From the IMG/VR virus record IMGVR_UViG_3300012983_003032: a stretch of 64,000 nucleotides of DNA. One strand, written 5' to 3'. A program made the translations under genes and the position numbers. This document shows, piece after piece, positions 1 through 64,000 of the stretch (within the stretch, counting starts at the first letter, position 1; every line of letters starts with the position of its first letter). The notes beneath the pieces were generated by a model that searched no databases, was not told the DNA's origin, and saw nothing but the letters and a program-made list of their open reading frames with translations. Source of the DNA: a virus.

Positions 1-292
1 CTTTTGCAATACAATCTCCAATAAAATATCCATAATGTTTTGCTAAAAGGAACTTTGACCATTCCTCTGGGATATCTTTTTCCTTGATTAAATTGAGCAT
101 ATCTGCCATAAGACCATGTGCTGCAATTTCATCGTCTGTCCAAACAGTGCCATCTTTCTTTTCATCCTCAGGTTTTTCGTATGTATACTCACCTTCAACT
201 TCCTTAAAATAAACACCTACTGCAAGTGTTCCAGCACCAGGACCATATGGTACAATACCATATCCTACTTTTTCAATTTCAAGTTTTGCCAT
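1..292 (-). CDS. hypothetical protein, truncated by window edge (N-terminus at 292, continues past coordinate 1)
   Basis: Minus-strand ATG at 292-290 preceded by GAGAGGA SD-like sequence. Reading frame stays open to the window edge (MAKLEIEKVGYGIVPYGPGAG...). Not in ORF table because it lacks a stop within the window. Confidence 0.4.
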   Translation of the reverse strand, partial: MAKLEIEKVGYGIVPYGPGAGTLAVGVYFKEVEGEYTYEKPEDEKKDGTVWTDDEIAAHGLMADMLNLIKEKDIPEEWSKFLLAKHYGYFIGDCIAK

Positions 293-308
293 TGTTTAAA
301 GTTCCTCT

Positions 309-806
309 CTATTTTAATTTTAATTTTTCTGTATCAATCTGTTCTTTTATATACTCAAGATACATATTATAATTCTTTTCTGTTAATACTTTATCCTCTG
401 GTAAAGAAAGTGGAATTAATTCCTGCATTTCTTCACCTTTAACATTTACAATCATCGCGGTACCCGATAATGTAGATATTGAAGGATTAAGACCAATAGA
501 TTTACAATAGTTCATAATATCATTAAAGAACTTCTCTTGAAGTAATAATGATTTTGAGTCATTTGACTTTGTAAGGTTAAGATTCTTGGAGCTTAAAGAA
601 TCTACTACAATAGGTTCTCTAATGATACTTTGACTAACACCAGCACATCCACTTAATATAAGTAGAAGTACTGAAATTCCTAACATAACAAAATCAATAG
701 TAATATTACTAGACTTATCTATAAGTAATACTACTGATGAGACTCCAATTATAATTGTAACTTGACTTAAAATACTACTAAGAAACAGTAATATCTTTTG
801 CTTCAT
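309..806 (-). CDS. small membrane protein (two N-terminal hydrophobic helices)
   Basis: 165-aa ORF; residues ~5-60 are two long hydrophobic stretches, remainder polar. No recognised motif. Confidence 0.45.
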   Translation of the reverse strand: MKQKILLFLSSILSQVTIIIGVSSVVLLIDKSSNITIDFVMLGISVLLLILSGCAGVSQSIIREPIVVDSLSSKNLNLTKSNDSKSLLLQEKFFNDIMNYCKSIGLNPSISTLSGTAMIVNVKGEEMQELIPLSLPEDKVLTEKNYNMYLEYIKEQIDTEKLKLK

Positions 807-866
807 ATTGAAGACACACCTCCATATTTTTGTATTAAATTAGTTATTATACAGAAATCCTAAAAA

Positions 867-1115
867 TTAACGAATTTCTGCCCAATAGTAATGTCCACCA
901 GAACAGTGGTATTTCGCATAGACTTTATCACCTTTCTTCTTATAAGGTGTATTGGTTCTCCACGCAACCTGAACTTGTACGGTAGAATCTCCAGCTTTTA
1001 CAGCCTCAACACACTTAGCACATTTTACAGAATATCCATAATGGATATACTCACCCGCAAAAACGCTAAACATAATAGCAATTAAAATAATTGTAATAAT
1101 ACTTCTCTTCTTCAT
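867..1115 (-). CDS. small secreted/membrane-anchored Cys-containing protein
   Basis: 82-aa ORF with N-terminal signal-like hydrophobic segment (MKKRSIITIILIAIMFSVFA) and Cys pairs (CAKC ... HCSGGH). Confidence 0.4.
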   Translation of the reverse strand: MKKRSIITIILIAIMFSVFAGEYIHYGYSVKCAKCVEAVKAGDSTVQVQVAWRTNTPYKKKGDKVYAKYHCSGGHYYWAEIR

Positions 1116-1121
1116 ATTTAT

Positions 1122-3230
1122 TTAGTCCCAAATTTCTCCACCATTACTATTAAATATCTTTTTCCACATTTCATTATCAATGTAGTCTTTATTCATTAAA
1201 GTATTTAATATTGCACCTTTTGCTGCAAGGTTATCCAATTGTAAATTATCAATACTATTTTTATAACACATAAAATAATATCTAACCGTATTTTTCTGAC
1301 CATAACGCCAAGTACGGCGTCTACTCTGTTCATAATAATTGTAGTTAAAAGTTCTTTCAATATAGATATTAAAAGTACATTCTGTAATAGTAACAGAAGT
1401 ATTCATAATATTTATACTTGCAATAATAATCTTTTTATTAGGGTCAGCTTGAAACTCCTTAATAACTCTATTCATATCTTGAGGTTTCATTCCAGCCTCT
1501 ACTACAACAGGATTATATTGTTTTAACTCTTTAACAAGAACTTCTTTTGTTGCAGGGTGATTGTACCATACAATACCTCTTTCTTTATTATCATTAACCC
1601 TGTCAATTAAAATATCTTTAGTAATCCTTAATTTATAACTATCTTTAGTATAGTCATATTCTCTTATTTTGTCCTGCAATTCTGTAGGAAACTTGTCAAA
1701 AGAAGGAGTTTTTAAAATACAACTTGGATTATCAACTGCAAGTTGGAAAATACCAAACATATTTAATATTTCGTCTTTAGTATTCTTTGTACCAAGTTGT
1801 TTCTTATTCTGTACCATTCTTAATTGTTCTTTAACAAATCCCTCATATATTTCTCTTTGAATAGGGTCCATATCTATATGAATAGTAGGTACATCATAGT
1901 CTAATGGTAACTCCAAACATTCCCTTGCCAAACGTTTTGTACCATAAGTCCTTAATAAGACTTGGTTTAATTTTGCAATTTTCTCCATATTCCAATTATC
2001 AGGGTTTATTGCATTTTCATTGAAACTAGTACCTAACGCACCAAATGATTTTATCCAGTTTGTATATGGTCTACCTTGAATAAGTTGTTTATCCAATATG
2101 TACAAAGGTGCATATAATTTTTCATATTTATCTGCTAATGTACCAGTAAATAAATATCTAAAGTCAAAAAAGGGTAAATTTATCTTAAAGTATTGAAATC
2201 TAACAGACCTTGGGTCTGCCAAACTATGACATTCATCTAGGAATATACCCATATTTTTTCCATTTGACCATTTTTCCCAATCTATATATGACTTACCAAT
2301 ACCGTCTTTTAATTTTCTGGAAGGGTGCATTCCTTCTTTTAATGAGGATAAGTTCTTTTTCTTTATTATTACTTCTCTATCAATTTTAAGAAAGTCATTT
2401 AATATTTTTGTTTTAGTTTTATAATCTGGTGCAGAAGTATATTTAGGGTCTTTTCTATAAAATTCTCTCTTTCCTGCAAGAAAATCTTTTAAATCTTTTT
2501 CTGCTAATTCAATTTTCTTAGGTAGTCTCTTAGGGGCATTTACTATATCATAATAATAGTCATTGACACTTACAAAAGTGTCATATGGCATAATTATAAT
2601 TCTATATGGATACTTTTCTATATTAAAGATATCTCTATCCTCAGTTTCAGTAATAGAGTTAATTACATATATATCCTCGTGTTTTATAAGTTTTCCGTGT
2701 TTACATAACTCGTCTTTTAGATTATATACACCTGCTCTGGTCGAGAATATGATACATTTATCAATAAAATTATAAAACCATAAGTTTGATATCAATGATG
2801 TAAGTGCATATGACTTCCCAAGACCCATATCCCAATTGAATAAAAATCTATTTAAATTTATAGCTCTTGCAATATCTTGTTTCTGATAATTTTCATTAGG
2901 GTGGATTCCTAATAGTGGTGGATAATTTAGCAAGTCCCATTTAGGGATTACTCTAAATGGGGCAGATTTTAATTCTTTTAAAGACTCAAAATATCCCGCA
3001 ACTTGTCTTCTTGTAAGTTCAGAAATCTCTATAGGAATATTATCAACTGCCAAGTCGTCAATAATAGAGTCAAGGTCTGCGGGTAGAGCATTAAAACATT
3101 TTGTGGTTTTATTAAAAGTACACCCACTTAAAAAAAGACGTTCATTAGCTTCCTGAAATTCTTCAGGAGAGTAAGACCTATTCTTAAGGCAAAGTTTTGA
3201 GTGGGCAGCGTCAAACGTAATTTCAACCAT
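1122..3230 (-). CDS. SNF2/Rad54-family DNA-dependent ATPase/helicase
   Basis: 702 aa. Walker A-like DMGLGKSY, DExH box LDECHSLADP, and helicase motif VI QSRRRTWRYGQ typical of SNF2 ATPases. Confidence 0.85.
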   Translation of the reverse strand: MVEITFDAAHSKLCLKNRSYSPEEFQEANERLFLSGCTFNKTTKCFNALPADLDSIIDDLAVDNIPIEISELTRRQVAGYFESLKELKSAPFRVIPKWDLLNYPPLLGIHPNENYQKQDIARAINLNRFLFNWDMGLGKSYALTSLISNLWFYNFIDKCIIFSTRAGVYNLKDELCKHGKLIKHEDIYVINSITETEDRDIFNIEKYPYRIIIMPYDTFVSVNDYYYDIVNAPKRLPKKIELAEKDLKDFLAGKREFYRKDPKYTSAPDYKTKTKILNDFLKIDREVIIKKKNLSSLKEGMHPSRKLKDGIGKSYIDWEKWSNGKNMGIFLDECHSLADPRSVRFQYFKINLPFFDFRYLFTGTLADKYEKLYAPLYILDKQLIQGRPYTNWIKSFGALGTSFNENAINPDNWNMEKIAKLNQVLLRTYGTKRLARECLELPLDYDVPTIHIDMDPIQREIYEGFVKEQLRMVQNKKQLGTKNTKDEILNMFGIFQLAVDNPSCILKTPSFDKFPTELQDKIREYDYTKDSYKLRITKDILIDRVNDNKERGIVWYNHPATKEVLVKELKQYNPVVVEAGMKPQDMNRVIKEFQADPNKKIIIASINIMNTSVTITECTFNIYIERTFNYNYYEQSRRRTWRYGQKNTVRYYFMCYKNSIDNLQLDNLAAKGAILNTLMNKDYIDNEMWKKIFNSNGGEIWD

Positions 3231-3264
3231 AATATATTATATTAACGTCAAGAAATACTATAAT

Positions 3265-3858
3265 TTAGTGTAGTGACTTTAAGATTTTCTTGAAATCTAA
3301 TATCTTCATTTCATTAGCGTCTAAACAAACGTTAATGTACTTAGAAGTGTCAATATTCTTTGTTGGCCACTTCTCAAGGTCTACAGGTAATTCAGTAATT
3401 CCGTTTTTTCTTGCTGCCTTGAGATTCATTTCATAGTTTTCCATATCAACTTTAAAATACTTTTCGTCCACATTTGTATTATGTGTATGTCCGTGAATAT
3501 TTACAAAGTTTGAGTCTGTAACCATATAAACAGGTTCGTGAGATAAAATAATGTTTTCGTCAAATAATATCGGTTTGTTATAAACATAGTCAAAACCTAA
3601 CTTTTCAAAAAAGTCGCAAATGTTTTTACTATGAGTATGTTTTCTAACCATACGAAAAACGTCTTTATCATGGTTACCAATTACATAACAAAGTGTTCTA
3701 TTTTTACCCTTCATACGAGATACTATGCCTTTGAGAAGACTAAATGCGTTTGGATTAGTAGTGATAAGTCTACTAAATGCAAAATCCCCCAAGTTCCAAA
3801 CTACAGTATCTGGTGTATCTGGCAATTTATCAAACTCTTTTAAGATATCCTCGTTCAT
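3265..3858 (-). CDS. calcineurin-like metallophosphoesterase
   Basis: Motifs NLGDFAF (GD), GNHD, SHEP and HGHTH in canonical order. The first D-x-H motif lies upstream, beyond an in-frame TGA (see next feature). Confidence 0.75.
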   Translation of the reverse strand: MNEDILKEFDKLPDTPDTVVWNLGDFAFSRLITTNPNAFSLLKGIVSRMKGKNRTLCYVIGNHDKDVFRMVRKHTHSKNICDFFEKLGFDYVYNKPILFDENIILSHEPVYMVTDSNFVNIHGHTHNTNVDEKYFKVDMENYEMNLKAARKNGITELPVDLEKWPTKNIDTSKYINVCLDANEMKILDFKKILKSLH

Positions 3859-3987
3859 TTTAAAAATATCTTCTTCACTTTCCCAATTATAATTTCGGTC
3901 GCAATATTTAATTATATTACCGTGGAAAAAATGAAGTCAAAGGTCAGAAGTTATAAACATCTTATTTGCATTAAAAATATCTAACAT
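3859..3987 (-). other. in-frame upstream extension of the metallophosphoesterase, interrupted by a TGA stop (MLDIFNANKMFITSDL*LHFFHGNIIKYCDRNYNWESEEDIFK)
   Basis: Reverse-complement of 3859-3987 reads in the same frame as the downstream CDS. It contains the missing phosphoesterase motif I (SDL.LH..HGN) split by TGA at 3937-3939. Confidence 0.4.
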
Positions 3988-4029
3988 CTGACAATCCTCC
4001 TTACGGTATAGTATTATACCGATTTTAAG

Positions 4030-5181
4030 TTAATTTTTCAATACAACAGGTTCTTCCTTAAAGAAAAAGTTTTTAGGAACTAAATCTGTTATAAATCCAG
4101 TCTGTCTGGTCGACTGGCAGAACCAACCACCACCTTTAAATACATATAATTTCCAACTCTTTTTCATTGCTAAGTCTGCATTAACTTTCATTTTTATTAA
4201 AACTTTTCCTGAACCATATTTATATTTAATACCTTTTAAATCACACCAAGACGCTACTGTTTCTGCAATTTTTGAGTTGGTTAATTGTTTTTTATTACAA
4301 GACCATTTTGCCTTATCTAACTCATATGTGGCTAATGCCGCCCACTCTTGTAGTTTTTCTTTAATAGTACATAATTGACCATTAATATATATTACAGGAT
4401 TATCCATATAGTCTTCATAGTTATCAATAATATATTGTAGCATTATTACTCTAAGTCGTTTAAGGTGGTAGTATAATTGTGTATCTGAAACGGCTTTTTC
4501 AGTAATAAATTTTCTGACTCTTTCCTTACATTCAACATATGAAAAACTGCCCTCAAAAGTAACATCCCATAATGACATCATTTCAATATTTTCCATTGCT
4601 GATTTACAGCAATTGGAAAGAGTTTTTTTCTTTAATTTTAGTAACTGTTTCTGCTTATAAGCCTCCTGTTCGTAGAAAGGCTTATCTTCATATGCTAATG
4701 TAGAATCAAAATCTGGGATAAGGTCTAATGACTTTCCATATAAGAAGTCCTGTCCTTTATCAGACATTATAAATTTTACATACCTTTGATAGAGCATTTG
4801 AAGTTTATTAAGATTTTGTTTTAAGGTTTTTGTTTTATTTGACCAAGCTTTAACCAAAAAATACATTATTGGGGTAATATCCTCAACTGACGCATTGTAT
4901 ATTTTGGCAAAATCCTTATCCCTATTAAGAAATCCGATAACTTCGGAGTCTAGTATAGAAACACTCTGTCCTGTTAGAGGGTAAGAAGATAACCATTGAA
5001 TAAATAAATCTTGATTATTAAGAAAAATTTCCGAAGCACCTGGAACTTTTTCTATCATACTATTATATATGTACCTACTTGCATATTCATCGTTCTGTGA
5101 AATTGTATTAAAAATAAGATACTCTTTCTCTGTAAGAGTAGGTAGTATAGAAACGTAATCATATTTTGTCATATATAACAT
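4030..5181 (-). CDS. hypothetical protein (383 aa)
   Basis: Long intact ORF, coding-like composition, no recognised motif. Confidence 0.55.
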   Translation of the reverse strand: MLYMTKYDYVSILPTLTEKEYLIFNTISQNDEYASRYIYNSMIEKVPGASEIFLNNQDLFIQWLSSYPLTGQSVSILDSEVIGFLNRDKDFAKIYNASVEDITPIMYFLVKAWSNKTKTLKQNLNKLQMLYQRYVKFIMSDKGQDFLYGKSLDLIPDFDSTLAYEDKPFYEQEAYKQKQLLKLKKKTLSNCCKSAMENIEMMSLWDVTFEGSFSYVECKERVRKFITEKAVSDTQLYYHLKRLRVIMLQYIIDNYEDYMDNPVIYINGQLCTIKEKLQEWAALATYELDKAKWSCNKKQLTNSKIAETVASWCDLKGIKYKYGSGKVLIKMKVNADLAMKKSWKLYVFKGGGWFCQSTRQTGFITDLVPKNFFFKEEPVVLKN

Positions 5182-5221
5182 ATTAACAAATTAGCTATGT
5201 TTAATTTTTGTGAAAATATAA

Positions 5222-5440
5222 TTATGATATAGTATAATTTATAGAAACTTTTTTGATTTCACCTCTACATAATTCTTTTTGTTTATTTGTGGCTTGCCAT
5301 TTCATACCTACACAGTGTTGGTCAAAATTATAAGGGAATGGTTTCCAAGCATTTTGAAAAAAATCCCAACAATGTTCCATATTATTGAGTTTTGAAATAA
5401 TACAATAACCCTCAAAATTACCTTTCAAAATTGCCTCCAT
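5222..5440 (-). CDS. hypothetical small protein (72 aa)
   Basis: ORF only. Contains Cys/His/Trp-rich stretch (CWDFFQNAWKPFPYNFDQHC). Confidence 0.3.
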   Translation of the reverse strand: MEAILKGNFEGYCIISKLNNMEHCWDFFQNAWKPFPYNFDQHCVGMKWQATNKQKELCRGEIKKVSINYTIS

Positions 5441-5570
5441 TTTTCTATATATTAATTAATATTAATATATTAATATATCTTTTAGATTACATTAATGTTA
5501 TAATTGAACTTTTGCAAAAATTCGGTTTTTAAGGTGAAATTCTTAAAAATTTAAAGTTAATATATATCTT
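5441..5570. promoter_or_regulatory. divergent intergenic region with AT palindromes and sigma70-like -10 (TATAAT at ~5502)
   Basis: tatattaattaatattaatatattaatatat is internally symmetric (TATATTAAT / ATTAATATA). ttagat..N11..tataat lies ~60 nt upstream of the + strand gene. Confidence 0.3.
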
Positions 5571-5912
5571 ATGAAATCAAAAGAAAGAAAATTATACAAA
5601 GAACAATTAAAACTTTATGAAAGTTTAACTATGGTAGGAGAATGTAAGTGTGGAGGCACATTAACAGTTCTTTTAGACTCAAAGCCTGAAAATAGGTTTA
5701 ATGTATATTGTGGAGGACCAATACATTGTAACTCTATTTCAGATATTAGGTTTCCTAAGGCAGGAGACGAATATTTTGTAGAAAATGGAGAGTCACCAGT
5801 TGCAATGCTATGTAGACTTTATAAGGAAAAGAAGAGTGTTAATATTTCTGATGAAGAAATTGAAAATACACCTATTTCACCTATTGTGAATAAGGAACAC
5901 GGAGACTTGTAA
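5571..5912 (+). CDS. zinc-ribbon-like Cys-rich protein (113 aa)
   Basis: CKCGG ... CGGPIHC ... C pattern. ORF sits immediately upstream of, and is translationally coupled to, the nuclease gene. Confidence 0.5.
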   Translation: MKSKERKLYKEQLKLYESLTMVGECKCGGTLTVLLDSKPENRFNVYCGGPIHCNSISDIRFPKAGDEYFVENGESPVAMLCRLYKEKKSVNISDEEIENTPISPIVNKEHGDL

Positions 5913-5914
5913 CT

Positions 5915-6823
5915 ATGGCAAATGGAAATTGGTCGGCAAGTAGAATTTCTACATTCAATGCTTGTCCTCTTAAATATTATTATACATATGTAAAAAAGTG
6001 GGTTAGTTCTGTACCAGCAGATAATACTGCTGCAAATAAAGGTTTAGCATTTCATGAAACTGTAGAAAATTACACTACTGGTATGGATAGAGACTCTGTT
6101 CACAAAATAATTGAGAGTAAAATACAGGAGTATCACGTTGATACTAATGAGTATGACGAGTTTGGTGCCCTTGAAAGATTTTACCTATTTTGGGACGAAT
6201 ATATTGCACCTAGGGAAAAAGAGGGATTTGTTGTCAAACAAGAGTCTTGGGCTTCAAATAAAGAAGAGTCTACAAAGTTTAGTGCTAATCCTAAACTCTT
6301 AGACGGACCTCTTAATGAACCTTTTGTTGGTGCATTGGACTTATTTTTGGAAAATCCAACTACTGGAGAATATATTATTTTTGACTATAAATCAGGAAAG
6401 TCACCTGTAGCAACAAAATATCGTCCTCAGTTAATTTTGTATGCTTACCTTATTGGTCTTAATAAGGGGTATACTCTTGCACAGATGGCTGAAAAATGTA
6501 AATTATTTGTATTTTTTCCATTAGCAAAGACTGAGGATATTGATAAACTTATTGACCCTAAGGATAAAATGTTTGCTTCTGTAAAGGCATTACGTCTTAC
6601 AGAAAAAGATATTGAAAATACTATTAACGACTATAAGAAAACAATAGAAAATATCCATAATATGGATTGGGAAAATCTAGACGCTAATAAGTTGGCAACT
6701 TCAAATTTTTTATGTCAGTGGTGTGACTATTGTGGTTCCAGACCAAATCGTGGTGGATTTATGGGTTGTCCTGCTTCAAAGGATTTTATGACAAATAACG
6801 CTATTTTTACACTTAAGAGCTAA
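5915..6823 (+). CDS. Cas4-like / RecB-family PD-(D/E)XK nuclease with C-terminal Cys cluster
   Basis: N-terminal SASRISTFNACPLKYYY (Cas4/DUF83 signature with first Cys), IIFDYKSGK (D-x-K active-site motif) and QLILYAY (QxxxY). C-terminal CQWCDYC...C cysteines are consistent with a Fe-S cluster. Confidence 0.75.
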   Translation: MANGNWSASRISTFNACPLKYYYTYVKKWVSSVPADNTAANKGLAFHETVENYTTGMDRDSVHKIIESKIQEYHVDTNEYDEFGALERFYLFWDEYIAPREKEGFVVKQESWASNKEESTKFSANPKLLDGPLNEPFVGALDLFLENPTTGEYIIFDYKSGKSPVATKYRPQLILYAYLIGLNKGYTLAQMAEKCKLFVFFPLAKTEDIDKLIDPKDKMFASVKALRLTEKDIENTINDYKKTIENIHNMDWENLDANKLATSNFLCQWCDYCGSRPNRGGFMGCPASKDFMTNNAIFTLKS

Positions 6824-6829
6824 TTATAT

Positions 6830-7045
6830 ATGGCAGAAATTTCTATTGAAGAATATATGGAAAATACAAAACAATTGTCAGAAAAAGCAGTTGTTTTAGA
6901 CAATTTGTTATCTATATTAGACTCGTCAGATGGTCGTATTAGAGATATTAATTGGGTTGAAAATATTAGGGATATGTTAAACTCCTTAAAAGAAGAAGTA
7001 ACTGAGTTATTAGTGAAAAATGCAAAGGACTTCATAAACCCCTAA
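6830..7045 (+). CDS. hypothetical small acidic protein (71 aa)
   Basis: ORF follows the nuclease stop by 6 nt; helical, acidic. Confidence 0.35.
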   Translation: MAEISIEEYMENTKQLSEKAVVLDNLLSILDSSDGRIRDINWVENIRDMLNSLKEEVTELLVKNAKDFINP

Positions 7046-7059
7046 GTGAAAAATGTTAT

Positions 7060-7312
7060 TTTGAGTAATATGGTGTTCCACTACCAAGTTTGTTGAAGAC
7101 CTAGAGTCCAGTAAATAAAACGTTAAGAAACGAGGAAGATTATTCACAGGAACCGTAAAAGGTACGGGTGAAGTGGGGAACCCGCTTCCCGTTAGTACTG
7201 TGTCAGCATGAAGATAAAAGGACGCTTTTATTCTTACTGTAAGGCTGTAAGAAAGTAGGTGCTACCGACTACTTTAAGTTTTCTAGGAACATCGGGCATT
7301 TGTTTTATTTTG
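7060..7312 (+). ncRNA. GC-enriched structured non-coding region (candidate phage sRNA), function unknown
   Basis: No ORF of 60 aa or more on either strand. Local GC is clearly above the ~30% background. Several perfect hairpins: ccgta-aaagg-tacgg; cgggtgaag...cttcccg; ttcttac-N9-gtaagaa; agtag-N9-ctact. Followed by an intrinsic terminator. Confidence 0.3.
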
Positions 7313-7359
7313 CCTCTCTAAAAAACAGGTAATGCTGAATTAGAGAGGATTTTTCTTTT
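7313..7359 (+). terminator. rho-independent terminator (cctctcta-N20-tagagagg + attttTctttt)
   Basis: 8-bp perfect stem followed by T-run. Confidence 0.6.
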
Positions 7360-7381
7360 AAATACTTAATACTAAATATAT

Positions 7382-7597
7382 ATGACAATAGTACATAAAT
7401 CAGAAGAAATAATAAATGAAATAGTTAATAAGAATAATAATATTATTATTATAAATAATAACATCAACAATTGTAATGCTTGTAATTACTGTAATACTTG
7501 TAATAGTATTAATTCTTGTGATACTTGTAACGCTTGTAATAGTTGTCAAAGTGGATATAATCAGAATGACTTTGTACAAGACATAAAAGTTGTTTAA
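7382..7597 (+). CDS. questionable ORF encoding Asn/Cys repeat peptide (CNACNYCNTCNS...CDTCNACNSC)
   Basis: Coding potential arises from a 9-bp DNA tandem repeat. An equally repetitive ORF exists antisense (7400..7624). SD absent. Confidence 0.25.
   Translation: MTIVHKSEEIINEIVNKNNNIIIINNNINNCNACNYCNTCNSINSCDTCNACNSCQSGYNQNDFVQDIKVV
7472..7552. repeat. 9-bp tandem repeat, 9 units (tgtaatNNt consensus)
   Basis: tgtaatgct tgtaattac tgtaatact tgtaatagt attaattct tgtgatact tgtaacgct tgtaatagt tgtcaaagt. Confidence 0.8.
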
Positions 7598-7608
7598 GAT
7601 AGGAATAT

Positions 7609-8580
7609 ATGAAAAAATTAACAATTATAAGTTTGTTTTGTGATAAGGACTTTCAATTTTTACCTTCTTTATTAGATAATATAGATAAAAAAGTTATTTG
7701 TGATTTTGAACTAATTTTAGTTGATAATAGAGAAGAGTTTAAAAATACAGAAATACCCGCAATATCTATTTTTCAGAAATATCATTCTTGTAAAGTTTTA
7801 TCAAAAGGTTATAATTTATGTCAATTATTCTCAAAAAAGTATGCTTTAAGTTATGCAGTAGGTGAATATGTTTGGTTTATAGACGGAGATGACGAAATAG
7901 AGGACACAGTCTCTAATATAATTTTAAACATATGTGAAAGTGATATAATAGTATATAATTATAGATGTAATTTTAGTAAAGATGAAATATGTTATGAAGA
8001 AATAAGTAATAATTATCAAGTCTTAAAAAACTTGAATAGTTTTAGAAATAATGATTACTTAAAAAAAGTTACTCCAACTTGTTGGAATAAATGGTTTAAA
8101 AAAAGTTTATTAGATAGTGTATTTACTACTATACCAGATAATATAAAAGTTTCTTGTAATGAAGATGTATTTATTTGTAGTGCATCCCTAAATAGAGCAA
8201 ACTCAATCCAAGAAATACCTTTTTACGTTTATTGTAACTTTGCGTATAGAGGCATATCTAATAATAAATATATAGACTCTTTGGAAAAATTTAAAATAAT
8301 TTTTACAGGGTGGGAAGAGTCAATGAAACTTTTTAAAAAAGAGTTTCCGAATGATTGTGCATTGTTTAGTTATATGTCTAAAAGAAATAATGATATCTTA
8401 TATTTTTTACGTAGAGTTAAAGCGTCTTCTAAAGAATTATGGTCAGAAGAATTGGATTTTTTAAATAAAGTATTTAACTCTACTGAACTAATAGAGGCTA
8501 GTCATAAAATTAAAGATATAGTATTGCAAAGTTTTATAAAAAAATATTTTTCTGAAAATCTATATATTGATAAATATTGA
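7609..8580 (+). CDS. GT-A fold glycosyltransferase (family 2-like)
   Basis: N-terminal IISLFCDKD...ELILVDNREEF and DxD-type motif YVWFIDGDDEIE in the position expected for GT2 enzymes. Confidence 0.55.
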   Translation: MKKLTIISLFCDKDFQFLPSLLDNIDKKVICDFELILVDNREEFKNTEIPAISIFQKYHSCKVLSKGYNLCQLFSKKYALSYAVGEYVWFIDGDDEIEDTVSNIILNICESDIIVYNYRCNFSKDEICYEEISNNYQVLKNLNSFRNNDYLKKVTPTCWNKWFKKSLLDSVFTTIPDNIKVSCNEDVFICSASLNRANSIQEIPFYVYCNFAYRGISNNKYIDSLEKFKIIFTGWEESMKLFKKEFPNDCALFSYMSKRNNDILYFLRRVKASSKELWSEELDFLNKVFNSTELIEASHKIKDIVLQSFIKKYFSENLYIDKY

Positions 8581-8700
8581 AGCTATGCTTGGCTAAAGAC
8601 CAAGCATATTCCCTAACATTTTAGCGTGTTAGGAGATTGTTTCGTGCATTACCCTTAACTCGCATCTGCGAGTGCCAGATTAGCCAACAATGAAGTTGAC
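8581..8700 (-). ncRNA. putative omegaRNA (reRNA) scaffold overlapping tnpB 3' end and right-end hairpins
   Basis: By analogy with characterised TnpB systems, the guide RNA derives from the tnpB 3' end plus RE. Two hairpins are present at 8585-8633. Not verified. Confidence 0.3.
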
Positions 8701-10064
8701 AACACGCTACCAGTGTCTTTTGACAGCTTCTTTTCAGAAGCCTTTTCCTGGCTTTCCTCAGCTTCCCTGAGTACTTTTATAGCTTCAGTTTTTATATTAA
8801 CTGCTGCATTTTTGTCTCGTTGATGAATTTGTCCACATTCAGGACAAATCCAATTCTCCAAATGGAATTTCTTAACTTCTGGATTCTTAAAACCACAACA
8901 AGAACAAGTTTGTGAAGAGGCAAAGAATTTGTTTACTTTGATGATATGGCATCCATATCTTTCGCCTTTCCATTTTAATTTAGAAACGAAAGTTGACCAA
9001 GAGATGTCTTGGTAATTCTTTGCGTTTCTTGAGCCTTTCATCATTCCTTGGATAGACAAATCTTCAATTCCGATAAGTTGGTTTTCCTTTGTCAGTCTCA
9101 AAGATTCTTTTTCTATCCAATCTAAACGACAATTTGCAATATGCTCTTCCAAAGAAGCAATTTTGATTCTAATTTTTTCTTTGTTTTTAGAATTTTTAAT
9201 TTTTCTTGCATATTGTCTTTGAAGATGAGAAAGTTGAGAAAGATGTTCTTGTTTTTGCTTTTTGAATCCATAATCAGCTTTAGCTGACTTTTCGTTCGAG
9301 TCTATGTACATATCATCACAGTCAAAGTCTAAACCTATGACTTGGTTTTCGTCTAAGTCTTTAACTTTGACTTTCTGCTTAAAGTCTAAATTGACTTCAA
9401 ACAAAATTGTGATGTAATATTTTCCGTTAGGTGTTCTTGAGCAAGTGTATGAACAAACTTTAGTTCTGTTTTTATACCATTTTGGTAAGTTTCTGTGAGA
9501 AAACTTAATTTTCCCAATTTTGGGAAGTTCTACAGTTTTAGAGTTCCAATCTAAGAAGTTTTGTTTCATCTGTGAGTCTTTGAAGGAATTTTTAGCTTTC
9601 TTGGAATGGAATTTTGGCTTTTCTGATTTTCCGGAAAAGAAATTGCTATAAGCAGTTCTTAAATTCATAACTGCATTTGCTTTTCCTTGACCATTAGCTT
9701 CCTTCAAAAAAGGAAATTGTTGAGTCAATTCTGAAACTTTTGGTTCGTGGTATTTCTTATATTCAGAATTCGTTATTTTTCTAATAGCTTCAAGTTCGGC
9801 CTTTAGATTTTTGATTTCTTGCTTATTTTCTTTTGAATTTTTTTGCAGCTCTTCGAGCTTTTGAACTTTTTCGTAATAGTCAAATTCTTTTCTTAATGGA
9901 ACTATGGCGTTTTCGTAGAATTGATTTTTTGAATTTAAGAGGTAGTTGTAGATGAATCTAACACAACCAAAAGTCTTGTCCAATTTAGACTTTTGTTCTT
10001 GAGATGGGTTTAGTCTGAGCTTAAGTGCTAAATTTACACTTCTGTAACTAATTGTATTAGACAT
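8655..10064 (-). CDS. tnpB: TnpB (IS605 OrfB) RuvC-like RNA-guided endonuclease homolog
   Basis: 469 aa. RuvC-I (IGLDFD), RuvC-II (IGIEDL), zinc finger CSCCGF...CPECG and RuvC-III (HQRDKNAAVNI) in canonical order. Confidence 0.9.
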   Translation of the reverse strand: MSNTISYRSVNLALKLRLNPSQEQKSKLDKTFGCVRFIYNYLLNSKNQFYENAIVPLRKEFDYYEKVQKLEELQKNSKENKQEIKNLKAELEAIRKITNSEYKKYHEPKVSELTQQFPFLKEANGQGKANAVMNLRTAYSNFFSGKSEKPKFHSKKAKNSFKDSQMKQNFLDWNSKTVELPKIGKIKFSHRNLPKWYKNRTKVCSYTCSRTPNGKYYITILFEVNLDFKQKVKVKDLDENQVIGLDFDCDDMYIDSNEKSAKADYGFKKQKQEHLSQLSHLQRQYARKIKNSKNKEKIRIKIASLEEHIANCRLDWIEKESLRLTKENQLIGIEDLSIQGMMKGSRNAKNYQDISWSTFVSKLKWKGERYGCHIIKVNKFFASSQTCSCCGFKNPEVKKFHLENWICPECGQIHQRDKNAAVNIKTEAIKVLREAEESQEKASEKKLSKDTGSVLSTSLLANLALADAS

Positions 10065-10092
10065 TCAATAATCATTCCTTATTGTTTGTTTA

Positions 10093-10133
10093 GAAAGCTA
10101 TGAGAATCCCCATTCTTGTAGCTTTCGTTTTTT
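10093..10133 (+). terminator. plus-strand intrinsic terminator-like hairpin inside the IS, antisense to tnpB 5' region
   Basis: gaaagcta...tagctttc stem followed by gttttttc. Confidence 0.4.
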
Positions 10134-10331
10134 CTATTTAATTAGTAGAAACTTTTTGAAAAGGTTCTTATTTAATTAGTTAACTAGTTAACTACTTGTT
10201 AATATTTAATTTTAGAGCCATTCACGTGCTAAGCTAAAGACTTAGCACTTATCTGGCTCATTTTTTATATAATTTTTTAAATCTGTTAGTAAATATTGTT
10301 GTTTTTAAGAAATCTTCGTTAATATATTTTT

Positions 10332-10775
10332 ATGAGAATATCAGATTTTAATATAGAAATGAATTGGCCTAACGGTGGTGAAATAGTGTGGAGTAAATTA
10401 ACACCCCATGTAGTACCTTATTTGTCAGATGACTTTAAGTATGAGTCATTTTATCATCAGCAAGGTATATCAAAACCCATACCACCAAAATCTTTTAATC
10501 TTACTTTTAATTTAGGTCAAGATGCAGATATTTATAATTACCTAAAAAGCTTTTTTACGTCAAAGTCAAGAAAATATTATGGATTATACAGTCTTAAAGA
10601 TAAGGGATGGATATATATACATAATAGAATGTTGTATGCTAAAAATAAAAATGTACTTCGGAAAAAGTACATAAAAATGATTAATAATTTAATTCCATTA
10701 TATACTTATGAAGAAGATAGTTTGATTAAATATCAGCATGATAAAAATGTTGTTATTAAGCCATTTTGGTTGTAG
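10332..10775 (+). CDS. hypothetical protein (147 aa)
   Basis: ORF with coding-like composition. Confidence 0.45.
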   Translation: MRISDFNIEMNWPNGGEIVWSKLTPHVVPYLSDDFKYESFYHQQGISKPIPPKSFNLTFNLGQDADIYNYLKSFFTSKSRKYYGLYSLKDKGWIYIHNRMLYAKNKNVLRKKYIKMINNLIPLYTYEEDSLIKYQHDKNVVIKPFWL

Positions 10776-11275
10776 AGGTTCAAATGATTGGTGCAATATT
10801 CTGTTTAGGACTTGCTACTCTTATAAGTCACTATTTCATTAAGTCTCAATTAGACTTGGATTTAACAAAAGTTTGTAATGAACGAAATCAAAAAATTGAT
10901 AGAAGCCCAAATTGTAAAATATATATGATTTTGGCACACTATAATACCACACAAATGAAGATTCCTATGTCTTTTACGAGTTTAACTGATTATAAACCTC
11001 CTAGATGGGAGATATCTAAAAATCCATTTTCATTTAATGGTATGGAATTTAAATCCGCAGAAGTTAAACCTAATCCTTGGAGTCATCAAATAATTAATAA
11101 TGCAATTGAAACAATCAAGCAAAATTTTAGAATGACAGTGGGGATAAATACTGACGAAATTCAATATGACCTTTATCTATTAAGGGGTAATGATTTTTTG
11201 GACGGATACACAAGTAAAATTGTAAATGGCACAGAACAGGATATTAGAAATTACAGTTTTTCGGAAGATATGTGA
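10766..11275 (+). CDS. hypothetical protein with N-terminal TM helix (169 aa)
   Basis: N-terminal MIGAIFCLGLATLISHYFI hydrophobic segment. Confidence 0.4.
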   Translation: MVVEVQMIGAIFCLGLATLISHYFIKSQLDLDLTKVCNERNQKIDRSPNCKIYMILAHYNTTQMKIPMSFTSLTDYKPPRWEISKNPFSFNGMEFKSAEVKPNPWSHQIINNAIETIKQNFRMTVGINTDEIQYDLYLLRGNDFLDGYTSKIVNGTEQDIRNYSFSEDM

Positions 11276-11284
11276 GGTTAAAAA

Positions 11285-11761
11285 ATGAAACTGAGGACTA
11301 TTATTCTTACAGACCCCGTTAAAGCTGTAAATAAAATAAATGGTGAAAAAACACTCCAGTTCTTTGAAGAAAGTGTTATCAGCCATATAACAGACGTTAC
11401 CTCATTTTATGGAAATGAGTGTCTGTATTTCTTAGCCTATAAAGATAATAATCTTGTAGGTGTGGCAGTTGTGAGCGAAGAACGTACAGATATTAAAGGA
11501 CCTATGTCTGCCCCTTTTATTAGGGAGTTTGGTACAGTTAACTATACCAAAACTTGTAAGTATGCCAAAAAGGGGATAGGTGAGGAACTTTTAAATCATA
11601 TTATAAAACGAGTTGGGAACAGACTTACATTATCCTGTTTAGACAGTAATTCCGAACAATTTTGGAGATATATCGGTGAAAAGAAAGGATTGAAAGTTGA
11701 AGAAATTGGAAGAACTGTATGGGGTACACCAACTTTGTATTTTCGGGATTTTAAGGGTTAA
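11285..11761 (+). CDS. GNAT-family N-acetyltransferase (probable)
   Basis: SD GAGGT upstream. Acetyl-CoA binding-like KKGIGEELLNHII motif (R/Q-x-x-G-x-G/A) in a beta-alpha context. Confidence 0.5.
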   Translation: MKLRTIILTDPVKAVNKINGEKTLQFFEESVISHITDVTSFYGNECLYFLAYKDNNLVGVAVVSEERTDIKGPMSAPFIREFGTVNYTKTCKYAKKGIGEELLNHIIKRVGNRLTLSCLDSNSEQFWRYIGEKKGLKVEEIGRTVWGTPTLYFRDFKG

Positions 11762-11794
11762 AATTGCTATATTATAAATGTATAGGAGAAAATT

Positions 11795-13498
11795 ATGGCA
11801 AAGTCACAGAAAAAAATTAAAGAATGTAAACATAATGGCACTCGTTTTCCAGACCTTTTTAAGAGTAGAGGATTTACTCTTGCGGGTGTGTCACTTTATA
11901 ACAGTGATGTTGACTCTGCAGAAGAAATGCTTTGGCATTATGCAGCAAAGTTAGACACAGACTATGTTAAGAATGAAGTTTTTAACAAAAACTTTTATTT
12001 GTGTCTTAAAGAACAACTTCCTGAAACTTTAAGAAATATAAAGTTTCCTGATGGATTTATGTCTGTTCTTACAGAAATGAAGAAGTTGCAGGAAAAAGAA
12101 AAAGAAGAAAAAACACAGTATAAAAAAGACCATAAAGAAGAACTTAAAAAAGAGGCAGAAGACCTTAAAGAAGAATATGGATATGCAATTCTTAATGGTG
12201 AAAAACAGCCTCTTATGTCAAATTTGGTAGAAGGCCCTGGGATTTTTATTGCTCGTGGAGATGCACCCCTTCTTGGTATGTGGAAATACCGTACTATGCC
12301 AGAAGATGTAACAATTAACTATATTGGACCAAAAGAAGAAACTCCAAAAGCACCTGAAGGACATCATTGGAAGAAAGTAACTAATAATCAGGTATATTAT
12401 ATTGCTTCTTATGAAGTAGATATCGGACACATTACAACAAAGAATAAAGAAATTCGTTTTGGTAGTGGTTCTTCTGTAAAGGCTGATGCAGACCAAAAGA
12501 AGTTTGATAAGGCAGTAAATCTTTTACAGCATAAAAAAGAAATGGAACAGTATATTCGTGAGAACCTTACAAACCCTGACCCTAAAATTGCTGAGTGTGC
12601 TCTTATTTCTTGGTTATTGCAAGAAACAGGTATTCGTATAGGTAATTCTAAAAATGTCGAAATTGAAGCCGATACTGTTGGGGCGTCTACTTTGAAAAAA
12701 GAAAATATTTGGGCAGATGACGGAAAACTTTATCTTAATTTTATTGGTAAAGATTCGATTGTTTATAAAAATGAAATTGAAGTACCAAAGTATATTGAAA
12801 CTGCAATTAATCGAAAAGTTAAAAAGGCTAAAGATGGTGAACAGATTTTCAGTGTAGACTCAAATGATGTTAACAAATTCTTAGGAGCTTGTGTGGAAGG
12901 ATGTACTCCAAAGTTGTGGCGTACTGCAATTGCAACTGAACTTCTTGTAAATGCCTTTAAGGACCAACACGTTAAAAAGTCTATGACTGTAACTGAAAAA
13001 CTTCGTGCTTTTGACCTTGCAAATCTTGAAGTTGCGAAAAAATTAAATCATAAAAAAGCTGTATCAAAGAATTATGACTCACAGATTGAAAAGTTGGATT
13101 CTACTATTGAATCAGATGAGAATAAGTTTAATGAACTTAAAATTAAATTAACTGCTGAAATTAAAGAGCTTGATAAAAAAATTAAAAAAGCAAAAGAACT
13201 TGGTCTTGATAGAAATGTAAAATCTTTTAAGGAAACTAAAAAGAAAAAACAGGAACGTCTTACAAAGGCAGAAGAAAGTCTTAAAAACAAAAAGTTTAAG
13301 AGAGAATTCAAAGAACAGACAATGGATATTGCCATTGGTACGTCAAGAACAAATTATTGTAGTCCAAAAATTGCTTATAGTATCTGTAAGGACTTGGATA
13401 TTCCAATTGAAAAGATTTATTCTAAGTCTCTTTTGGAAAAGTTTAAGTGGGCAGAAAATGTAAGTAAGGATTATTGGAGAAAGTACCCAGATGTATAG
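11795..13498 (+). CDS. type IB DNA topoisomerase, eukaryotic (nuclear TOP1)-like with linker domain
   Basis: Recalled human TOP1 segments align along the protein: LKEEYGYAILNG...EGPGIFIARGDAPLLGMWKYRTMPEDVTINY with the TOP1 core; ADTVG and FIGKDSI; KLWRTAIATELL with KVFRTYNAS; and the catalytic-Tyr region AIGTSRTNYCSPKIAYSICKDLDIPIEKIYSKSLLEKFKWA with [41 protein letters not shown]. A ~100-aa coiled-coil linker precedes the active-site Tyr. Confidence 0.9.
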   Translation: MAKSQKKIKECKHNGTRFPDLFKSRGFTLAGVSLYNSDVDSAEEMLWHYAAKLDTDYVKNEVFNKNFYLCLKEQLPETLRNIKFPDGFMSVLTEMKKLQEKEKEEKTQYKKDHKEELKKEAEDLKEEYGYAILNGEKQPLMSNLVEGPGIFIARGDAPLLGMWKYRTMPEDVTINYIGPKEETPKAPEGHHWKKVTNNQVYYIASYEVDIGHITTKNKEIRFGSGSSVKADADQKKFDKAVNLLQHKKEMEQYIRENLTNPDPKIAECALISWLLQETGIRIGNSKNVEIEADTVGASTLKKENIWADDGKLYLNFIGKDSIVYKNEIEVPKYIETAINRKVKKAKDGEQIFSVDSNDVNKFLGACVEGCTPKLWRTAIATELLVNAFKDQHVKKSMTVTEKLRAFDLANLEVAKKLNHKKAVSKNYDSQIEKLDSTIESDENKFNELKIKLTAEIKELDKKIKKAKELGLDRNVKSFKETKKKKQERLTKAEESLKNKKFKREFKEQTMDIAIGTSRTNYCSPKIAYSICKDLDIPIEKIYSKSLLEKFKWAENVSKDYWRKYPDV

Positions 13499-13802
13499 AT
13501 TAAAATACACATATATGCAAATTAAAAAATACTTCCAGCAGAAAAAGTGTAAGCATAAGTACATTCTTATAAGGGACGTACATGGCGACGAGATAAACAC
13601 TTACTGCCAAAGTGTACGAAGTATTTGGAAATGTTTATAGCGTGTTGCGTAAAAGTCCCACATCTTTAGTGTGGGACATGTAGCAACACAAAGTCGTACT
13701 TTTGCTTTACGCCCAATGCTACTAAATATATAAAAGTTTATGCAAAATACAAAGAAAACCTAAAATGTATAAACTTTTGAGATAATATAATATTAAATAG
13801 AT

Positions 13803-14231
13803 ATGGCAAGAAAACTTGAAAGTTCAGCACATTCAAAGCATCTCATAATGTACCACTTGATATTTGTGGCAAAGTATAGAAGGAAGATATTTTCTTTCCA
13901 CGACTTTGGTGACGCTTTGAAACAAAAGTTTCTTGACATTTCTTCAAACTATGAGTTTTCAATAGATACAATAGACTTGGACTACTCTAAGCCAGACCAT
14001 ATACACATTCTTGTAAGAAGTATTCCTACATTGTCACCAGACCAAATAGTAAGAGTTCTGAAACAAGAAGCAAATATCTGGGCTTGGGATAACTATGGTC
14101 CTTGGCTCAAGAAGTTTTACCATAGAAGTCATCATCTCTTTACACGTGGATACTATTGTGGTTCAGTAGGAAATGTTTCCGCAGATACAGTAGCAAAATA
14201 CTTAGAAGACCAAGGGAGGAACGGATGCTAA
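13803..14231 (+). CDS. tnpA: IS200-like Y1 (HUH) transposase TnpA
   Basis: 142 aa. HUH motif HIHILV and C-terminal catalytic Tyr region (TVAKYLEDQ), size typical of IS200 TnpA. Confidence 0.85.
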   Translation: MARKLESSAHSKHLIMYHLIFVAKYRRKIFSFHDFGDALKQKFLDISSNYEFSIDTIDLDYSKPDHIHILVRSIPTLSPDQIVRVLKQEANIWAWDNYGPWLKKFYHRSHHLFTRGYYCGSVGNVSADTVAKYLEDQGRNGC

Positions 14232-15421
14232 AAGCGTATAAATATCGTATCTATCCTACTCAAGAACAAGAAACATTTCTATGTAAAGAACTCGGTTTGA
14301 AAAGACTCTATTGGAACATCTCACTTGCAAATAAGAATGCAGACCATTCTTACAAGCTTACTTCATACAAAGAAACATTTTCAAAATATAAGCCAGAAGC
14401 ACTTGAATGGTGTAAAGAAATAGACAGTACTGCTATGGCAGATGTTTGGAATGACTTGACACAAGCGTTCAGAAACTTCTTTGCATCTTGCAATGGTACA
14501 AGAAAAGGAAAGTTCGTAAAGCCACCAAAGTTCAAGTCTAAAAAGAATATGAAAGAGTCTATTGGCTACACTGCTATGGCAAAGCCAAAGTTTGTAAACG
14601 GAAAACTTTTCATAACAAGAAAACTTGGACTTCTAAAAGGTGCATACTATTGTCAGTTCTGTGAAGGAAAGTTAAAGAACGTAACTATAAGCAGAACTGC
14701 TACTGGTAAATGGTTTGTATCTATTTGTGTTGAGAAGAAAGACGAACCAAAGAACAATAACGGCAAAGCGATAGGAATAGACTGGAACTGTAGAGATGAC
14801 GTTTTTCTTACTTTAAGTGATGGCACGAAAGTCAAGTGTCCTCGCTTCCTAAGAGAAAAGGAAAAGCAGCTAGCTCACTATCAGAAACTCATGTCTAAAA
14901 AGTTTGTGAAAGGAAAACAAAAACAGTCTCAAAACTATTACAAAGCAAAATATAAAGTTGCTAAACTTCACGAAAAGGTTTCTTGGCAAAGACAAGACTG
15001 GTTGCATAGGTTGTCTTACGACTTGGCACAAAAGTATCAGTATGTCATTGTCGAAGACATCAACTTGCAGTCTATGGCACAAATGCATCACGGAAGAGCA
15101 GTTGGTGACCAAGGGTTTGGAATGCTAAGGAGTATGATAGCTTACAAAACTACTTTAGTGAAAGTTTCAGCAAAGAATACTTCTAAGACTTGTCATACTT
15201 GTGGGTATGTAAACCCAAAGGTTGTTTTAGGTGTTGAACAATGGAAATGCCCTGTCTGTTCTTCTGAACATGACAGAGATATAAATGCAGCCCTGAACAT
15301 CTTGAATAAAGGTGTTACTAGTCTGGGCGTAGTAGGCAGGGAACGAGCCGAAAGTACAAATGCCTGTGGAGTGCCACGAAGCACTGCGAAGCAGGAAGTC
15401 CACGTTGCCATCGAGCCTTAG
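14225..15421 (+). CDS. tnpB: TnpB (IS605 OrfB) RuvC-like nuclease
   Basis: Starts MLKAYKYRIYPT (classic TnpB N-terminus); the table ORF from 14156 is a TTG extension. Contains EDINLQ (RuvC-II), zinc finger CHTCGY...CPVCS and RuvC-III HDRDINAALNI. Confidence 0.9.
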   Translation: MLKAYKYRIYPTQEQETFLCKELGLKRLYWNISLANKNADHSYKLTSYKETFSKYKPEALEWCKEIDSTAMADVWNDLTQAFRNFFASCNGTRKGKFVKPPKFKSKKNMKESIGYTAMAKPKFVNGKLFITRKLGLLKGAYYCQFCEGKLKNVTISRTATGKWFVSICVEKKDEPKNNNGKAIGIDWNCRDDVFLTLSDGTKVKCPRFLREKEKQLAHYQKLMSKKFVKGKQKQSQNYYKAKYKVAKLHEKVSWQRQDWLHRLSYDLAQKYQYVIVEDINLQSMAQMHHGRAVGDQGFGMLRSMIAYKTTLVKVSAKNTSKTCHTCGYVNPKVVLGVEQWKCPVCSSEHDRDINAALNILNKGVTSLGVVGRERAESTNACGVPRSTAKQEVHVAIEP

Positions 15422-15480
15422 TTTCGGCTCGTAAGCAACTATGGAATGTCCCAGGTCTTTAGCCTGGGGCAGCGTTCAAT
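15300..15480 (+). ncRNA. putative omegaRNA scaffold (tnpB 3' end plus RE hairpin)
   Basis: Inferred from TnpB biology. The RE hairpin sits 30 nt after the tnpB stop. Confidence 0.3.
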
Positions 15481-15504
15481 ACATGAAAATTACGAGGTGT
15501 TGAA

Positions 15505-15669
15505 ATGACAATTATTTTAGAAGACAGTGATATCCGTAAGATTATTGCAGAAAAGTTTAATGTAGACCCAGAAGATATAGATTTTTCAGCTAAAGAAAAA
15601 GAAGAAGACTGTGGAATCGTAGACGTTAAATTCACTGCAGTTTCTGCAGTAATTACCAAGGAGGTGTAA
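15505..15669 (+). CDS. hypothetical small acidic protein (54 aa; not in ORF table)
   Basis: ATG at 15505 preceded by GAGGTG. Ends TAA 2 nt before the next gene's GTG. Confidence 0.35.
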   Translation: MTIILEDSDIRKIIAEKFNVDPEDIDFSAKEKEEDCGIVDVKFTAVSAVITKEV

Positions 15670-15670
15670 T

Positions 15671-15988
15671 GTGAAAAAAAGAAATATTGGCCTTGTAACT
15701 AATAGTGGTTCTAGTGATTGGAGTAATTTTAACGAACTTTCCTATGCAGACCTTATAGCCTCATTAAAGAGTGACTATTTTTTCTTTAGAGTATCTGACC
15801 CAATGAATAATGGACATAGTGCAGAATATAGAGAAATCTTAAAAACTTGGTGGGGTGTAAAAGTAAAAACAGTTGGGTATATAGACTTGGACAAAGTAGT
15901 ATTTGACGGAAAAACATACTATTTTCCTGAGTCATCAAGAACTTACGGATGGAATTTATGCCAAAAGAAGAAAAAGAAAAAAGATTAA
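15671..15988 (+). CDS. hypothetical protein (GTG start, Lys-rich C-terminus)
   Basis: Strong SD AAGGAGG 7 nt upstream of GTG. Confidence 0.45.
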   Translation: MKKRNIGLVTNSGSSDWSNFNELSYADLIASLKSDYFFFRVSDPMNNGHSAEYREILKTWWGVKVKTVGYIDLDKVVFDGKTYYFPESSRTYGWNLCQKKKKKKD

Positions 15989-16272
15989 ATAAAGTATTTT
16001 TTCTTGAAAATGAGTGTACTAATCAAATCTATAAAGTTACAACAGAAACAAGTAAACTTGCCATTCAACTGGCAGAAGATTGTGAGTCTTCTGTATATGA
16101 TGCATGGGCAAATGACAATATTGACATATGGGGTAATTGGATTGGCAATATCAAAGTTGTAGACTTTACTAAAATTGATGAAGACGCGTCTATCTGGGAT
16201 TTGGACGATGACTATTCTTTTAAATGGTGTGAATGGCCAAAAGAAAAGAAAAAGAAAGATTTTAACTTTTAA
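15949..16272 (+). CDS. hypothetical protein, probable tandem paralog of 15671..15988 (similar W-x-C...KKKKD C-terminus)
   Basis: Overlaps the upstream gene by 40 nt in the -1 frame. The 3' ends of both ORFs share a ~25-nt poly-purine repeat (ccaaaagaaRagaaaaagaaaRagat). Confidence 0.4.
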   Translation: MEFMPKEEKEKRLNKVFFLENECTNQIYKVTTETSKLAIQLAEDCESSVYDAWANDNIDIWGNWIGNIKVVDFTKIDEDASIWDLDDDYSFKWCEWPKEKKKKDFNF

Positions 16273-16298
16273 AAAACCACCCAAAAGGGTGGTTTTTG
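16271..16298. terminator. bidirectional intrinsic terminator (aaccaccc-aaaa-gggtggtt, flanked by A- and T-runs)
   Basis: Perfect 8-bp stem between convergent genes. Confidence 0.6.
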
Positions 16299-16301
16299 TA
16301 T

Positions 16302-17075
16302 TTAAAGACTAGAAATAGGATTAAATAATTCTTCTGTATTAGAAACAGCATTAAACATATCTAAAATATCTTTGTTTGTTGGCATTTCTTTGGAAGTGAA
16401 TAGATTGTCTTCACTTTCAAAAACATTAGTATCTATCTTGTTAAAGGCTTCTTTAACCTCTTCTTCTTTCATTTCTTTATATACTCTATCCGCCTCAGTT
16501 TTAATGTCTTCCTTATTAATTTCTATATCGGATTTTGACTCTTCGGGAATATCTTCTGCATAATCAACAAGATAGAAAGACTTTAACATAAAATCATATG
16601 GGTCAATTTCTTTATATTGGTTTAAATGACAAAACATGTAAGGTTTTATAAAAAGCTTATCATTATCCCCCAGTTCATTTTTAGCATATGTACCCCATGA
16701 AGTAGATGTATCTATATTGACAGTAGCATATAAAACATCTCCTCTAAGTTCCATATTTGAAACCATACCTATTTTAGTATTACCTTGGTCTTTTTGTCCG
16801 TATATAGGTAGGTCATAAAGACCTTCATCTATTACTTTTTCCCACAATTCACGAGGGTAGGTAATGTGTGTTTTAAGTGGAACACCACACTGCATTAAAG
16901 GTATAGTGTACTCAAAGTATCTAGGGAATAAAGACCTCATTTTAATAGTTTCTTTATTATCTAAATTTTCTACAGTTTTAAAAAGAAATCTTGGATTTTC
17001 TTTCATTGAATTAAAATCTCCTTTAAGTGTTACTTTTACGGTGTCTGCATTTATAAGTTCTGAATATACTGGCAT
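16302..17075 (-). CDS. hypothetical protein (257 aa)
   Basis: Intact ORF, divergent from the structural operon. Confidence 0.55.
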   Translation of the reverse strand: MPVYSELINADTVKVTLKGDFNSMKENPRFLFKTVENLDNKETIKMRSLFPRYFEYTIPLMQCGVPLKTHITYPRELWEKVIDEGLYDLPIYGQKDQGNTKIGMVSNMELRGDVLYATVNIDTSTSWGTYAKNELGDNDKLFIKPYMFCHLNQYKEIDPYDFMLKSFYLVDYAEDIPEESKSDIEINKEDIKTEADRVYKEMKEEEVKEAFNKIDTNVFESEDNLFTSKEMPTNKDILDMFNAVSNTEELFNPISSL

Positions 17076-17116
17076 ATAATTATATTAACAAAATTGAATC
17101 CTTCTAAGAATTAGAT

Positions 17117-17126
17117 ACTAATTTAG
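17117..17126 (+). promoter_or_regulatory. TACTAATTTA motif instance (candidate phage middle/late promoter element)
   Basis: Same decamer as at 26981. Related ACTAATT cores at 30057, 38958 and 40418, all upstream of structural genes. Confidence 0.3.
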
Positions 17127-17196
17127 GTAAGATAGTTTATCTTTTTTAAAATTACTTCGTGGCAACAAAAAATGTTGTATATATGGGAGAAAAGAG

Positions 17197-19695
17197 ATGG
17201 CATTAGTAAGAATGAGAGAAAGTCTTTGTATGCCTGCAAAGTACTATCAGGATATTACAGATACTGCACCAGCAAGTATTAAAGAATCTTTGAATAGTGC
17301 TAGACAGTCAGGAAGACTTACTGAGTCTACAAATGTAACAGTTAACTCTTTAGTTAAGATTCTTAGAGAGTCTAATATTGACGAAACTACTGTAGGAAAA
17401 GTAGTTACAAAATTAAAGTCTGACGGTGTTAACTTACAGGAACATAAGATTTATCGTGTTCCTATCAGTAGAATTAACCACCCAGAAAGAGGTGAGTTTA
17501 ATGGTAACGGTAGAGGATACAGCTCTGAGTTATGGCATAATGTAATGGACAATCAACAAGATGCTTGGAAAGGTCTTTGTGGGTTGGCAGACCACCCTAC
17601 AGACGACAACGACCCAGGTTCTTTCAAAAATAGTTCTATTGTTTGGTTAGGTATGGAAGTAGATGACCTCAATGATTTGGTATATGGTATCGGTTCTTTT
17701 GTAGGACCTTATGGTCATTTGGCACAGGAAATCATTGATTGTGGTGGTCGTGTAGGATTCAGTTCTTCTGGATTTGGTGAACTTATGCCTGACGGACATA
17801 CAGTAAACCCAGACACATATCAAATTGAACGTCTTGCAGACGTAGTATTAAATCCTTCACAGGACGTATACGGTGCAATTAACGACGAACAACGTAATAT
17901 CGAATACAGTGGTCCTAAAGAGGCAGTTGCTTCAACAGGAAATCAAAGAAATGGTATAAGCACATCTTATGGTGAATCTCGTGTATCATATAAACAATAC
18001 AATACATATAAGGAGTCAAACTCAATGGAAAATAACGGAATTAACTCAGCTTTTTCAAAAGTTAAGGAAAAGGAACTTAGAAAATATATTAAAAATTATT
18101 TAAATGAAAATACTGCAATCACTAATCCTATTAAGCAGTTGAAAGACCTTGAAGAAATTAGAGGTCTTATTCAGGAAGGTCAGTTAGAAGACCTTGAACC
18201 AGAAGTTCTTGCAAGAATGGAAGAAGCTAACAATAAGATTGAGGCAGCCGTAGAAAAGGGTATGAAAATCCAAGAAACAGAGGTAACTGTTTCTACTCCA
18301 GACGGAATCAATATCACTTTGAATGGTGACGGTGGTGCAGCACCTGTTTCAACTGCAATGGACGTTACTACACCTATAGACGGTGAAGTTTCTCTTGATG
18401 ATGAAGAAGAAACTTTCTTGGAATCAAACAAAATTGTAAAGGGTAAAAAACTTACAAAAGCACAGGAAAAATCAGTTCGTGCATATGTTAATAACTTTAT
18501 GAACGAATCTCACGAAGGTATGAACCCTCTTAAAGTTTATACTGACTTGACAGAAGTACTTGAATTGGTACGTGAATCTAAGTTTGACGACTTGGAAGAA
18601 GGTGTAGTTTCTAAACTTGAAGAAACTGCAAAACAGATGGAAAAAGACCTTAATGATGCTGTTACTATGAAAGCTAAACTTGGTTCTAAAGACCTTGCAG
18701 AAATTACTGAAAAAACTCAGGGTATTTTGGAAAAAGGTGAATTACTTGTTGAACAGTGTGCAGACTATAAAACTCTTTGTGAGGCACTTTCAAATAGAAA
18801 CCAAGAATTGGTTAAAGAATATCAAGCTTTGAAATTGAAGTTTGACCTTAATGAGTCTAAAGAAGAAGACTCAGTTCTTGCAAGAAATCAGAAAGTTGCA
18901 GAACTTGAAAATAAACTTGAAGAAGCAACAAAGAAATATGATGAACTTGACTTTGCTGCTGGTAGTAAAATGGCTGAACTTAACGAAGCTTTAGGAAAGG
19001 CAACAAAAGGTAATGTCAAACTTGAAAAAGAACTTGGTATTGCAAATTCTAAATATAAAGAAGCAACTGAAAAACTTAACAGTATGAAGACTTTCTATGA
19101 GTCTGAATTAGCAAAGTTGTCAGAAAAGAATAAAGAACTTGAAGAGTCATTAAAAACTAAAGAGGCAGAGGCTTCTAAGTTTGGTGAATCAATTGATAAT
19201 GTTCTTGCACAATTTAAGGCTTTACAAGAGTCAAATGCACAATTAACTGAAGAAGTTAAGAATTTAAAGGAAAATAAAACTTCTGACACTAATGAAGAAG
19301 TAGCTGAAGACACTTCTTCTGAAGAACCAAAAGACGAAAAGAAACCAGCTACTTTGGAAGAAGCAGTTTCTTTCAAAGACAGTGGAGTAGAAGGTTTCTG
19401 GAATGACTTACATACAAAATATGGTGAAGCCGTAGAACCTTATGAAATGAAGATTCGTGGACAGAAAACAATGCGTGAAGCTCAACTCGCTTGGATGGGA
19501 GTTATGAATAAAGTAGACGCAAATTTAAGAGTTGTTCAGGAAACTACATTTTATAAAAATGGTGTAATCTCACAAGGTCAAAGACTTCATAAATTGCACG
19601 AATGTGGTATGTTAACTTCAAAAGATGTTGAACAAGACGTTAATGAAATAAATGCAAGATTCCTTGCTAAAATGAAGGCTGCAGGTTTAAATTAA
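17197..19695 (+). CDS. virion morphogenesis protein: N-terminal globular domain plus ~450-aa C-terminal coiled coil (scaffold/prohead-protease-like organisation)
   Basis: 832 aa. The C-terminal half is heptad-rich and highly charged. Function inferred only from architecture and position. Confidence 0.55.
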   Translation: MALVRMRESLCMPAKYYQDITDTAPASIKESLNSARQSGRLTESTNVTVNSLVKILRESNIDETTVGKVVTKLKSDGVNLQEHKIYRVPISRINHPERGEFNGNGRGYSSELWHNVMDNQQDAWKGLCGLADHPTDDNDPGSFKNSSIVWLGMEVDDLNDLVYGIGSFVGPYGHLAQEIIDCGGRVGFSSSGFGELMPDGHTVNPDTYQIERLADVVLNPSQDVYGAINDEQRNIEYSGPKEAVASTGNQRNGISTSYGESRVSYKQYNTYKESNSMENNGINSAFSKVKEKELRKYIKNYLNENTAITNPIKQLKDLEEIRGLIQEGQLEDLEPEVLARMEEANNKIEAAVEKGMKIQETEVTVSTPDGINITLNGDGGAAPVSTAMDVTTPIDGEVSLDDEEETFLESNKIVKGKKLTKAQEKSVRAYVNNFMNESHEGMNPLKVYTDLTEVLELVRESKFDDLEEGVVSKLEETAKQMEKDLNDAVTMKAKLGSKDLAEITEKTQGILEKGELLVEQCADYKTLCEALSNRNQELVKEYQALKLKFDLNESKEEDSVLARNQKVAELENKLEEATKKYDELDFAAGSKMAELNEALGKATKGNVKLEKELGIANSKYKEATEKLNSMKTFYESELAKLSEKNKELEESLKTKEAEASKFGESIDNVLAQFKALQESNAQLTEEVKNLKENKTSDTNEEVAEDTSSEEPKDEKKPATLEEAVSFKDSGVEGFWNDLHTKYGEAVEPYEMKIRGQKTMREAQLAWMGVMNKVDANLRVVQETTFYKNGVISQGQRLHKLHECGMLTSKDVEQDVNEINARFLAKMKAAGLN

Positions 19696-19704
19696 TCTTT
19701 AATT

Positions 19705-19740
19705 TACCCTACTTTTTAGTAGGGTAAAAAACTTTTTAAG
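19705..19740 (+). terminator. intrinsic terminator (taccctact-tttt-agtagggta + T-rich)
   Basis: 9-bp perfect stem. Confidence 0.55.
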
Positions 19741-19753
19741 AGAGGAACATAAA

Positions 19754-21691
19754 GTGAGTTATAAAGACGAACAAATAAGTAAATATGTAAATAACGTTTA
19801 TCACTTGAATGAAAAAAATGCTGTTGCAAGAAATATTGACTCCTTAAGAGCACAAGGTAAGACTGATGACGAAATTCGTGCATTAAATCCTGTATATGCT
19901 CAAGAACTTGATAGGCAGGCAAGTAATATCAATGTTAAAGATAATTTTGATAAAGTGCGTCAAGCTAAAGATGCTGCAGTCAGAGCTCAGGACAGGGCTA
20001 ATTTGTATCAAACTGACAAGTTTGATATGGCCGCAGATAAAGCTAGGGCAAATGTTCATAAATCAGAACAAGACTTAGAGGCTGCAAAAGCACAGGCTAA
20101 GATAAATGCAGAACAAAATAGACAAGCTAGAGAAGATGCTCGTCTTGCTGACCTAGACGCATATAATGCTACTAAAAAAGCACAGGCTAAAGATAACCTT
20201 GATAAAAAGGCTTATGATGCTATGCACGAGTTGGAAAAAACAAAACAAGAACTTGAGCAGGCTAAAAAAGAGTTGGAAGAACTTAAAGCTAAGGCTGCAC
20301 AAGGTGACTTAAACGCTGCAAAAGAAGCAGAAAAGGTAGAAGACGTTGTAGACCAAAAAACAGAAGAAGTCCAAGAAGAACAGGCAGAAGTAGAAAATGC
20401 AAAAGATGAGACAACAACTCCTCCAACTGCAGAAGAATTAAATACTGGTGCAGAAACTACTACTACTCAGACTTCTCCAGAAGAAACTACTACTCAGACT
20501 TCTCCAGAAGAAACTGCAAATGCACAGGCTACTGCAGAGGCAGCAGCAACACAGTCTGCAATGGAAATTAAACCTACTGACACACCTGAAATTCAGCAGG
20601 CAAAACAGAACTTCCAGCAGGAATGGGCAGACTTGAAGACACAGATTGGCAGTATTCAGGATACTACTAAAAAGTTGATGGCTTCTCCAATTGCAACTTC
20701 TTATGTAAAACAGAGACCAGACCTTGCAACTAAGTTCCAGAAATTTGGTGGTGCATTGGCAGCAATGGGTTCTATTGTTGGTTTAGCTGGTATGATTACT
20801 ATGTTTATAAATCCTGCATTAGGTGGTATTTTATCTGCCGCAGGTAGAACTATGGTTGGTGCTGGTGGTGCTACAGCCTCTGGTGCAAATGCCGTTAAAC
20901 AGTTTAAGAATGGAAACGTACTTGGTGGTATAGGAAGCCTTGCAGCGGCAGGAATGTCAGGTGCAATGGCAGGTATGGGTGTTAAGAGTTTAGCAGGTAA
21001 TATTGGTACTATGCAAGCCGCAAATGCTGCACCAGCAGTTTCAACTGGTGCTACAGATGCAAATCCTGTAAATGGTAATACTACTCAGTCATTTACACCG
21101 GGTTCAAATCCTGCACAGTTTACTAACAGAGAGCCTACTATTGCAAATACAAATGACGCTGTAGCAAATGCACGTCCAGGTGATGTATTACAGAGGAATG
21201 ACGGAACAAGGATTGAGATTAATCAAGGAGATATAAATTGGGCAAAGGCACATCAAGCTCAACCAGTAGTACCACAGACTACACCTCAAGTTGGGGCACA
21301 GACTGTAAATACAGGTATTCCATTGCTTAACCAAAATGCAGGAACTCCAAACTTTGGTAATATTACATTACCTCAGGGTGTAGTACAGCCAAAGTTCTTG
21401 AATGACTATAATGCTTATAAGAGTCAGACTCAACCAAATCCTTTATTTAATTCAAGTGCTAATCCACTTAGTCCTAACTTGGGAAATATTAAGGTTCCTC
21501 AGGGCATATTGCAGCCAAATTTGAATGACTACAATGCTTATAAGACACAACCTAGTATGAACTTGTCTCAAGGTGTAAATATTGGTGGTAACAATCCACC
21601 AAATTGGATGCCAAGTTCTTGGTCTCAACCTCATCAACTTGCCCCAAATGTAAGTATTCCTTATGTAAATACAGTGGGTAATAATAGGTAA
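19754..21691 (+). CDS. structural protein: coiled-coil N-terminus, Thr-rich tandem repeat, Gly/Ala-rich hydrophobic segment, Q/N/P-rich C-terminal repeats
   Basis: 645 aa. Duplicated TTTQTSPEE; internal repeat PQG(V/I)(V/L)QP(K/N)(F/L)NDYNAYK(S/T)Q. Confidence 0.55.
   Translation: MSYKDEQISKYVNNVYHLNEKNAVARNIDSLRAQGKTDDEIRALNPVYAQELDRQASNINVKDNFDKVRQAKDAAVRAQDRANLYQTDKFDMAADKARANVHKSEQDLEAAKAQAKINAEQNRQAREDARLADLDAYNATKKAQAKDNLDKKAYDAMHELEKTKQELEQAKKELEELKAKAAQGDLNAAKEAEKVEDVVDQKTEEVQEEQAEVENAKDETTTPPTAEELNTGAETTTTQTSPEETTTQTSPEETANAQATAEAAATQSAMEIKPTDTPEIQQAKQNFQQEWADLKTQIGSIQDTTKKLMASPIATSYVKQRPDLATKFQKFGGALAAMGSIVGLAGMITMFINPALGGILSAAGRTMVGAGGATASGANAVKQFKNGNVLGGIGSLAAAGMSGAMAGMGVKSLAGNIGTMQAANAAPAVSTGATDANPVNGNTTQSFTPGSNPAQFTNREPTIANTNDAVANARPGDVLQRNDGTRIEINQGDINWAKAHQAQPVVPQTTPQVGAQTVNTGIPLLNQNAGTPNFGNITLPQGVVQPKFLNDYNAYKSQTQPNPLFNSSANPLSPNLGNIKVPQGILQPNLNDYNAYKTQPSMNLSQGVNIGGNNPPNWMPSSWSQPHQLAPNVSIPYVNTVGNNR
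20453..20506. repeat. 27-bp perfect tandem duplication (gaaactactactcagacttctccagaa x2)
   Basis: Direct reading of the sequence; in-frame within CDS 19754..21691. Confidence 0.8.
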
Positions 21692-21712
21692 TTATAAGAG
21701 GAGCTAATTATT

Positions 21713-22204
21713 ATGGATTATGAGAAATTATATAATGAGTCACAGATATTGGAACAGCAAGAAAAGTTAAAGCTAGAAGAGGCTAAGTACTATGATAGTT
21801 TTACAGATGTTTTGGAATCCATGAGTGAGTCTGACCAGAAAGACAGATTGTCTAAATTGGATGAAAGAGCCTTATTTAATTCTTTGTCTTCACAGGCAAG
21901 GAAAATGAAAAAGGCATTGGAAGATACAATATCTTCTTTGGAAGAATTATTAGGTAAAGATGGTAAAGGTGGTCCAATTGCATTGGACGCTGCAAATCCT
22001 AATAATAAAAATGCCCAGGTATTTTATCAACAGTTGTTAGGTGTTTATAATCAAGCAAAGGCTTCTTTGGCAAAGGTTACTTCACCTGAGTTTGTTAATA
22101 ACTATAAAACTATTGATGCTAATACAAATATCTTTGGTAAAGCTAAAGGAAGTATGGGTATTTCTTCCAAAGATATAAATACTGCCACAGGTGGTCATTT
22201 CTAA
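21713..22204 (+). CDS. MDYEK-family paralog 1 (163 aa)
   Basis: SD AGGAG. N-terminus MDYEKLYNESQ...; C-terminal NTNIFGKAKG similar to paralog 2. Confidence 0.55.
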   Translation: MDYEKLYNESQILEQQEKLKLEEAKYYDSFTDVLESMSESDQKDRLSKLDERALFNSLSSQARKMKKALEDTISSLEELLGKDGKGGPIALDAANPNNKNAQVFYQQLLGVYNQAKASLAKVTSPEFVNNYKTIDANTNIFGKAKGSMGISSKDINTATGGHF

Positions 22205-22256
22205 TGAAACTTATAAGGCAAGCTAATCACTTGCCTTATGAATTATAGGGGATAAT

Positions 22257-22727
22257 ATGGATTACGAAAAAATTGCAGAGCAGACAAAACTTCAAGAAAA
22301 CTTAAGAATTCAAGAATCTAAATATTGTGAGCAAATAATGAATATGCTTGAACTCTTAGGAGAGACTGAGTCTGTTGAATTTTTGAAATCACTACCTTCT
22401 CATTTACAAGAGGCTACCTTAAAAAAGCAAGCAACTCAAATGTATAATAAAATTGAACAGGTATTAGAGTCTACAAGTAAGGTTAAAAAAAGACTTGCTA
22501 AGGCTAATATCGTTGACAAAAAGAGTCCAAGATATATTAATCCAAAAGATAAAAATGTTATTTTGGAAAAAATTAAACATATTGAAGACCTTGCAGAAAA
22601 GACTAAGGAAATTTTGGAAAATTCAGAATTTAAGGCTTGGTGTAATAATGTAGACAGTAATAGTAATATATTTGGTGGTAAAAAGTTTGGGGCAACTGGC
22701 CCTTCTAGAAATGAATTGGGGGTATAA
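22257..22727 (+). CDS. MDYEK-family paralog 2 (156 aa)
   Basis: N-terminus MDYEKIAEQTK; C-terminal NSNIFGGKKFG. Confidence 0.55.
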   Translation: MDYEKIAEQTKLQENLRIQESKYCEQIMNMLELLGETESVEFLKSLPSHLQEATLKKQATQMYNKIEQVLESTSKVKKRLAKANIVDKKSPRYINPKDKNVILEKIKHIEDLAEKTKEILENSEFKAWCNNVDSNSNIFGGKKFGATGPSRNELGV

Positions 22728-22728
22728 T

Positions 22729-23244
22729 ATGGATTATGAAAAGATATTCAAAGAGGCACAAGACCTTGAAAATAATTCTGAAAAAGCCTCTGAAAAAATT
22801 GAAGATTTACCAAAAAATGAAATTGAAAAAACAGAAAAAGACACTCCAAAAGAACCTAAAGACCAATGGGTCACTGCTAAGAATAATGTAGAACAGATGG
22901 AAAGAGAATTTGCAGCTCTTATGAGAAACCCCGCAGTAGAAAGAGTTAGTAAAATAGACAGTTCTATTATGAGTTGTTTAAAAGGACTCGGTACTACTAT
23001 GGTTGGGTTATCTTCTATTCTTGGTGGACTATTAAAGTTGGGAAATACATTTATTCCAGGGTTTGGATTAATAAGTGTCCCAATGTCATATCTTTTGGGT
23101 GGTGGTAGAGTTATTGGTCAGGCAATGTTGGATAAGAGTAAACCACTTCATCCTATAAGCAGAACGGCACCTTCAGGTGAACGTTATGAAAAACCAAAAC
23201 TTGTACCTACTAAGAAAATGGATTTTAGAAAAACTCCACAATAG
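22729..23244 (+). CDS. MDYEK-family paralog 3 with C-terminal glycine-zipper hydrophobic domain (171 aa)
   Basis: Start ATG 22729 (the table ORF from 22672 is an upstream extension). N-terminus MDYEKIFKEAQ; C-terminal GLGTTMVGLSSILGGLLKLG. Confidence 0.55.
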   Translation: MDYEKIFKEAQDLENNSEKASEKIEDLPKNEIEKTEKDTPKEPKDQWVTAKNNVEQMEREFAALMRNPAVERVSKIDSSIMSCLKGLGTTMVGLSSILGGLLKLGNTFIPGFGLISVPMSYLLGGGRVIGQAMLDKSKPLHPISRTAPSGERYEKPKLVPTKKMDFRKTPQ

Positions 23245-23246
23245 AA

Positions 23247-23275
23247 TAAAAGCCCCTAAAAAGGGGCTTTTTTCA
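23247..23275. terminator. bidirectional intrinsic terminator (agcccct-aaaaa-aggggct + T-run)
   Basis: Between convergent genes. Confidence 0.6.
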
Positions 23276-23284
23276 TATTTTCTT

Positions 23285-23644
23285 CTAAAGGATGATATTA
23301 AAGTCTTTACATAATTGTTTAACTACAACACTGCCACATAAAGTATTTCTTAATACGTATAAATGATAAGTTGGTATTCTTTCATTATTTTTCACTTTTT
23401 CTGAGTATAAGTTATATAGTCTAATATATGTATTACACCTTTTTTTATGCCCTGAGAGTATTTTGATACTATAGAATACTCCTATCCCACTGGCTATAAT
23501 CCCAAAAGAGTATATTATTATAGGGGGAAGAGGTATATATTTATAAATATTCCAATATATTGAATTCCCTACTAAAAGGGAAACTACAGCAACCCAAAAA
23601 TACCCTAATAATATAATATTTAATTTAAATGAAATCTTTTCCAA
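23285..23644 (-). CDS. small membrane protein (3 predicted TM helices)
   Basis: 119 aa; three hydrophobic segments in the first 70 aa. Confidence 0.45.
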   Translation of the reverse strand: MEKISFKLNIILLGYFWVAVVSLLVGNSIYWNIYKYIPLPPIIIYSFGIIASGIGVFYSIKILSGHKKRCNTYIRLYNLYSEKVKNNERIPTYHLYVLRNTLCGSVVVKQLCKDFNIIL

Positions 23645-23681
23645 TTTTTGAACCTATGTAGATATTTTTTACTAATTGTAC

Positions 23682-23794
23682 GTACTCTTACCTGAAATAA
23701 CATTCCCTTATTTTTTCGGGAGACTAACTAAGAATAAATTCGTGTATTAATGACTCCTTAATTTCTGTCTTTATGTTATATTTCAGTAAGAGTA
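23682..23794. repeat. long imperfect inverted repeat (18-nt arms gtactcttacctgaaata / tatttcagtaagagtac) with 77-nt spacer
   Basis: Arms at 23682-23699 and 23777-23794, one mismatch/indel. Lies between two minus-strand genes. Confidence 0.5.
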
Positions 23795-23801
23795 CATTTT
23801 T

Positions 23802-24527
23802 TTAAAGTGTTTCGTCTACTTCTGCACTAAAGTTTGAAACACTCTCATTGTTAAATATTTCTGCAAAGATAACAATTTCTAATGAATTATTATTTTCTCT
23901 AGTATACATATGCCTTACACCAATATCGTTAGGTGGTATTGCATTAAATGAGATGTCTTGATTTTTTACTAAAAAGTTTGAAATAAATAATGGCTCATTT
24001 TTATAAAAAATAGTTACTTTTTCAGTACCGTTAAACTTGAGACTCTCATCAAAAATAAATTCAACCCCACCTCTAACATATTCTCCTGAAACACGATATT
24101 CAAGCCGAGTTGTTTCTTTAGAAGTCCTTGGTTGTTCAACAATTACTCTTTTAAGGTCTTTAACTTTTCTACGAATATAATCGTCGTCAATATATGTTAT
24201 AAGATTTTTCAAAGTTTGATATTCAGTTGAACCTATGTCAACAATAAGTGCTCTATGTGTTTTAGTATATTGTGGTGTTAATATAATTTTTTTAGTGTCT
24301 AGTAAAAACTTAAAAGGCTTAAACTCATTATTAGGATATGTTAATCTTACATAAATGTAAAGATTATTATCGTCTTTTATTTCATAGTCAAAATCTAAGT
24401 CTTCGATTTGACTAAAAAATAACTCCCTCATACCTTTATTTGTTGTAATATCATACTCTGTACTGTTAATATCAGCAGTCTTTTTATCCTCTATCCATTT
24501 TGATAGATTTCCCATATTCTCCTCCAA
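23802..24527 (-). CDS. hypothetical protein (241 aa)
   Basis: Intact ORF in a reverse-oriented 3-gene cassette. Confidence 0.5.
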   Translation of the reverse strand: MEENMGNLSKWIEDKKTADINSTEYDITTNKGMRELFFSQIEDLDFDYEIKDDNNLYIYVRLTYPNNEFKPFKFLLDTKKIILTPQYTKTHRALIVDIGSTEYQTLKNLITYIDDDYIRRKVKDLKRVIVEQPRTSKETTRLEYRVSGEYVRGGVEFIFDESLKFNGTEKVTIFYKNEPLFISNFLVKNQDISFNAIPPNDIGVRHMYTRENNNSLEIVIFAEIFNNESVSNFSAEVDETL

Positions 24528-24534
24528 ATAATAG

Positions 24535-24735
24535 CTAAATTTCTGCCTCTACCCAATTATTATTGGCAAGGTCTTCTAGTGTAAATGTGTAGTCTCTCCA
24601 TTCGAATTTGTCATTATCCCAAAAAGAGACTTTAGCTTTACCATGTTCATCTATTTGTATAGATATATAGTTGCTTTTCCAATTTTTGAGTTTTATTGAG
24701 TGTGGTTTTTTATCGAAAAATTCAGAGATATACAT
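24535..24735 (-). CDS. hypothetical small protein (66 aa)
   Basis: ORF first in the reverse cassette. Confidence 0.4.
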   Translation of the reverse strand: MYISEFFDKKPHSIKLKNWKSNYISIQIDEHGKAKVSFWDNDKFEWRDYTFTLEDLANNNWVEAEI

Positions 24736-24832
24736 TCTAATATTTAGTCAAGCAAAATGTTTTTTAAAAAAGTGTTAATATGTTAGTAAGTCCACAGTAT
24801 TGTGGGTATATTTATTTTTAAGAGGTGATATT

Positions 24833-25051
24833 TTGTCACAGGTTGTAAAAGTAATCGTAGAGGACACAGGTCATCCTGAAAAAGACCTTGAACGAGCTCT
24901 ACGTAAATTCCGAAAGGAAGAAGAAGCCGAAGACATTCTTAATGAAATTAAGAAACGTCAGTATTTTACAAAACCTTCTGCTATAAAACATGAACAGAAG
25001 AAACATTCAGCACACAAGGCTGAATTAGAAAAAAAAGAAAAAGGAAGGTGA
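24833..25051 (+). CDS. rpsU: ribosomal protein bS21 homolog (phage-encoded)
   Basis: MSQVVKVIVEDTGHPEKDLERALRKFRKEEEAEDILNEIKKRQYFTKPSAIKHEQKK parallels E. coli bS21 ([47 protein letters not shown]). TTG start at 24833 with AAGAGGTGA SD; the table ORF from 24800 is an upstream TTG extension. Confidence 0.75.
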   Translation: MSQVVKVIVEDTGHPEKDLERALRKFRKEEEAEDILNEIKKRQYFTKPSAIKHEQKKHSAHKAELEKKEKGR

Positions 25052-25071
25052 TAATTTTTTAATTTATTTTA

Positions 25072-25114
25072 GAAAGCCATACATAATATATTATTGTGTA
25101 TGGCTTTCTAATTT
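25072..25114 (+). terminator. intrinsic terminator after bS21 (12-bp perfect stem gaaagccataca / tgtatggctttc)
   Basis: Stem followed by taatttaa. Confidence 0.55.
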
Positions 25115-25238
25115 AAGTATGTATACTTGTGTGAACGGAGTCTCAGTTAAATACTTTAGTATATTTCTTCCCCATATACTAAATATGTACGATTTGTTTG
25201 TAAATTACAAACATTTAAAATTAAAAAGGGGGATAAAA

Positions 25239-26162
25239 TTGGAAACAGTTAAAGTGAAAATGTCAGATGGAAAAGAAATTGTATTAAACAAATTTCTACC
25301 ATCTAAAAAAATTAAAGCTGTAATAGTATTACATCACGGTCAAACAGAGCACTCTTTAAGATATACTCATTTTGCAGATTTCTTAAACAAAAATGGTATA
25401 GCATTGTATGCTCACGACGGAAGATGTCATGGTCAATCCGTAGATAAAATCGAAGATTTGGGTTACTTAGACTACAATAAAGGGTTTGATACAGTAACTT
25501 CGGATTTGCATACTATTATTGAAACTTGCCGTAAAGATTTACCTGACGTTAAAGTTTTTATTGCAGGACACTCATTTGGTTCTTTTATTGTTCAAAATTA
25601 TATTGAAAAATATAAAGCAGATAATGAAAACTTCGGTGGTGCAATATTATTAGGTTCTGCAGGACCAAAACCATTCTTAATGTTTGCAGGTATTTTACTA
25701 GCAAAAGTAGTTACATTTTTCAAAGGTAAAAAAGGGATAAGTAAATTACTCCATAAAGTAATGCACGGTTCTTATAATGACCATTTCCCTGGTGAGGGTG
25801 AAAATGCTTGGTTGACTCGCGATAAAGAAATTCAAAAGGCATTTGAAGATGACCCTAGATGTGGATTTGAACCTACAAACGCATTTAGACATACATTCTT
25901 AAAAGGTTTATTTAACATCCATAGACAAAAGAACCTTGCTAAAATAGATGTGGATTTACCAATTTTAATTATGTCTGGTACAGAAGACCCAGTAGGTGAC
26001 TATGGTAAATCTGTAGATAAATTGGTATCAGCATACAAAGATTATAGAATCAAATCACTTAAAGTAAAAATGTATAAAGACGCAAGACACGAACTCTTAA
26101 ACGAGTTGAATAAAGATGAAGTTATGAAAGACCTTTTAGATTGGGTTAAAGAAAAACTTTAA
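25239..26162 (+). CDS. alpha/beta-hydrolase, lysophospholipase / monoacylglycerol-lipase family
   Basis: VLHHGQTEHSLRYTHFADFL...HDGRCHGQS (HG oxyanion region), nucleophile elbow GHSFGS, and later Asp/His. TTG start at 25239 after GGGGG SD (alternative ATG 25260); the table ORF from 25119 is an extension. Confidence 0.75.
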   Translation: METVKVKMSDGKEIVLNKFLPSKKIKAVIVLHHGQTEHSLRYTHFADFLNKNGIALYAHDGRCHGQSVDKIEDLGYLDYNKGFDTVTSDLHTIIETCRKDLPDVKVFIAGHSFGSFIVQNYIEKYKADNENFGGAILLGSAGPKPFLMFAGILLAKVVTFFKGKKGISKLLHKVMHGSYNDHFPGEGENAWLTRDKEIQKAFEDDPRCGFEPTNAFRHTFLKGLFNIHRQKNLAKIDVDLPILIMSGTEDPVGDYGKSVDKLVSAYKDYRIKSLKVKMYKDARHELLNELNKDEVMKDLLDWVKEKL

Positions 26163-26169
26163 AGTAAAA

Positions 26170-26197
26170 GTCCTAAGGGTTCCTTAGGACTTTTTTA
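26170..26197. terminator. bidirectional intrinsic terminator (gtcctaagg-gtt-ccttaggac + TTTTTT)
   Basis: 9-bp perfect stem between convergent genes. Confidence 0.65.
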
Positions 26198-26201
26198 ATG
26201 A

Positions 26202-26876
26202 TTAAAGATTATTAATCAAAATAAGTGCAACAAAATAAAGACTAAATCGGATTAGTTCTTTAAGTAATTTAATACAAAAAGTTTTGAAAACTCCAGATGC
26301 AGAATTTTTTTCTGCTTTCCTAATTTTAAAGTTCGCAAATTCGTTATAAAGACTATCTACCAATTTTTTAATTTCGTTTTGTTCTTTTTTAAGAACAGCA
26401 ATGTCTTCTTCATTTTCAGTAATTTCTTCATTTTGAGCTTGGTCAATTTTAACAGACTCAATTTTTACTTCATTTAAATCATTTTTTACTTTTTTAATAA
26501 TTGAATCATTTTTTATGTCTTTTTCTTTCAAATCTTTAATTTTATCTTTCAATTCACTATAGTCTTTAACACTAGCTGCTTTGATTGCTTGAATTTCTTT
26601 GTCAATTTTATTTTCCAAGTTTTGTACTTTAGAAAGTTTAACTCCTTCTTTTGCTAATTCATCTGTTTTCTGAATTAACTCATATACTTTTTGGAACAAT
26701 AATTCATCAATCTCATCTTGAGACTTGTTTGTTTTACTAACAGCTGAAGTTTCATCTATCAAAAGATTAACATAATCTGTCAATTCTTTGATAGCAGCAG
26801 TCTGAGCTTCATTAACTTTAGTATTTGTGTTAATCTTTTCAAGCTCTTCTTTTAATTTCGCTAATAACTCATTCAT
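26202..26876 (-). CDS. coiled-coil protein with C-terminal TM anchor (224 aa)
   Basis: Heptad-rich E/K sequence; C-terminal LYFVALILINNL. Confidence 0.5.
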   Translation of the reverse strand: MNELLAKLKEELEKINTNTKVNEAQTAAIKELTDYVNLLIDETSAVSKTNKSQDEIDELLFQKVYELIQKTDELAKEGVKLSKVQNLENKIDKEIQAIKAASVKDYSELKDKIKDLKEKDIKNDSIIKKVKNDLNEVKIESVKIDQAQNEEITENEEDIAVLKKEQNEIKKLVDSLYNEFANFKIRKAEKNSASGVFKTFCIKLLKELIRFSLYFVALILINNL

Positions 26877-26912
26877 TGCATAAATCTCCTTTAGTTTTTA
26901 TATATTAGTTAC

Positions 26913-26934
26913 ACACTAATACCCTAATTAGTGT
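26913..26934. promoter_or_regulatory. hairpin/palindrome acactaat-acccta-attagtgt
   Basis: Perfect 8-bp inverted repeat sharing the CTAATTAGTGT core with 30057-30070. Confidence 0.3.
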
Positions 26935-26980
26935 AAACTAATTGCAACTTTTAAACCTGCTATGTTTTCATAATTCTCCC

Positions 26981-26990
26981 TACTAATTTA
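26981..26990 (+). promoter_or_regulatory. TACTAATTTA motif 33 nt upstream of the 1000-aa structural gene
   Basis: See motif finding. Confidence 0.3.
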
Positions 26991-27023
26991 ATAATTTTAC
27001 TTTTATTTTAAGGAGAATAATAC

Positions 27024-30000
27024 ATGAAATCATTTCGTCTTATATTTGTAGACCAAGATGAAAGCTATACAGTACAAACTGTTACTAGCCCTATTAAAGG
27101 TTTCATTTCAGTACGTGCCCCTAAAGGTACAACTGAAGCAATGTATTTTGAATACGGAAATGAAAAGGCAATAGATGCTATGATAGGTCTTGGTACTGCT
27201 GATTGGCCTGATATTAAAGAGGCAGTGGCATTTAACAGGTCTTATGGACTTTATATTTCTGCACCACCAGGAAATTGTGAAGACTACCCTACATATTATG
27301 GTGGATGTTATTTAACAACAAAAGGTTTATTTAACTTCTGGAGAGTAAATGACCCAGACGAACCTTCTTTTGATATTCAAGTTTACCCAGGATTTGAAAA
27401 TGTAGACTATGATGAAACTTTTGCTAAGTCAGAAATTGATGTTGTAGATATCAATACTGAGGCAGGAAAATCTTCTATTATTAAGATTACAAATATCGAC
27501 GCAAGAGTTTTCCAGAGAATGTCTTACTTTACTCTTAAATGTTGGGCAGACACTTCTACAAGAATTGGTGAAAATGAAGAAATTAAATATCACTTGGTAA
27601 ACGGAAAGATTTTCTCAGTTTATGACGACGAAGATTCTGAAATTCAAGCAGGTTTCTATGAACTTACAAGTGACGGTACTTATAATATCATTTTAGGTGC
27701 AACCGCAATTACTTCTCAAGACGATATCGTTCCAATTGATAAAAACATTACTACAGTTGTTGTTGTAACACCTTCTGCTACTAACGGTGGAGAAACTACT
27801 ACAGTAAGTTCTTTCTCTAGAGCAAGATTTGTAAGTACTTATAAATTAAAAGAAGGAAGATTCTTCTATAAAGATAAGGCTTGCACTGTACAGGCTGGTA
27901 TTTCTTCAACTGACGCAGATGGAAACACTATTACTGAGGATATGCCATCTACAGTATATGTAAAGGCAGCAGATATTGACACATTAAATGTAACAAAATA
28001 TACACCATCAAAGAATACTTTGAGTACACCTCATGTACCATACTTTGATATGACAAAGTTCTTGGGTGAGTATAACGCATTTGATATTTCAACAATTTAT
28101 TCTGATGATATTGAAGGACTTACAGGTCTTGAACTTATTAGATATCTTATCTTGAATGGATGTAGTAGTCTTGTTACTCTTAAAGGTAAGTTCAATAATG
28201 CAAATGTTGAAAAATACATTACTCCTACAGTTGGTCTTGTAGATAGAATCTACTGGAATATCAATGTAAAGAATGACTGTTTTATGTACGTTTCTCAGAA
28301 GTCACCTAACGAAACTCCTACTTCTATCACTATTAGTAACATTGGTTATGATAAGTATAAGTATGATATGCACGTTAGCTACATTTTGAAATCTGACTTC
28401 GACAAATTCAGAGACGGCTCTGTTGCACCTGACGGATTTATCAAAGCTGTTATTGCAAGTAATGCTGACGGTATTATTGACGTAGTAACTTCTACAGCTG
28501 AAAAAGACTTCTTAACACCAAGTACTAACCTCCATGCACTTTATCAGTATAGTACTGTAACAGGTGAATGGGTAGACGTTACACCAAATTATAAGACTAA
28601 GACTTTCTATATTGACGGACCTTTGGATTGTAAAGGTGTTAATGATAATAGTACAGTTAATGCTTTCTGTAAGTATACAATCTGGAAGATTGTAAATGTA
28701 AAAAAACCTGACTCATTTGAACATGAAACATATCAGATGAAGAATGGTGGAAACTATCCTTTGAAGTCTGATATTAACTATAACACTGTAACTATTTCTT
28801 GTAAAGAAAAAGTTTACCCAGGTACTTATACAACTGGTGGTACACATTATGGTTCTTTGAACCCAGAAGGTGTAGATGCAGCAGGAACAAATATTTATTT
28901 CCCTAACGTTCTTCCTAATGAAGAAACTGCTACATTCTTTAATGTTTATCCAGTTCATACTTTAGAGGAATTAGGTTGTGTAAATGATAATGGATTCTAT
29001 ACTGGTGTTAAGATTGTTGACCCAATCGGACCAGAACAAGATACATATACATTTACTATTAAAGGTCAGAGACCTATGACAGCCGCAGTTCAGGCTAACA
29101 TTGATGCAGGTACTGTAGGATGTGCTTGGACAACTAACGAAGTTTATGGTACTAGAGTAGACGCAATCTTCGAGGCTGCAATTAATGACTCTATTATTGA
29201 ATGTCAGGACGATATCTATGACGATGCACTTGTTATTATGGAATGTTCTGGACAGGAAGTATTTAAGTCTGCTTTAATGTCTTTAAGACAATCTCACCGT
29301 GATACAAGTACTATTATCTCTCCAAAGATTATTACTAAGGCAGAGTTTAATAATCCAAATACTATTGTAGTAAATGGTCGTGTAACAGGTACTGCACAGT
29401 ATATCGGTGAATTCAAGATGTATGACTCTAACACAGGTAAGTATTACTGGTGTCAACCAATTGGTGACGTTGGTGCTATGCTTGCTCGTATTATGGAAAA
29501 GAAATATGGTGGAATTGCACCTGCGGGTACAAATGATAGTCAGGGTCTTGGTGGTGTTCTTCCAAGAGCAGTTCTTGCTGCAAAGTGGAACTTCAAAGAT
29601 TCTCAGTTACAGATTCTTGACGGAAAAGGTTTGAACCCTATCACATTTGACTCAAAATATGGTCTTATGATGCAAGGTCAGAAAACAACTCAAGACCCAG
29701 ATAACGTAACTGACTGGTCTTACCTTGGACACTCAATGTCATTTGACTTGTGTAAACGTGAAATCCGTGATAACGTAATGGTTAAACAAGTTCACAAACG
29801 TATTAGTGATAACTACTTCACTATTCGTGAAAAGCAGGTTAAGGCTATCCTTGACAAACGTACAACTGGTAATGACCCTATTTGGGCACTTGCTACTGTT
29901 GACGTTGCTGGTGTTAATACTCCTTCAACTATGGCACAGAGAAAGTTCTGTATCAAGGTTAAAGTTAAAGTGTACGTGTACAGCGATTTTGTGGAACTCA

Positions 30001-30026
30001 CATTCGTTACGCTCGGACAGGAGTAA
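27024..30026 (+). CDS. large virion structural protein (1000 aa), beta-rich
   Basis: Strong SD AAGGAGA. T/S/N/V-rich composition typical of capsid/sheath/fibre proteins. Unusual C-terminus KVKVKVYVYSDFVELTFVTLGQE. Confidence 0.6.
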   Translation: MKSFRLIFVDQDESYTVQTVTSPIKGFISVRAPKGTTEAMYFEYGNEKAIDAMIGLGTADWPDIKEAVAFNRSYGLYISAPPGNCEDYPTYYGGCYLTTKGLFNFWRVNDPDEPSFDIQVYPGFENVDYDETFAKSEIDVVDINTEAGKSSIIKITNIDARVFQRMSYFTLKCWADTSTRIGENEEIKYHLVNGKIFSVYDDEDSEIQAGFYELTSDGTYNIILGATAITSQDDIVPIDKNITTVVVVTPSATNGGETTTVSSFSRARFVSTYKLKEGRFFYKDKACTVQAGISSTDADGNTITEDMPSTVYVKAADIDTLNVTKYTPSKNTLSTPHVPYFDMTKFLGEYNAFDISTIYSDDIEGLTGLELIRYLILNGCSSLVTLKGKFNNANVEKYITPTVGLVDRIYWNINVKNDCFMYVSQKSPNETPTSITISNIGYDKYKYDMHVSYILKSDFDKFRDGSVAPDGFIKAVIASNADGIIDVVTSTAEKDFLTPSTNLHALYQYSTVTGEWVDVTPNYKTKTFYIDGPLDCKGVNDNSTVNAFCKYTIWKIVNVKKPDSFEHETYQMKNGGNYPLKSDINYNTVTISCKEKVYPGTYTTGGTHYGSLNPEGVDAAGTNIYFPNVLPNEETATFFNVYPVHTLEELGCVNDNGFYTGVKIVDPIGPEQDTYTFTIKGQRPMTAAVQANIDAGTVGCAWTTNEVYGTRVDAIFEAAINDSIIECQDDIYDDALVIMECSGQEVFKSALMSLRQSHRDTSTIISPKIITKAEFNNPNTIVVNGRVTGTAQYIGEFKMYDSNTGKYYWCQPIGDVGAMLARIMEKKYGGIAPAGTNDSQGLGGVLPRAVLAAKWNFKDSQLQILDGKGLNPITFDSKYGLMMQGQKTTQDPDNVTDWSYLGHSMSFDLCKREIRDNVMVKQVHKRISDNYFTIREKQVKAILDKRTTGNDPIWALATVDVAGVNTPSTMAQRKFCIKVKVKVYVYSDFVELTFVTLGQE

Positions 30027-30044
30027 ATTGTTAATTTAACAATT
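30026..30044. promoter_or_regulatory. perfect 19-bp palindrome AATTGTTAATTTAACAATT, nested in gtggaa...ttccac
   Basis: Read directly. Lies immediately after the stop of the 1000-aa ORF and upstream of the HNH ORF. Confidence 0.4.
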
Positions 30045-30197
30045 CCACTACAGCCTACTAATTAGTGTTAATATATATACTAAGGAGTAGGCTTCAAGTT
30101 TAAAACTTATAATGATTTAATAACCTTTGCAGTAAGCAGAAATTGGAATAGGAACTCATATGAATATTTAGAGTTACATCATATTTTACCAAAAAAT

Positions 30198-31166
30198 ATG
30201 GGAGGAAACGATAGTCCTGAAAATTTGGTTTTTTTAAAAGTTGGGGAACACGTTGAAGCACATTATTTATTTGCAATGGAGCATCAATGGAATAAAAAAA
30301 TATATTATGCAAACTTAAATGCAGCTTGGATTATTATACATGGAAAAACTTTAGGTAGTAATATTAGAAGTCAATATATATCAGACTGGTTAAAAGATAA
30401 GGACAATCAAGATAAATTATCTGAAATAAAATTATTATTACGTAATCAACCCAGACCAAAAAGAAATATTGAAAAACAACCCCATTATTGGATGGCCCTA
30501 AATACTAGGTATCCAAGTTATGTTACAGAAAAGAGTATTTTTAAGTATTTACAAACAGGGTATATAAAACTAGACGACTGCCCTATATGTCATAATCCTA
30601 ATTCTGAAACTTCTTTTGCTTGTTGCAAAGAACATGAAGAACAATATATACTACAGAAAAAACAAGAGTATAAGACCCTCAAGGCAGAACAAACAAGAGA
30701 GTCTTGGACTAGACAAGAGGATAGAGAACTTCGTATTAAGAACAGCTTGGGTAAGAATACTGAAAAAGGAAGGTTCTTTTGGGCAACCAATGGAGTAGAA
30801 GACATTCAAATATTCAAGGGTGAAGATATTCCTGACGGATATATTAGAGGGCGTTCTAAGAATATTCCTACTCCTAATCATACAGACGAATCAAAAAGAA
30901 AACAGTCTGAACGTAGAAAAAATTGTTGTTATGTATGGAAGGATGATGTCCCTTGTAAAGAAATACAAAAGTCTGAATTAGAGGAATATTTAAGTCAAGG
31001 TTGGCATAGAGGAAGAAAACCTGGGACAGTAAATAGACCTAAAGGATTTAAACAACCTCAAATGGCTTGGGTAAATAAAAATGGTGAAATATTAAAGATA
31101 AGAGCAGATGACTTAGACAAGTACATATCTAATGGATATTCCAGGGGCAGAGGTTCTAAAGTTTAA
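30198..31166 (+). CDS. HNH homing-endonuclease-like protein; conserved HNH motif is encoded upstream of the first ATG
   Basis: In-frame upstream sequence (open from 30084) reads ...YEYLELHHILPKN-M-GGNDSPENLVFLKVGEHVEAH (H-H...N...H HNH signature). There is no ATG/GTG/TTG in frame before 30198. The rest is K/R-rich with CxxC ... C ... H pairs. Confidence 0.65.
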   Translation: MGGNDSPENLVFLKVGEHVEAHYLFAMEHQWNKKIYYANLNAAWIIIHGKTLGSNIRSQYISDWLKDKDNQDKLSEIKLLLRNQPRPKRNIEKQPHYWMALNTRYPSYVTEKSIFKYLQTGYIKLDDCPICHNPNSETSFACCKEHEEQYILQKKQEYKTLKAEQTRESWTRQEDRELRIKNSLGKNTEKGRFFWATNGVEDIQIFKGEDIPDGYIRGRSKNIPTPNHTDESKRKQSERRKNCCYVWKDDVPCKEIQKSELEEYLSQGWHRGRKPGTVNRPKGFKQPQMAWVNKNGEILKIRADDLDKYISNGYSRGRGSKV

Positions 31167-31279
31167 TTGTATTTTTATTTTTAAAAATAATTATTTTTTT
31201 AACTACCCCACACGTAAAATCAAATATTTAAGATTTGTTAATATATTTTTATAAATATAAAATTTTGGAGGTTAAAGCA

Positions 31280-32773
31280 ATGTTATTTATTGCAGGTATT
31301 GTAGCAGTAGTACTTTTGATATTACTGTTTATTACATCTTACATTAAGGCTTCACCTGATGAGGCTTTAATTGTTTCAGGTCTTCGTAAAAAACCAAAGA
31401 TTATTATTGGTAAGTCGGGATTTAGAATTCCTTTCTTGGAAAAGAAAGACCGACTCTCTCTTAAACTTATCCCTATTGATGTAAAAACCAGCTCGTCTGT
31501 ACCGACTGCAGACTATATCAACATTAATGTTGACGCAGTAGTAAACGTAAAAGTTTCAGATGACTTTGAAAAAATTAATCTTGCAGCACAGAACTTCTTG
31601 AATAAAGATACTGAAAAAATTGGTGCAATTGCCCGCGAGGTACTTGAGGGTAATATGCGTGAGATTGTAGGACAGATGACATTGGAACAGATGGTTTCTG
31701 ACCGACAAACTTTTGCCGAAAAAGTAAAGGATAATGCAGCTCCAGACCTTGCAAAGATGGGATTGGATATTGTTTCTTTTAATGTTCAGAACTTTATTGA
31801 TAATAATAATGTTATTGAAGACCTTGGTGTTGATAACATTACTAAAATTCGTAAAAAGGCTGCAATTGCAAAGGCACAGTCTGAAAAGGAAATTGCTGTT
31901 GAACAAGCTAAGGCTCGTAAAGAGGCAAATGACGCAAAGATTGAGTCTGATACACAGATTGCTATTAAAGAAAATGCACTTGCATTGAAGAAGTCTGAAT
32001 TGGACGCAAAAGCGGGTACTGAAAAGGCAAAGGCAGATGCAGCATATAAGATTCAACTTGAGGAACAGAGGAAAACTCTTGAAATTACAACTGCAAACGC
32101 AAATATTGCAAAGCAGGAAAAAGAGGTAGAAATCCGTCGTAAAGAAGTAGAAGTCCAGGAACAAACTCTTGACGCACAAATCAAGAAACAAGCAGAGGCA
32201 GATAAGTATGCAGCATTACAAAAAGCCGACGCAGATTTGTATACTCGTCAGAAAGAGGCTGAGGCAAGAGCATTTGAACTTCAAAAACAAGCTGAGGCAG
32301 AGGCTTATCAGAGACAGAAGAAAGCAGAGGCAGATAAAGCTGCAATGGAAAATGAAGCAACTGGTAAGAAAGCTCTTGCAGAGGCTGTTCAGGCACAAGG
32401 TGAGGCAGAAGCCGAGGCAATTAAAGCTAAACTTGTTGCAGAAGCTGATGGTATGCGTGAAAAGGCAGAGGCACTTAAAGAATATGGTGATGCTGCTAAA
32501 CAACAAATGCAACTTGACGCACTTAAAGTTTACTTTGAACAGTTGCCAAAGATTGCAGAGGCAGCAGGTAAAGCATACCAGAGTGTTGACAAGATTTATA
32601 TGTACGGTGGAGACTCTTCAAAGTTGCAAAGTGATATTATGAAGAATGTTACACAGGTTTCAGAGGGTCTTGGTCAGACAATGGGTATTGACCTTAAAAC
32701 ACTTCTTGGTGCTTTCGTAGGTAGTAAACTTGCTGGCAAAGGCACAGACTTAGAATTGCCTAAGACAGAATAA
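31280..32773 (+). CDS. SPFH (band-7/flotillin-like) membrane protein with long coiled-coil EA-rich tail
   Basis: N-terminal TM MLFIAGIVAVVLLILLFI, then a YqiK/flotillin-like SPFH core (ALIVSGLRKKPKIIIGKSGFRIPFLEKKDRLSLKLIPIDV...INVDAVVNVKV), then a ~250-aa KAEA-repeat coiled coil. ATG at 31280 after GGAGG; the table ORF from 31235 is an extension. Confidence 0.75.
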   Translation: MLFIAGIVAVVLLILLFITSYIKASPDEALIVSGLRKKPKIIIGKSGFRIPFLEKKDRLSLKLIPIDVKTSSSVPTADYININVDAVVNVKVSDDFEKINLAAQNFLNKDTEKIGAIAREVLEGNMREIVGQMTLEQMVSDRQTFAEKVKDNAAPDLAKMGLDIVSFNVQNFIDNNNVIEDLGVDNITKIRKKAAIAKAQSEKEIAVEQAKARKEANDAKIESDTQIAIKENALALKKSELDAKAGTEKAKADAAYKIQLEEQRKTLEITTANANIAKQEKEVEIRRKEVEVQEQTLDAQIKKQAEADKYAALQKADADLYTRQKEAEARAFELQKQAEAEAYQRQKKAEADKAAMENEATGKKALAEAVQAQGEAEAEAIKAKLVAEADGMREKAEALKEYGDAAKQQMQLDALKVYFEQLPKIAEAAGKAYQSVDKIYMYGGDSSKLQSDIMKNVTQVSEGLGQTMGIDLKTLLGAFVGSKLAGKGTDLELPKTE

Positions 32774-32782
32774 TTCATTTCT

Positions 32783-32821
32783 AAAAAGGTATATCCTATT
32801 ATATAGGATATACCTTTTTAT
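32783..32821 (+). terminator. intrinsic terminator (aggtatatcctat-tata-taggatatacct + TTTTT)
   Basis: 13-bp perfect stem. Confidence 0.65.
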
Positions 32822-32942
32822 AGTAAACGAGTGTAGAAAAATATTTAGTCTTTATCCAAACATAAGAATATGCACAATATGTTAATATATTTATATATCT
32901 AAAAAATAATATAGATTAAAAATATTTTAAGACGGAGAAATA

Positions 32943-33725
32943 ATGATAAAAATTTTACCTTGGACTTATAAAGACCCTTTAAACATGATAGGGGCATGTG
33001 CAGGATACTGTTGGGGAAGTAATACTACTAATCCCGAAGAAAATATAAAACGTGCAAAGTTTTGTATTAAAAGTAATCATGGTCGAGTTGAGGAATTTCC
33101 CGATATTTATTGTACAATAGACGGATATTCTGCGCGTTGTATTCGTGAATTATCAAGACATTGTGTGGGAACAACTTTTTTACAAAGTAGTACCAGATAT
33201 GTTGACGCAAAGGATATGAATCCTAGAGAGGACTTTTTTTATCCGTATGGTCTTGATACGACCCAAACAGACGTTCTTTTTAAAGGTTATAAGAAAATAA
33301 TGGAAACTTATAATGAATTAGAAAGTTTAGATGTAAATAAAGAAGATGCTGCAAATATTTTACCATTAGGAATGAATACTGACATAGTATGGAAATTAAA
33401 TGTTAGGGCATTAATCCATTTTATGGAGTTAAGACTTTGCAGTCGTGCATATAAAGAGATTCGTCAATTATGTATTGAACTTAAAAATAAGATGTCTGTA
33501 TATTCCGAAGAATGGAAATGGATTGCAGATAACTATTTTGTTCCGTCCTGCAAAACTCGTGGGTATTGTATTGAGGCTCAGTGTTGTGGTGTAGCACCTA
33601 AAGGTCTTAAAGGCCTTCAAGAAAAAAATATTACTGATTTTGTAAAATACTTATCTGAAAATACTACTGTGGATATAACTACAATAAAGGATATTATTCC
33701 AAGCTTTTTGGAGGAACCTAAATGA
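32943..33725 (+). CDS. thyX: flavin-dependent thymidylate synthase ThyX
   Basis: ThyX signature RHRx7S present as LSRHCVGTTFLQSSTRY; size 260 aa. Confidence 0.85.
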   Translation: MIKILPWTYKDPLNMIGACAGYCWGSNTTNPEENIKRAKFCIKSNHGRVEEFPDIYCTIDGYSARCIRELSRHCVGTTFLQSSTRYVDAKDMNPREDFFYPYGLDTTQTDVLFKGYKKIMETYNELESLDVNKEDAANILPLGMNTDIVWKLNVRALIHFMELRLCSRAYKEIRQLCIELKNKMSVYSEEWKWIADNYFVPSCKTRGYCIEAQCCGVAPKGLKGLQEKNITDFVKYLSENTTVDITTIKDIIPSFLEEPK

Positions 33726-34015
33726 AATTAGAAGAATGGCAGAAAGAACTTGGTGATGTTATAACTGAACAAAATGTAGAGAAAGTAGATTTCTTTGCCA
33801 AATGTGCTATAAGACTTGATGAACTTGAGCTCAAGATTTTTTTGAGATTATTAGAATTGGACGACAATGGTCCTGGAAGACATCATAGTATAGATGATAT
33901 TTTAAAATATGTTGCAGTAAATGAAAATATAACGCAACAGTCTATTGATAAATGTTATATTGCCTCAAAGAAGGCATTTGATGACTTAGTGGAAAAAGCA
34001 AAAACTTATTTATGA
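33722..34015 (+). CDS. hypothetical acidic protein with possible C-terminal HTH
   Basis: ATGA overlap with thyX. The ENITQQSIDKCYIASKKAFDDL segment resembles sigma-70 region 4-type HTH (weak). Confidence 0.4.
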   Translation: MKLEEWQKELGDVITEQNVEKVDFFAKCAIRLDELELKIFLRLLELDDNGPGRHHSIDDILKYVAVNENITQQSIDKCYIASKKAFDDLVEKAKTYL

Positions 34016-34026
34016 GGTGAAAATAA

Positions 34027-34185
34027 ATGGACTTTGAAGACTTTGCAAAAACTGAAATTTTTAAACTTTTATTTAAAAAGTTCACAGTTGCAGGTACAGA
34101 GGGGGAACTCTACAAGGTAATGCAGCAGTATTATAATGAAGTAGAGTATTTTTTGAATTTAAATAAGGAGGACGACGGGAAATGA
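34027..34185 (+). CDS. hypothetical small protein (52 aa; not in ORF table)
   Basis: ATG 34027 after GAGGTGA. Stop TGA overlaps the next ATG (ATGA). Confidence 0.3.
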   Translation: MDFEDFAKTEIFKLLFKKFTVAGTEGELYKVMQQYYNEVEYFLNLNKEDDGK

Positions 34186-34667
34186 CATATGCCAAGTTAG
34201 AAAGAATTGCGTGTAGACTAAGACAGCGTGCAGATGAAGAGTGGAAAAAATTAGATGGTTTTTATCCAGCAAAAAAATTAGATACTCAAGAAGATTGGGT
34301 AGAGTTTGACGGTGACGATTATTTTACACAGATTAAATTCTATTGGGACTGCTCAAATGTTCTTACTAGTATCGAAAATATCTTGCTTGACGCAAGAGAA
34401 GTTTCTAGTATGGTAGTAATTCTTAAATATGAGGATGATTTTCTTAAAAAATTGGATAGTGAAGTTAATAAGACTAGGTCTACTATGAAGTCTCTTAATT
34501 ATGAGACTTCCACAATAAGGATTGATTTTTCAAAATTGTTGGAAACTTATGAAAAACAGAGAAAAATTGTTGCGTCTCTTGAAGAGGATATTCAGGCTAA
34601 AAAACTAGAAACTAATGTAGAGGTTAGTCAGGAGATAATGACTTTCCTTGATAAATATGCTAACTAA
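34182..34667 (+). CDS. hypothetical protein (161 aa)
   Basis: SD AAGGAGG upstream. Confidence 0.45.
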   Translation: MTYAKLERIACRLRQRADEEWKKLDGFYPAKKLDTQEDWVEFDGDDYFTQIKFYWDCSNVLTSIENILLDAREVSSMVVILKYEDDFLKKLDSEVNKTRSTMKSLNYETSTIRIDFSKLLETYEKQRKIVASLEEDIQAKKLETNVEVSQEIMTFLDKYAN

Positions 34668-34673
34668 TTCTTA

Positions 34674-34702
34674 AAGGCACCCAATTTGGGTGCCTTTTTT
34701 AA
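34674..34702 (+). terminator. intrinsic terminator (aggcaccca-attt-gggtgcct + TTTTTT)
   Basis: Perfect stem plus T-run. Confidence 0.65.
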
Positions 34703-34763
34703 TTGATTTTACCTTAAATATAACTAACTATGTATAAATATTATTTTTTAAGAGGAATTAATA

Positions 34764-36935
34764 ATGGAAAAAAGAATAAGATTTAGTGAAGTACAGCTAA
34801 ATAGTGAAGTAGGTGATGTTCTTAAAAAAATTGCTAAATCATCGTCATTAAAGTTATCTGATAAAGCTATTAATGATGCTATTTTAGCTTGTGACGTATA
34901 TGAGCCTTTTACTAGTAAAAAAAGAGAGGATATTGAAAAGCCTGAGGCTGAAAATTATAATACTGTACCTGACGACTACTTTGATAGTAATATAGATTTT
35001 AGCCGTAATGATAAGGGTACTAAGTCACTTAGTAAAGATGTACGCAACGCTCAAATTCATACATATGGAAAAGACCTTCTTCAGAACGCCCCAAATATTA
35101 AAAAAGACACTTGGGATATGAAGGCTGCACTTACAACAGGTCAAAAAATTAAAATTGTTATTTCTGACCCTGACTATGAAAGAATTGGTATTCAAAATGA
35201 GGCAATTCTTTTAAATACTTATATTTATTTAATGGGTAAAGGTCCTCAACCAGCAGTGTTGGCAAGACCTGCTTGGGAGGATAAAGACGGGAATTTGATT
35301 GTTTCTGACGAGCCTATAAATGTAGAACAGATTAGAACCTACCTTTTGGTTCAATTTTCATATAATATTAGACAAGGTATGTTTGACGTATTAAGACCTA
35401 GTGTTAATAGTGATAATCCTACACAAGATAGATTAAGACGTAAGTGGGGATTGGCAAAAACTTTGGCTTGTGCCCCTGAAGATTTGGACTTAGATTGGTT
35501 CTATACATTAGGTATGTTATTCTTAACAGAAGGCTTCTGGGACACTGTTAGGGCAACAAGTAATCTTAGTAGGGTTAGAGACAACCCTAATAAAGACGGT
35601 GAAGGAATAACAGAGGAAGATATTGCGGAATTGTCTAAAACTAATCCAGGAAAGGGAACATTAAATGTAGACAAGGGATTACTTCTTGACACTAAAACTC
35701 AGGAATATCTTTCATCTGCTAAGGCATTTAATATGGACCACTATGATGATAGTGTAACTTGTCTTATGAACTGGATAGGGTATCAGATTAGATTAAGATT
35801 TAACTATTATAGGAAAATAATAGGTGTGCAGCAAATAAGAACTTTAAGTTCTACTCATACTGTTTCTGCAGACGAAATGCAAAGTCAGGTTGATGAAAAG
35901 TCAGGTGCAAGTAGACTTGAAAAAGAGATGTTTAAGTCTGGGGCATATATTGATTCTCCAGAAGACAAAATTGCACTTAATCAGAGTCTTGAAGCTTTCT
36001 TTAAGAAAGAAAAATATTGGTTAACTGATGAAGTAGAAAACTTCAATGATACTTACCCAATTTTAAGATATATGGCTGCAATGATTGAATATCCTTGTTG
36101 TCCTGGAACAATTATCCTTAATGCAGTAGGCAGTGGGCATATTGACCCTAAGGGTAAACATATTAATAACTGGGCTGGTATATTTACTTCAGATAGAAGA
36201 CCTGCAAAAGGTTCGTTAACACAATTATCAATCAAGGTTTCTAAAAAATTAAAGGAGTATGGAATACTTGATTTCTTTATGGGATTAGTTAATCACTTTG
36301 GTGGTGAAGTATATAGAACTAAGATTCTTAATAATTTGAAAAAAATCTTTGATGAGTTTGAGGGTACTCCAGATAAGTCTGCTACTATACCTCTTACATT
36401 TAAGCCTCATACAGAGAGTGAAATAAGAAGTATTCAAACTAAGGGTGTAGGATATTGGTATCTTGTAGATAATAACTATGTTCAGAGAAGTCTTGATAAA
36501 TGGGATAAATATAGTAAGCCTCTTGAAGGTACAGAAAATGAAAACCTAATAGAACTTGGTGAAAATATGATTATGGATGCTTGTGATTATAATATGAACG
36601 CCATTGTTTCTACATATGCGTATAGTCCTATTACTTCTCTCTTAAAGAAAACACCAGAAATAAGAGAACTTTTGGATAATACTGCAAAAAAAGCTGAAGA
36701 TGAAGAGAATGAAAGACATAAGGCAAGTATGGAAAGAATAAATAAGGCATTGGCAAAAGACGCTGGTGTTAGAAGTGAAGAAGACCTTTCAAATTGGGAT
36801 AATGTTGATGAAGATGATATTGATAATACAAAAATCTTAAACGTGAATGAGTCTATCTTTAAGTCTATCTATAAGAAATATATGAAGAAAAAGTTGTTTG
36901 AGACTATTTATAAAAATGCTCAAAAAAGAGGCTAA
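34764..36935 (+). CDS. major virion structural protein candidate (723 aa; monocistronic, flanked by strong terminators)
   Basis: SD AAGAGGA upstream. Flanking terminators suggest high expression. Major capsid or sheath role is inferred from context only. Confidence 0.6.
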   Translation: MEKRIRFSEVQLNSEVGDVLKKIAKSSSLKLSDKAINDAILACDVYEPFTSKKREDIEKPEAENYNTVPDDYFDSNIDFSRNDKGTKSLSKDVRNAQIHTYGKDLLQNAPNIKKDTWDMKAALTTGQKIKIVISDPDYERIGIQNEAILLNTYIYLMGKGPQPAVLARPAWEDKDGNLIVSDEPINVEQIRTYLLVQFSYNIRQGMFDVLRPSVNSDNPTQDRLRRKWGLAKTLACAPEDLDLDWFYTLGMLFLTEGFWDTVRATSNLSRVRDNPNKDGEGITEEDIAELSKTNPGKGTLNVDKGLLLDTKTQEYLSSAKAFNMDHYDDSVTCLMNWIGYQIRLRFNYYRKIIGVQQIRTLSSTHTVSADEMQSQVDEKSGASRLEKEMFKSGAYIDSPEDKIALNQSLEAFFKKEKYWLTDEVENFNDTYPILRYMAAMIEYPCCPGTIILNAVGSGHIDPKGKHINNWAGIFTSDRRPAKGSLTQLSIKVSKKLKEYGILDFFMGLVNHFGGEVYRTKILNNLKKIFDEFEGTPDKSATIPLTFKPHTESEIRSIQTKGVGYWYLVDNNYVQRSLDKWDKYSKPLEGTENENLIELGENMIMDACDYNMNAIVSTYAYSPITSLLKKTPEIRELLDNTAKKAEDEENERHKASMERINKALAKDAGVRSEEDLSNWDNVDEDDIDNTKILNVNESIFKSIYKKYMKKKLFETIYKNAQKRG

Positions 36936-36954
36936 CTCTTAAAAAATAATAATT

Positions 36955-36984
36955 AAGGCTGGGTGAAGTCCCAGCCTTTTTTAT
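36955..36984 (+). terminator. intrinsic terminator (ggctggg-tgaagt-cccagcc + TTTTTT)
   Basis: Perfect 7-bp GC stem plus T-run. Confidence 0.65.
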
Positions 36985-37029
36985 TTATAATGGCAAGAAA
37001 AATGCCACTTCTTTAGTTCGTCAGAGGGT

Positions 37030-37449
37030 TCAATTCACGTACAATTCTCTTATGTACTCAGCAGGGTGATAATTATACGGCACATTGTTGTTATACCAAT
37101 TAAAACCATCAGCTGCCAATGAGACAGTAGGATTATCACCGATTCTGACTTTTACAGGTGTAACTAATACCGTATAAGTTCCTATTTCACTTGGGGCAAA
37201 AGTAATCTCAACCCCATTATTAAATGTGACAGTAACCGTATAACTTGATGTATTCTGTACAGAATAATATTCTGCATTTACCGCAGCCATCCATAACACA
37301 ACTTTTGTATAGTCATAGTAAGCATTCTTTATTGGTGATTTCTGAAATTTTAAAACATCGTTTTCAAACACTTTTTCTAACTCAGTCCATTCAGTGTCAT
37401 TTTTTTTCTTTATATAAACATTTGTAACTTGTGTAGCCATATAAACCAC
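37030..37449 (-). CDS. hypothetical protein (139 aa)
   Basis: ORF; beta-rich composition. Confidence 0.45.
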   Translation of the reverse strand: MVYMATQVTNVYIKKKNDTEWTELEKVFENDVLKFQKSPIKNAYYDYTKVVLWMAAVNAEYYSVQNTSSYTVTVTFNNGVEITFAPSEIGTYTVLVTPVKVRIGDNPTVSLAADGFNWYNNNVPYNYHPAEYIRELYVN

Positions 37450-37716
37450 CTATAAGATAGTGAGATACAAAGATGTACCTACAAGTTCACTCTTTAGATA
37501 ACCATCTTCAATTTTTACACTTGAAATAACATCTAAGTTTTTAAGAACATTTGCAGGACCTTTAATTTGGATTTTTTCGTAATCTTGGTCGTCACTTAAA
37601 GAAATTCCGTCATCTCGTATGTCCGCAATGATATAGTCTGTAAAAGATTGACCACCATCTAAACTGACTTTTATAGTTTCTACTGTTGTTGGTAATTTTG
37701 TAAATTTAATTCTCAT
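37450..37716 (-). CDS. hypothetical protein (88 aa)
   Basis: Abuts the downstream gene. Confidence 0.45.
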   Translation of the reverse strand: MRIKFTKLPTTVETIKVSLDGGQSFTDYIIADIRDDGISLSDDQDYEKIQIKGPANVLKNLDVISSVKIEDGYLKSELVGTSLYLTIL

Positions 37717-37777
37717 ATAATTTAATTAGTAAAATGATATGACTATCTTATTACTGGACCATTATAACTAAATAATT

Positions 37778-38224
37778 ATGGACAACTTGAATAAGATTGT
37801 ATATTATGCACAGGCTTTTGCAAATGACCTCAAATATATTTATCTTCACTGTATGGGTAAAGATTTCGACACAATTCGTACATTATCAAATGAATTATGG
37901 ATAGAGTTAAATGCCGAAATAGATGAAATGTCAGAAATATTTATTCTTAACGGTATTGAAATAGATAATCCAAGTGAAATAAAGTCACAGTTAGACTTTG
38001 ACACAGAATGGCCAGCCACAAATAATCAAATTATTCAATTCCAGGACTTTGTACAAGAGTTAAAAATTAAAGGGTCAAAGTATTTATTGGAATTAGAAAA
38101 TGCTGCACTTCCAAAAGATATAAAGTATATATATATTAACTTTTGGAGAAATAAAGTACTTTTTAGAAGCCAAAGGTATGCAGTACCCGAAAATAATTTT
38201 GATAGGTTGGGTGAAGATGATTAA
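37778..38224 (+). CDS. hypothetical protein (148 aa)
   Basis: ORF. Confidence 0.4.
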   Translation: MDNLNKIVYYAQAFANDLKYIYLHCMGKDFDTIRTLSNELWIELNAEIDEMSEIFILNGIEIDNPSEIKSQLDFDTEWPATNNQIIQFQDFVQELKIKGSKYLLELENAALPKDIKYIYINFWRNKVLFRSQRYAVPENNFDRLGEDD

Positions 38225-38657
38225 TTTTAATCCTATACGAGCAGAAGTACTTTTTAATCAAATTGATAAGTTCTCAAGATATTTCCCTTTTTCTGTGGAC
38301 TATATAGGGTGCCCTGAATTTAGGACAGAAAAATATGAATGGTTTTTTATTACTGACGATTCATTCAGTACTGCTGAGGAAAAAGAAACTTGGTTAGGAT
38401 TAGTTTGCGTTACTGAAAACAAATATTTAGGTGGGCAGAATATACATTTAAGTGTATTAGAAGTTGCAGAACCATTAAGAAACTTAAATATAGGTACTTC
38501 AATAGTAGATAGATTTATTGATATCTCTAGGAGAAGTGGATATGAGACCTTATCTCTACAAATTAGAAACAGAGACCTTTTAAGGTTCTATAGACGATTT
38601 GGATTTAGGGACGTAATTTTAAAAGGAGGTATGGAACTAGAAGTTCTAGATTTATGA
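38178..38657 (+). CDS. GNAT-family acetyltransferase (probable); true start possibly ATG 38217
   Basis: RNLNIGTSIVDRFI (acetyl-CoA motif) and C-terminal FYRRFGF. Confidence 0.5.
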   Translation: MQYPKIILIGWVKMINFNPIRAEVLFNQIDKFSRYFPFSVDYIGCPEFRTEKYEWFFITDDSFSTAEEKETWLGLVCVTENKYLGGQNIHLSVLEVAEPLRNLNIGTSIVDRFIDISRRSGYETLSLQIRNRDLLRFYRRFGFRDVILKGGMELEVLDL

Positions 38658-38935
38658 TATTAGAGTCAAGAAAAAAAGTTGAACAATTACAAGTTAAGGG
38701 AGTAGACTTGGTTAAAAATTATATTAAGACTCCCATAGAACAACAGAATGTTGAGGATAGTATTAATATATTTTTATATATTAAAAATCTTTTTTGTCAA
38801 GCACTTATTGGTAGTAAAATATTTGATAGATATGTAACATTATCAAACTTCATAACAAGTGACAAGTCTAAATTAGAGTTTTTTACTAGTTCTCATACAA
38901 AAAAAGAGATACAATTATTTCTTGAAAATTGCTAA
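38654..38935 (+). CDS. hypothetical protein (93 aa)
   Basis: ATGA overlap with upstream gene. Confidence 0.35.
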   Translation: MILESRKKVEQLQVKGVDLVKNYIKTPIEQQNVEDSINIFLYIKNLFCQALIGSKIFDRYVTLSNFITSDKSKLEFFTSSHTKKEIQLFLENC

Positions 38936-38957
38936 ATTTTTCATTTTTTGAAACTCG

Positions 38958-38967
38958 ACTAATTCAT
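38958..38967 (+). promoter_or_regulatory. GACTAATTCA motif 30 nt upstream of gene 38998
   Basis: See motif finding. Confidence 0.25.
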
Positions 38968-38997
38968 AGAGTATTTTAATTTGGAGGAAAATTTTTA

Positions 38998-40107
38998 ATG
39001 GCAGAAATTAGAGATTCTGACGAAAATTATGGTTTCAAACCTAGTAAACCATCAGTAGAAGAGCTTCTTAAAGAAACACAAGAAAAAGTAAAAGAAATTG
39101 AAGAAATCCCAGCAGGTTATATTACTGTAGAACTCTCTGAAGAGGGGGAGTATTATGCACCTAAAGTTTTTCATATGAGAGACTTTAATACTGAGGATAT
39201 TTTGAACCTTGCAATTGCAGACGATAGTGAAGTAATTGTTAGGACGGCAAATATGCTAGATGACCTTATTTGGGAAAAAGATGTTTCTGTTAAAAACTTT
39301 ACTGACAAGGAAGTAACTGAAACTGTATTTACTCTTTACAAGACATTCTATAATCCGATTATGAAAGGGCAAGAATATACACCTACTAAAGAGGATATGG
39401 ATTTTCTTGCAAAACAAAATGGTGGAAGAGAGTCTGCAGAGTTTAAGCAGATTGAAAGAGACCTTAAAACAGGTCAGTGGAAGCCAACATTTGATATTGA
39501 CTTAAATAAAGTTGTCCCTTATAAAAAGCCTGCAAAAGCAACAAAAACCGCAACAGTAACAAAACCTAATGGATTTTCTTGTAAGTATGCTATGCCTAGG
39601 TATGGTGATACAATTGTTCTCAAGAATTATGTAGAAGAATTTTGGGCAGATGAGGATAGAAAATTTGAACCTATTACTCAAATGCTTAAAGACGCTGAGG
39701 ATATGAGGAGAAGATTTAGGGAAGGAGAAAATATTAATTTACTTTCTATCCCTAAACCAACAAAAGAAGATATGAAAAGGTATAATGACTATGTTATGAA
39801 AAGAAATGCTTTTTCTATGACAGCTCTTAGGGCACTTCATTTGATTGAATTCCGTGGTCAGGACGTTTCAAACTTAACCCTTAGTGAAAAATATAAAATG
39901 GCACAAGACCCTGAATTGGATTTGCCTACATTTAAAAAAATTAATGAGGCATTTAACAGTGTTAAAATAGGTTTACCAGATAAAATTAAAATTATCAGCC
40001 CAATTACAAACCGGGAGGTGGAATACGAATATAGCTTTCGTCTTCCTGTTATTCTTCAGGCCATGGGAAATAACGAATCTGATGGAACTGTTATTGACTT
40101 TGACTAA
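38998..40107 (+). CDS. tail-module protein (369 aa) immediately upstream of the tape-measure gene
   Basis: SD GGAGG. Position suggests tail tube/chaperone-region protein; no motif. Confidence 0.5.
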   Translation: MAEIRDSDENYGFKPSKPSVEELLKETQEKVKEIEEIPAGYITVELSEEGEYYAPKVFHMRDFNTEDILNLAIADDSEVIVRTANMLDDLIWEKDVSVKNFTDKEVTETVFTLYKTFYNPIMKGQEYTPTKEDMDFLAKQNGGRESAEFKQIERDLKTGQWKPTFDIDLNKVVPYKKPAKATKTATVTKPNGFSCKYAMPRYGDTIVLKNYVEEFWADEDRKFEPITQMLKDAEDMRRRFREGENINLLSIPKPTKEDMKRYNDYVMKRNAFSMTALRALHLIEFRGQDVSNLTLSEKYKMAQDPELDLPTFKKINEAFNSVKIGLPDKIKIISPITNREVEYEYSFRLPVILQAMGNNESDGTVIDFD

Positions 40108-40357
40108 AGAGACATCAACTTCTTTCAGTGAGTTATTGAAACTCCCATTTTATATTACCTATGGTATGTATAATACTTTGGTTAATTTAAATAAAAAGGA
40201 ACAAGAGGCACAAAAGAAAGAGGAAGAGGCTGCAAAGGCAGAATATAATATCCCAAATATTAATTCTTTGCAAAGTCAGGCATTATCAAGTATTAACAGT
40301 GCAACACCAAAAGTGCAGATTCCTAATATTCCTTCTTCTGGAAGTTTCCACTTGTAA
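40082..40357 (+). CDS. small protein overlapping previous ORF in the +1 frame (91 aa)
   Basis: 26-nt overlap; helical, Q/A/E/K-rich. Confidence 0.35.
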   Translation: MELLLTLTKETSTSFSELLKLPFYITYGMYNTLVNLNKKEQEAQKKEEEAAKAEYNIPNINSLQSQALSSINSATPKVQIPNIPSSGSFHL

Positions 40358-40361
40358 TTAT

Positions 40362-40393
40362 AGAAAAACCCTACAATTATGTAGGGTTTTTTA
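40362..40393. terminator. intrinsic terminator (aaccctac-aattat-gtagggtt + TTTTTT)
   Basis: 8-bp perfect stem, A-run before, T-run after. Confidence 0.55.
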
Positions 40394-40417
40394 ATTTTTC
40401 AATACTATTCACCCGTT

Positions 40418-40427
40418 CACTAATTAA
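40418..40427 (+). promoter_or_regulatory. CACTAATTAA motif immediately upstream of the tape-measure gene
   Basis: See motif finding. Confidence 0.25.
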
Positions 40428-40429
40428 AT

Positions 40430-43400
40430 ATGGCAGTTAATCAAGAAACCCTAGAAACTTTAGGGGGTATAAAAGAATCAATAGACTCAATCAAAGCAGG
40501 AAATACTTCTGCAAAAGACGGTGTTACCGATAAAGAAGAGTCACTTGAAAAGTTGGTTGAAAGATTAGAAAAAAGTCTAACCGACGAAATGAAAGAAATT
40601 ATTGACGCAATAAATGGTAAAAATAAGAAAGGTAAAGAAACAAAAGACGCCGCTGCCAGTATATTCTCTGATGATGATATTGAACAACTTAGTGGTGTAG
40701 TAAATGGTGGAACAGAAGAGAAAATTACCCCACCAAAATCAGGTCAAGTAACACCTAATGATTTGTCAAAAATTGACCAAACTGCTGCATTAGGAAGTTT
40801 ACTTATCTATTATAAATTAGATGAAATTAAACAAGCTCTAGACCCGTTAATTTTAAAATTAACAAAAGGTGGAGTTTCAAAGGATAAATCCCAAGCTGGT
40901 TCAGAGGGTATAAATATAGCCGATAGTGGAAATATGGCAACAATGATTTCAAGTTTAAAAGAATTTGCAAAAGCCGCAATGTTATTGGCACTTATACCAA
41001 AAGGACCTGCAACTGCTGGAGTGGAATTATTTGAAAATTTTGTAAAATCTATGAATCAGATGTCAGAAAAAACCGATGCTAAAAAACAAGAAGATTTTGC
41101 AAAATCTCTTTCAAGTATGTCAGAGTCCATTAAAAAACTTGCAGGTGCTTGTTTATTATTATCAGTATCTATTGTATTTATAGCAGTTTCTGTCCCTGCA
41201 ATGTTGTTATTAAGAGAAGTTGTTAGACTAGCAGGTGAGGCAGGAGAGCTGGTTGGTGAGAATGCCCAAAACCTTGCAATATTGGCTGTAGGTGCAGTAT
41301 TACTTGCTGTTTCATTTATATTATTTGGTGCAGCTTTTGTAGTTATGGCAAATGTACTTCCTAAAATACCTGCTGCATTATTGAGTATTTTAGCAGTAAT
41401 AGGTGTTTTGGCTGTAACATTAGTATTAGGTGCTCTTATGGCATATGCTGTACCTATTTTGGCAATATTCCCATTAGTAGCAATTTTAGTTGCAATTGGA
41501 TATATGGCAATGGCAGCCGCAATTTTAGTTTTAAGTAATATAAAGGTTGACCAAGAACAATTGAAAAAAGGTATTGACGGTATAAAAATGGTATTAGAGG
41601 AAACTGTTCAGTTAGGGATAGCTTGTTTACCATTAGTTATACTTATGGTGCCATTTATCCTTACAGCAGGACTTATGTTTGTAGGTTTTACTGTTTTATA
41701 CTTTGCATTATTCTCTTTAGCACTTATAAGTTTCTTTATAGGAACAGGTGAATGGATGGATGTTGCTGTAGCAAAGATAATTAAATTTTTTGCGGCTTTT
41801 GGTACACAAGAATTTTTGAAAACCGCAGGTCTCGCATTGGTAGGTTCTCTTGCAATTGCAGTTGCCTCAGTAGCATTGGTTATTGCATTTGTTTCCATGA
41901 CCATAAATATACTTTTATTAAAGGCTATTGACGCTCTTATTACAGACGATAATATGATTCCAAGAATTATGGGTAAAGAGGGTGCAATTAGCAAGATAAT
42001 GGATAGTACAGTGGCTTTAAGTTTAAAAGCTCTTGTTGCAACTATCGCGGCAGTCCCATTGGTTGCATTTGGTGTTGTATTCCTTGTAGCTATGGCTTCT
42101 ATTGCTCTTGCATTTGGAGCAATTGTATTAGTTGATAAAGCCGTAAATGCTATTAAAGACCCTAAGTCTTTAGGTGATAAGTCTAGAGACCTTTGTGTAA
42201 ATTTATTATTGTCTATAATGGGTCTTGACGCAGATGGCTCTATAAGTGCAGGCGACCTTATTAAAGGTGGATTAAATATGGTAGGAATGACGGCAGCAGC
42301 CGTATTGATAGTTCCTTTTGCAGTTGCAGCTGCCCTTGCAATGGTAAGTTTATTGGCTACAGTTGAGTCAATCAAAGCATTAAGTAAGGTAATTGACTCT
42401 TTTGGGCCTGAAGACGTACAGAATGTAATGAGTGTTATGGGTATAATACTTGGTACGTTAGCTGAGTCGGCAGAAGCCTTTAAGGGTACTTCTGCAAAGA
42501 CCATAACTGCATTAGGTTCTTTAGTAAAAGACGTTGCAGAGTCTATATCTACTTTAACTGACGTAGTTCTTAAATTAAAGAACGGTATCCCTGACGAACA
42601 GATAGATGCAGCTGTTTTTGCAATAAAGAGAATTTGTGAGAAATTGTTCGGTAATCCTGACGTAGATGAAAAGGGTGCATATAATTTAACAGTACTATTC
42701 AAACAGTTGGCAAGTAGTAAATTAAAGAATTTAAAGGCAGAGGCTGTTTCTGCATTAATCCCAATAATAGATTCTATTGATACTCTTGCAGACTTGGTAG
42801 TTAAAGTAAGTGATGAAGACCAATTTTCTCAGCAAAGGATTGATTTAGGGACTGCAAATATAGAAAGATTCTTGGGGTTAATAGTAAATGTTGCCTCCGC
42901 AATGAAGTCTCTTGTAAAAGTAGACGGTGGTTGGCTCGGTGCAAAATTATTAGGAAATAAATCTCCTCTTGAGGCAGTAGAAGAAGTAGTTAATTCAGGA
43001 TTTTTTGACAAATTTACTACTATGATTAATCAAATGTCTTCTACTGCAAATATTGTAGGTACTGCAAGAGTTGAAGAATATCAGGGATTTATAAATTTCT
43101 GGAAACAAGACTTCTCAAAAATGAGTGAAAGTTCTTCTGAGTTTAAGGCTGCATTTAAAAATGTTAATGACGCCTTTAAGGGTATTAATGATAAAACATT
43201 AGACGCATATGAAAGATTTATTAAGATAAGTACAATGGATTCTTCGGGTGCAACTCAGACTCTAAGTTCCTTAACAACACTTGCAAATCTTTCTCCAAAG
43301 TTTGTAGCCATTGCCGACGCTTTTAGTAAAATGGCTTCGTCTATGGACACTATGGCAAAGAAGACAAGTAAACTTAATGAAATGTTCGATAAGATGAAGA

Positions 43401-43630
43401 AAGCAGAAAAAACTGCAACTGCAATGGCAAATGTTAAGGAAGGTAATATCTCAATAGGTAGTGGTGCTGTTCAAGGAGATAATAGTATCGGTCTTTTATA
43501 TGCTATTGTTGATAGTTGGAATAGAGACGGTGTTCCTATTAGAGCAAGTATTAATTCTGCTGAGGGTAAAATTGAACCTGATAATGTAAATAATAAGACA
43601 GGCATGAGTGCTAGGAGAAATTGGCAATGA
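40430..43630 (+). CDS. tail tape-measure protein candidate (1066 aa; helical N-terminus, ~15 hydrophobic segments)
   Basis: Size, Ala/Leu/Val-rich repeats, multiple membrane-spanning-like segments and position upstream of baseplate-like genes. Confidence 0.6.
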   Translation: MAVNQETLETLGGIKESIDSIKAGNTSAKDGVTDKEESLEKLVERLEKSLTDEMKEIIDAINGKNKKGKETKDAAASIFSDDDIEQLSGVVNGGTEEKITPPKSGQVTPNDLSKIDQTAALGSLLIYYKLDEIKQALDPLILKLTKGGVSKDKSQAGSEGINIADSGNMATMISSLKEFAKAAMLLALIPKGPATAGVELFENFVKSMNQMSEKTDAKKQEDFAKSLSSMSESIKKLAGACLLLSVSIVFIAVSVPAMLLLREVVRLAGEAGELVGENAQNLAILAVGAVLLAVSFILFGAAFVVMANVLPKIPAALLSILAVIGVLAVTLVLGALMAYAVPILAIFPLVAILVAIGYMAMAAAILVLSNIKVDQEQLKKGIDGIKMVLEETVQLGIACLPLVILMVPFILTAGLMFVGFTVLYFALFSLALISFFIGTGEWMDVAVAKIIKFFAAFGTQEFLKTAGLALVGSLAIAVASVALVIAFVSMTINILLLKAIDALITDDNMIPRIMGKEGAISKIMDSTVALSLKALVATIAAVPLVAFGVVFLVAMASIALAFGAIVLVDKAVNAIKDPKSLGDKSRDLCVNLLLSIMGLDADGSISAGDLIKGGLNMVGMTAAAVLIVPFAVAAALAMVSLLATVESIKALSKVIDSFGPEDVQNVMSVMGIILGTLAESAEAFKGTSAKTITALGSLVKDVAESISTLTDVVLKLKNGIPDEQIDAAVFAIKRICEKLFGNPDVDEKGAYNLTVLFKQLASSKLKNLKAEAVSALIPIIDSIDTLADLVVKVSDEDQFSQQRIDLGTANIERFLGLIVNVASAMKSLVKVDGGWLGAKLLGNKSPLEAVEEVVNSGFFDKFTTMINQMSSTANIVGTARVEEYQGFINFWKQDFSKMSESSSEFKAAFKNVNDAFKGINDKTLDAYERFIKISTMDSSGATQTLSSLTTLANLSPKFVAIADAFSKMASSMDTMAKKTSKLNEMFDKMKKAEKTATAMANVKEGNISIGSGAVQGDNSIGLLYAIVDSWNRDGVPIRASINSAEGKIEPDNVNNKTGMSARRNWQ

Positions 43631-44940
43631 TAGTTTCACATAATTTAGAAGACCCTAAAAAAGTAGGAAGTTTAATAACTTCTACTATCGTAGATACGGA
43701 TGGTAAAAAATTAGATAATTACAATGCGGCTAGTCTAAAGTCAACAATTACTTGGCCTGACCCTGCTTCATACAATGAACCTGAGACTGCGGATGTTCAG
43801 AAACTTGCAGACGCAAGATATGACGTAGTAAATAGAGCAAAATTATTTGAAATAGCAATTGGTTCACCAAGTTCTGCATTATCAGAATATGTGTCGTCTC
43901 AAGGTGAAACTAACCTCTTAATTGCCTCTCCTTTTGGTAATTGGCGTGATTATGGAGTTAATGGATTTTGTCAGATTTCAGACAGAATATTATTAGAGTG
44001 TCCTGAACAAATTAGCAAAGTTGGTGGTGGGGTTACATATAGTGTTTCTACTCTTAGAGAAGAAATAGAAGGGCATAGTGTAGTTAAAACAATATCGAAT
44101 GTTACAAATGCCGTTAATGCTGGGGCAGAGGCTTTATCTGCCGTAACTGGAAAAGACTTGACGGGTGGTGCAAACACAAAAGGTGACTTTATCTCAAGAT
44201 GGCAAAATATGCCCGTTTATGACCCAGTAAAAACAACAGGGCAGGATATAGAAAGTTTATCTTTTACTTTTAGATTTGGTCAAGGTCAACTTTTTTCTGG
44301 TGAAGAAGAAGTAGTAAAACCTATCTTGGCATTAGCAAATATATTTTTACCTCGTACAAATGGTGAAAACCATAAACTTACAGGCCCTTTTATATCTGGT
44401 GTTAGAGCAAAAGGAAAATTCTTAACTGCCTTTCTTAATGAGGGTCTTAAAGAAATTTTTAGTAACTTAAAAAATACAGATGGTGCTACAGTCGCATCAG
44501 CAGGTGTTGATGGTATAGCTGGGGCAGTAAATGATATCAATAAAATTACTGAGGCTGTTTATAATGTACAAGACGTAGTTGCAAAAGAAGCACTTTCTGA
44601 AACAAGTACAATAGTTGGAACAATTGGTGGCTATGTATTTGGTCCACTTGTTACAACAAATGTAAAATGGGACTTTGACTTCTCTCAAGTTGATGAGTAC
44701 GGATACCCTTGTGCGGGAACAATTACATTTGGTGGTCTTAAACCTATTATGCTTCTTACTTCTGGTGACGTATTTAGAAGATGGGGTTATAATACAACTA
44801 AGATTACCCCTGAAGGTAATCCTTCTCAACCCGCATTAAAGCAACTTAAAAACTCTGGTGCAAGTACTTGGGTTTCTTCTAAAATGACTGACCTTGCTAA
44901 AGATGTTGGTCAATTTATAGAAAATCGAAGAAACAACTAA
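43627..44940 (+). CDS. tail/baseplate protein (437 aa)
   Basis: ATGA overlap with tape-measure stop (table start 43621 is a TTG extension). Confidence 0.5.
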   Translation: MIVSHNLEDPKKVGSLITSTIVDTDGKKLDNYNAASLKSTITWPDPASYNEPETADVQKLADARYDVVNRAKLFEIAIGSPSSALSEYVSSQGETNLLIASPFGNWRDYGVNGFCQISDRILLECPEQISKVGGGVTYSVSTLREEIEGHSVVKTISNVTNAVNAGAEALSAVTGKDLTGGANTKGDFISRWQNMPVYDPVKTTGQDIESLSFTFRFGQGQLFSGEEEVVKPILALANIFLPRTNGENHKLTGPFISGVRAKGKFLTAFLNEGLKEIFSNLKNTDGATVASAGVDGIAGAVNDINKITEAVYNVQDVVAKEALSETSTIVGTIGGYVFGPLVTTNVKWDFDFSQVDEYGYPCAGTITFGGLKPIMLLTSGDVFRRWGYNTTKITPEGNPSQPALKQLKNSGASTWVSSKMTDLAKDVGQFIENRRNN

Positions 44941-44942
44941 AT

Positions 44943-45281
44943 GTGAAAAGAGGTATATATATGAAATCTAGATATGACTTTATGGAAGATAGTAAAGTTT
45001 GTGATATAGACGGTCTTAATTATCCAGACCCTTTAAGTTTAAATTATTCTGATTATGCAATTACTGAAATCCCTACATTGTTTCAAACAACGGCAGCAGA
45101 TATTTCTAAGTTTTGGACCAGAATGTATCACGACTATAAAATAACAGAATTAGACGACGTATTGTTAGATATGAATGGAATTGGATATGTTGGTATGTTA
45201 GAACCAGGCTCAATATTATATAGATTTGATATAAAGGATATACAAGGTGTAAATAGTAATAAGAGGAAGGAGGTTATATAA
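44943..45281 (+). CDS. hypothetical tail-module protein (112 aa)
   Basis: Tightly packed ORF. Confidence 0.45.
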   Translation: MKRGIYMKSRYDFMEDSKVCDIDGLNYPDPLSLNYSDYAITEIPTLFQTTAADISKFWTRMYHDYKITELDDVLLDMNGIGYVGMLEPGSILYRFDIKDIQGVNSNKRKEVI

Positions 45282-46609
45282 TGTTTTTTGACCCATTAGT
45301 TCTTATTCAAATAGACGGCGGGCCTATATTAGACTATAATAAAGTAAGAGATATTTCTATTTATTCCTCTATTGATAGTACTTTACCTGAATTAACTTTT
45401 AAGATTAATGACTCTGACGGTAGATTCATATCTACAATGCAATTATATCTTGGTCAAATTGTTAACGTTATGGTTAGAGATATTTCTTCTGATGGAGATA
45501 AAATTGCTGCAAGGGACCCCCATTTTAATCCTTTAATTAACTTGTGTACATTTACAATTAAACGTATTTATGATGGTCTTGAGGTGGGTAATGGGTATTC
45601 AGGATTTATTCAGATATGGTGTACTCAAAGTTGGAGAACATTTGGAAATTATAAACCAAAAATTTACTCTCCTCAACTTAATAGTAATGTAATCAGAGAT
45701 GTTTGTAAAAACGCGAATAAACTTGCAAATATTGGTATAAATGCAGATTATTGGAACGAAAGTAGTGACCAAGGTATTATACCAAGGTATAAATGTGGTG
45801 AATCAGATATAGAATTTTTGGAAACAAAAGTACTACCTTATACCAATATAGACGACAGTAATGTTTTTTTCTTTTTAGACCAATTTGGTTATGCACATTT
45901 AACTTCTTTTGATAAAATTAAAAATACTGAAGAAAAGGCAATTATTCGTGCACCAGATAGTCAAGTTAATGACGTATGGGAAAAAGTAAATAAATTAAAA
46001 GACGAGAAAAAAATTGAAGCTTACCCTTATGAAGATATTAAGATAGATATAGGAGATATAGATATTTTAAAAAAGTTAGGACTTATTAAACAAAAAGTTC
46101 TTCTCATCAATAACAATACTGGCAAAGTATATGACGGTATTCAAAAACTATCTGCAAGAATGGGTGGAAATTCAGGTAAAACATTCCAAAATGTAGTGCC
46201 TATATCTTTAATAAATATGGCGTCTATGGAGGCTACTAGTAGTAAAATTATTGAGAATCGTATTTTTGATGATGCTATGGCTATTGCGGGTAACTCTGAA
46301 ATTCAATTAGAAGATATGTTCCAGATAATTGTTTCTGTTGGTAATATCCTTAATGAAGTATTACCAGGGGATACAATAAACTTAATTCCACCTTTACAAA
46401 TTATGGATACTAGTGAGACTATAAATACTCCAGGTTTAGAAAATAAAATAGTAAGTTGGCTTGACGGTAAATGGATTGTAAAGTCGGTTCAATATAATCA
46501 GAAAGAAAAGTCTAAAGCAAGTACGTCATTAATTTTAATAAGACCTACTTTTATCTATTCTTCAGACTATACAACAATTGATAACCCAGATAGGTTCTAT
46601 CAAATATAG
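45281..46609 (+). CDS. baseplate/hub-like protein (442 aa)
   Basis: ATGT overlap; position. Confidence 0.5.
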   Translation: MFFDPLVLIQIDGGPILDYNKVRDISIYSSIDSTLPELTFKINDSDGRFISTMQLYLGQIVNVMVRDISSDGDKIAARDPHFNPLINLCTFTIKRIYDGLEVGNGYSGFIQIWCTQSWRTFGNYKPKIYSPQLNSNVIRDVCKNANKLANIGINADYWNESSDQGIIPRYKCGESDIEFLETKVLPYTNIDDSNVFFFLDQFGYAHLTSFDKIKNTEEKAIIRAPDSQVNDVWEKVNKLKDEKKIEAYPYEDIKIDIGDIDILKKLGLIKQKVLLINNNTGKVYDGIQKLSARMGGNSGKTFQNVVPISLINMASMEATSSKIIENRIFDDAMAIAGNSEIQLEDMFQIIVSVGNILNEVLPGDTINLIPPLQIMDTSETINTPGLENKIVSWLDGKWIVKSVQYNQKEKSKASTSLILIRPTFIYSSDYTTIDNPDRFYQI

Positions 46610-46622
46610 GAGGTAATTTTTA

Positions 46623-47372
46623 ATGAGAGAATACGAAAAGCCTAGTATGGAATTAAAACTATATAGGGCAAGAATATATGATAATGGTAAAGATGGCGAC
46701 GATAGAATTCAAGTTAGAATTATTCCATATATGATAGAATATGAGGACTCAGAGTGTGGGGATTTACCTAGGTACCCTGCCTTATTTAAAGGTCAAGTCT
46801 TTAATGGGTATACGGAAAGAAATCCTAATCCATTAACAAAAAAAGCGGACGAAGTATTTGTATTATCTACTAACGATTGGACTTATGGATATGTTGTAGG
46901 GTATGCAAATATGTTTTATAACTGTTCCTCTACACCATATCAGGATTCGTATGGATTTATGAATATTCAAAGTTACCTTAGTACTAGAGGTTTGGACGCA
47001 ATTGATTATGACTCAATAGTAGTTGATAATTGGTTGAATACTGATGAAGGTGGATATATTGAATTCCACAATTTTAAGACAGGTGACAAATATATTATAA
47101 ATGCAAGTGGTAACTGTTTTGCGATATTGTCAGATAGAATATATATAAGGGCAGGTTCACCAAATGGTACAAAAAATGGTGGTAATGGTAACCCATTTTC
47201 TACTATTGTTATGACAAATACAGACGTAACTATTAAAACAAAAAACTTTTCAATAGACGCAGAAAAAGTATCATTAGGTAAACATGGTCATTATCTTTTA
47301 GGAACAGTTTCGTCTTTATCAACTGCATACAACGGTGTTAACTTGCAGCCTATTAAGGATATTACAGTTTAA
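46623..47372 (+). CDS. baseplate/spike-like protein (249 aa)
   Basis: SD GGAGG; beta-rich. Confidence 0.5.
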   Translation: MREYEKPSMELKLYRARIYDNGKDGDDRIQVRIIPYMIEYEDSECGDLPRYPALFKGQVFNGYTERNPNPLTKKADEVFVLSTNDWTYGYVVGYANMFYNCSSTPYQDSYGFMNIQSYLSTRGLDAIDYDSIVVDNWLNTDEGGYIEFHNFKTGDKYIINASGNCFAILSDRIYIRAGSPNGTKNGGNGNPFSTIVMTNTDVTIKTKNFSIDAEKVSLGKHGHYLLGTVSSLSTAYNGVNLQPIKDITV

Positions 47373-47375
47373 TTT

Positions 47376-48857
47376 TTGGGAGAAATTATGGCAAAGAAAA
47401 AGTCTTTTGTAGATAAAGTTTATGATGCATATATAAAATCAGACTATTCATACGGTGACAATAACTTAAACCCAAAAAGAGAAATTCGTAAGGATAATAA
47501 AGTTAATACGGAAGATGAATTAAATAAGATTTTATCAGAAATAGAAAGTAAAGTTGAGAATATTAAGTCAAAATATAAGACTTCTTTATTTAGAGAAAAT
47601 GAAATTGCCTTTAATGTTAATGGTGACGGAAAAAATCAAGTTGGTACACCAAGGTCTTTGAAAAACGCCATTCGCCGTGCAGGTGGTAATGGTGATAATT
47701 TAATTTTAGTACCTGGATTTGAAGAAAAATATCCAAATAATTTACCATTGGATATTGAAATGACAATTACAAAGATAATTGGTTCCTTAGGCCCAGACCT
47801 TACAGATAGAGGAGGCCCAAAGTTTGACCCAATTAACCTTAATATCAATGGTCCAAGCCTATTTACTATAAGATGTGACGGTACTATAGATTTTCTTACT
47901 CAAAAAGATACCTCTCCAAAAACAGAAGTTGGGGAGTCTGGAGACCTTATAGGTAATGGTGAAAATGTTGACGGTAGTACTGGAAACGGTGGTAATAATG
48001 GTGCTGGTGGTGGCGGTGGTGCTGGTGGTTCAAACTCCACAAGAAATAGTTCTACATCAGATATGCAGGATAAAGCCGTAAGAGACGCACGAAGCCGTAT
48101 GATAGCAAACTTACAAAACGATAGAGCTACAGTAATCGATTGTGCATTATATGACTTAAGTATACTTCAAGTAATACTATCTATATTAAAGGTAATAAAG
48201 ACTATTAGGGGTATTCTTGACCCTGCATTATCAATTACAGTAGAGTCTGTAAAATTGGTTGTTTTGGCTGCACAATGTTGGAATAACCCTACCTCTATAG
48301 GTGAAGTAATTTCACGTATTATGGAAAAAGTTGTTGCTATTTTGGTTATGATAGTTGCAATGTTACTTCAAATGTTGTGGAATATGTTAGGTTTGGACTG
48401 TTTAACTTCTAGGTCTATATCTACGATTCAAGAGATTAAATCTCTCTTGGCAGGGATAAACTCAATATTTATTGAAGTAGATAAAACTGCATTATCTTTA
48501 TCTGGTGGTGTTCAACAAGTTAAGGATGCATGGGATGAGGCAAGTGATGCTATACAAGACGCAATGAATTATAGTCTTTCTGATAGGCTTAAAGATACAA
48601 TAGATATGGAAACTTTATCAAAGAATTTCTACGACTCTGCATTAGTTTCTAATCCTAGAGGTGCAGCGGAGTCTTTCGCTATGGATGCTGTTTCTCAAAC
48701 AGACGCATATAATCAGATTATAGATGCAATTAACAATGTTAAAAGTTTGGGAAGTACTGCACAAAGTATGGTTAACGCATTTAGTAAGATGACCAAAAAT
48801 GTTGATAAGGGTATTCAGCAGTTCTCTAATAAATTTGAGGGAATTCACGTAAAATAA
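47376..48857 (+). CDS. tail protein with poly-Gly linker and C-terminal hydrophobic helices (493 aa)
   Basis: GNGGNNGAGGGGGAGGS linker followed by amphipathic/hydrophobic segments; possible membrane-interacting tip protein. Confidence 0.5.
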   Translation: MGEIMAKKKSFVDKVYDAYIKSDYSYGDNNLNPKREIRKDNKVNTEDELNKILSEIESKVENIKSKYKTSLFRENEIAFNVNGDGKNQVGTPRSLKNAIRRAGGNGDNLILVPGFEEKYPNNLPLDIEMTITKIIGSLGPDLTDRGGPKFDPINLNINGPSLFTIRCDGTIDFLTQKDTSPKTEVGESGDLIGNGENVDGSTGNGGNNGAGGGGGAGGSNSTRNSSTSDMQDKAVRDARSRMIANLQNDRATVIDCALYDLSILQVILSILKVIKTIRGILDPALSITVESVKLVVLAAQCWNNPTSIGEVISRIMEKVVAILVMIVAMLLQMLWNMLGLDCLTSRSISTIQEIKSLLAGINSIFIEVDKTALSLSGGVQQVKDAWDEASDAIQDAMNYSLSDRLKDTIDMETLSKNFYDSALVSNPRGAAESFAMDAVSQTDAYNQIIDAINNVKSLGSTAQSMVNAFSKMTKNVDKGIQQFSNKFEGIHVK

Positions 48858-48923
48858 TACCTAAAATCTTGCTTTCCTTATATTGAACTAAATATTTATA
48901 AATATATAAGGAATTTTTAAAAA

Positions 48924-51900
48924 TTGGAAAATTATGTAAACTTTTTAAGTGATACTGAGACATCTTCTTCTTCATACAGAAATCGTGTTGATAGATTAGA
49001 GAATTACAATAAGTATCTTAAAGATAATTTTTTTACAGGTAGCAAGTTTAAGTCAATAACAGACCTTGCAAAGTTTTTAAGACTCAAAGTAGTAGACGCT
49101 AACAGCATAGACGTTATAAATTCTATTAAGCCACCAGCAATGGGTAATGACTTGAATGACCCAGAAACAGAAATGGTAACAGGAATGTTACAACATTTAC
49201 AGGCTTCTGAATTTGTACAAATGTTCTTGGACTCTTATATGGCCCCACTTAACAGTGATATTAAGTGGCGACTAGGTGAAGTAACAGGTACAAAAATTTT
49301 CAATTATATTGACGGTAAAGCCTTATATGAACCTGATAAAATCAGTCAACTTGTACAATACGACGAGTTTGGTAGAATTGACACTACTGCAAACTTTAGG
49401 TATAAAGTAAAGATAGATGGTTTAGGTAGTTCTATACGTTCTGCAGAAGAATATTTAGTAAATTATTTTTTCCCACCTTATACCAAAGACGCATTTGCGG
49501 GATTAGACACAAAATATATTGCTGATGAAGCCATAAAAAAGAGAGTTTGGGTAGATACTATTTATAACGACTATAATGAGATTGTACCTTGTAAGGTTTG
49601 TGGTAAAAAAGGGGGTCACTGGCATTATCCTGATATGAATAATGATATGGTGAACATTACTTTTGATACCAAAAATCTTATGTCTATGAGGGAAAACCCA
49701 ACTTATCGTAAAGTTGCATTTAAACCTATTAATGACAATATTTCATTACTTCAACGTGGATTTGAATATGTAACAGGTATAGTTTCTACATATCTTACAG
49801 AGTGGGATATTTCTTTGTATATACAAGAAGGACTTCTTTCAGATACAGCAGGAGTTACACCTTCAACATTAACTATTTGTAATAGAATTACTAAAGATAA
49901 TCCTTGTAAATTAACAGGCTCTAATGCCTTAAACTTTGGTGTATTAAACGGTGCTATTTCAAAATTAGATATAAGTTCGGGCCTTATACCTTGTAAGGCA
50001 GAATGGGACCCTTCTGCTTATCCATTATCAACATATTGGTGGCCTTTGGAAACTAAGCCTAGAGGAAAAACAAACTCTGTTTCTGACCAATTACCAACTT
50101 TCTATGATGAGGCTAAGAAGACTTGGTCAAATGTTAATATCGGAAGTAAAAGTACTAGAGATAAGATAAGATTCTTTGATGGTAGAGGTGCAGCCTATAG
50201 TGGTTGGAGAAGTTGGGATAGGATGAAATATGCCTCTTCTATATACACAACTCCTGACGATGGATTATCTGACGTAGACGTAATCCATATGTGTGAAGAA
50301 ACTGCGGACTTTACATTCTGTGATACTCTTGATAAAAATGGTCAAATTGTAGACGGTGAAATTCAACAGATTATTAACCTCTTTCTAGAGGAAGAGGGTA
50401 TGGGAGGCATTGCCGAAGGTTCTGATGAAGATGATTATTATGACGGACAAAAGGCTACAACCGTTCCAGAAATAAATATTGATGACAGTGGTGATGACGA
50501 CGGTAGGTGGAAAAGTACTTGTAAGTCATTTGTAAGAAAATATTTTAGTAGGAACAGTACTAAAGATAATGCCCTTAAAGTAGGAAAGAAAGCAGGAAAT
50601 GGATTTATGAATGCCATGATGGGTGTTTCTAATGACGCTACGTCTGCTGGCACAAATACTGTTAATGGTAATGCAGGCAGTGCAAACGGTAGTACAGATA
50701 CATCAAATGCAGTTCCTTCTTTATTAAATACTGACGCGTCTGTTAATGGTCAATACAGTAGACAAGACGGTGTTTCTCAGTGGTCACCTGCATTATATGG
50801 TGGACCTCACGGTAGGTTTTATTCACCAAAAACTTTACAAGCATGGGGACAAGTAGGAAATCCGTTCTTAAGGGATATTCCAAGAATAGATAATCCTGTA
50901 AATAATTCTACTTTCCATTCTAAGACTTGGAACTTCTCAGGAGTTGAAAATTTCTATACTTTAACTGAGAACTTAGGAACAGAAGACCCTAGTAGAAGCC
51001 CTACTAAAGGCTTATCAATTTTGAAAAAAGGTTCCCTTACCTATACTCAACAAGCTGTTTGGGTATTAAATACACATTGGGTTTATAACGAATATCAACG
51101 TCGTTCCCGTAAAAAATGGGGTTGGCTTTGGTGGGGTTGGGAATACTACTTACCTGGCACATATAATGGGTATACTCTTACTTACACAGGACGAACAGGT
51201 GTAAAATTAAAGTGGGAAAGTACTGGGTATATTTCTTCTTGGTCAAATGTATGTACTAATTGGCCTTGGTGTCCTCACTATTATAGTGACGGTTGGTATG
51301 AGTGGAATACATATTATAGTTATACCAACTCACATCAGTCTTATTGGACAAAAACTTTCTATGGATATGGAACCGTAAGACAATATAATGGTTCAAGTAT
51401 AGTTTCTACTGGTAGTTCAAGTAGTAATAGTTATGGTTCAAGTTCAAGTTCAGGATATGGTGGTAGAGCAACTAGTGGTACAAGGCAATTATATCTCTTA
51501 AAGTCAGCTTCATTTGTTACAACATATGAGGCATACTATAAAAAGTGGGAAATAGAATATAAGAAAAGACCTCTTTTACACGCGTCACCGGCTGCAAAAT
51601 GGAGAATAACACCTGCGGTTAGTTATAGTGCGCAAATTAGAATTGAGCCTGTTTATCGTAGTTTCTGGGATAGAGTATATAATTGGATTTTTAGGCACTC
51701 TACATTAACTGTAAAATATGTATACTCTTTAGGTAATATGAGGACTACACATAGGTTAACTTTCCCTAACTCTGGATATAAAATAGTTCGTAATGCAATG
51801 ACAACATCAGGAAGTAATACGGGGTACCCATATTTATCTTCTTATGAGGAACAAAGTTTCATAGAACATGTATTAGGTAAAAATGAAGGTGCTATGAAGA

Positions 51901-54269
51901 ATGTTTGGGTTCCAATGTGGTTTATACAAGGAGAATCTTCTGCCATAAAAGATGGTAGACCTAATATGATTTTTAGGGCATACTGTAGAGTATTAAATGA
52001 TACTTATTTTGCGGGGTATTGGGAGGCAATTACACACAGAAGTTGGTGTAGCTCTTGGATAGAATACGTATTTAGGGCACAACCTCAAACTGCACAGTAT
52101 ATTGAAATTGATATGAATAGAATTGCCCAGGAACCGTTAGTTCTTTCTGGTTTTGATGTAGAACCATATAGTAATATGGATATTGCAAGTAAGTCAAATG
52201 ATTTAATTGAACTTAAAGGTGATATTCCTACTAAAGGTAAAACAAAATTATACAGTTCTCCTTTTGAGTTCCAAAAAGATATGTATTATCCAATTACATA
52301 CCCTGGACGAGCATGTGAATCTACTCCTTATAAGGTAATTGAAGGATATGGGTATACTTCTGTTATTCCTTGGATTTTACCAAGAACAGACTTAGAATCT
52401 ACTCAATTTGAAGACCCTAATGACTGGTGTTGTTTGAACAATATGGGTAATAATCCTGTGCAAACAAAATCTATAAGTCAAATGATGTCCCTCTTCAAGT
52501 TTCCTACAAGAAATACAGGATATAATACTATATGGAAAGGTTGGAAACCGTCATTACGTACAGGTATAAATGCTACTTGGTGGATAGAAAGGGGTAGTTA
52601 TACTCGTGGTTTCCAGAAAGTTTTGGTTAAGATTTTAACAACTTCTACTTTCTTTAAAAACCAAGCGGTAGAAACTTATAGAGACCCTTATATTGTTGAA
52701 AACTCTAATCCTCTTAGAACTATGACGAAGATTGCTTTACATCAAAAGGCTTGGTTGCAGCAGTGTAAGACTTTATATTTGGAAAACTTGGACTTCCAAG
52801 CAGTATTATCTATTATAAATACCTGTATTGACACAAGTATCCTAAGTCGTAGTATTAAAGGTAGAAAATTGTATGGTCAATTTGATAGTATTTATTATCA
52901 CTATTGGATTGATAAAGCTTATGACTTATTTTCAGACTCTAATACTAAACAACGTTTACGTGAGGCATTTGACAGGGTTATTGGTCAACTAGATAACTTT
53001 ATAAAAGGCAATCGTTATCCAAATTTCAAAAGAATTGGAATAAATCGTATAGACTTAACAATGGATAAATGGAATTATAATGGTATGATAGAGACTTATA
53101 AAAAAATGAGTAATCTTGCATCTTATATAAACGACAGTAACTCTTCAACTGGTGATATGACATTTATCGGTGACTTTATGTATGCTTACTTAAATGTATT
53201 ATATGAATACAGAAAGTTCTTTATAAATAAAAGATGTAATAAAATTGACGGTACTTTATGGACTATGAGAGAACTAGAGGGTGCCATACCTATGGTCACA
53301 AAGAATATTAAAAAACCTAGTGACCCAAGTGGTGGTGGACAAACTGGTGCAAATGGTAATGCAACAGGTACCCCACAATGGTCGTATAAAGTAGATTATT
53401 ATTCTGTTAATAATAATAACTTTGATAAAATCCAGGCTGGTGCCGAAATAACTCAACCTTTGAATATGGATAGAACAAAGTACGTTTATATTGAAGTAAA
53501 ATATGTAGACAAACTTGTAGTTGAGGATTATCTCGAAAAAGTTAAGAATAATAGATGGGACGAATCTAAGGCAGGTCGTTATATATTTATTCCTGAGAGT
53601 CAAAAGTGGGCAGAATTACCATTTGATGGTAAGTATAGATATGAGTCTACTGAATTTTTGGAAAACTTGGCAAAAGAGGTTTATAACGAAAAGGCTAAAA
53701 AAGTTGGAAGACTAGATTTATTGAAAAACATAAATGAAAATATTCAGGAGTGTAAATTTGATATAAAGTGGTCTGACGGTAGTGGTGGTCTTAATGAAGT
53801 TATAACAGGTGGGAAGACAAGAAAAGAGACATTAGATATGACTAATCATTTCCCATACGTTTATAAAAAGCCAAAAACTGAAGATTATCCAAGTATCATA
53901 TTTAATGTAATGAGTGGTATTGACCTTACTAAAGTAAGTGATATCGCAACAAAGATAGAAGACCCTTCTGGTGCATTAAGTACAGTATGTTATCTTAAAC
54001 TGGATAAAGACTACTGGCAGATACGTATTCCAGAAGATAAGATGCCTTTAACTGTAGGATATTTAACTAACCTTAGTATTAAAACATTATTGTCATCTTT
54101 AGATTACTACGACGTACCTGATATATCATTCCCAGGTGCAGCAACAGGCGCATTTGGTTATATGTTATATCCAATTGTTGAGGAACAGGCTAACTCTATT
54201 CCTGGTATTGGTGTAGACTTGAATGGTATAAGTGAGAAAATTAAAGAGTATTATAAAATAGGGGGCTAA
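48924..54269 (+). CDS. giant tail fibre / host-recognition protein (1781 aa) with Trp/Tyr-rich region
   Basis: TTG start after AAGGA. Contains WGWLWWGWEYYLPGTYNGY...WPWCPHYYSDGWYEW and S/G-rich spacers. Confidence 0.55.
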   Translation: MENYVNFLSDTETSSSSYRNRVDRLENYNKYLKDNFFTGSKFKSITDLAKFLRLKVVDANSIDVINSIKPPAMGNDLNDPETEMVTGMLQHLQASEFVQMFLDSYMAPLNSDIKWRLGEVTGTKIFNYIDGKALYEPDKISQLVQYDEFGRIDTTANFRYKVKIDGLGSSIRSAEEYLVNYFFPPYTKDAFAGLDTKYIADEAIKKRVWVDTIYNDYNEIVPCKVCGKKGGHWHYPDMNNDMVNITFDTKNLMSMRENPTYRKVAFKPINDNISLLQRGFEYVTGIVSTYLTEWDISLYIQEGLLSDTAGVTPSTLTICNRITKDNPCKLTGSNALNFGVLNGAISKLDISSGLIPCKAEWDPSAYPLSTYWWPLETKPRGKTNSVSDQLPTFYDEAKKTWSNVNIGSKSTRDKIRFFDGRGAAYSGWRSWDRMKYASSIYTTPDDGLSDVDVIHMCEETADFTFCDTLDKNGQIVDGEIQQIINLFLEEEGMGGIAEGSDEDDYYDGQKATTVPEINIDDSGDDDGRWKSTCKSFVRKYFSRNSTKDNALKVGKKAGNGFMNAMMGVSNDATSAGTNTVNGNAGSANGSTDTSNAVPSLLNTDASVNGQYSRQDGVSQWSPALYGGPHGRFYSPKTLQAWGQVGNPFLRDIPRIDNPVNNSTFHSKTWNFSGVENFYTLTENLGTEDPSRSPTKGLSILKKGSLTYTQQAVWVLNTHWVYNEYQRRSRKKWGWLWWGWEYYLPGTYNGYTLTYTGRTGVKLKWESTGYISSWSNVCTNWPWCPHYYSDGWYEWNTYYSYTNSHQSYWTKTFYGYGTVRQYNGSSIVSTGSSSSNSYGSSSSSGYGGRATSGTRQLYLLKSASFVTTYEAYYKKWEIEYKKRPLLHASPAAKWRITPAVSYSAQIRIEPVYRSFWDRVYNWIFRHSTLTVKYVYSLGNMRTTHRLTFPNSGYKIVRNAMTTSGSNTGYPYLSSYEEQSFIEHVLGKNEGAMKNVWVPMWFIQGESSAIKDGRPNMIFRAYCRVLNDTYFAGYWEAITHRSWCSSWIEYVFRAQPQTAQYIEIDMNRIAQEPLVLSGFDVEPYSNMDIASKSNDLIELKGDIPTKGKTKLYSSPFEFQKDMYYPITYPGRACESTPYKVIEGYGYTSVIPWILPRTDLESTQFEDPNDWCCLNNMGNNPVQTKSISQMMSLFKFPTRNTGYNTIWKGWKPSLRTGINATWWIERGSYTRGFQKVLVKILTTSTFFKNQAVETYRDPYIVENSNPLRTMTKIALHQKAWLQQCKTLYLENLDFQAVLSIINTCIDTSILSRSIKGRKLYGQFDSIYYHYWIDKAYDLFSDSNTKQRLREAFDRVIGQLDNFIKGNRYPNFKRIGINRIDLTMDKWNYNGMIETYKKMSNLASYINDSNSSTGDMTFIGDFMYAYLNVLYEYRKFFINKRCNKIDGTLWTMRELEGAIPMVTKNIKKPSDPSGGGQTGANGNATGTPQWSYKVDYYSVNNNNFDKIQAGAEITQPLNMDRTKYVYIEVKYVDKLVVEDYLEKVKNNRWDESKAGRYIFIPESQKWAELPFDGKYRYESTEFLENLAKEVYNEKAKKVGRLDLLKNINENIQECKFDIKWSDGSGGLNEVITGGKTRKETLDMTNHFPYVYKKPKTEDYPSIIFNVMSGIDLTKVSDIATKIEDPSGALSTVCYLKLDKDYWQIRIPEDKMPLTVGYLTNLSIKTLLSSLDYYDVPDISFPGAATGAFGYMLYPIVEEQANSIPGIGVDLNGISEKIKEYYKIGG

Positions 54270-54271
54270 AA

Positions 54272-55111
54272 ATGATTTTATGTATAACGAATTATAGGGA
54301 GTCTGATATATTATGTTTAAATTGTGAAATACAAAAGTTTTTAAAATCTTTTGAAAATTGTCAAGTTTATATATATCATGACGAAGATTATTCAATTTGC
54401 AGAGATAGATATTTAGAGTCCCCAAATATTCATATTTTGACAGAAAATATGAATAAAGGTACTTTATACGGTAGGATAAAAATTATAAATTCAATCCCCT
54501 CAGAATTTGATAATGAGTTTTTATTGTGGTTGGATTCAGATGATATTTTGACAAATATATCTTTTTTAAAAAAAGTAGATACAGACTTTAAGAACTTTGA
54601 CGTTATAGCTCAAGATGATTTAAGTATTAAGGCAATATGGACAAAAATTGTAAAATTGAAAATTTTCAAACAAATTATTCCTACAATAAAACAATATCAA
54701 GGATTAAAAGTTAGAACATCTGAATGTAATATTTTAACAGCGGGAATATTAGATTTATGTTATAATAAAAATATACCTTATCTAATTTGTGAAACAAACT
54801 GGATTAAATATAAAGGTATTCATCAACCTTTCAATATACTAAAATCTAATTTTGATTGTGGGGATTTTGAAAAAACGAAATATTTGTTACAAGATTTGAT
54901 ACAATGGGTAATTTGGGAAGAAAAAGAACCACCTAGTTTTAATATAAACATGGGTAATTGTAATCATGTATATGAAGAAAATAAAGAATCCTTCAATAAA
55001 CTTAGACAAATTAAAGAATATATAAACTTGATAAATAATTATGTTGAAGAAATAAGTATTGATATGCCTACAGATTACAAAGAAATAATAAATAAAAATT
55101 TTAAGATTTAA
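54272..55111 (+). CDS. GT-A-like glycosyltransferase candidate (279 aa)
   Basis: YIYHDED and LLWLDSDDIL (DxD) arrangement reminiscent of the 7609 GT; weak. Confidence 0.4.
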   Translation: MILCITNYRESDILCLNCEIQKFLKSFENCQVYIYHDEDYSICRDRYLESPNIHILTENMNKGTLYGRIKIINSIPSEFDNEFLLWLDSDDILTNISFLKKVDTDFKNFDVIAQDDLSIKAIWTKIVKLKIFKQIIPTIKQYQGLKVRTSECNILTAGILDLCYNKNIPYLICETNWIKYKGIHQPFNILKSNFDCGDFEKTKYLLQDLIQWVIWEEKEPPSFNINMGNCNHVYEENKESFNKLRQIKEYINLINNYVEEISIDMPTDYKEIINKNFKI

Positions 55112-55195
55112 TTTCATTTTTGAAAATAAAAACTAATTTTTAAAAGTTTAAACATACTATACGGTTTTAAAATAGTATATTATTTCAAAAATACA

Positions 55196-55687
55196 TTGGA
55201 GGAGAAAATGATTTTAACAGAATATGTTAATTCAGCAAACGTAAATGATTCAATCAAAAAATATTTAAAAGACGAGAAAAATTTTTCTGATGAAAGAAAA
55301 ACTTCCGAAATTAAAGATATGATTACTAGTGCTTACAATTATGGTGTTTTTAGCTTATTAAATGATAGAAAAGCCTCTAAAGACAGAACCAAATTGGATA
55401 AAACTAAAGAAATTACTGCCTATTTACCTGATATGTTTACCAATTCTAATATGGGTGAACAACTTACAACGTCGATAATGCAGGCAATTAAAACAAACAG
55501 TAGTAATTATATTTTGAATATAGGGTATGAAACTATTATCCCCGACGATATTAAAAAAGCTTTACAAATTGCATATGCAATAGGTATAACAGCAGGATTT
55601 GATATTTCAAGTGACCCCGAATTGAAATCAATATATCAGGCAAATATCGAAAGGTTTATCAAACACGGGGCTGGGAATAATGTATAA
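55196..55687 (+). CDS. hypothetical protein (163 aa)
   Basis: SD GGAGG. Confidence 0.45.
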   Translation: MEEKMILTEYVNSANVNDSIKKYLKDEKNFSDERKTSEIKDMITSAYNYGVFSLLNDRKASKDRTKLDKTKEITAYLPDMFTNSNMGEQLTTSIMQAIKTNSSNYILNIGYETIIPDDIKKALQIAYAIGITAGFDISSDPELKSIYQANIERFIKHGAGNNV

Positions 55688-55943
55688 GTTTAGTAGAAAC
55701 TTTTCAAATAATCTACTAAAAAATACGGGGATTGTTCTAACCGAAGACAATGCAGCATATATTAAATCTATTTGTAAAAATACTGAACCTTATCGTAAGA
55801 TAGATAATAAAGGTAGGAACTCAGAGTATTTTACTTTTAGATTAGAAGACAATTTGGTCACCTTAGTATGTGATGCAGATAAAAAGTTAATAGTAACGTG
55901 TATCATTGAAACACATGATAGACCACAATTTAGGAAAAAATAA
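55680..55943 (+). CDS. hypothetical protein (87 aa)
   Basis: Overlapping start. Confidence 0.4.
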   Translation: MYKFSRNFSNNLLKNTGIVLTEDNAAYIKSICKNTEPYRKIDNKGRNSEYFTFRLEDNLVTLVCDADKKLIVTCIIETHDRPQFRKK

Positions 55944-55945
55944 AT

Positions 55946-56218
55946 ATGACTGTAAAAACAATAAACTTTGTAAGTGATAATCCTAGGGAGAAGTTAGCCT
56001 GCGTTTTTGTCTTAGATGATAATAATACAGAACTTAAAAAGATGTCGTTTTATAATGACGATAAAGACGTGGCAATGGAGCCAGAATTAGCACAAACTAT
56101 TGATAGTCTTCCAGAGTTCTTAGAATATGTTTATAATATGGGAAAGGACGGTGTTAAGGTAGACTTTATAACTTCAGATATCGAAGTTCCGTCAGATGAC
56201 GAAGAAGAAACTAATTAA
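55946..56218 (+). CDS. hypothetical acidic protein (90 aa)
   Basis: ORF. Confidence 0.4.
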   Translation: MTVKTINFVSDNPREKLACVFVLDDNNTELKKMSFYNDDKDVAMEPELAQTIDSLPEFLEYVYNMGKDGVKVDFITSDIEVPSDDEEETN

Positions 56219-56240
56219 ATAAATTGGAGGTTATATATAA

Positions 56241-57914
56241 ATGGGAAAAATCCTAAAATTTGGAAATGACGCAAGAAGTTTAGTTCTTGACGGTATTAAT
56301 GAACTTGAAGAGGCAGTAACTTGTACACTTGGCCCAAAAGGACGTACTGTTATTTTAGACAGTGGTAATGGTCATCCTATTGTTACTAAAGACGGTGTTT
56401 CTGTTGCAAAGTTCATTGACTTTTCTGATAAATATAAAAATATTGGTGCAAGTTTCATACAAGAAGCAGCAAGAAAAACCAATGCTGTTGCAGGTGATGG
56501 TACTACAACTGCAACTCTTATCACATCGGAATTATGTAAAGCAGGACATGAATTGGTTTCTCAAAAATTTGACGCAGTTGACGTTAAAAAAGGATTTGAG
56601 AAAGCTAAAGATGCAGTAATTGAAGTATTAAATACTCAAAAAAGAGTTATTTCTGAGGAAGACGATATTTTACACATTGCAACTATTTCTGCAAATAATG
56701 ACGAAGAAATTGGTCAATTTATCTGTGACGCTTTTACACATATTGGAGAAGGTGGTATTGTTGGTGCAATGGACGCACATAACAGAACAGGAAAGACATC
56801 TATTACATACTCTAATGGTATGGAGTTTTTGAAGGGATTTTTCTCTTCTTCGGTAGTTAATACCGATATGGAAACTTGTTGTTTTGAAAATCCTAGATAC
56901 CTTATTTATGGTAATAAGGTTGATGATTTTAAGAGTATTGCACAAATTATACAGATGGCTAACAAAAATAACGAAAGTCTTGTTATTATCGCCCCTTATT
57001 TTGAAGACACATTCCAAGAAAACTTTATTACAAATGTTGAAAAAGGATATATTAGTGCAGTAGCAGTTGTTGCCCCTGGAAATAGTAGAGACGATATAAA
57101 TGAAAACCTTGGTGATATTGCTGCTTTGGTAGGTGCAACTATTATTGAGGGAAAGGGTAAAGACTCAATCTCTATAGATAAGTTTGAATACAAACATTTA
57201 GGTTCTTCTGAGTCAATTACAGTTGCTCGTGGTAAAACAACTATCACAGGTGGTAAGGGCACTAAGGAGGATATAGACAAAAGGGTTGCAGATATTAAAA
57301 AACTTATTGAAGGTAGTGAGGCAGACGAAACATTTAAGACAGATTATGAATTAGATATGTTAAAAGAACGTATTGCAAAACTTTCAGGTGGTATAGCAAC
57401 AATTCATATTGGTGCATTCTCAGATATCGAAGCAAAGGAAAAGAAAGATAGATATGAAGATGCTATCAATGCCGTAAATGCTGCAATTCGTGACGGTATT
57501 ATCGCAGGTGGTGGTGCTGGTCTTTTACATGCTGTAAAGACTGTTGCAAATAGTCATAAACCATTAGAAAACCCTACACAGGAAGTGGGATTCCAAAAAT
57601 TTCTTAAAATTATGGAAATGCCAGCAAGAAGAATTATCGAGTCTACTGGTAAAGACCCAGGTTATTATGCAGAAAAGATTAAGGAAAGTGATAATCTCTC
57701 TTATGGATTTAATGCAAAACTTGAAGAATTTTCAGACGACCTTTATAGGGACGGAGTAGTAGACCCAGTAAAAGTAACTGAGGCAGCATTGTCATACGGT
57801 ACTTCTGTAGCTGGAACTTTTATTACTTCTTCATGTGTTATTACTTCTGACGTTTATAATTGTAGGGTTTCTGCAAATGACCCTATTATGAGTGAGGAGG
57901 TAATATATGAGTAA
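56241..57914 (+). CDS. groEL: GroEL/Hsp60-family chaperonin
   Basis: KFGNDAR...LGPKGRTVIL...PIVTKDGVSVAKFIDF...AGDGTTTATL...ATISANNDEEIG tracks E. coli GroEL over the equatorial domain. 557 aa. No GroES-like gene adjacent. Confidence 0.9.
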   Translation: MGKILKFGNDARSLVLDGINELEEAVTCTLGPKGRTVILDSGNGHPIVTKDGVSVAKFIDFSDKYKNIGASFIQEAARKTNAVAGDGTTTATLITSELCKAGHELVSQKFDAVDVKKGFEKAKDAVIEVLNTQKRVISEEDDILHIATISANNDEEIGQFICDAFTHIGEGGIVGAMDAHNRTGKTSITYSNGMEFLKGFFSSSVVNTDMETCCFENPRYLIYGNKVDDFKSIAQIIQMANKNNESLVIIAPYFEDTFQENFITNVEKGYISAVAVVAPGNSRDDINENLGDIAALVGATIIEGKGKDSISIDKFEYKHLGSSESITVARGKTTITGGKGTKEDIDKRVADIKKLIEGSEADETFKTDYELDMLKERIAKLSGGIATIHIGAFSDIEAKEKKDRYEDAINAVNAAIRDGIIAGGGAGLLHAVKTVANSHKPLENPTQEVGFQKFLKIMEMPARRIIESTGKDPGYYAEKIKESDNLSYGFNAKLEEFSDDLYRDGVVDPVKVTEAALSYGTSVAGTFITSSCVITSDVYNCRVSANDPIMSEEVIYE

Positions 57915-58212
57915 AACAGATAAATTATTAAAATCAGACGGTCAATTATATCAACCTATGGTTATATATAATCAAACTATAAGGGTTGGATTTCATAAGG
58001 AAAGGATGGGGTATACATTTTATTCACCAAACGTATTCCTCGACCCTGATAGTGCAGTAAAATATATGTCAACTTTTATAAAAGAATTAATTTCTGAAGG
58101 AACTTTACCTCAAGAAGTTATAAAAGATGGTCAGATTGACTATAGTATGATTGAAACAACTGTAGCACCTTGTATTTTATCTGCAATTGAAGCCGTGGAT
58201 GAGGATGAATAA
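57907..58212 (+). CDS. hypothetical protein (101 aa), not GroES-like
   Basis: Overlaps groEL stop; no GroES mobile-loop/beta-barrel pattern. Confidence 0.4.
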   Translation: MSKTDKLLKSDGQLYQPMVIYNQTIRVGFHKERMGYTFYSPNVFLDPDSAVKYMSTFIKELISEGTLPQEVIKDGQIDYSMIETTVAPCILSAIEAVDEDE

Positions 58213-58551
58213 ATGAAATTTAAAATGGATAGAGTTATGTCTGGTACAATAATAGGCGTAGCACTTGCATTTTTAATACAAACAGTTTTGTTTGGGGTAT
58301 TTGGTCTACTATGGATTGGACTATTGATAGACCTTCTACCAATAGGATTTGCAGTAGTCACTATTTGTAGTCTTTATAGGTATATGAAAAAGGTTGAAGC
58401 AGGAAATGAAAAAATGAAAGCCTATACCAAATATAATGACATACGATATATGACTAAACAGCAATATGACACATATCGAGAAAAAGGATATATCGTTACT
58501 GATGACGGTATTGCAATTATTAAAGAAAATATAGAGGAAGTGATATTATGA
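58213..58551 (+). CDS. holin-like small membrane protein (2 TM + charged C-terminus)
   Basis: ~45-aa hydrophobic hairpin followed by K/E-rich tail; no adjacent lysin identified. Confidence 0.35.
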   Translation: MKFKMDRVMSGTIIGVALAFLIQTVLFGVFGLLWIGLLIDLLPIGFAVVTICSLYRYMKKVEAGNEKMKAYTKYNDIRYMTKQQYDTYREKGYIVTDDGIAIIKENIEEVIL

Positions 58552-58997
58552 TAGAAGAAAAGAAAACAGAAAAGAAAACAGAAAAGAAAACAGAGAAGGA
58601 AGTTGCTGCTAAACCAAAAACTTTTATGGGTAAAGAAGTAAAAAATATGGAAATTGTATGTAGTCGTCACGGTAATATTATAGGTGGTGCATACTATACA
58701 ACCTATAATATTTATAAAAAAGACCCTAACGTAGAAGGTGGTGTAAAAGTAGTGGAAAAAAATAACGTATTCTGTATTGCTTGTTTAAATGAAATATACA
58801 GAATGTTACAACATACTCCAAGACTTGATGATGAGGGAAAACCTATTTACTTAAAAGACGCTGAGGGTAAGGATATTTTGGATAAAGATGGAAATCCTAT
58901 TCCAGATACTCTAGTAGGTAATATTGACGTTTCAATCGAACTTGCTGACCCACAAAAAGAGGGTGCTTCGGAAGAAAAAAATAGTCCTGCTGAATAA
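58548..58997 (+). CDS. hypothetical protein with N-terminal KKTE repeats and CxxH...CxxC zinc-ribbon-like pairs
   Basis: MIEEKKTEKKTEKKTEKE from a 12-bp DNA repeat; CSRHG ... CIAC. Confidence 0.45.
   Translation: MIEEKKTEKKTEKKTEKEVAAKPKTFMGKEVKNMEIVCSRHGNIIGGAYYTTYNIYKKDPNVEGGVKVVEKNNVFCIACLNEIYRMLQHTPRLDDEGKPIYLKDAEGKDILDKDGNPIPDTLVGNIDVSIELADPQKEGASEEKNSPAE
58557..58596. repeat. 12-bp tandem repeat (aaaagaaaacag, about 3.3 units)
   Basis: Direct reading of the sequence. Confidence 0.7.
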
Positions 58998-58999
58998 AA

Positions 59000-59030
59000 T
59001 AAAAAGCCACCTTGTTAGGTGGCTTTAATT
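59000..59030. terminator. bidirectional intrinsic terminator (agccacct-tgtt-aggtggct)
   Basis: A-run before, T-rich after; between convergent genes. Confidence 0.6.
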
Positions 59031-59047
59031 TGTATAGAAGGGGTTGT

Positions 59048-59188
59048 TTAACCGTTCATTCTTGTTAAAGTTTTATAGTGCCCAGGGTTATTTTTATCTT
59101 CAACAATTCTTACAGAATGATTCTTTTTTGCTTCTTCTAACTGTTCTAGTGTAACCTCTACACCATCAAGATATATTTTTTTATCCAT
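59048..59188 (-). CDS. hypothetical small protein (46 aa; not in ORF table)
   Basis: Minus-strand ATG at 59188-59186: MDKKIYLDGVEVTLEQLEEAKKNHSVRIVEDKNNPGHYKTLTRMNG. Confidence 0.3.
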   Translation of the reverse strand: MDKKIYLDGVEVTLEQLEEAKKNHSVRIVEDKNNPGHYKTLTRMNG

Positions 59189-59267
59189 AAAAAATTATCC
59201 TCCTAAATATAGATATTCAATTAGTAATGCAACTAATTATTGAAACCAATAATAATGGAGAATTATA

Positions 59268-59783
59268 ATGTTTTTAACAGATGAACCAAATAGCATAGAA
59301 GATTTTCTTAAAGCAGTAAAGTTTATTGCCCCAAAGGGAATGAACCTAAAATATTTTATCGTCCCTACAGAAAGGGACACTCCAACCCTTGCTACAACTG
59401 CAAAGGATAATGGATTTTTGAATCAAGATAACTTTAAGTCTAATGTAGATAATGTACCAGGTGTTACTGACACAATTATTTATCGTAAGGCAGATACCTC
59501 AGAAAAACAATCAGTTAGTCACCCTTCAATAGACGTTACTACTATCCCAAATGACTTTCCTATAACAAAAGCTACTCTTGACGATACTGTTACTACTGAC
59601 TTTTCTGATAAACAGCCAATTAAAACTGATATCATTATTTCAGGTGGAGAAGTTATGCCTCCAAATGCTGGTGTTAAAGTACTTGAGTCTACCGAAAGAT
59701 TTCATGACGTAATGCTTAATGAAGATATGGGTATATTTCCAAAATTTACAGTATTCCATTTTGTTAAGGAGAGAGTAGAATAA
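59268..59783 (+). CDS. hypothetical protein (171 aa)
   Basis: ORF. Confidence 0.45.
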   Translation: MFLTDEPNSIEDFLKAVKFIAPKGMNLKYFIVPTERDTPTLATTAKDNGFLNQDNFKSNVDNVPGVTDTIIYRKADTSEKQSVSHPSIDVTTIPNDFPITKATLDDTVTTDFSDKQPIKTDIIISGGEVMPPNAGVKVLESTERFHDVMLNEDMGIFPKFTVFHFVKERVE

Positions 59784-60244
59784 TGAATATAAACAATTTA
59801 GATACTTTAAGTAAGTCTGACGTAGGAATTATTAACTCCGCAGAACAAAGTATTATTAAAACTGTAAATAGTCTTATTGCTGACTGTCAATACCTTGCAA
59901 ATGTATTAGTACAGTATAGAGATGCTATGGTTCAAAATGTTACTGCGTCTGTTCAAGAGTCAGATATTCTTAGAAAATATAGTTCGGGACCTAGTGGTAA
60001 TTCTTATAATTTACCAGGCGTATTTGCAACAACTTTAGGTACATATGACCTTGAAAAAATGAATCAAGATAATGCAAGACTTGAAAGTGCTATGCAGACT
60101 AAAAAAGAAAGTGAAAAACAGAGAAATACTACTTTTGCATTAGTTACCCAAACATATGGGGATATACGTCAAAAGTTAAATTCTCTTGCTAATGAAAATC
60201 AGCAGATTATTCAATATATTGAAGCATTAAAAGATAAAGACTAA
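59783..60244 (+). CDS. hypothetical coiled-coil protein (153 aa)
   Basis: ATGA overlap. Confidence 0.45.
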   Translation: MNINNLDTLSKSDVGIINSAEQSIIKTVNSLIADCQYLANVLVQYRDAMVQNVTASVQESDILRKYSSGPSGNSYNLPGVFATTLGTYDLEKMNQDNARLESAMQTKKESEKQRNTTFALVTQTYGDIRQKLNSLANENQQIIQYIEALKDKD

Positions 60245-60277
60245 AAAAGAAAAGACCCCTTTTGGGGTCTTTTTTAT
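60245..60277. terminator. bidirectional intrinsic terminator (agacccc-tttt-ggggtct + TTTTTT)
   Basis: Between convergent operons. Confidence 0.65.
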
Positions 60278-60510
60278 TGAACTTTTTTAATTTCAAACTT
60301 ATTATAGGGGTAATCTTTCATTGCTGCACTTAGCAAGTTTTGTGCCTCTAAATATGACCAACATCTTCCACCACAAACTGCTCTAGTTGTATTATCTTTC
60401 ACTATCCATATAGACGATTTTTCTTCATGTAATTCTTCAAGTTCTTCAAGACCACTACTTACACCAAACAATTTGTCTAACTCGTTTTGTGAAATTCCAC
60501 CATTACCCAT
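60274..60510 (-). CDS. hypothetical small protein (78 aa)
   Basis: Last gene of the minus-strand NAD cluster operon. Confidence 0.4.
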   Translation of the reverse strand: MGNGGISQNELDKLFGVSSGLEELEELHEEKSSIWIVKDNTTRAVCGGRCWSYLEAQNLLSAAMKDYPYNKFEIKKVQ

Positions 60511-60635
60511 CTTTTATTTTTCCTTAAATCTATTAGGATTTTTCAAGTCAACAGAAACAAGTTCACGACCTTTATTTGCATTTTCCATAATACCCAATAA
60601 CATAAAACTCAAAAAAACAATAGCAATTACCATAC

Positions 60636-61304
60636 TTAATCCTCTCTTGGATGACAGTCTTTAGTAGAAAGTAAACTTTCATTAACCAAAAAATATTCCT
60701 GCTTTTCAAGTTCAATATCTACCAATTTGTCATAAAGTTCTTTATATTTATCAGTATAACTCTTTAACCAATCGTAGTTTAGCAATTTCTCCAAGTCTCG
60801 CACACCATAAATATTATTTATGATATGAATTTGGTCTTCATGAAGTCGTGGATACTGACTAAATCCTGCTAAGTGATTATCTCTCAATGATATAATATCT
60901 TCTAGAGTTACTTTTTTAATAGCCCTTTTAAATAAAGTTTCATACGAAAAATATGTATTTTTGTACTTATAGTATCCATTACCGTCACCATAACGTCTAA
61001 GAAAAGTTATTAAACAATTTGACCAACGTTTTCCAAGCCAAGGGTTGTCATCTAATTCATTTAGATATATACAGTCAACTTGACTATCTACAAAAGAATC
61101 AAAAAATTGTTTAATTTTGGCAACGGATTCTTCAGACAAAAGATTTGACTGTTCTTGTATTCCGTCAAGATAACTATTGCCATACATCCTAATATCATCT
61201 TTAAAGTCTTTCTTACTCATATTTTGCCCTTTAACGAAGTATTGCCTGCTGTACTTCCATAACTTTAATTGCTGCCTTGTGACTTTCGTCATTAAGACAA
61301 GCAC
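60636..61304 (-). CDS. hypothetical protein (real start probably Met at 61223, giving ~195 aa)
   Basis: Table ORF overlaps pncA by 74 nt; the internal Met (MSKKDFKDD) removes the overlap. Confidence 0.45.
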   Translation of the reverse strand: MLVLMTKVTRQQLKLWKYSRQYFVKGQNMSKKDFKDDIRMYGNSYLDGIQEQSNLLSEESVAKIKQFFDSFVDSQVDCIYLNELDDNPWLGKRWSNCLITFLRRYGDGNGYYKYKNTYFSYETLFKRAIKKVTLEDIISLRDNHLAGFSQYPRLHEDQIHIINNIYGVRDLEKLLNYDWLKSYTDKYKELYDKLVDIELEKQEYFLVNESLLSTKDCHPRED

Positions 61305-61755
61305 AAAGATTCTGGTGTACTACAATAGGTGTTTCTGGGAAGAGTGCCTTCAAAATAGTGAAATTACTTGCTACACAAATCCCTGTGCAGACCCCGCTCA
61401 TTTCAATAACTTCTGGATTTACGTCATTGAGCTCATTTGCAAAGAAAACATCCCAATTATTGTATCCAAAACTTGGTTTATTAACATAGTAGTCAACAAA
61501 TGGTTTAAGTTCGTCTACAACTTCCCAACCCTCAGTGTCTTTAATACAATGTGGAACTGGGAGATTTTTTCCTTCCTGAGTTTCCATATAATTGTCATCG
61601 TGAGTATCACGAGTAGCAATAATTGTGTAACCTTTTTTTTCAAGTTCTTTTGCTTTATCAGCAATCCCTTTGATAATTCCTACTGCAGCGTCATTTTTAA
61701 GACTACCTGTGCAGAAGTCATTTTGCATGTCAACAATAATAAAATATTTTCCCAT
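61231..61755 (-). CDS. pncA: nicotinamidase/pyrazinamidase (isochorismatase-family cysteine hydrolase)
   Basis: FIIVDMQNDF (catalytic Asp), TRDTHDDNY...H (metal site), K in VNKPSFG, and nucleophile Cys in GVCTGICV. Confidence 0.75.
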   Translation of the reverse strand: MGKYFIIVDMQNDFCTGSLKNDAAVGIIKGIADKAKELEKKGYTIIATRDTHDDNYMETQEGKNLPVPHCIKDTEGWEVVDELKPFVDYYVNKPSFGYNNWDVFFANELNDVNPEVIEMSGVCTGICVASNFTILKALFPETPIVVHQNLCACLNDESHKAAIKVMEVQQAILR

Positions 61756-61767
61756 ATTACCTCCAAA

Positions 61768-62355
61768 TTAAAATTTATAAATTTCGGTTTTACCAGTGTT
61801 TGGTTCGATTTTCATCATATCCAAGTTTCTAAACTGAATATTTTTACTATTTATTAATTCATATGGTGTATCAGTTGTATGGTTATAGAATGAATATGCC
61901 GTTCTACCAAAAAGACCGTGTGTTACCCAAATAATATTTCTATCATCAGTTTTCTTAGACTTTAGAAACTCTCTAATATCTGTACCCATAGTCTCTACGA
62001 TAGCATCGGATATTCGGATATTCATATTATTTTTATTCAGCCCAGAACACTTATCAAATTCTTGTTCTGATATTTCCCAGAACTTTTTACCCGCAAGACC
62101 GGAACAGTCAAATTCTGAAAGTTTCGGAGTAACAATAACTTTCTTGTCAGGGAAGATAAATTTGGCAGTATTTATACACCTTTTTGCTGGTGAACAGAAT
62201 ATTTTATATTCACCATTTTTTGGTAAAAATTGTCCTACTTTTGACCACCATTTTTCAGTATCAAATGGTATAATATCAAAAGAGTCATAGTTTTTTACCA
62301 AGTCTCCACTGAGATTTGCCTCAGTTGGAGCGTGTCGTATAATAAATAAGTTCAT
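61768..62355 (-). CDS. histidine-phosphatase superfamily protein (PGAM-like)
   Basis: N-terminal LFIIRHAPTEAN (RH catalytic motif) and later VTHG. Confidence 0.6.
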   Translation of the reverse strand: MNLFIIRHAPTEANLSGDLVKNYDSFDIIPFDTEKWWSKVGQFLPKNGEYKIFCSPAKRCINTAKFIFPDKKVIVTPKLSEFDCSGLAGKKFWEISEQEFDKCSGLNKNNMNIRISDAIVETMGTDIREFLKSKKTDDRNIIWVTHGLFGRTAYSFYNHTTDTPYELINSKNIQFRNLDMMKIEPNTGKTEIYKF

Positions 62356-62419
62356 TAAAATCCTCTGTTATATATTAACATAAATCGAACTTCGTAAGAT
62401 TCCAGCTTTTAAGCTGGGG

Positions 62420-62629
62420 TTAGTTCATAGGGTTTTCTTCAAACTTATAGTTATACCCACAAAAATTAAAAGGTGTATTTTCTTCAAGGTAAGGAGACAT
62501 CTTATGCCAACCACCCATAATAGGGTCGTCAGCATGAAGTTTATCCTGCCAATATATCTGCTTACCTTCCTTTGCTGCCAAAATTACTTTTACCATGTCA
62601 TCATATGACATTTGATATAACTTTGTCAT
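62420..62629 (-). CDS. hypothetical small protein (69 aa)
   Basis: ATGA overlap with nadE stop region. Confidence 0.4.
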   Translation of the reverse strand: MTKLYQMSYDDMVKVILAAKEGKQIYWQDKLHADDPIMGGWHKMSPYLEENTPFNFCGYNYKFEENPMN

Positions 62630-63435
62630 ACTAAACCCTCTAATTCCTTAAAGTCTTCAAAGACAGGTAAATTAATATCAATTGTTGCCATAGGTACTAA
62701 CTTCAATACTGTATTTGGATTAAAGTGCATTTCTTTAATTTTTCTATACACTTTAAGTGATTTTGGTGGTAAATTATAACGAATAAGTTTATCAAGAGAC
62801 TCATATGTAAATCCTAAATTATCTTCGTCTGTCTTTCCACACATACCGTCAGATGGTGTCTTATGTACCAATTCTTTTGGAAGACCCATATAATCACCAA
62901 TCTGTAAAACTTCTGTTACAGTAAGTTTATTAAGAAGTGAAAAGTCCCCCATACAGTCACCCCCTTTGGAACTATATCCGAGGTAGTCTTCCGAAAAATT
63001 ACAGGTATTAGCCACAAATCCGTGATTAAGAGCAGCAACACCGTAAAGTGTGACCATACGAATACGAGCAGGTGTATTTGTTGAATACAAAGAGTTAGGG
63101 AACTCTTCACCGTCTTTTGCAGCAACACGAATGTTTTTTGTAAGTGCTTCATATGTGTCACCGATATTTACTGTAACTTTCTGAATACCTGTAACTTCAA
63201 AAACTTTATCAGAATCACTGATATCTTTCTGAACACCATTTGGCATTTGTACACCAATTACTCTATCTGGTCCGAGTGCTTCTGCAAGAAGGGCTGCACA
63301 AATAGTAGAGTCCTTACCACCAGAAATTCCTAAAACTGCAGGTGCATTTCCTTTATCGGAGAACCAATTTTTAGTCCAATCAATAATTTTATCGTGGACT
63401 TCTTTTACATTAAAATTATATTCCATATATTTCAT
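62626..63435 (-). CDS. nadE: NH3-dependent NAD+ synthetase
   Basis: PP-loop VLGISGGKDST and overall NadE-like length and organisation. SD AAGGA upstream. Confidence 0.8.
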   Translation of the reverse strand: MKYMEYNFNVKEVHDKIIDWTKNWFSDKGNAPAVLGISGGKDSTICAALLAEALGPDRVIGVQMPNGVQKDISDSDKVFEVTGIQKVTVNIGDTYEALTKNIRVAAKDGEEFPNSLYSTNTPARIRMVTLYGVAALNHGFVANTCNFSEDYLGYSSKGGDCMGDFSLLNKLTVTEVLQIGDYMGLPKELVHKTPSDGMCGKTDEDNLGFTYESLDKLIRYNLPPKSLKVYRKIKEMHFNPNTVLKLVPMATIDINLPVFEDFKELEGLV

Positions 63436-63444
63436 ACAATTTCC

Positions 63445-64000
63445 TTATTCTTCATTTTCAAATAAAAAATGTGCATCAGAAAATACTTTTTCTTCATTTA
63501 CCAAATGTGTTGGTGCAAATTGTCTTTCTTCATCTCTATCCGAATTTTGAAGTGCAAGTAGATGTTGGTCAACCTGATTACAGAATTTTTCGTACAATTC
63601 TTTTTTATTTGACTTAGCCAAATATTTACCAAAGGAGTATATATCAAATACCCAGTTGTCATAGTCTTCTTCGTCTTTTATATCACCATTATATGATATT
63701 TTAATATGACTATCCTTAAATAAATGATTTTCAAGAACCCAATAATACTTGATGTCTGTAATATTATTAAAGTCTATCCAACAATATGTACCGCCTTCAT
63801 TTACTCGAATAAATCCTTTAGGGGGATTAGATTGTGTATATTCGTCTGAAACAAGATATCCTTCATATTCGGAATCATAGTAATATAAATGTTGTTCATA
63901 GTCAGGGTCACCAACATATTGATGGACACCCTTTTTCCCTTTCCAAACAATTCCAAAAAAGTCTGTAAAAGTTACTTCACTTAATCCAAACTGATTTGCA
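63445..64000 (-). CDS. hypothetical protein, N-terminally truncated by window edge (C-terminal ~185 aa visible)
   Basis: Frame open from window end to TAA at 63447-63445; immediately upstream of nadE in the same operon. Confidence 0.4.
   Translation of the reverse strand, partial: ANQFGLSEVTFTDFFGIVWKGKKGVHQYVGDPDYEQHLYYYDSEYEGYLVSDEYTQSNPPKGFIRVNEGGTYCWIDFNNITDIKYYWVLENHLFKDSHIKISYNGDIKDEEDYDNWVFDIYSFGKYLAKSNKKELYEKFCNQVDQHLLALQNSDRDEERQFAPTHLVNEEKVFSDAHFLFENEE

What the first reader, a model, noticed from the sequence alone, without database searches (positions are those of the whole stretch)
31280..32773. SPFH/flotillin-like membrane scaffold with ~250-aa KAEA coiled coil encoded by a phage
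SPFH proteins organise membrane microdomains. A phage-encoded flotillin-like protein next to HNH and ThyX is unexpected. It could modulate host membrane organisation during infection or mimic or antagonise host SPFH-containing defence components.
Basis: partly seen in the sequence, partly recalled or inferred. Interest (0 to 1): 0.5.

Follow-up and report, generated by a model that had tools for sequence, protein, structure and literature searches.

The report
Host-derived flotillin gene in a megaphage
A very large gut bacteriophage carries an intact, strongly conserved copy of a bacterial flotillin (a protein that builds cage-like scaffolds on the inner face of the cell membrane); the gene is real and clearly phage-borne, but similar genes turn out to be common in large gut phages, so it is a solid but not exceptional find whose function is still untested.

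Summary
The ORF at 31280-32773 (+) is real and is a full-length flotillin-family SPFH protein of 497 aa. It has an N-terminal membrane anchor, a Band_7 domain, a ~215-aa Ala/Glu/Lys-rich helical region and a C-terminal Flot domain. It matches human flotillin-1 at E 1e-52, and the predicted structure has the flotillin cryo-EM complex as its best match.

The element is a phage. The 1000-aa gene just upstream folds as a T4-like contractile tail sheath, a ribosomal S21 gene lies nearby, and the window's own proteins sit on a 425-kb contig.

The gene keeps its position in related 437-460-kb contigs, with dN/dS of 0.02-0.07. Its closest cellular relatives are gut Bacillota and one Treponema MAG (55-67% identity).

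- At least 139 IMG/VR viral contigs encode relatives, in at least six lineages.
- One lineage is ~85% identical to Lachnospiraceae genes.
- GenBank phages already carry "flotillin family protein" annotations.

No PADLOC defence model matches it.

Most likely it is a host-derived auxiliary gene that supplies flotillin scaffolds to keep the host membrane functional during a long infection. That function is inferred, not shown.

Verdict: new member of a known kind, moderate interest.

The parts
31280..32773 (+). Flotillin-family (SPFH) protein gene, 497 aa
   Evidence: ORF and translation. Pfam Band_7 and Flot. PDB flotillin-1/2 at E 1e-52 / 8e-48. Foldseek best match is the flotillin complex. 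dN/dS 0.02-0.07 against L001 and L002. The exact sequence lies on a 425,174-bp contig.
31280..31345 (+). N-terminal hydrophobic membrane anchor (aa 1-22, MLFIAGIVAVVLLILLFITSYI)
   Evidence: 60% of residues are L, I or V and none is charged. AlphaFold2 predicts a helix at aa 2-20. Hydrophobic in all homologues.
31346..31888 (+). SPFH / Band 7 domain (aa 23-203)
   Evidence: Pfam PF01145, E 3.3e-26. pLDDT 75-91. The mouse flotillin-2 Band 7 domain 1win superposes at TM 0.76 and rmsd 2.5 A.
31838..32479 (+). Ala/Glu/Lys/Gln-rich helical 'flotillin' region (aa 187-400). In solved flotillin cages this region forms the wall.
   Evidence: Predicted helices 187-242 and 249-388. 64% A+E+K+Q. Aligns with flotillin-1 residues 4-313 and 275-416.
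32402..32605 (+). C-terminal Flot domain (aa 375-442)
   Evidence: Pfam PF15975, 32 bits against a cutoff of 27.
31267..31271 (+). Ribosome-binding site GGAGG, 8 nt before the ATG
   Evidence: Read directly from the sequence. Conserved in L001, L002 and L003.
31170..31191 (+). AT-rich block TATTTTTATTTTTAAAAATAAT upstream of the gene. It is identical in all four relatives although the preceding gene differs. It may be the remnant of a terminator tail or a promoter element.
   Evidence: Alignment. Occurs once in the window. Function not established.
32783..32819 (+). Perfect 17-bp hairpin directly after the stop codon; likely an intrinsic terminator that makes the gene its own transcription unit
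   Evidence: Folding energy -21.9 kcal/mol, z -6.6. A hairpin at the same position but with a different sequence is present in L001, L002 and L003.
27024..30026 (+). Contractile tail sheath protein (1000 aa), the gene that establishes phage identity
   Evidence: No Pfam or PHROG hit. A family profile weakly hits the Pvc3/Afp3 sheath C-terminus. The AlphaFold2 model has pLDDT 82.9. Foldseek best matches are T4 gp18 and the Klebsiella phage KP1 sheath, E 2e-14.
30096..31166 (+). HNH-type homing endonuclease-like ORF, probably decaying. It is present in the window and L001 and absent in L002 and L003.
   Evidence: The motif ELHHILPKNMGGNDSPENLVFLKVGEHVEAH is present. Pfam HNH and HNH_4 give E 0.003 on the L001 copy, below threshold. 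The ATG of L001 reads AAG here.
32943..33725 (+). ThyX flavin-dependent thymidylate synthase, the downstream neighbour
   Evidence: Pfam Thy1, E 8.6e-36.
24800..25051 (+). Ribosomal protein S21 homologue. By general knowledge this is an accessory gene often reported in huge phages.
   Evidence: Pfam PF01165, E 2.1e-9. Also present in L001 and L002.

Best explanation
Identity (shown). This is an intact flotillin-family SPFH protein encoded by a huge (about 425-460 kb) contractile-tailed phage of an animal or human gut community. The gene came by horizontal transfer from gut bacteria. It sits in a fixed position between the tail sheath gene and thyX, as its own transcription unit, and is under strong purifying selection.

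Mechanism (inferred). After infection the protein inserts into the host cytoplasmic membrane through its N-terminal hydrophobic helix. It then oligomerises through its long Ala/Glu-rich helices and C-terminal domain into the dome-shaped SPFH cages seen for flotillin-1/2 and HflK/C, either alone or mixed with host flotillin. In this way the phage supplies a membrane-organising and envelope-stress function that the host would normally induce itself. In Bacillus subtilis, flotillin genes belong to the sigma-W regulon, which responds to membrane stress including phage infection. This would keep membrane fluidity, membrane-bound enzyme complexes and envelope integrity intact during a long megaphage replication cycle and would prevent premature cell failure.

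In short, it is an auxiliary 'host-maintenance' gene.
For: Identity:
- Pfam Band_7 and Flot domains.
- Full-length match to the NCBIfam FloT model, positions 7-475 of 477.
- Human flotillin-1/2 at E 1e-52 / 8e-48.
- Confident SPFH fold, with flotillin cages as the best structural matches.

Phage origin:
- Tail sheath fold of the upstream gene.
- S21 gene.
- ORFan-rich contigs of 425-460 kb with the same gene order in independent assemblies.

Functional constraint:
- dN/dS is 0.024 against L001 and 0.068 against L002.
- 91.5% amino-acid identity to L002, where neighbouring genes range from 37 to 94%.
- 216 of 246 positions conserved in cellular homologues are kept, and the 30 changes are mostly conservative.

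Host-like origin and repeated usefulness:
- The closest cellular homologues are gut Bacillota and a Treponema MAG at 55-67%, in ordinary chromosomal contexts.
- At least 139 IMG/VR contigs carry relatives, falling into at least six lineages. One lineage is ~85% identical to Lachnospiraceae genes. Their neighbours are phage-type genes: polynucleotide kinase, PhoH, endolysin and helicase.

Own transcription unit: RBS and conserved terminator hairpin.

Stress link: FloA and FloT are sigma-W regulated, and sigma-W is triggered by membrane stress including phage infection (PMC8581546).
Against: - Nothing here measures function, localisation, oligomeric state or time of expression.
- The AlphaFold2 model is a monomer, and its C-terminal third has low confidence (pLDDT 35-53).
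- The host is unknown, so whether it has its own flotillin is unknown.
- The protein scores 261 bits against the NCBIfam FloT equivalog cutoff of 700, so equivalence with B. subtilis FloT cannot be assumed.
- Strong conservation fits a supplement equally well as a phage-specific use of the scaffold.
- No papers on phage flotillin function were found.
Confidence: 0.6

Rival explanations
1. Hijack or poison subunit. The phage flotillin co-assembles with host flotillin or displaces it to re-wire the membrane for the phage. Possible uses are blocking envelope-stress signalling, excluding superinfecting phages at the membrane, or controlling the timing of holin-mediated lysis.
For: At 55-67% identity to cellular flotillins, mixed oligomers are plausible; by general knowledge, human flotillin-1 and -2 are less similar to each other and still co-assemble. 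The megaphage clade has 30 fixed differences at positions conserved in cellular homologues, including charge changes A208E, K248E, K394E and D246G in the helical wall. In IMG/VR lineages B and D, the flotillin gene lies within about 2-4 kb of an endolysin gene.
Against: Most fixed differences are conservative, and 88% of conserved positions are retained. No lysis genes were identified beside the gene in this window. Lineage A is ~85% identical to host genes, which suggests that the unmodified host function is what gets selected.
Confidence: 0.2
2. Protease-cage regulator. Like HflK/C around FtsH, the phage SPFH cage encloses a membrane protease or another membrane enzyme and tunes the stability of phage or host proteins.
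For: HflK/C-FtsH, QmcA-YbbJ and prohibitin cages are all clear structural matches (E 1e-9 to 1e-12). HflK/C is the classic SPFH link to phage biology, through lambda cII stability (PMC8540360).
Against: The best sequence and structure matches are flotillins, not HflK/C. No NfeD or FtsH gene was found among the roughly 55 window ORFs scanned. The nearest cellular homologues have no conserved partner gene.
Confidence: 0.1
3. Scaffold for a phage-specific membrane structure, for example a membrane patch or vesicle that shelters incoming DNA or anchors a replication or assembly site.
For: Flotillin cages enclose and curve a defined membrane patch (structures 9bq2 and 9l3g). The gene recurs mainly in large phages of 70-424 kb. 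It lies next to structural genes here.
Against: There is no direct evidence. The protein is close to cellular flotillins and has no added domains. No conserved phage partner gene travels with it except NAD-salvage genes.
Confidence: 0.07
4. Not a phage gene. A bacterial flotillin appears here through misassembly, chimeric binning or a prophage flank.
For: Close homologues are abundant in gut bacteria. IMG/VR can include provirus flanks.
Against: The same gene order (sheath, flotillin, thyX and so on) is seen in at least three independent assemblies from different samples. GC3 of the gene (27%) matches its phage neighbours (21-24%). Identity to the nearest cellular gene is only 67%. No bacterial housekeeping neighbourhood is present.
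Confidence: 0.03

Closest known systems
Bacterial flotillins of the FloT/YuaG type (flotillin family protein; NCBIfam NF058507; Pfam Band_7 + Flot)
   Same: Same length and architecture: N-terminal hydrophobic anchor, SPFH domain, Ala/Glu-rich helical region and C-terminal Flot domain. The alignment to the FloT model is full-length. Identity to gut Bacillota and Treponema proteins is 55-67%.
   Different: It is encoded by a phage. It scores 261 bits against the FloT equivalog cutoff of 700. It has no adjacent NfeD (yuaF-like) gene, although its nearest cellular relatives lack one too.
Eukaryotic flotillin-1/flotillin-2 complex (PDB 9bq2, 9l3g)
   Same: Homologous over nearly the whole length (E 1e-52, about 30% identity), and it is the best structural match.
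   Different: The eukaryotic proteins are anchored by acylation and hairpins (general knowledge) and form hetero-oligomers of two paralogues. The phage encodes a single protein with a transmembrane-like N-terminus. Oligomer formation was not tested here.
Previously annotated phage SPFH/flotillin genes (Vibrio phage KIT04 and phage csAssE-Sib 'flotillin family protein'; PHROG 200; Band 7 proteins of N4-like, Pseudomonas and Xanthomonas phages)
   Same: They are phage-borne SPFH proteins of unknown role (PMC13239085, PMC8540360, PMC13384950).
   Different: The KIT04 and csAssE-Sib hits reach only ~28% identity and cover about half the protein. Most phage Band 7 proteins are short, stomatin- or HflK-like, at 170-330 aa. 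This one is a complete flotillin close to cellular genes.
HflK/HflC-FtsH cage of E. coli
   Same: Same SPFH fold and cage-forming helices. It has a historical link to phage lambda lysogeny control.
   Different: It is only a distant relative: no significant sequence hit to HflK/C in the PDB search, and Foldseek identity is 16-18%. No FtsH partner was seen.

Membership tests
Flotillin family (SPFH superfamily) | SPFH / Band 7 domain | tested here: met
   PF01145 at E 3.3e-26, 92.8 bits against a cutoff of 23.6. Fold confirmed.
Flotillin family (SPFH superfamily) | C-terminal flotillin (Flot) domain following Ala/Glu-rich helices | tested here: met
   PF15975 at 32 bits against a cutoff of 27. 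Helices 187-388, with 64% A+E+K+Q.
Flotillin family (SPFH superfamily) | N-terminal membrane anchor | tested here: met
   aa 1-22 are hydrophobic and uncharged and are predicted as a helix. No dedicated topology predictor was run.
Flotillin family (SPFH superfamily) | Full-length homology to structurally characterised flotillins | tested here: met
   phmmer against PDB gives flotillin-1 at 1.3e-52 and flotillin-2 at 7.7e-48, covering query residues 23-472.
Flotillin family (SPFH superfamily) | Assembly into large ring or cage oligomers on the membrane | not testable with these tools
   Only a monomer model was made. Testing needs multimer prediction or experiment.
B. subtilis FloT equivalog (NCBIfam NF058507) | Score above the curated equivalog cutoff | tested here: not met
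   261.1 bits against a cutoff of 700, although the alignment is end to end. It is therefore filed as a flotillin family protein, not as FloT itself.
SPFH-NfeD operon pairs | Adjacent NfeD-family partner gene | tested here: not met
   No NfeD hit in neighbouring ORFs. The partner is also absent next to the closest cellular homologues.
Tailed phage with contractile tail (huge phage) | Tail sheath protein | tested here: met
   The model of ORF 27024-30026 matches T4 gp18 and other phage sheaths at E 2e-14.
Tailed phage with contractile tail (huge phage) | Major capsid protein, portal and terminase | not tested
   None was recognised by Pfam or PHROGs among the window ORFs scanned. The rest of the 425-kb contig was not available.
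Anti-phage defence components or their mimics | Similarity to a known defence-system protein | tested here: not met
   No PADLOC-DB model matches at E <= 0.01.

The most novel reading that the evidence does not exclude
Large gut phages repeatedly capture flotillin because the SPFH cage does something specific to phages. It could build or protect a defined membrane patch that shields the infection from membrane-targeting abortive-infection effectors or from superinfecting phages, or it could organise a membrane-anchored replication or assembly site. That would make flotillin capture a general, so far undescribed counter-defence or compartment strategy of jumbo phages and megaphages.
Probability: 0.12. 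Interest if true: 0.75.

Novelty: new member of a known kind. Interest (0 to 1): 0.38.

Why it matters
Flotillins are among the least understood membrane organisers in bacteria. A phage that keeps one under strong selection is a natural experiment on what the scaffold is good for. The wider pattern found here is that at least 139 viral contigs in several independent lineages carry flotillin genes, mostly on large gut phages and often near NAD-salvage genes. This suggests that maintaining the host membrane is a recurring need of long-cycle phages. It also offers compact, portable flotillin variants for testing in model Bacillota. No new kind of protein or mechanism is implied.

Tried and rejected
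- Megablast of 24 kb around the gene against 50,697 GenBank phages gave no match. tblastn of the sheath protein against the same set gave no match. A close-relative scan of IMG/VR with the sheath protein found nothing. The phage therefore has no sequenced close relative in those sets.
- Pfam and PHROG scans of the large neighbouring ORFs (832, 645, 1066, 439, 442, 249, 493, 1781, 279, 369 and 723 aa) were almost all empty. Phage identity had to be shown through structure prediction of the sheath instead.
- I searched for a repeated promoter motif using the conserved AT-rich block upstream of the gene. It occurs once only. The generic sigma-70 scan was no better than shuffled sequence (42 sites against 39 expected), so expression timing could not be inferred.
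- I looked for a conserved operon partner. In 80 bacterial loci the neighbours are unrelated housekeeping genes. In phage loci only PncA and NadE recur.
- Host inference failed. Cluster look-ups of ten window proteins returned no organism names. GC and GC3 comparison of the Treponema MAG gene with its flanks did not settle the direction of transfer.
- Defence mimicry was checked and rejected: no PADLOC hit.
- The ORFs overlapping the gene on other frames (31556-32191 minus strand, 32169-32642 plus strand, 32216-32512 minus strand, 31734-31988 plus strand) were dismissed as by-products of the repetitive GCA/GAA/AAA codon usage of the helical region. They are 'conserved' in relatives only where flotillin is.
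- Seven literature searches found no study of a phage flotillin's function.

Full report
**1. Is the feature real?**

ORF 31280-32773 on the plus strand encodes 497 aa. The ATG at 31280 is preceded by GGAGG at 31267-31271. The same 497-aa sequence is an independent gene call in JGI, ENA and Logan assemblies, named 'flotillin' by JGI, and it lies on a contig of 425,174 bp.

- Pfam gives Band_7 (E 3.3e-26, aa 23-203) and the C-terminal Flot domain (32 bits against a cutoff of 27, aa 375-442).
- The NCBIfam FloT model aligns end to end (positions 7-475 of 477). It scores only 261 bits against an equivalog cutoff of 700.
- phmmer against all PDB chains finds human flotillin-1 (E 1.3e-52) and flotillin-2 (E 7.7e-48) over residues 23-472. 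QmcA is a distant hit.

**2.

An AlphaFold2 model built on a 26-sequence alignment has mean pLDDT 68.6. The N-terminal helix and SPFH domain are confident (pLDDT 75-91 for aa 1-175). Long helices span 187-242 and 249-388, and the C-terminal third has low confidence.

Foldseek against the PDB ranks the two flotillin cryo-EM complexes first (9l3g and 9bq2, E about 1e-22). HflK/C, stomatin, prohibitin, erlin, QmcA and major vault protein follow. The isolated flotillin-2 Band 7 domain superposes at TM 0.76 and rmsd 2.5 A. The SPFH fold is confirmed.

The Ala/Glu/Lys-rich helical stretch is real: aa 187-400 are 64% A+E+K+Q. It is about 200-245 residues long rather than 250.

**3. Is it phage?**

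Pfam, PHROGs, PDB sequence search and tblastn against GenBank phages gave nothing significant for the 1000-aa ORF directly upstream (27024-30026). Its family has 87 members, found on contigs up to several hundred kb. A profile of that family touches the C-terminal motif of the Pvc3 and Afp3 sheath proteins only weakly (E 0.06 and 0.3).

The AlphaFold2 model is good (pLDDT 82.9, pTM 0.74). Its best structural matches are T4 gp18 and the Klebsiella phage KP1 sheath at E 2e-14, followed by dozens of other phage, tailocin and contractile-injection-system sheaths.

Other observations point the same way:
- A ribosomal protein S21 gene lies at 24800-25051.
- A GroEL gene lies at 56241-57914.
- ThyX is the downstream neighbour.
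- Long co-directional runs of ORFans fill the window.
- Nearly identical or related gene orders occur on independent contigs of 460,660 and 437,441 bp.

Together this identifies a huge contractile-tailed phage. Capsid, portal and terminase genes were not recognised inside the window.

**4. Local anatomy**

The gene looks like a transcription unit of its own.
- Upstream lies a 113-nt AT-rich spacer. It contains a 22-nt block that is identical in all four relatives even though the preceding gene differs.
- Immediately downstream lies a perfect 17-bp hairpin (32783-32819; -21.9 kcal/mol, z -6.6). L001 has a hairpin at the same place with compensatory changes, and L002 and L003 have one with an entirely different sequence.

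The 'HNH' neighbour (30096-31166) carries an HH...N...H motif. Pfam HNH scores are sub-threshold, E 0.003 on the intact L001 copy. The gene is present in the window and L001, and an 85-aa ORF takes its place in L002 and L003. In this window the start codon has mutated from ATG to AAG. This is the behaviour of a decaying mobile endonuclease gene and is unrelated to flotillin function.

**5. Selection and origin**

Against L001, dN/dS is 0.024. Against L002 it is 0.068, at a dS of about 0.9. Amino-acid identity to L002 is 91.5%, while neighbouring genes range from 37 to 94%.

The best is a Treponema MAG from horse faeces (67%). Erysipelotrichales, Lachnospiraceae (mostly Acetatifactor) and other gut Bacillota follow at 55-63%. 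These genes lie in ordinary chromosomal neighbourhoods with no conserved partner and no NfeD.

Of 246 alignment columns that are at least 95% conserved in the cellular set, the megaphage clade keeps 216. The 30 fixed differences are mostly conservative. The gene is therefore a captured bacterial flotillin that still behaves like one at the sequence level.

**6. How unusual is it?**

- tblastn against GenBank phages finds 11 records, two already annotated 'flotillin family protein'.
- BFVD holds a 473-aa viral flotillin-like model (E 4e-20) and many phage and giant-virus Band 7 proteins.
- IMG/VR yields 14 close loci with a single-sequence query and at least 139 confirmed contigs with an alignment query. 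Most are 70-200 kb, and a few are 348-424 kb.

The neighbours in these loci are phage-type genes: polynucleotide kinase, phosphoesterase, PhoH, endolysin, helicase, methyltransferase and PHROG-only families. They share nothing with the bacterial flotillin neighbourhoods.

Pairwise distances split the phage genes into at least six lineages. One of them (L004-L006) is ~85% identical to Lachnospiraceae genes. This indicates repeated and sometimes recent capture from hosts.

In four of the six lineages, including this one, homologues of a PncA-like nicotinamidase and NadE lie on the same stretch of sequence as the flotillin gene. They are within 10 kb in the IMG/VR loci and about 28-30 kb away here.

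**7. Mechanism**

What is shown:
- membrane-anchor sequence
- SPFH fold
- flotillin helices and C-terminal domain
- strong constraint
- repeated capture by phages

What is inferred: the protein inserts in the host inner membrane and forms flotillin cages, alone or with host subunits.

The best-supported reading is a host-maintenance auxiliary gene. In B. subtilis both flotillins are in the sigma-W regulon, which is triggered by membrane stress including phage infection (PMC8581546; also noted in bioRxiv 10.1101/2023.09.29.560134). A phage that takes over host transcription would lose that response. It could replace it with its own copy, keeping membrane fluidity and membrane-bound machinery working during a long replication cycle.

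The rivals cannot be separated with sequence data:
- a poison or hijack subunit (superinfection exclusion, lysis timing, blocking stress signalling)
- an HflK/C-like protease cage
- a scaffold for a phage-specific membrane structure

Defence mimicry has no support, since no PADLOC model matches.

**8. Verdict**

It is a new member of a known kind: phage-borne SPFH and flotillin genes already exist in annotations, although I found no functional study (PMC13239085, PMC8540360 and PMC13384950 call the role unclear). Interest is moderate. The most useful result is the pattern of repeated flotillin capture by large gut phages.

Noticed in passing
window 60636-63435 (- strand): An NAD-salvage-type cluster: PncA-like isochorismatase/nicotinamidase (61231-61755), a histidine phosphatase family protein (61768-62355) and NAD synthase NadE (62626-63435). 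PncA and NadE homologues lie within 10 kb of the flotillin gene in three other phage flotillin lineages (L004/L005, L015, L016). This could be a phage NAD-replenishment module.
   Followed up: partly
window 27024-30026 (+): The 1000-aa tail sheath has no Pfam, PHROG or GenBank-phage match and was recognisable only by predicted structure. Its 87-member family occurs on contigs of 200-940 kb, which suggests a poorly described clade of huge phages.
   Followed up: partly
window 30096-31166 (+): The HNH-like ORF is present in the window and L001 and absent in L002 and L003. In the window its start codon reads AAG instead of ATG, and 5 T are deleted from the upstream T-run. It looks like a decaying homing endonuclease.
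   Followed up: yes
window 32943-33725 (+): ThyX is only 59% identical to the L001 copy, while flanking genes are 86-98% identical. This points to allelic replacement of thyX between closely related phages. The spacer between flotillin and thyX also lacks the one or two small ORFs present in L001, L002 and L003.
   Followed up: partly
window 34764-36935 (+): A 723-aa ORFan is much more divergent than its neighbours: 52% to L001 and 44% to L002, against 86-97% for adjacent genes. It may be a fast-evolving host-interaction protein.
   Followed up: no
window 25119-26876: An alpha/beta hydrolase (Hydrolase_4, 25119-26162, +) and a 224-aa coiled-coil-like ORF (26202-26876, -) lie between S21 and the sheath gene. 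L001 and L002 have small unrelated ORFs there instead. This is a recent insertion or replacement and could point to the host.
   Followed up: no
window 8655-10064 (-) and 13803-15421 (+): Two IS200/IS605-family elements lie inside the phage: a lone TnpB (OrfB_IS605 plus Cas12f1-like TNB domain), and a TnpA (Y1 transposase) with a TnpB.
   Followed up: no
window 56241-57914 (+) and 24800-25051 (+): Phage-encoded GroEL (PHROG 5725, E 6e-128) and ribosomal protein S21.
   Followed up: no
window 38178-38657 (+): A GNAT acetyltransferase lies about 5.4 kb downstream of the flotillin gene and is conserved in L001 and L002. From memory, the B. subtilis floT operon (yuaF-floT-yuaI) also ends in a GNAT gene. 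This is probably coincidence and was not examined.
   Followed up: no
window 31556-32191 (-), 31734-31988 (+), 32169-32642 (+), 32216-32512 (-): Long ORFs overlap the flotillin gene in other frames and appear 'conserved' in relatives. They are by-products of the repetitive Ala/Glu/Lys codons of the helical region, not genes.
   Followed up: yes
window 1122-3230 (-), 5915-6823 (+): An SNF2-type helicase with weak similarity to the ZorD/DrmD helicase domains, and a Cas4-like PD-(D/E)XK nuclease.
   Followed up: no
L020 9024-10000: In the Treponema MAG, the flotillin gene (the closest cellular relative of the phage gene) is preceded by about 1 kb of non-coding DNA. That stretch has several copies of AAAACAAAAGGGACAGAGTAAA and a duplicated ~200-nt segment. 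The direction of transfer between phage and Treponema is unresolved.
   Followed up: no

What the first reader, a model, noticed from the sequence alone, without database searches (positions are those of the whole stretch)
60274..64000. Phage NAD+ metabolism operon: PncA nicotinamidase, histidine phosphatase, NadE, plus four unknown ORFs
Seven co-directional, tightly packed minus-strand genes include NadE (deamido-NAD to NAD), PncA (nicotinamide to nicotinate) and a PGAM-like histidine phosphatase. These are interleaved with three uncharacterised proteins and a partial upstream ORF.

Several bacterial immune systems act by destroying NAD+ or producing ADPR-derived signals. Phages are known to carry NAD-reconstitution pathways, but these use different enzymes (Adps/Namat; Nampt/Nmnat). 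A PncA/NadE-centred module with a phosphatase and unknown partners is not one of the described arrangements. It could be a novel Preiss-Handler-type NAD+ reconstitution or ADPR-recycling counter-defence, with the unknown ORFs supplying the missing phosphoribosyltransferase/adenylyltransferase steps.
Basis: partly seen in the sequence, partly recalled or inferred. Interest (0 to 1): 0.75.

Follow-up and report, generated by a model that had tools for sequence, protein, structure and literature searches.

The report
Phage nicotinamide-to-NAD salvage gene cluster
This is the tail end of a gene block in a giant gut or rumen bacteriophage that carries every enzyme needed to rebuild the cofactor NAD+ from nicotinamide; clusters like it were already reported in gut jumbo phages in 2024, and its "unknown" genes are lineage-specific orphans, not the missing enzymes.

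Summary
Window 60274-64000 (minus strand) carries NadE, a nicotinamidase-type isochorismatase (PncA), an intact histidine phosphatase, three small or medium orphan ORFs, a 39-aa ORF and a truncated upstream ORF. A strong terminator hairpin ends the block.

An identical 84-kb metagenome contig extends the window by 9.4 kb. Directly upstream, on the same strand, it encodes canonical PncB (NAPRTase), NadD and an ADP-ribose-pyrophosphatase-like Nudix, plus a P-loop kinase and an M18 aminopeptidase. The Preiss-Handler route is therefore complete with ordinary enzymes.

The unknown ORFs do not supply missing steps. u194 and u69 occur only in this phage lineage, have no detectable fold, and u194 and u245 are absent or replaced in relatives.

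The core PncA/PncB/NadE set resembles pncA-pncB(-nadE) operons of Lachnospiraceae-type Clostridia (about 40-54% identity). It recurs in other large phage contigs.

Li et al. 2024 (Microbiome) already described complete Preiss-Handler clusters in gut "NAD-jumbo phages" and proposed counter-defence. I therefore call this a new member of a known kind; its function in immunity is untested.

Side observations: related phages combine PncA and NadE with NARP1-AP-like genes, and the window also encodes a eukaryotic-type topoisomerase IB.

The parts
63445..64000 (-). 3' part (184 of 245 codons) of orphan gene u245. The full gene would run to window-equivalent 64182.
   Evidence: The frame is open to the window edge. 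The full 245-aa gene is seen on identical contig L001 at 9254-9991. It has no Pfam, NCBIfam or PHROG hit. It is absent in L018 and replaced by unrelated 290-aa and 322-aa ORFs in L016 and L019.
62626..63435 (-). NadE, an NH3-dependent NAD+ synthetase (269 aa, single domain)
   Evidence: Pfam NAD_synthase E 4.7e-43. TIGR00552 scores 140 bits against a cut-off of 63.65. PHROG 'NAD synthetase' E 6e-50. The PP-loop motif GISGGKDS is read directly from the sequence. At 269 aa there is no glutaminase domain.
62420..62629 (-). u69, a 69-aa orphan whose start overlaps the NadE stop by 4 bp
   Evidence: Coordinates. Only 3 homologue clusters exist in 5.8 billion proteins, all from this lineage. It is 74-94% identical in sister phages. 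There is no Pfam hit even at E<=10 and no significant PDB sequence hit (best E 0.13). The AF2 model has pLDDT 59 and the best Foldseek E-value is 1.9.
61768..62355 (-). Histidine phosphatase (branch 1, PGAM/PhoE/CobC-like), 195 aa, with an intact catalytic core. Substrate unknown.
   Evidence: Pfam His_Phos_1 E 1.1e-11. R7, H8, R59, E81 and H146 are invariant in 28 family members. It is 95-96% identical in L016 and L018, the most conserved gene of the block. Nearest PDB relatives are generic PGAM-family phosphatases, PhoE, fructose-2,6-bisphosphatase and CobC.
61231..61755 (-). PncA-type nicotinamidase (isochorismatase fold), 174 aa
   Evidence: Pfam Isochorismatase E 1.1e-24. The best PDB hit is the P. 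horikoshii pyrazinamidase/nicotinamidase 1ILW/1IM5. In that alignment D9, D50, H52, H69 and C127 match its D10, D52, H54, H71 and C133. D9, D50, H52, H69, K93 and C127 are invariant in 6 phage homologues, including the Phass-1 'nicotinamidase'.
60636..61220 (-). u194, a 194-aa orphan protein
   Evidence: No Pfam, PHROG or NCBIfam hit. There are 7 homologue clusters. An exhaustive HMMER profile search of 1.84 billion representatives finds only 2. The AF2 model has pLDDT 61 and the best Foldseek PDB E-value is 1.2. It is 50-88% identical in L016 and L018. In L019 it is absent, and a 423-aa BspA-type LRR protein lies downstream of PncA after two small ORFs.
60514..60633 (-). u39, a small hydrophobic ORF that is an in-frame-shortened version of 71-74 aa orthologues
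   Evidence: A gene is called on L001 at 12803-12922, mapped with window_pos = 73436 - L001_pos. It aligns to both ends of the 71-aa and 74-aa orthologues in L018 and L016.
60274..60510 (-). u78, a 78-aa orphan and the last gene of the block
   Evidence: ORF. No family hit. It is 77% identical in L018 and 55% in L019.
60250..60273 (.). Intrinsic-terminator-like hairpin (AAAAGACCCC-AAAA-GGGGTCTTTT followed by a T-run) between the convergent genes, ending the block
   Evidence: Terminator scan on L001 at 13163-13186 (13 sites found against 4.4 expected). The sequence was read directly.

Best explanation
The window holds the distal two-thirds of the last transcription unit of a roughly 10-kb co-directional block in a very large bacteriophage. 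The host is probably a Lachnospiraceae-like member of the Bacillota in a gut or rumen habitat. The block encodes a complete nicotinamide-to-NAD+ salvage route through deamidated intermediates.

Proposed pathway:
1. PncA deamidates nicotinamide to nicotinate plus NH3.
2. PncB, just outside the window, joins nicotinate to PRPP to give NaMN.
3. NadD, also outside the window, adenylates NaMN to NaAD.
4. The single-domain, NH3-dependent NadE amidates NaAD to NAD+.
5. A Nudix hydrolase of the ADP-ribose-pyrophosphatase type, in the same unit, would split ADP-ribose into AMP and ribose-5-phosphate. The host's PRPP synthetase can turn the latter into PRPP.

The phage can therefore keep the NAD+ pool up during infection. 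In principle it can rebuild NAD+ from both products of NAD+ cleavage.

Shown here: the gene identities, the catalytic motifs, the gene order and the conservation.

Inferred: the flux, the link through host Prs, and the selective purpose. That purpose could be supplying the phage's needs, offsetting NAD+-depleting immunity, or both.

The histidine phosphatase is an active-looking, strongly conserved accessory enzyme with unknown substrate. u69, u194, u39, u78 and u245 are lineage-specific orphans that the pathway does not need.
For: Extension of the window. L001 is identical to window 52626-64000 (0 mismatches over 11,375 bp) and continues for 9,435 bp. On the same strand it carries, in order: AAA_28 kinase-like, M18 aminopeptidase, PncB, NadD, u236 (membrane protein), Nudix, u245, NadE, u69, HisPhos, PncA, u194, u39, u78.

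Enzyme identities.
- PncB passes two NCBIfam cut-offs: NF003704 394 against 379, and TIGR01514 345 against 270.
- NadD matches NCBIfam nicotinate-nucleotide adenylyltransferase models below their cut-offs (NF005519 E 1e-33; TIGR00482 108 against 112) and passes the Pfam CTP_transf_like gathering score.
- NadE scores TIGR00552 140 against 64.
- PncA has the nicotinamidase triad and the D-x-H...H metal site.
- The Nudix box is intact and has a proline at +15. The best PDB hits are ADP-ribose pyrophosphatases (8WV3, 9JAX, 1V8I, NUDT5).

Operon structure. Terminator-like hairpins occur only after M18, after PncB and after u78. NadD to u78 therefore looks like one unit.

Conservation.
- The same block occurs in sister contigs of 318 kb and 442 kb and in two short contigs. 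Enzyme identities there are 66-96%.
- PncA and NadE also occur together on nine more distant large-phage contigs, five of them with canonical PncB; at least two also carry NadD and one a Nudix. One of these has a contiguous NadD-NadE-PncB-PncA set.

Literature. 174 of 668 gut jumbo phages encode complete salvage or Preiss-Handler pathways. A pncB-nadD-nadE cluster was illustrated and counter-defence was proposed (PMC11662467).
Against: - No enzyme activity, expression timing or NAD+ measurement exists for this or any other phage Preiss-Handler cluster.
- PncA is far below the E. coli-type NCBIfam equivalog cut-off (28.5 against 174). Its assignment rests on motifs, PDB neighbours and context.
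- NadD is just under its TIGRFAM cut-off.
- No PRPP synthetase is encoded in the 20 kb examined, so ADPR recycling depends on the host.
- The roles of the M18 peptidase, the kinase-like protein (Pfam AAA_28 36 bits; PHROG 'thymidylate kinase' 45 bits) and the histidine phosphatase are unexplained.
- Bacterial identity of the host is supported, though not proven, by SD-like motifs upstream of 54% of genes against a 6.6% background. The Lachnospiraceae-like assignment rests only on PncB similarity.
Confidence: 0.72

Rival explanations
1. The block is a dedicated counter-defence system, in effect a fourth NARP. It is selected specifically to defeat NADase immunity (Sir2, TIR, SEFIR, aRES and similar). 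The accessory genes are integral to this. The histidine phosphatase would remove a phosphate from ADPR-1''-phosphate, 2'-phospho-ADPR or ribose-1,5-bisphosphate, which is the role the Macro phosphatase Adpp plays in NARP1-AP. The Nudix protein would feed ribose-5-phosphate towards PRPP. The orphan proteins might act as inhibitors or sponges.
For: - NARP1, NARP2 and NARP3 show that phage NAD+ synthesis does defeat NAD+-depleting defence.
- PncA takes exactly the nicotinamide released by NADases, and the Nudix matches ADPR pyrophosphatases.
- In other large gut phages, NadE and PncA flank a NARP1-AP-like set made of a Prs-like protein, a Nampt-like protein and a Macro domain. This ties phage PncA and NadE to proven counter-defence genes.
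- The histidine phosphatase and u69 are the most conserved proteins of the block, at 95-96% and 88-94% identity.
- The slot between Nudix and NadE, and the slot after PncA, hold different orphan genes in each relative, as in accessory or anti-defence islands.
Against: - Homologues of the histidine phosphatase in other big phages sit in non-NAD contexts: an RNA ligase region, a ThyX/dCMP-deaminase/thymidylate-synthase region, or among unknown genes. The family is therefore not NAD-specific.
- More distant phages keep PncA, PncB and NadE without the phosphatase, u69 or u194.
- There is no fold or family evidence for any orphan.
- The core equals a normal host operon.
- No experiment exists.
Confidence: 0.2
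2. The genes are not about NAD+. On this view the isochorismatase-fold amidohydrolase, the PP-loop amidoligase and the phosphatase act on another substrate, for example a modified nucleotide or a DNA-hypermodification precursor.
For: - Isochorismatase, PP-loop ATPase and histidine phosphatase are all broad superfamilies.
- PncA misses the NCBIfam equivalog cut-offs.
- Homologues of the histidine phosphatase lie among nucleotide-metabolism genes in other phages.
Against: - NadE passes the TIGR00552 equivalog-domain cut-off.
- PncA has the nicotinamidase-specific metal site and triad.
- Bona fide PncB and NadD lie in the same block.
- The same enzymes co-occur repeatedly in phages and in host operons.
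Confidence: 0.04
3. The block is a passively carried host cassette, or bacterial DNA mis-joined to a phage contig, with no selected role in the phage.
For: - pncA-pncB, pncB-nadE and pncA-nadE-pncB adjacency is common in Lachnospiraceae, Butyrivibrio and Ruminococcus genomes. Of the 80 loci, 24 have PncA next to PncB and 12 have NadE.
- The M18 peptidase scores as a bacterial equivalog (621 against 529).
Against: - Identity to the nearest bacterial proteins is only about 40-54%, so this is not a recent capture.
- The block is embedded between phage-lineage genes on contigs of 84, 318 and 442 kb with conserved flanks, including GroEL and a 1781-aa protein.
- Its enzymes remain intact and highly conserved while neighbouring orphans turn over.
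- The exact NadE protein is seen on 8 contigs from several samples.
Confidence: 0.03

Closest known systems
Preiss-Handler NAD+ gene clusters of gut 'NAD-jumbo phages' (Li et al. 2024, Microbiome, PMC11662467; example Kuafu_71 pncB-nadD-nadE)
   Same: - It is a very large gut-type phage. Sister contigs are 318 and 442 kb, and the exact NadE lies on a contig of 0.2-1 Mb.
- pncB, nadD and nadE are clustered and give a complete Preiss-Handler route.
- Counter-defence and supply of NAD+-using enzymes were both proposed there.
   Different: - Here the cluster also holds PncA, so the input is nicotinamide. It further holds an ADPRase-like Nudix, a conserved histidine phosphatase, a kinase-like protein, an M18 peptidase and several orphans.
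- The likely host is Bacillota, based on PncB relatives and strong SD usage, rather than the Bacteroidota predicted for the Kuafu clade.
- I could not test whether this phage belongs to one of their named clades.
Bacterial pncA-pncB(-nadE) salvage operons (Clostridia loci found here; P. aeruginosa pncA-pncB1-nadE, PMC7318152)
   Same: The same three enzymes are adjacent and co-directional. The nearest bacterial PncB, PncA and NadE are from Lachnospiraceae, Eubacterium and Butyrivibrio.
   Different: - Identity is only about 40-54%.
- The bacterial loci examined have no NadD, Nudix, histidine phosphatase, M18 or kinase-like gene within 6 kb.
- The phage gene order is different.
NARP2 (phage Nampt + Nmnat; Osterman et al. 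2024, bioRxiv 10.1101/2024.02.11.579819)
   Same: It builds NAD+ from nicotinamide plus PRPP using phage-encoded salvage enzymes. It needs ATP and PRPP rather than ADPR.
   Different: NARP2 takes the amidated route in two steps through NMN. Here the route is deamidated and has four steps: PncA, an NAPRTase-type PncB (not Nampt), NadD and NadE.
NARP1 and NARP1-AP (Adps + Namat, with or without the Macro phosphatase Adpp; bioRxiv 10.64898/2026.01.28.702374)
   Same: It deals with both NADase products, and a phosphatase gene sits inside the NAD operon.
   Different: - There is no Prs-like Adps, no Nampt-like Namat and no Macro domain in the 20 kb around the window.
- ADPR would be hydrolysed by the Nudix protein rather than pyrophosphorylated.
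- The phosphatase has a histidine-phosphatase fold, and its substrate is unknown.
- Related phages (L012, L014, L104, Phass-1) do combine NARP1-AP-like genes with PncA and NadE.
NARP3 (PnuC transporter + NadR-like enzyme; Sci Adv 2026, PMC13464706)
   Same: It is a phage-encoded NAD+ salvage module. A weak AAA_28 hit (the family of the NadR kinase domain) lies at the head of the block.
   Different: - There is no PnuC and no NadR adenylyltransferase-kinase fusion.
- The kinase-like protein scores equally well as a thymidylate-kinase-like PHROG.
- The route starts from nicotinamide, not from nicotinamide riboside.

Membership tests
Nicotinamidase PncA (isochorismatase superfamily) | Isochorismatase fold or domain | tested here: met
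   Pfam PF00857 E 1.1e-24, 87.9 bits against a gathering score of 27.
Nicotinamidase PncA (isochorismatase superfamily) | Asp-Lys-Cys catalytic triad | tested here: met
   D9 and C127 align with D10 and C133 of P. horikoshii PncA. D9, K93 and C127 are invariant in 6 phage homologues. K93 was placed by motif spacing; the pairwise alignment in that loop is uncertain.
Nicotinamidase PncA (isochorismatase superfamily) | Metal-binding D-x-H ... H site, which separates nicotinamidases from other isochorismatase-fold hydrolases (published PncA structures; my knowledge) | tested here: met
   D50, H52 and H69 align with D52, H54 and H71 of 1ILW/1IM5 and are invariant in the phage set.
Nicotinamidase PncA (isochorismatase superfamily) | Score above the curated equivalog cut-off (NF008623, E. 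coli type) | tested here: not met
   28.5 bits against a cut-off of 174. The model is specific to the longer enterobacterial type.
Nicotinamidase PncA (isochorismatase superfamily) | Nicotinamide deamidase activity | not testable with these tools
   Needs an enzyme assay.
NH3-dependent NAD+ synthetase NadE | NAD_synthase domain above the curated cut-off | tested here: met
   PF02540 147.5 bits. TIGR00552 140 bits against a cut-off of 63.65.
NH3-dependent NAD+ synthetase NadE | PP-loop SGGxDS ATP-binding motif | tested here: met
   GISGGKDS at residues 36-43, read from the translation.
NH3-dependent NAD+ synthetase NadE | No N-terminal glutaminase (CN-hydrolase) domain | tested here: met
   The protein is 269 aa and the NAD_synthase domain covers residues 15-243. 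There is no other domain.
Histidine phosphatase superfamily, branch 1 | Catalytic core: Arg-His nucleophile motif, a second Arg, an acidic residue and a second His | tested here: met
   R7, H8, R59, E81 and H146 are invariant in 28 homologues. Pfam E 1.1e-11. The motif reads RHA rather than RHG.
Histidine phosphatase superfamily, branch 1 | Assignment to a characterised subfamily (CobC, dPGM, PspA, PhoE) | tested here: not met
   All NCBIfam equivalogs fall far below their cut-offs, for example CobC at 31 against 163. PDB profile hits are weak and generic.
Complete Preiss-Handler pathway (PncB + NadD + NadE, with PncA for nicotinamide input) | Nicotinate phosphoribosyltransferase present | tested here: met
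   L001 6055-7281, outside the window. NF003704 394 against 379 and TIGR01514 345 against 270.
Complete Preiss-Handler pathway (PncB + NadD + NadE, with PncA for nicotinamide input) | Nicotinate-mononucleotide adenylyltransferase present | tested here: inconclusive
   L001 7388-7954. CTP_transf_like 64 bits against a gathering score of 21. The top NCBIfam hits are all NadD models, but TIGR00482 scores 107.8 against a cut-off of 112.45.
'NAD-jumbo phage' (Li et al. 2024) | Phage genome larger than 200 kb that encodes at least one complete NAD+ synthesis pathway | tested here: met
   The exact NadE lies on a contig in the 0.2-1 Mb class. Sister contigs are 318 and 442 kb. For pathway completeness see above. 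Phage identity rests on three things: IMG/VR relatives, PHROG hits for helicase and GroEL, and the orphan-rich SD-using gene structure. No capsid or terminase gene was identified here.
NARP1 / NARP1-AP | Prs-like Adps and Nampt-like Namat (plus Macro Adpp) | tested here: not met
   None of these domains occurs among the genes of L001. They are present in L012, L014, L104 and Phass-1.
NARP2 | Nampt plus Nmnat | tested here: not met
   The phosphoribosyltransferase is an NAPRTase equivalog with an NAPRTase_N domain, not NAMPT_N. The adenylyltransferase is of the NadD type.
NARP3 | PnuC transporter plus bifunctional NadR-like enzyme | tested here: not met
   There is no PnuC and no NadR fusion in L001. 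Only a weak AAA_28 hit was found, at 36 bits.

The most novel reading that the evidence does not exclude
The block is a fourth, experimentally uncharacterised NAD+ reconstitution pathway that works through deamidated intermediates and uses both NADase products.
- Nicotinamide is processed by PncA, PncB, NadD and NadE.
- ADP-ribose is processed by the Nudix ADPRase to ribose-5-phosphate and then PRPP.
- The unusually conserved histidine phosphatase replaces the Macro phosphatase of NARP1-AP in function, though it is not related to it. It would strip the extra phosphate from ADPR-1''-P, 2'-P-ADPR or ribose-1,5-bisphosphate, so the phage also escapes NADases that make phosphorylated ADPR.
- The related PncA + Prs-like + Nampt-like + Macro + NadE clusters in other gut phages would then be a 'deamidated NARP1'.
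Probability: 0.15. Interest if true: 0.7.

Novelty: new member of a known kind. Interest (0 to 1): 0.38.

Why it matters
NAD+ is a central battleground between bacteria and phages. Three phage NAD+-restoring pathways have been proven experimentally, and none of them uses the deamidated Preiss-Handler route. This locus is a compact, fully specified candidate for testing that route. It offers a four-enzyme core, an ADPRase and a conserved phosphatase, probably from a phage of an anaerobic gut Firmicute. If it works, the list of metabolite-level counter-defences grows, and nicotinamidase and NadE become markers for them. As it stands, the locus mainly confirms in more anatomical detail what a 2024 metagenomic survey already reported. 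It also shows that the 'unknown partners' are not hidden pathway enzymes.

Tried and rejected
1. DNA similarity to GenBank phages. Megablast of the region gave no match. tblastn with two large neighbouring ORFs also gave no match. The lineage has no close sequenced relative.

2. u194 as a hidden enzyme.
- No Pfam, PHROG or NCBIfam hit.
- Only 7 near-identical clusters.
- An exhaustive profile search found 2 representatives.
- The AF2 model is poor, pLDDT 61, and Foldseek found nothing.
- No relative in IMG/VR.
- Rejected as a phosphoribosyltransferase or adenylyltransferase, since PncB and NadD exist anyway.

3. u69 as a Tad2/DUF2829-like Thoeris sponge. This lead came from a remembered motif resemblance.
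- No Pfam hit at E<=10.
- No meaningful PDB sequence hit.
- AF2 pLDDT 59 and best Foldseek E-value 1.9.
- Not supported.

4. Histidine phosphatase as an NAD-dedicated family, tested by guilt by association. Homologues at 37-49% identity sit in unrelated phage neighbourhoods. Only the close lineage keeps it beside NadE and PncA. Not supported as a general rule.

5. Kinase-like protein as the NadR-type ribosylnicotinamide kinase. The AAA_28 hit is only 36 bits. PHROG 'thymidylate kinase' scores 45 bits. There is no PDB hit. Left open.

7. A literature search for an experimentally tested PncA-based phage pathway found none.

Full report
**What is in the window**

ORF listing and a frame translation show a tight run of minus-strand genes from 64000 down to 60274:
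- an ORF open to the window edge (63445-64000, at least 184 codons);
- NadE (62626-63435);
- a 69-aa ORF whose ATG overlaps the NadE stop by 4 bp (62420-62629);
- a histidine phosphatase (61768-62355);
- an isochorismatase-fold protein (61231-61755);
- a 194-aa ORF (60636-61220);
- a 78-aa ORF (60274-60510).

Directly after the last stop codon lies a 10-bp GC-rich hairpin followed by a T-run (60250-60273). It faces a convergent plus-strand gene.

The family matches are unambiguous:
- NAD_synthase: E 4.7e-43, and TIGR00552 at 140 bits against a cut-off of 63.65.
- Isochorismatase: E 1.1e-24.
- His_Phos_1: E 1.1e-11.

**What lies beyond the edge**

The exact NadE protein occurs on eight public metagenome contigs. 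One of them, L001 (84 kb), is identical to window 52626-64000 over 11,375 bp and continues for 9,435 bp.

On the same strand and directly upstream it encodes, in order:
- a 294-aa and a 74-aa orphan;
- a P-loop kinase-like protein (AAA_28 36 bits; PHROG 'thymidylate kinase' 45 bits);
- an M18 aminopeptidase (NCBIfam 621 against 529);
- PncB, nicotinate phosphoribosyltransferase (NF003704 394 against 379; TIGR01514 345 against 270);
- NadD (CTP_transf_like 64 bits; all top NCBIfam hits are NadD models; TIGR00482 108 against 112);
- a two-TM membrane protein (u236);
- a Nudix hydrolase;
- the 245-aa orphan whose 3' end is the window's partial ORF.

Terminator-like hairpins occur only after M18, after PncB and after u78. 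The window genes therefore belong to an eleven-gene unit running from NadD to u78.

**Enzyme checks**

*PncA.* The best PDB hit is the Pyrococcus horikoshii pyrazinamidase/nicotinamidase (1ILW/1IM5).
- D9 aligns with its catalytic D10.
- D50, H52 and H69 align with its zinc ligands D52, H54 and H71.
- C127 aligns with its nucleophile C133.
- D9, D50, H52, H69, K93 and C127 are invariant in six phage homologues, including the annotated nicotinamidase of phage Phass-1.
- The protein does not reach the E. coli-type NCBIfam cut-off. 'Nicotinamidase' therefore rests on motifs, structural neighbours and context.

*NadE.* It has the PP-loop motif GISGGKDS and no glutaminase domain, so it is the NH3-dependent type.

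*Histidine phosphatase.* R7, H8, R59, E81 and H146 are invariant across 28 homologues. It matches no characterised subfamily.

*Nudix.* The Nudix box is intact, with a proline 15 residues downstream. Its best solved relatives are ADP-ribose pyrophosphatases: 8WV3, 9JAX, 1V8I and NUDT5.

**The unknown ORFs**

*u194*
- It has seven homologue clusters in 5.8 billion proteins, all from this lineage.
- An exhaustive HMMER profile search of 1.84 billion representatives found only two.
- Its AF2 model is poor (pLDDT 61) and matches nothing.

*u69*
- It has three clusters.
- It has no Pfam hit even at E<=10 and no meaningful PDB hit.
- Its model is poor (pLDDT 59) and the best Foldseek E-value is 1.9.
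- A remembered resemblance to the Tad2/DUF2829 motif was therefore not borne out.

*u78 and u245.* Neither has a family hit.

*Comparison with sister contigs.* The sister contigs are L016/L017, L018 (318 kb) and L019 (442 kb).
- u245 is absent in L018. It is replaced by unrelated ORFs in L016 and L019.
- u194 is only 50% identical in L016 and absent in L019, where a BspA-type LRR protein lies downstream of PncA.
- The enzymes, by contrast, are well kept: HisPhos 95-96%, PncB 92-93%, M18 89-94%, NadE 87%, PncA 86-87%. u69 is at 88-94%.

The orphans are not the missing pathway steps, and most are dispensable. Only u69 and the phosphatase look constrained.

**Wider distribution**

A scan of IMG/VR with NadE returned eight large viral contigs (up to 259 kb) whose NadE is about 50% identical.
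- Seven of the eight have PncA within a few kb.
- Four have canonical PncB.
- L008 has PncA-NadE-PncB-NadD-Nudix.
- L011 has NadD-NadE-PncB-PncA contiguous, next to DHFR and a glycyl-radical enzyme.
- None has the histidine phosphatase, u69 or u194.

Homologues of the phosphatase form about 108 clusters, almost all on phage-like contigs. Outside the close lineage they sit in unrelated neighbourhoods: an RNA ligase region, a ThyX/dCMP-deaminase/thymidylate-synthase region, or among unknown genes. The family is therefore not NAD-specific.

**Origin and host**

The nearest cellular PncB proteins (50-54% identity) are from Lachnospiraceae, Eubacterium, Butyrivibrio and Roseburia, many of them rumen or gut MAGs. 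Among the 80 bacterial loci retrieved, 24 have PncA adjacent to PncB and 12 have NadE adjacent. None has NadD, Nudix, the phosphatase or M18 nearby.

The phage core therefore looks like an old capture of a Clostridia-type pncA-pncB(-nadE) operon. NadD, an ADPRase and lineage-specific genes were then added to it.

SD-like motifs precede 54% of predicted genes against a 6.6% background. That fits a phage of SD-using Bacillota. The assignment is an inference, not a host match.

**Literature**

- Li et al. 2024 (PMC11662467) reported that 174 of 668 animal-gut jumbo phages encode complete salvage or Preiss-Handler pathways. [quoted passage not shown]
- The experimentally proven phage pathways are NARP1 (Adps + Namat), NARP2 (Nampt + Nmnat), NARP3 (PnuC + NadR-like) and NARP1-AP, which adds a Macro-domain ADPR-1''P phosphatase.
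- I found no paper that tests a PncA/PncB/NadD/NadE phage pathway.

**Mechanism proposed**

The steps are:
1. nicotinamide is converted to nicotinate plus NH3 by PncA;
2. nicotinate plus PRPP gives NaMN, by PncB;
3. NaMN is converted to NaAD by NadD;
4. NaAD plus NH3 gives NAD+, by NadE.

The Nudix protein would convert ADP-ribose to AMP plus ribose-5-phosphate, and host Prs can turn the latter into PRPP.

The gene identities and motifs are shown. The flux, the dependence on host Prs and the purpose are inferred. The neat reuse of PncA's ammonia by an NH3-dependent NadE is also an inference.

The data cannot tell whether selection acts through general NAD+ supply or through escape from NADase immunity. 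One piece of guilt by association favours the immunity link. In L012, L014, the human faecal phage contig MT835544 (L104) and phage Phass-1, PncA and NadE flank a Prs-like, Nampt-like and Macro-domain gene set. That is the NARP1-AP gene set.

By analogy, the histidine phosphatase next to NadE in the window's lineage might process a phosphorylated ADPR derivative. That remains a hypothesis, and the non-NAD contexts of its homologues weaken it.

**Verdict**

The module is of the Preiss-Handler type and an ADPR-processing enzyme is present.
- It is a new member of a known kind, the jumbo-phage Preiss-Handler NAD+ cluster.
- It has some unexplained accessories: the conserved phosphatase, u69, the kinase-like protein and the M18 peptidase.
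- Interest is moderate. It is a well-defined candidate for testing a fourth NAD+ reconstitution route, but a specialist would not find it surprising after the 2024-2026 literature.

Noticed in passing
window 11795-13498 (+): A 567-aa protein has the full eukaryotic-type topoisomerase IB architecture: Topoisom_I_N 131 bits, Topoisom_I core 152 bits and Topo_C_assoc 70 bits. Its best PDB matches are 6Z01 and human topoisomerase I at 210-220 bits. tblastn finds no match in 50,697 GenBank phage records. A full-text search found no listed paper that mentions 'topoisomerase IB' together with the jumbo/huge-phage terms. This is unusual for a bacteriophage and worth its own follow-up.
   Followed up: partly
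L012 6280-11627; L014 3313-10789; L104 (MT835544) 4005-7543; L007 (Phass-1 OQ749652) 4480-8918: Other large gut phages place PncA and NadE around a Prs-like gene, a Nampt-like gene and a Macro-domain gene, which is the NARP1-AP gene set. This suggests a 'deamidated NARP1' that would make NaAD from nicotinate and ADPR-PP and finish with NadE. I found no description of it. The Macro hits are weak (19.8-26.9 bits against a gathering score of 22).
   Followed up: partly
window 8655-10064 (-); L001 1-252: There is an IS605-type TnpB/OrfB transposase (PHROG transposase E 7e-85). A second TnpB-like gene (441 aa, with HTH_OrfB_IS605, OrfB_IS605 and Cas12f1-like_TNB domains) lies about 9 kb beyond the window's end, upstream of the NAD block.
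   Followed up: no
window 56241-57914 (+): A phage-encoded GroEL chaperonin (PHROG E 6e-128) lies about 2.4 kb from the NAD block on the opposite strand. It is conserved in the same position in the 318-kb and 442-kb sister contigs.
   Followed up: no
window 17197-54269 (+): The long plus-strand ORFs tested (832, 645, 1000, 723, 1066 and 442 aa) have no Pfam or PHROG hit, and a 439-aa and a 493-aa ORF have no Pfam hit. The two tested by tblastn have no GenBank phage match. A 1781-aa ORF has no Pfam family on record and was not scanned here. No capsid or terminase gene was recognised and the window has no tRNA. The lineage is very distant from sequenced phages.
   Followed up: partly
window 60514-60633 (-): The 39-aa ORF matches both ends of 71-74-aa orthologues in sister phages. 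The window's copy therefore carries an in-frame internal deletion of about 32 codons in a small hydrophobic protein.
   Followed up: partly
L001 4662-5993 (outside the window, window-equivalent 67443-68774): An M18-family aminopeptidase scores as a bacterial equivalog (621 bits against 529). It sits at the head of the NAD block and is conserved in the three sister contigs that reach this position (85-94% identity). Its connection to NAD+ metabolism, if any, is unexplained.
   Followed up: no
L011 12646-14874: A 233-kb IMG/VR phage contig carries a full pyruvate-formate-lyase-like glycyl-radical enzyme (PFL-like 667 bits) immediately after its NadD-NadE-PncB-PncA set, and a DHFR just before it.
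   Followed up: no
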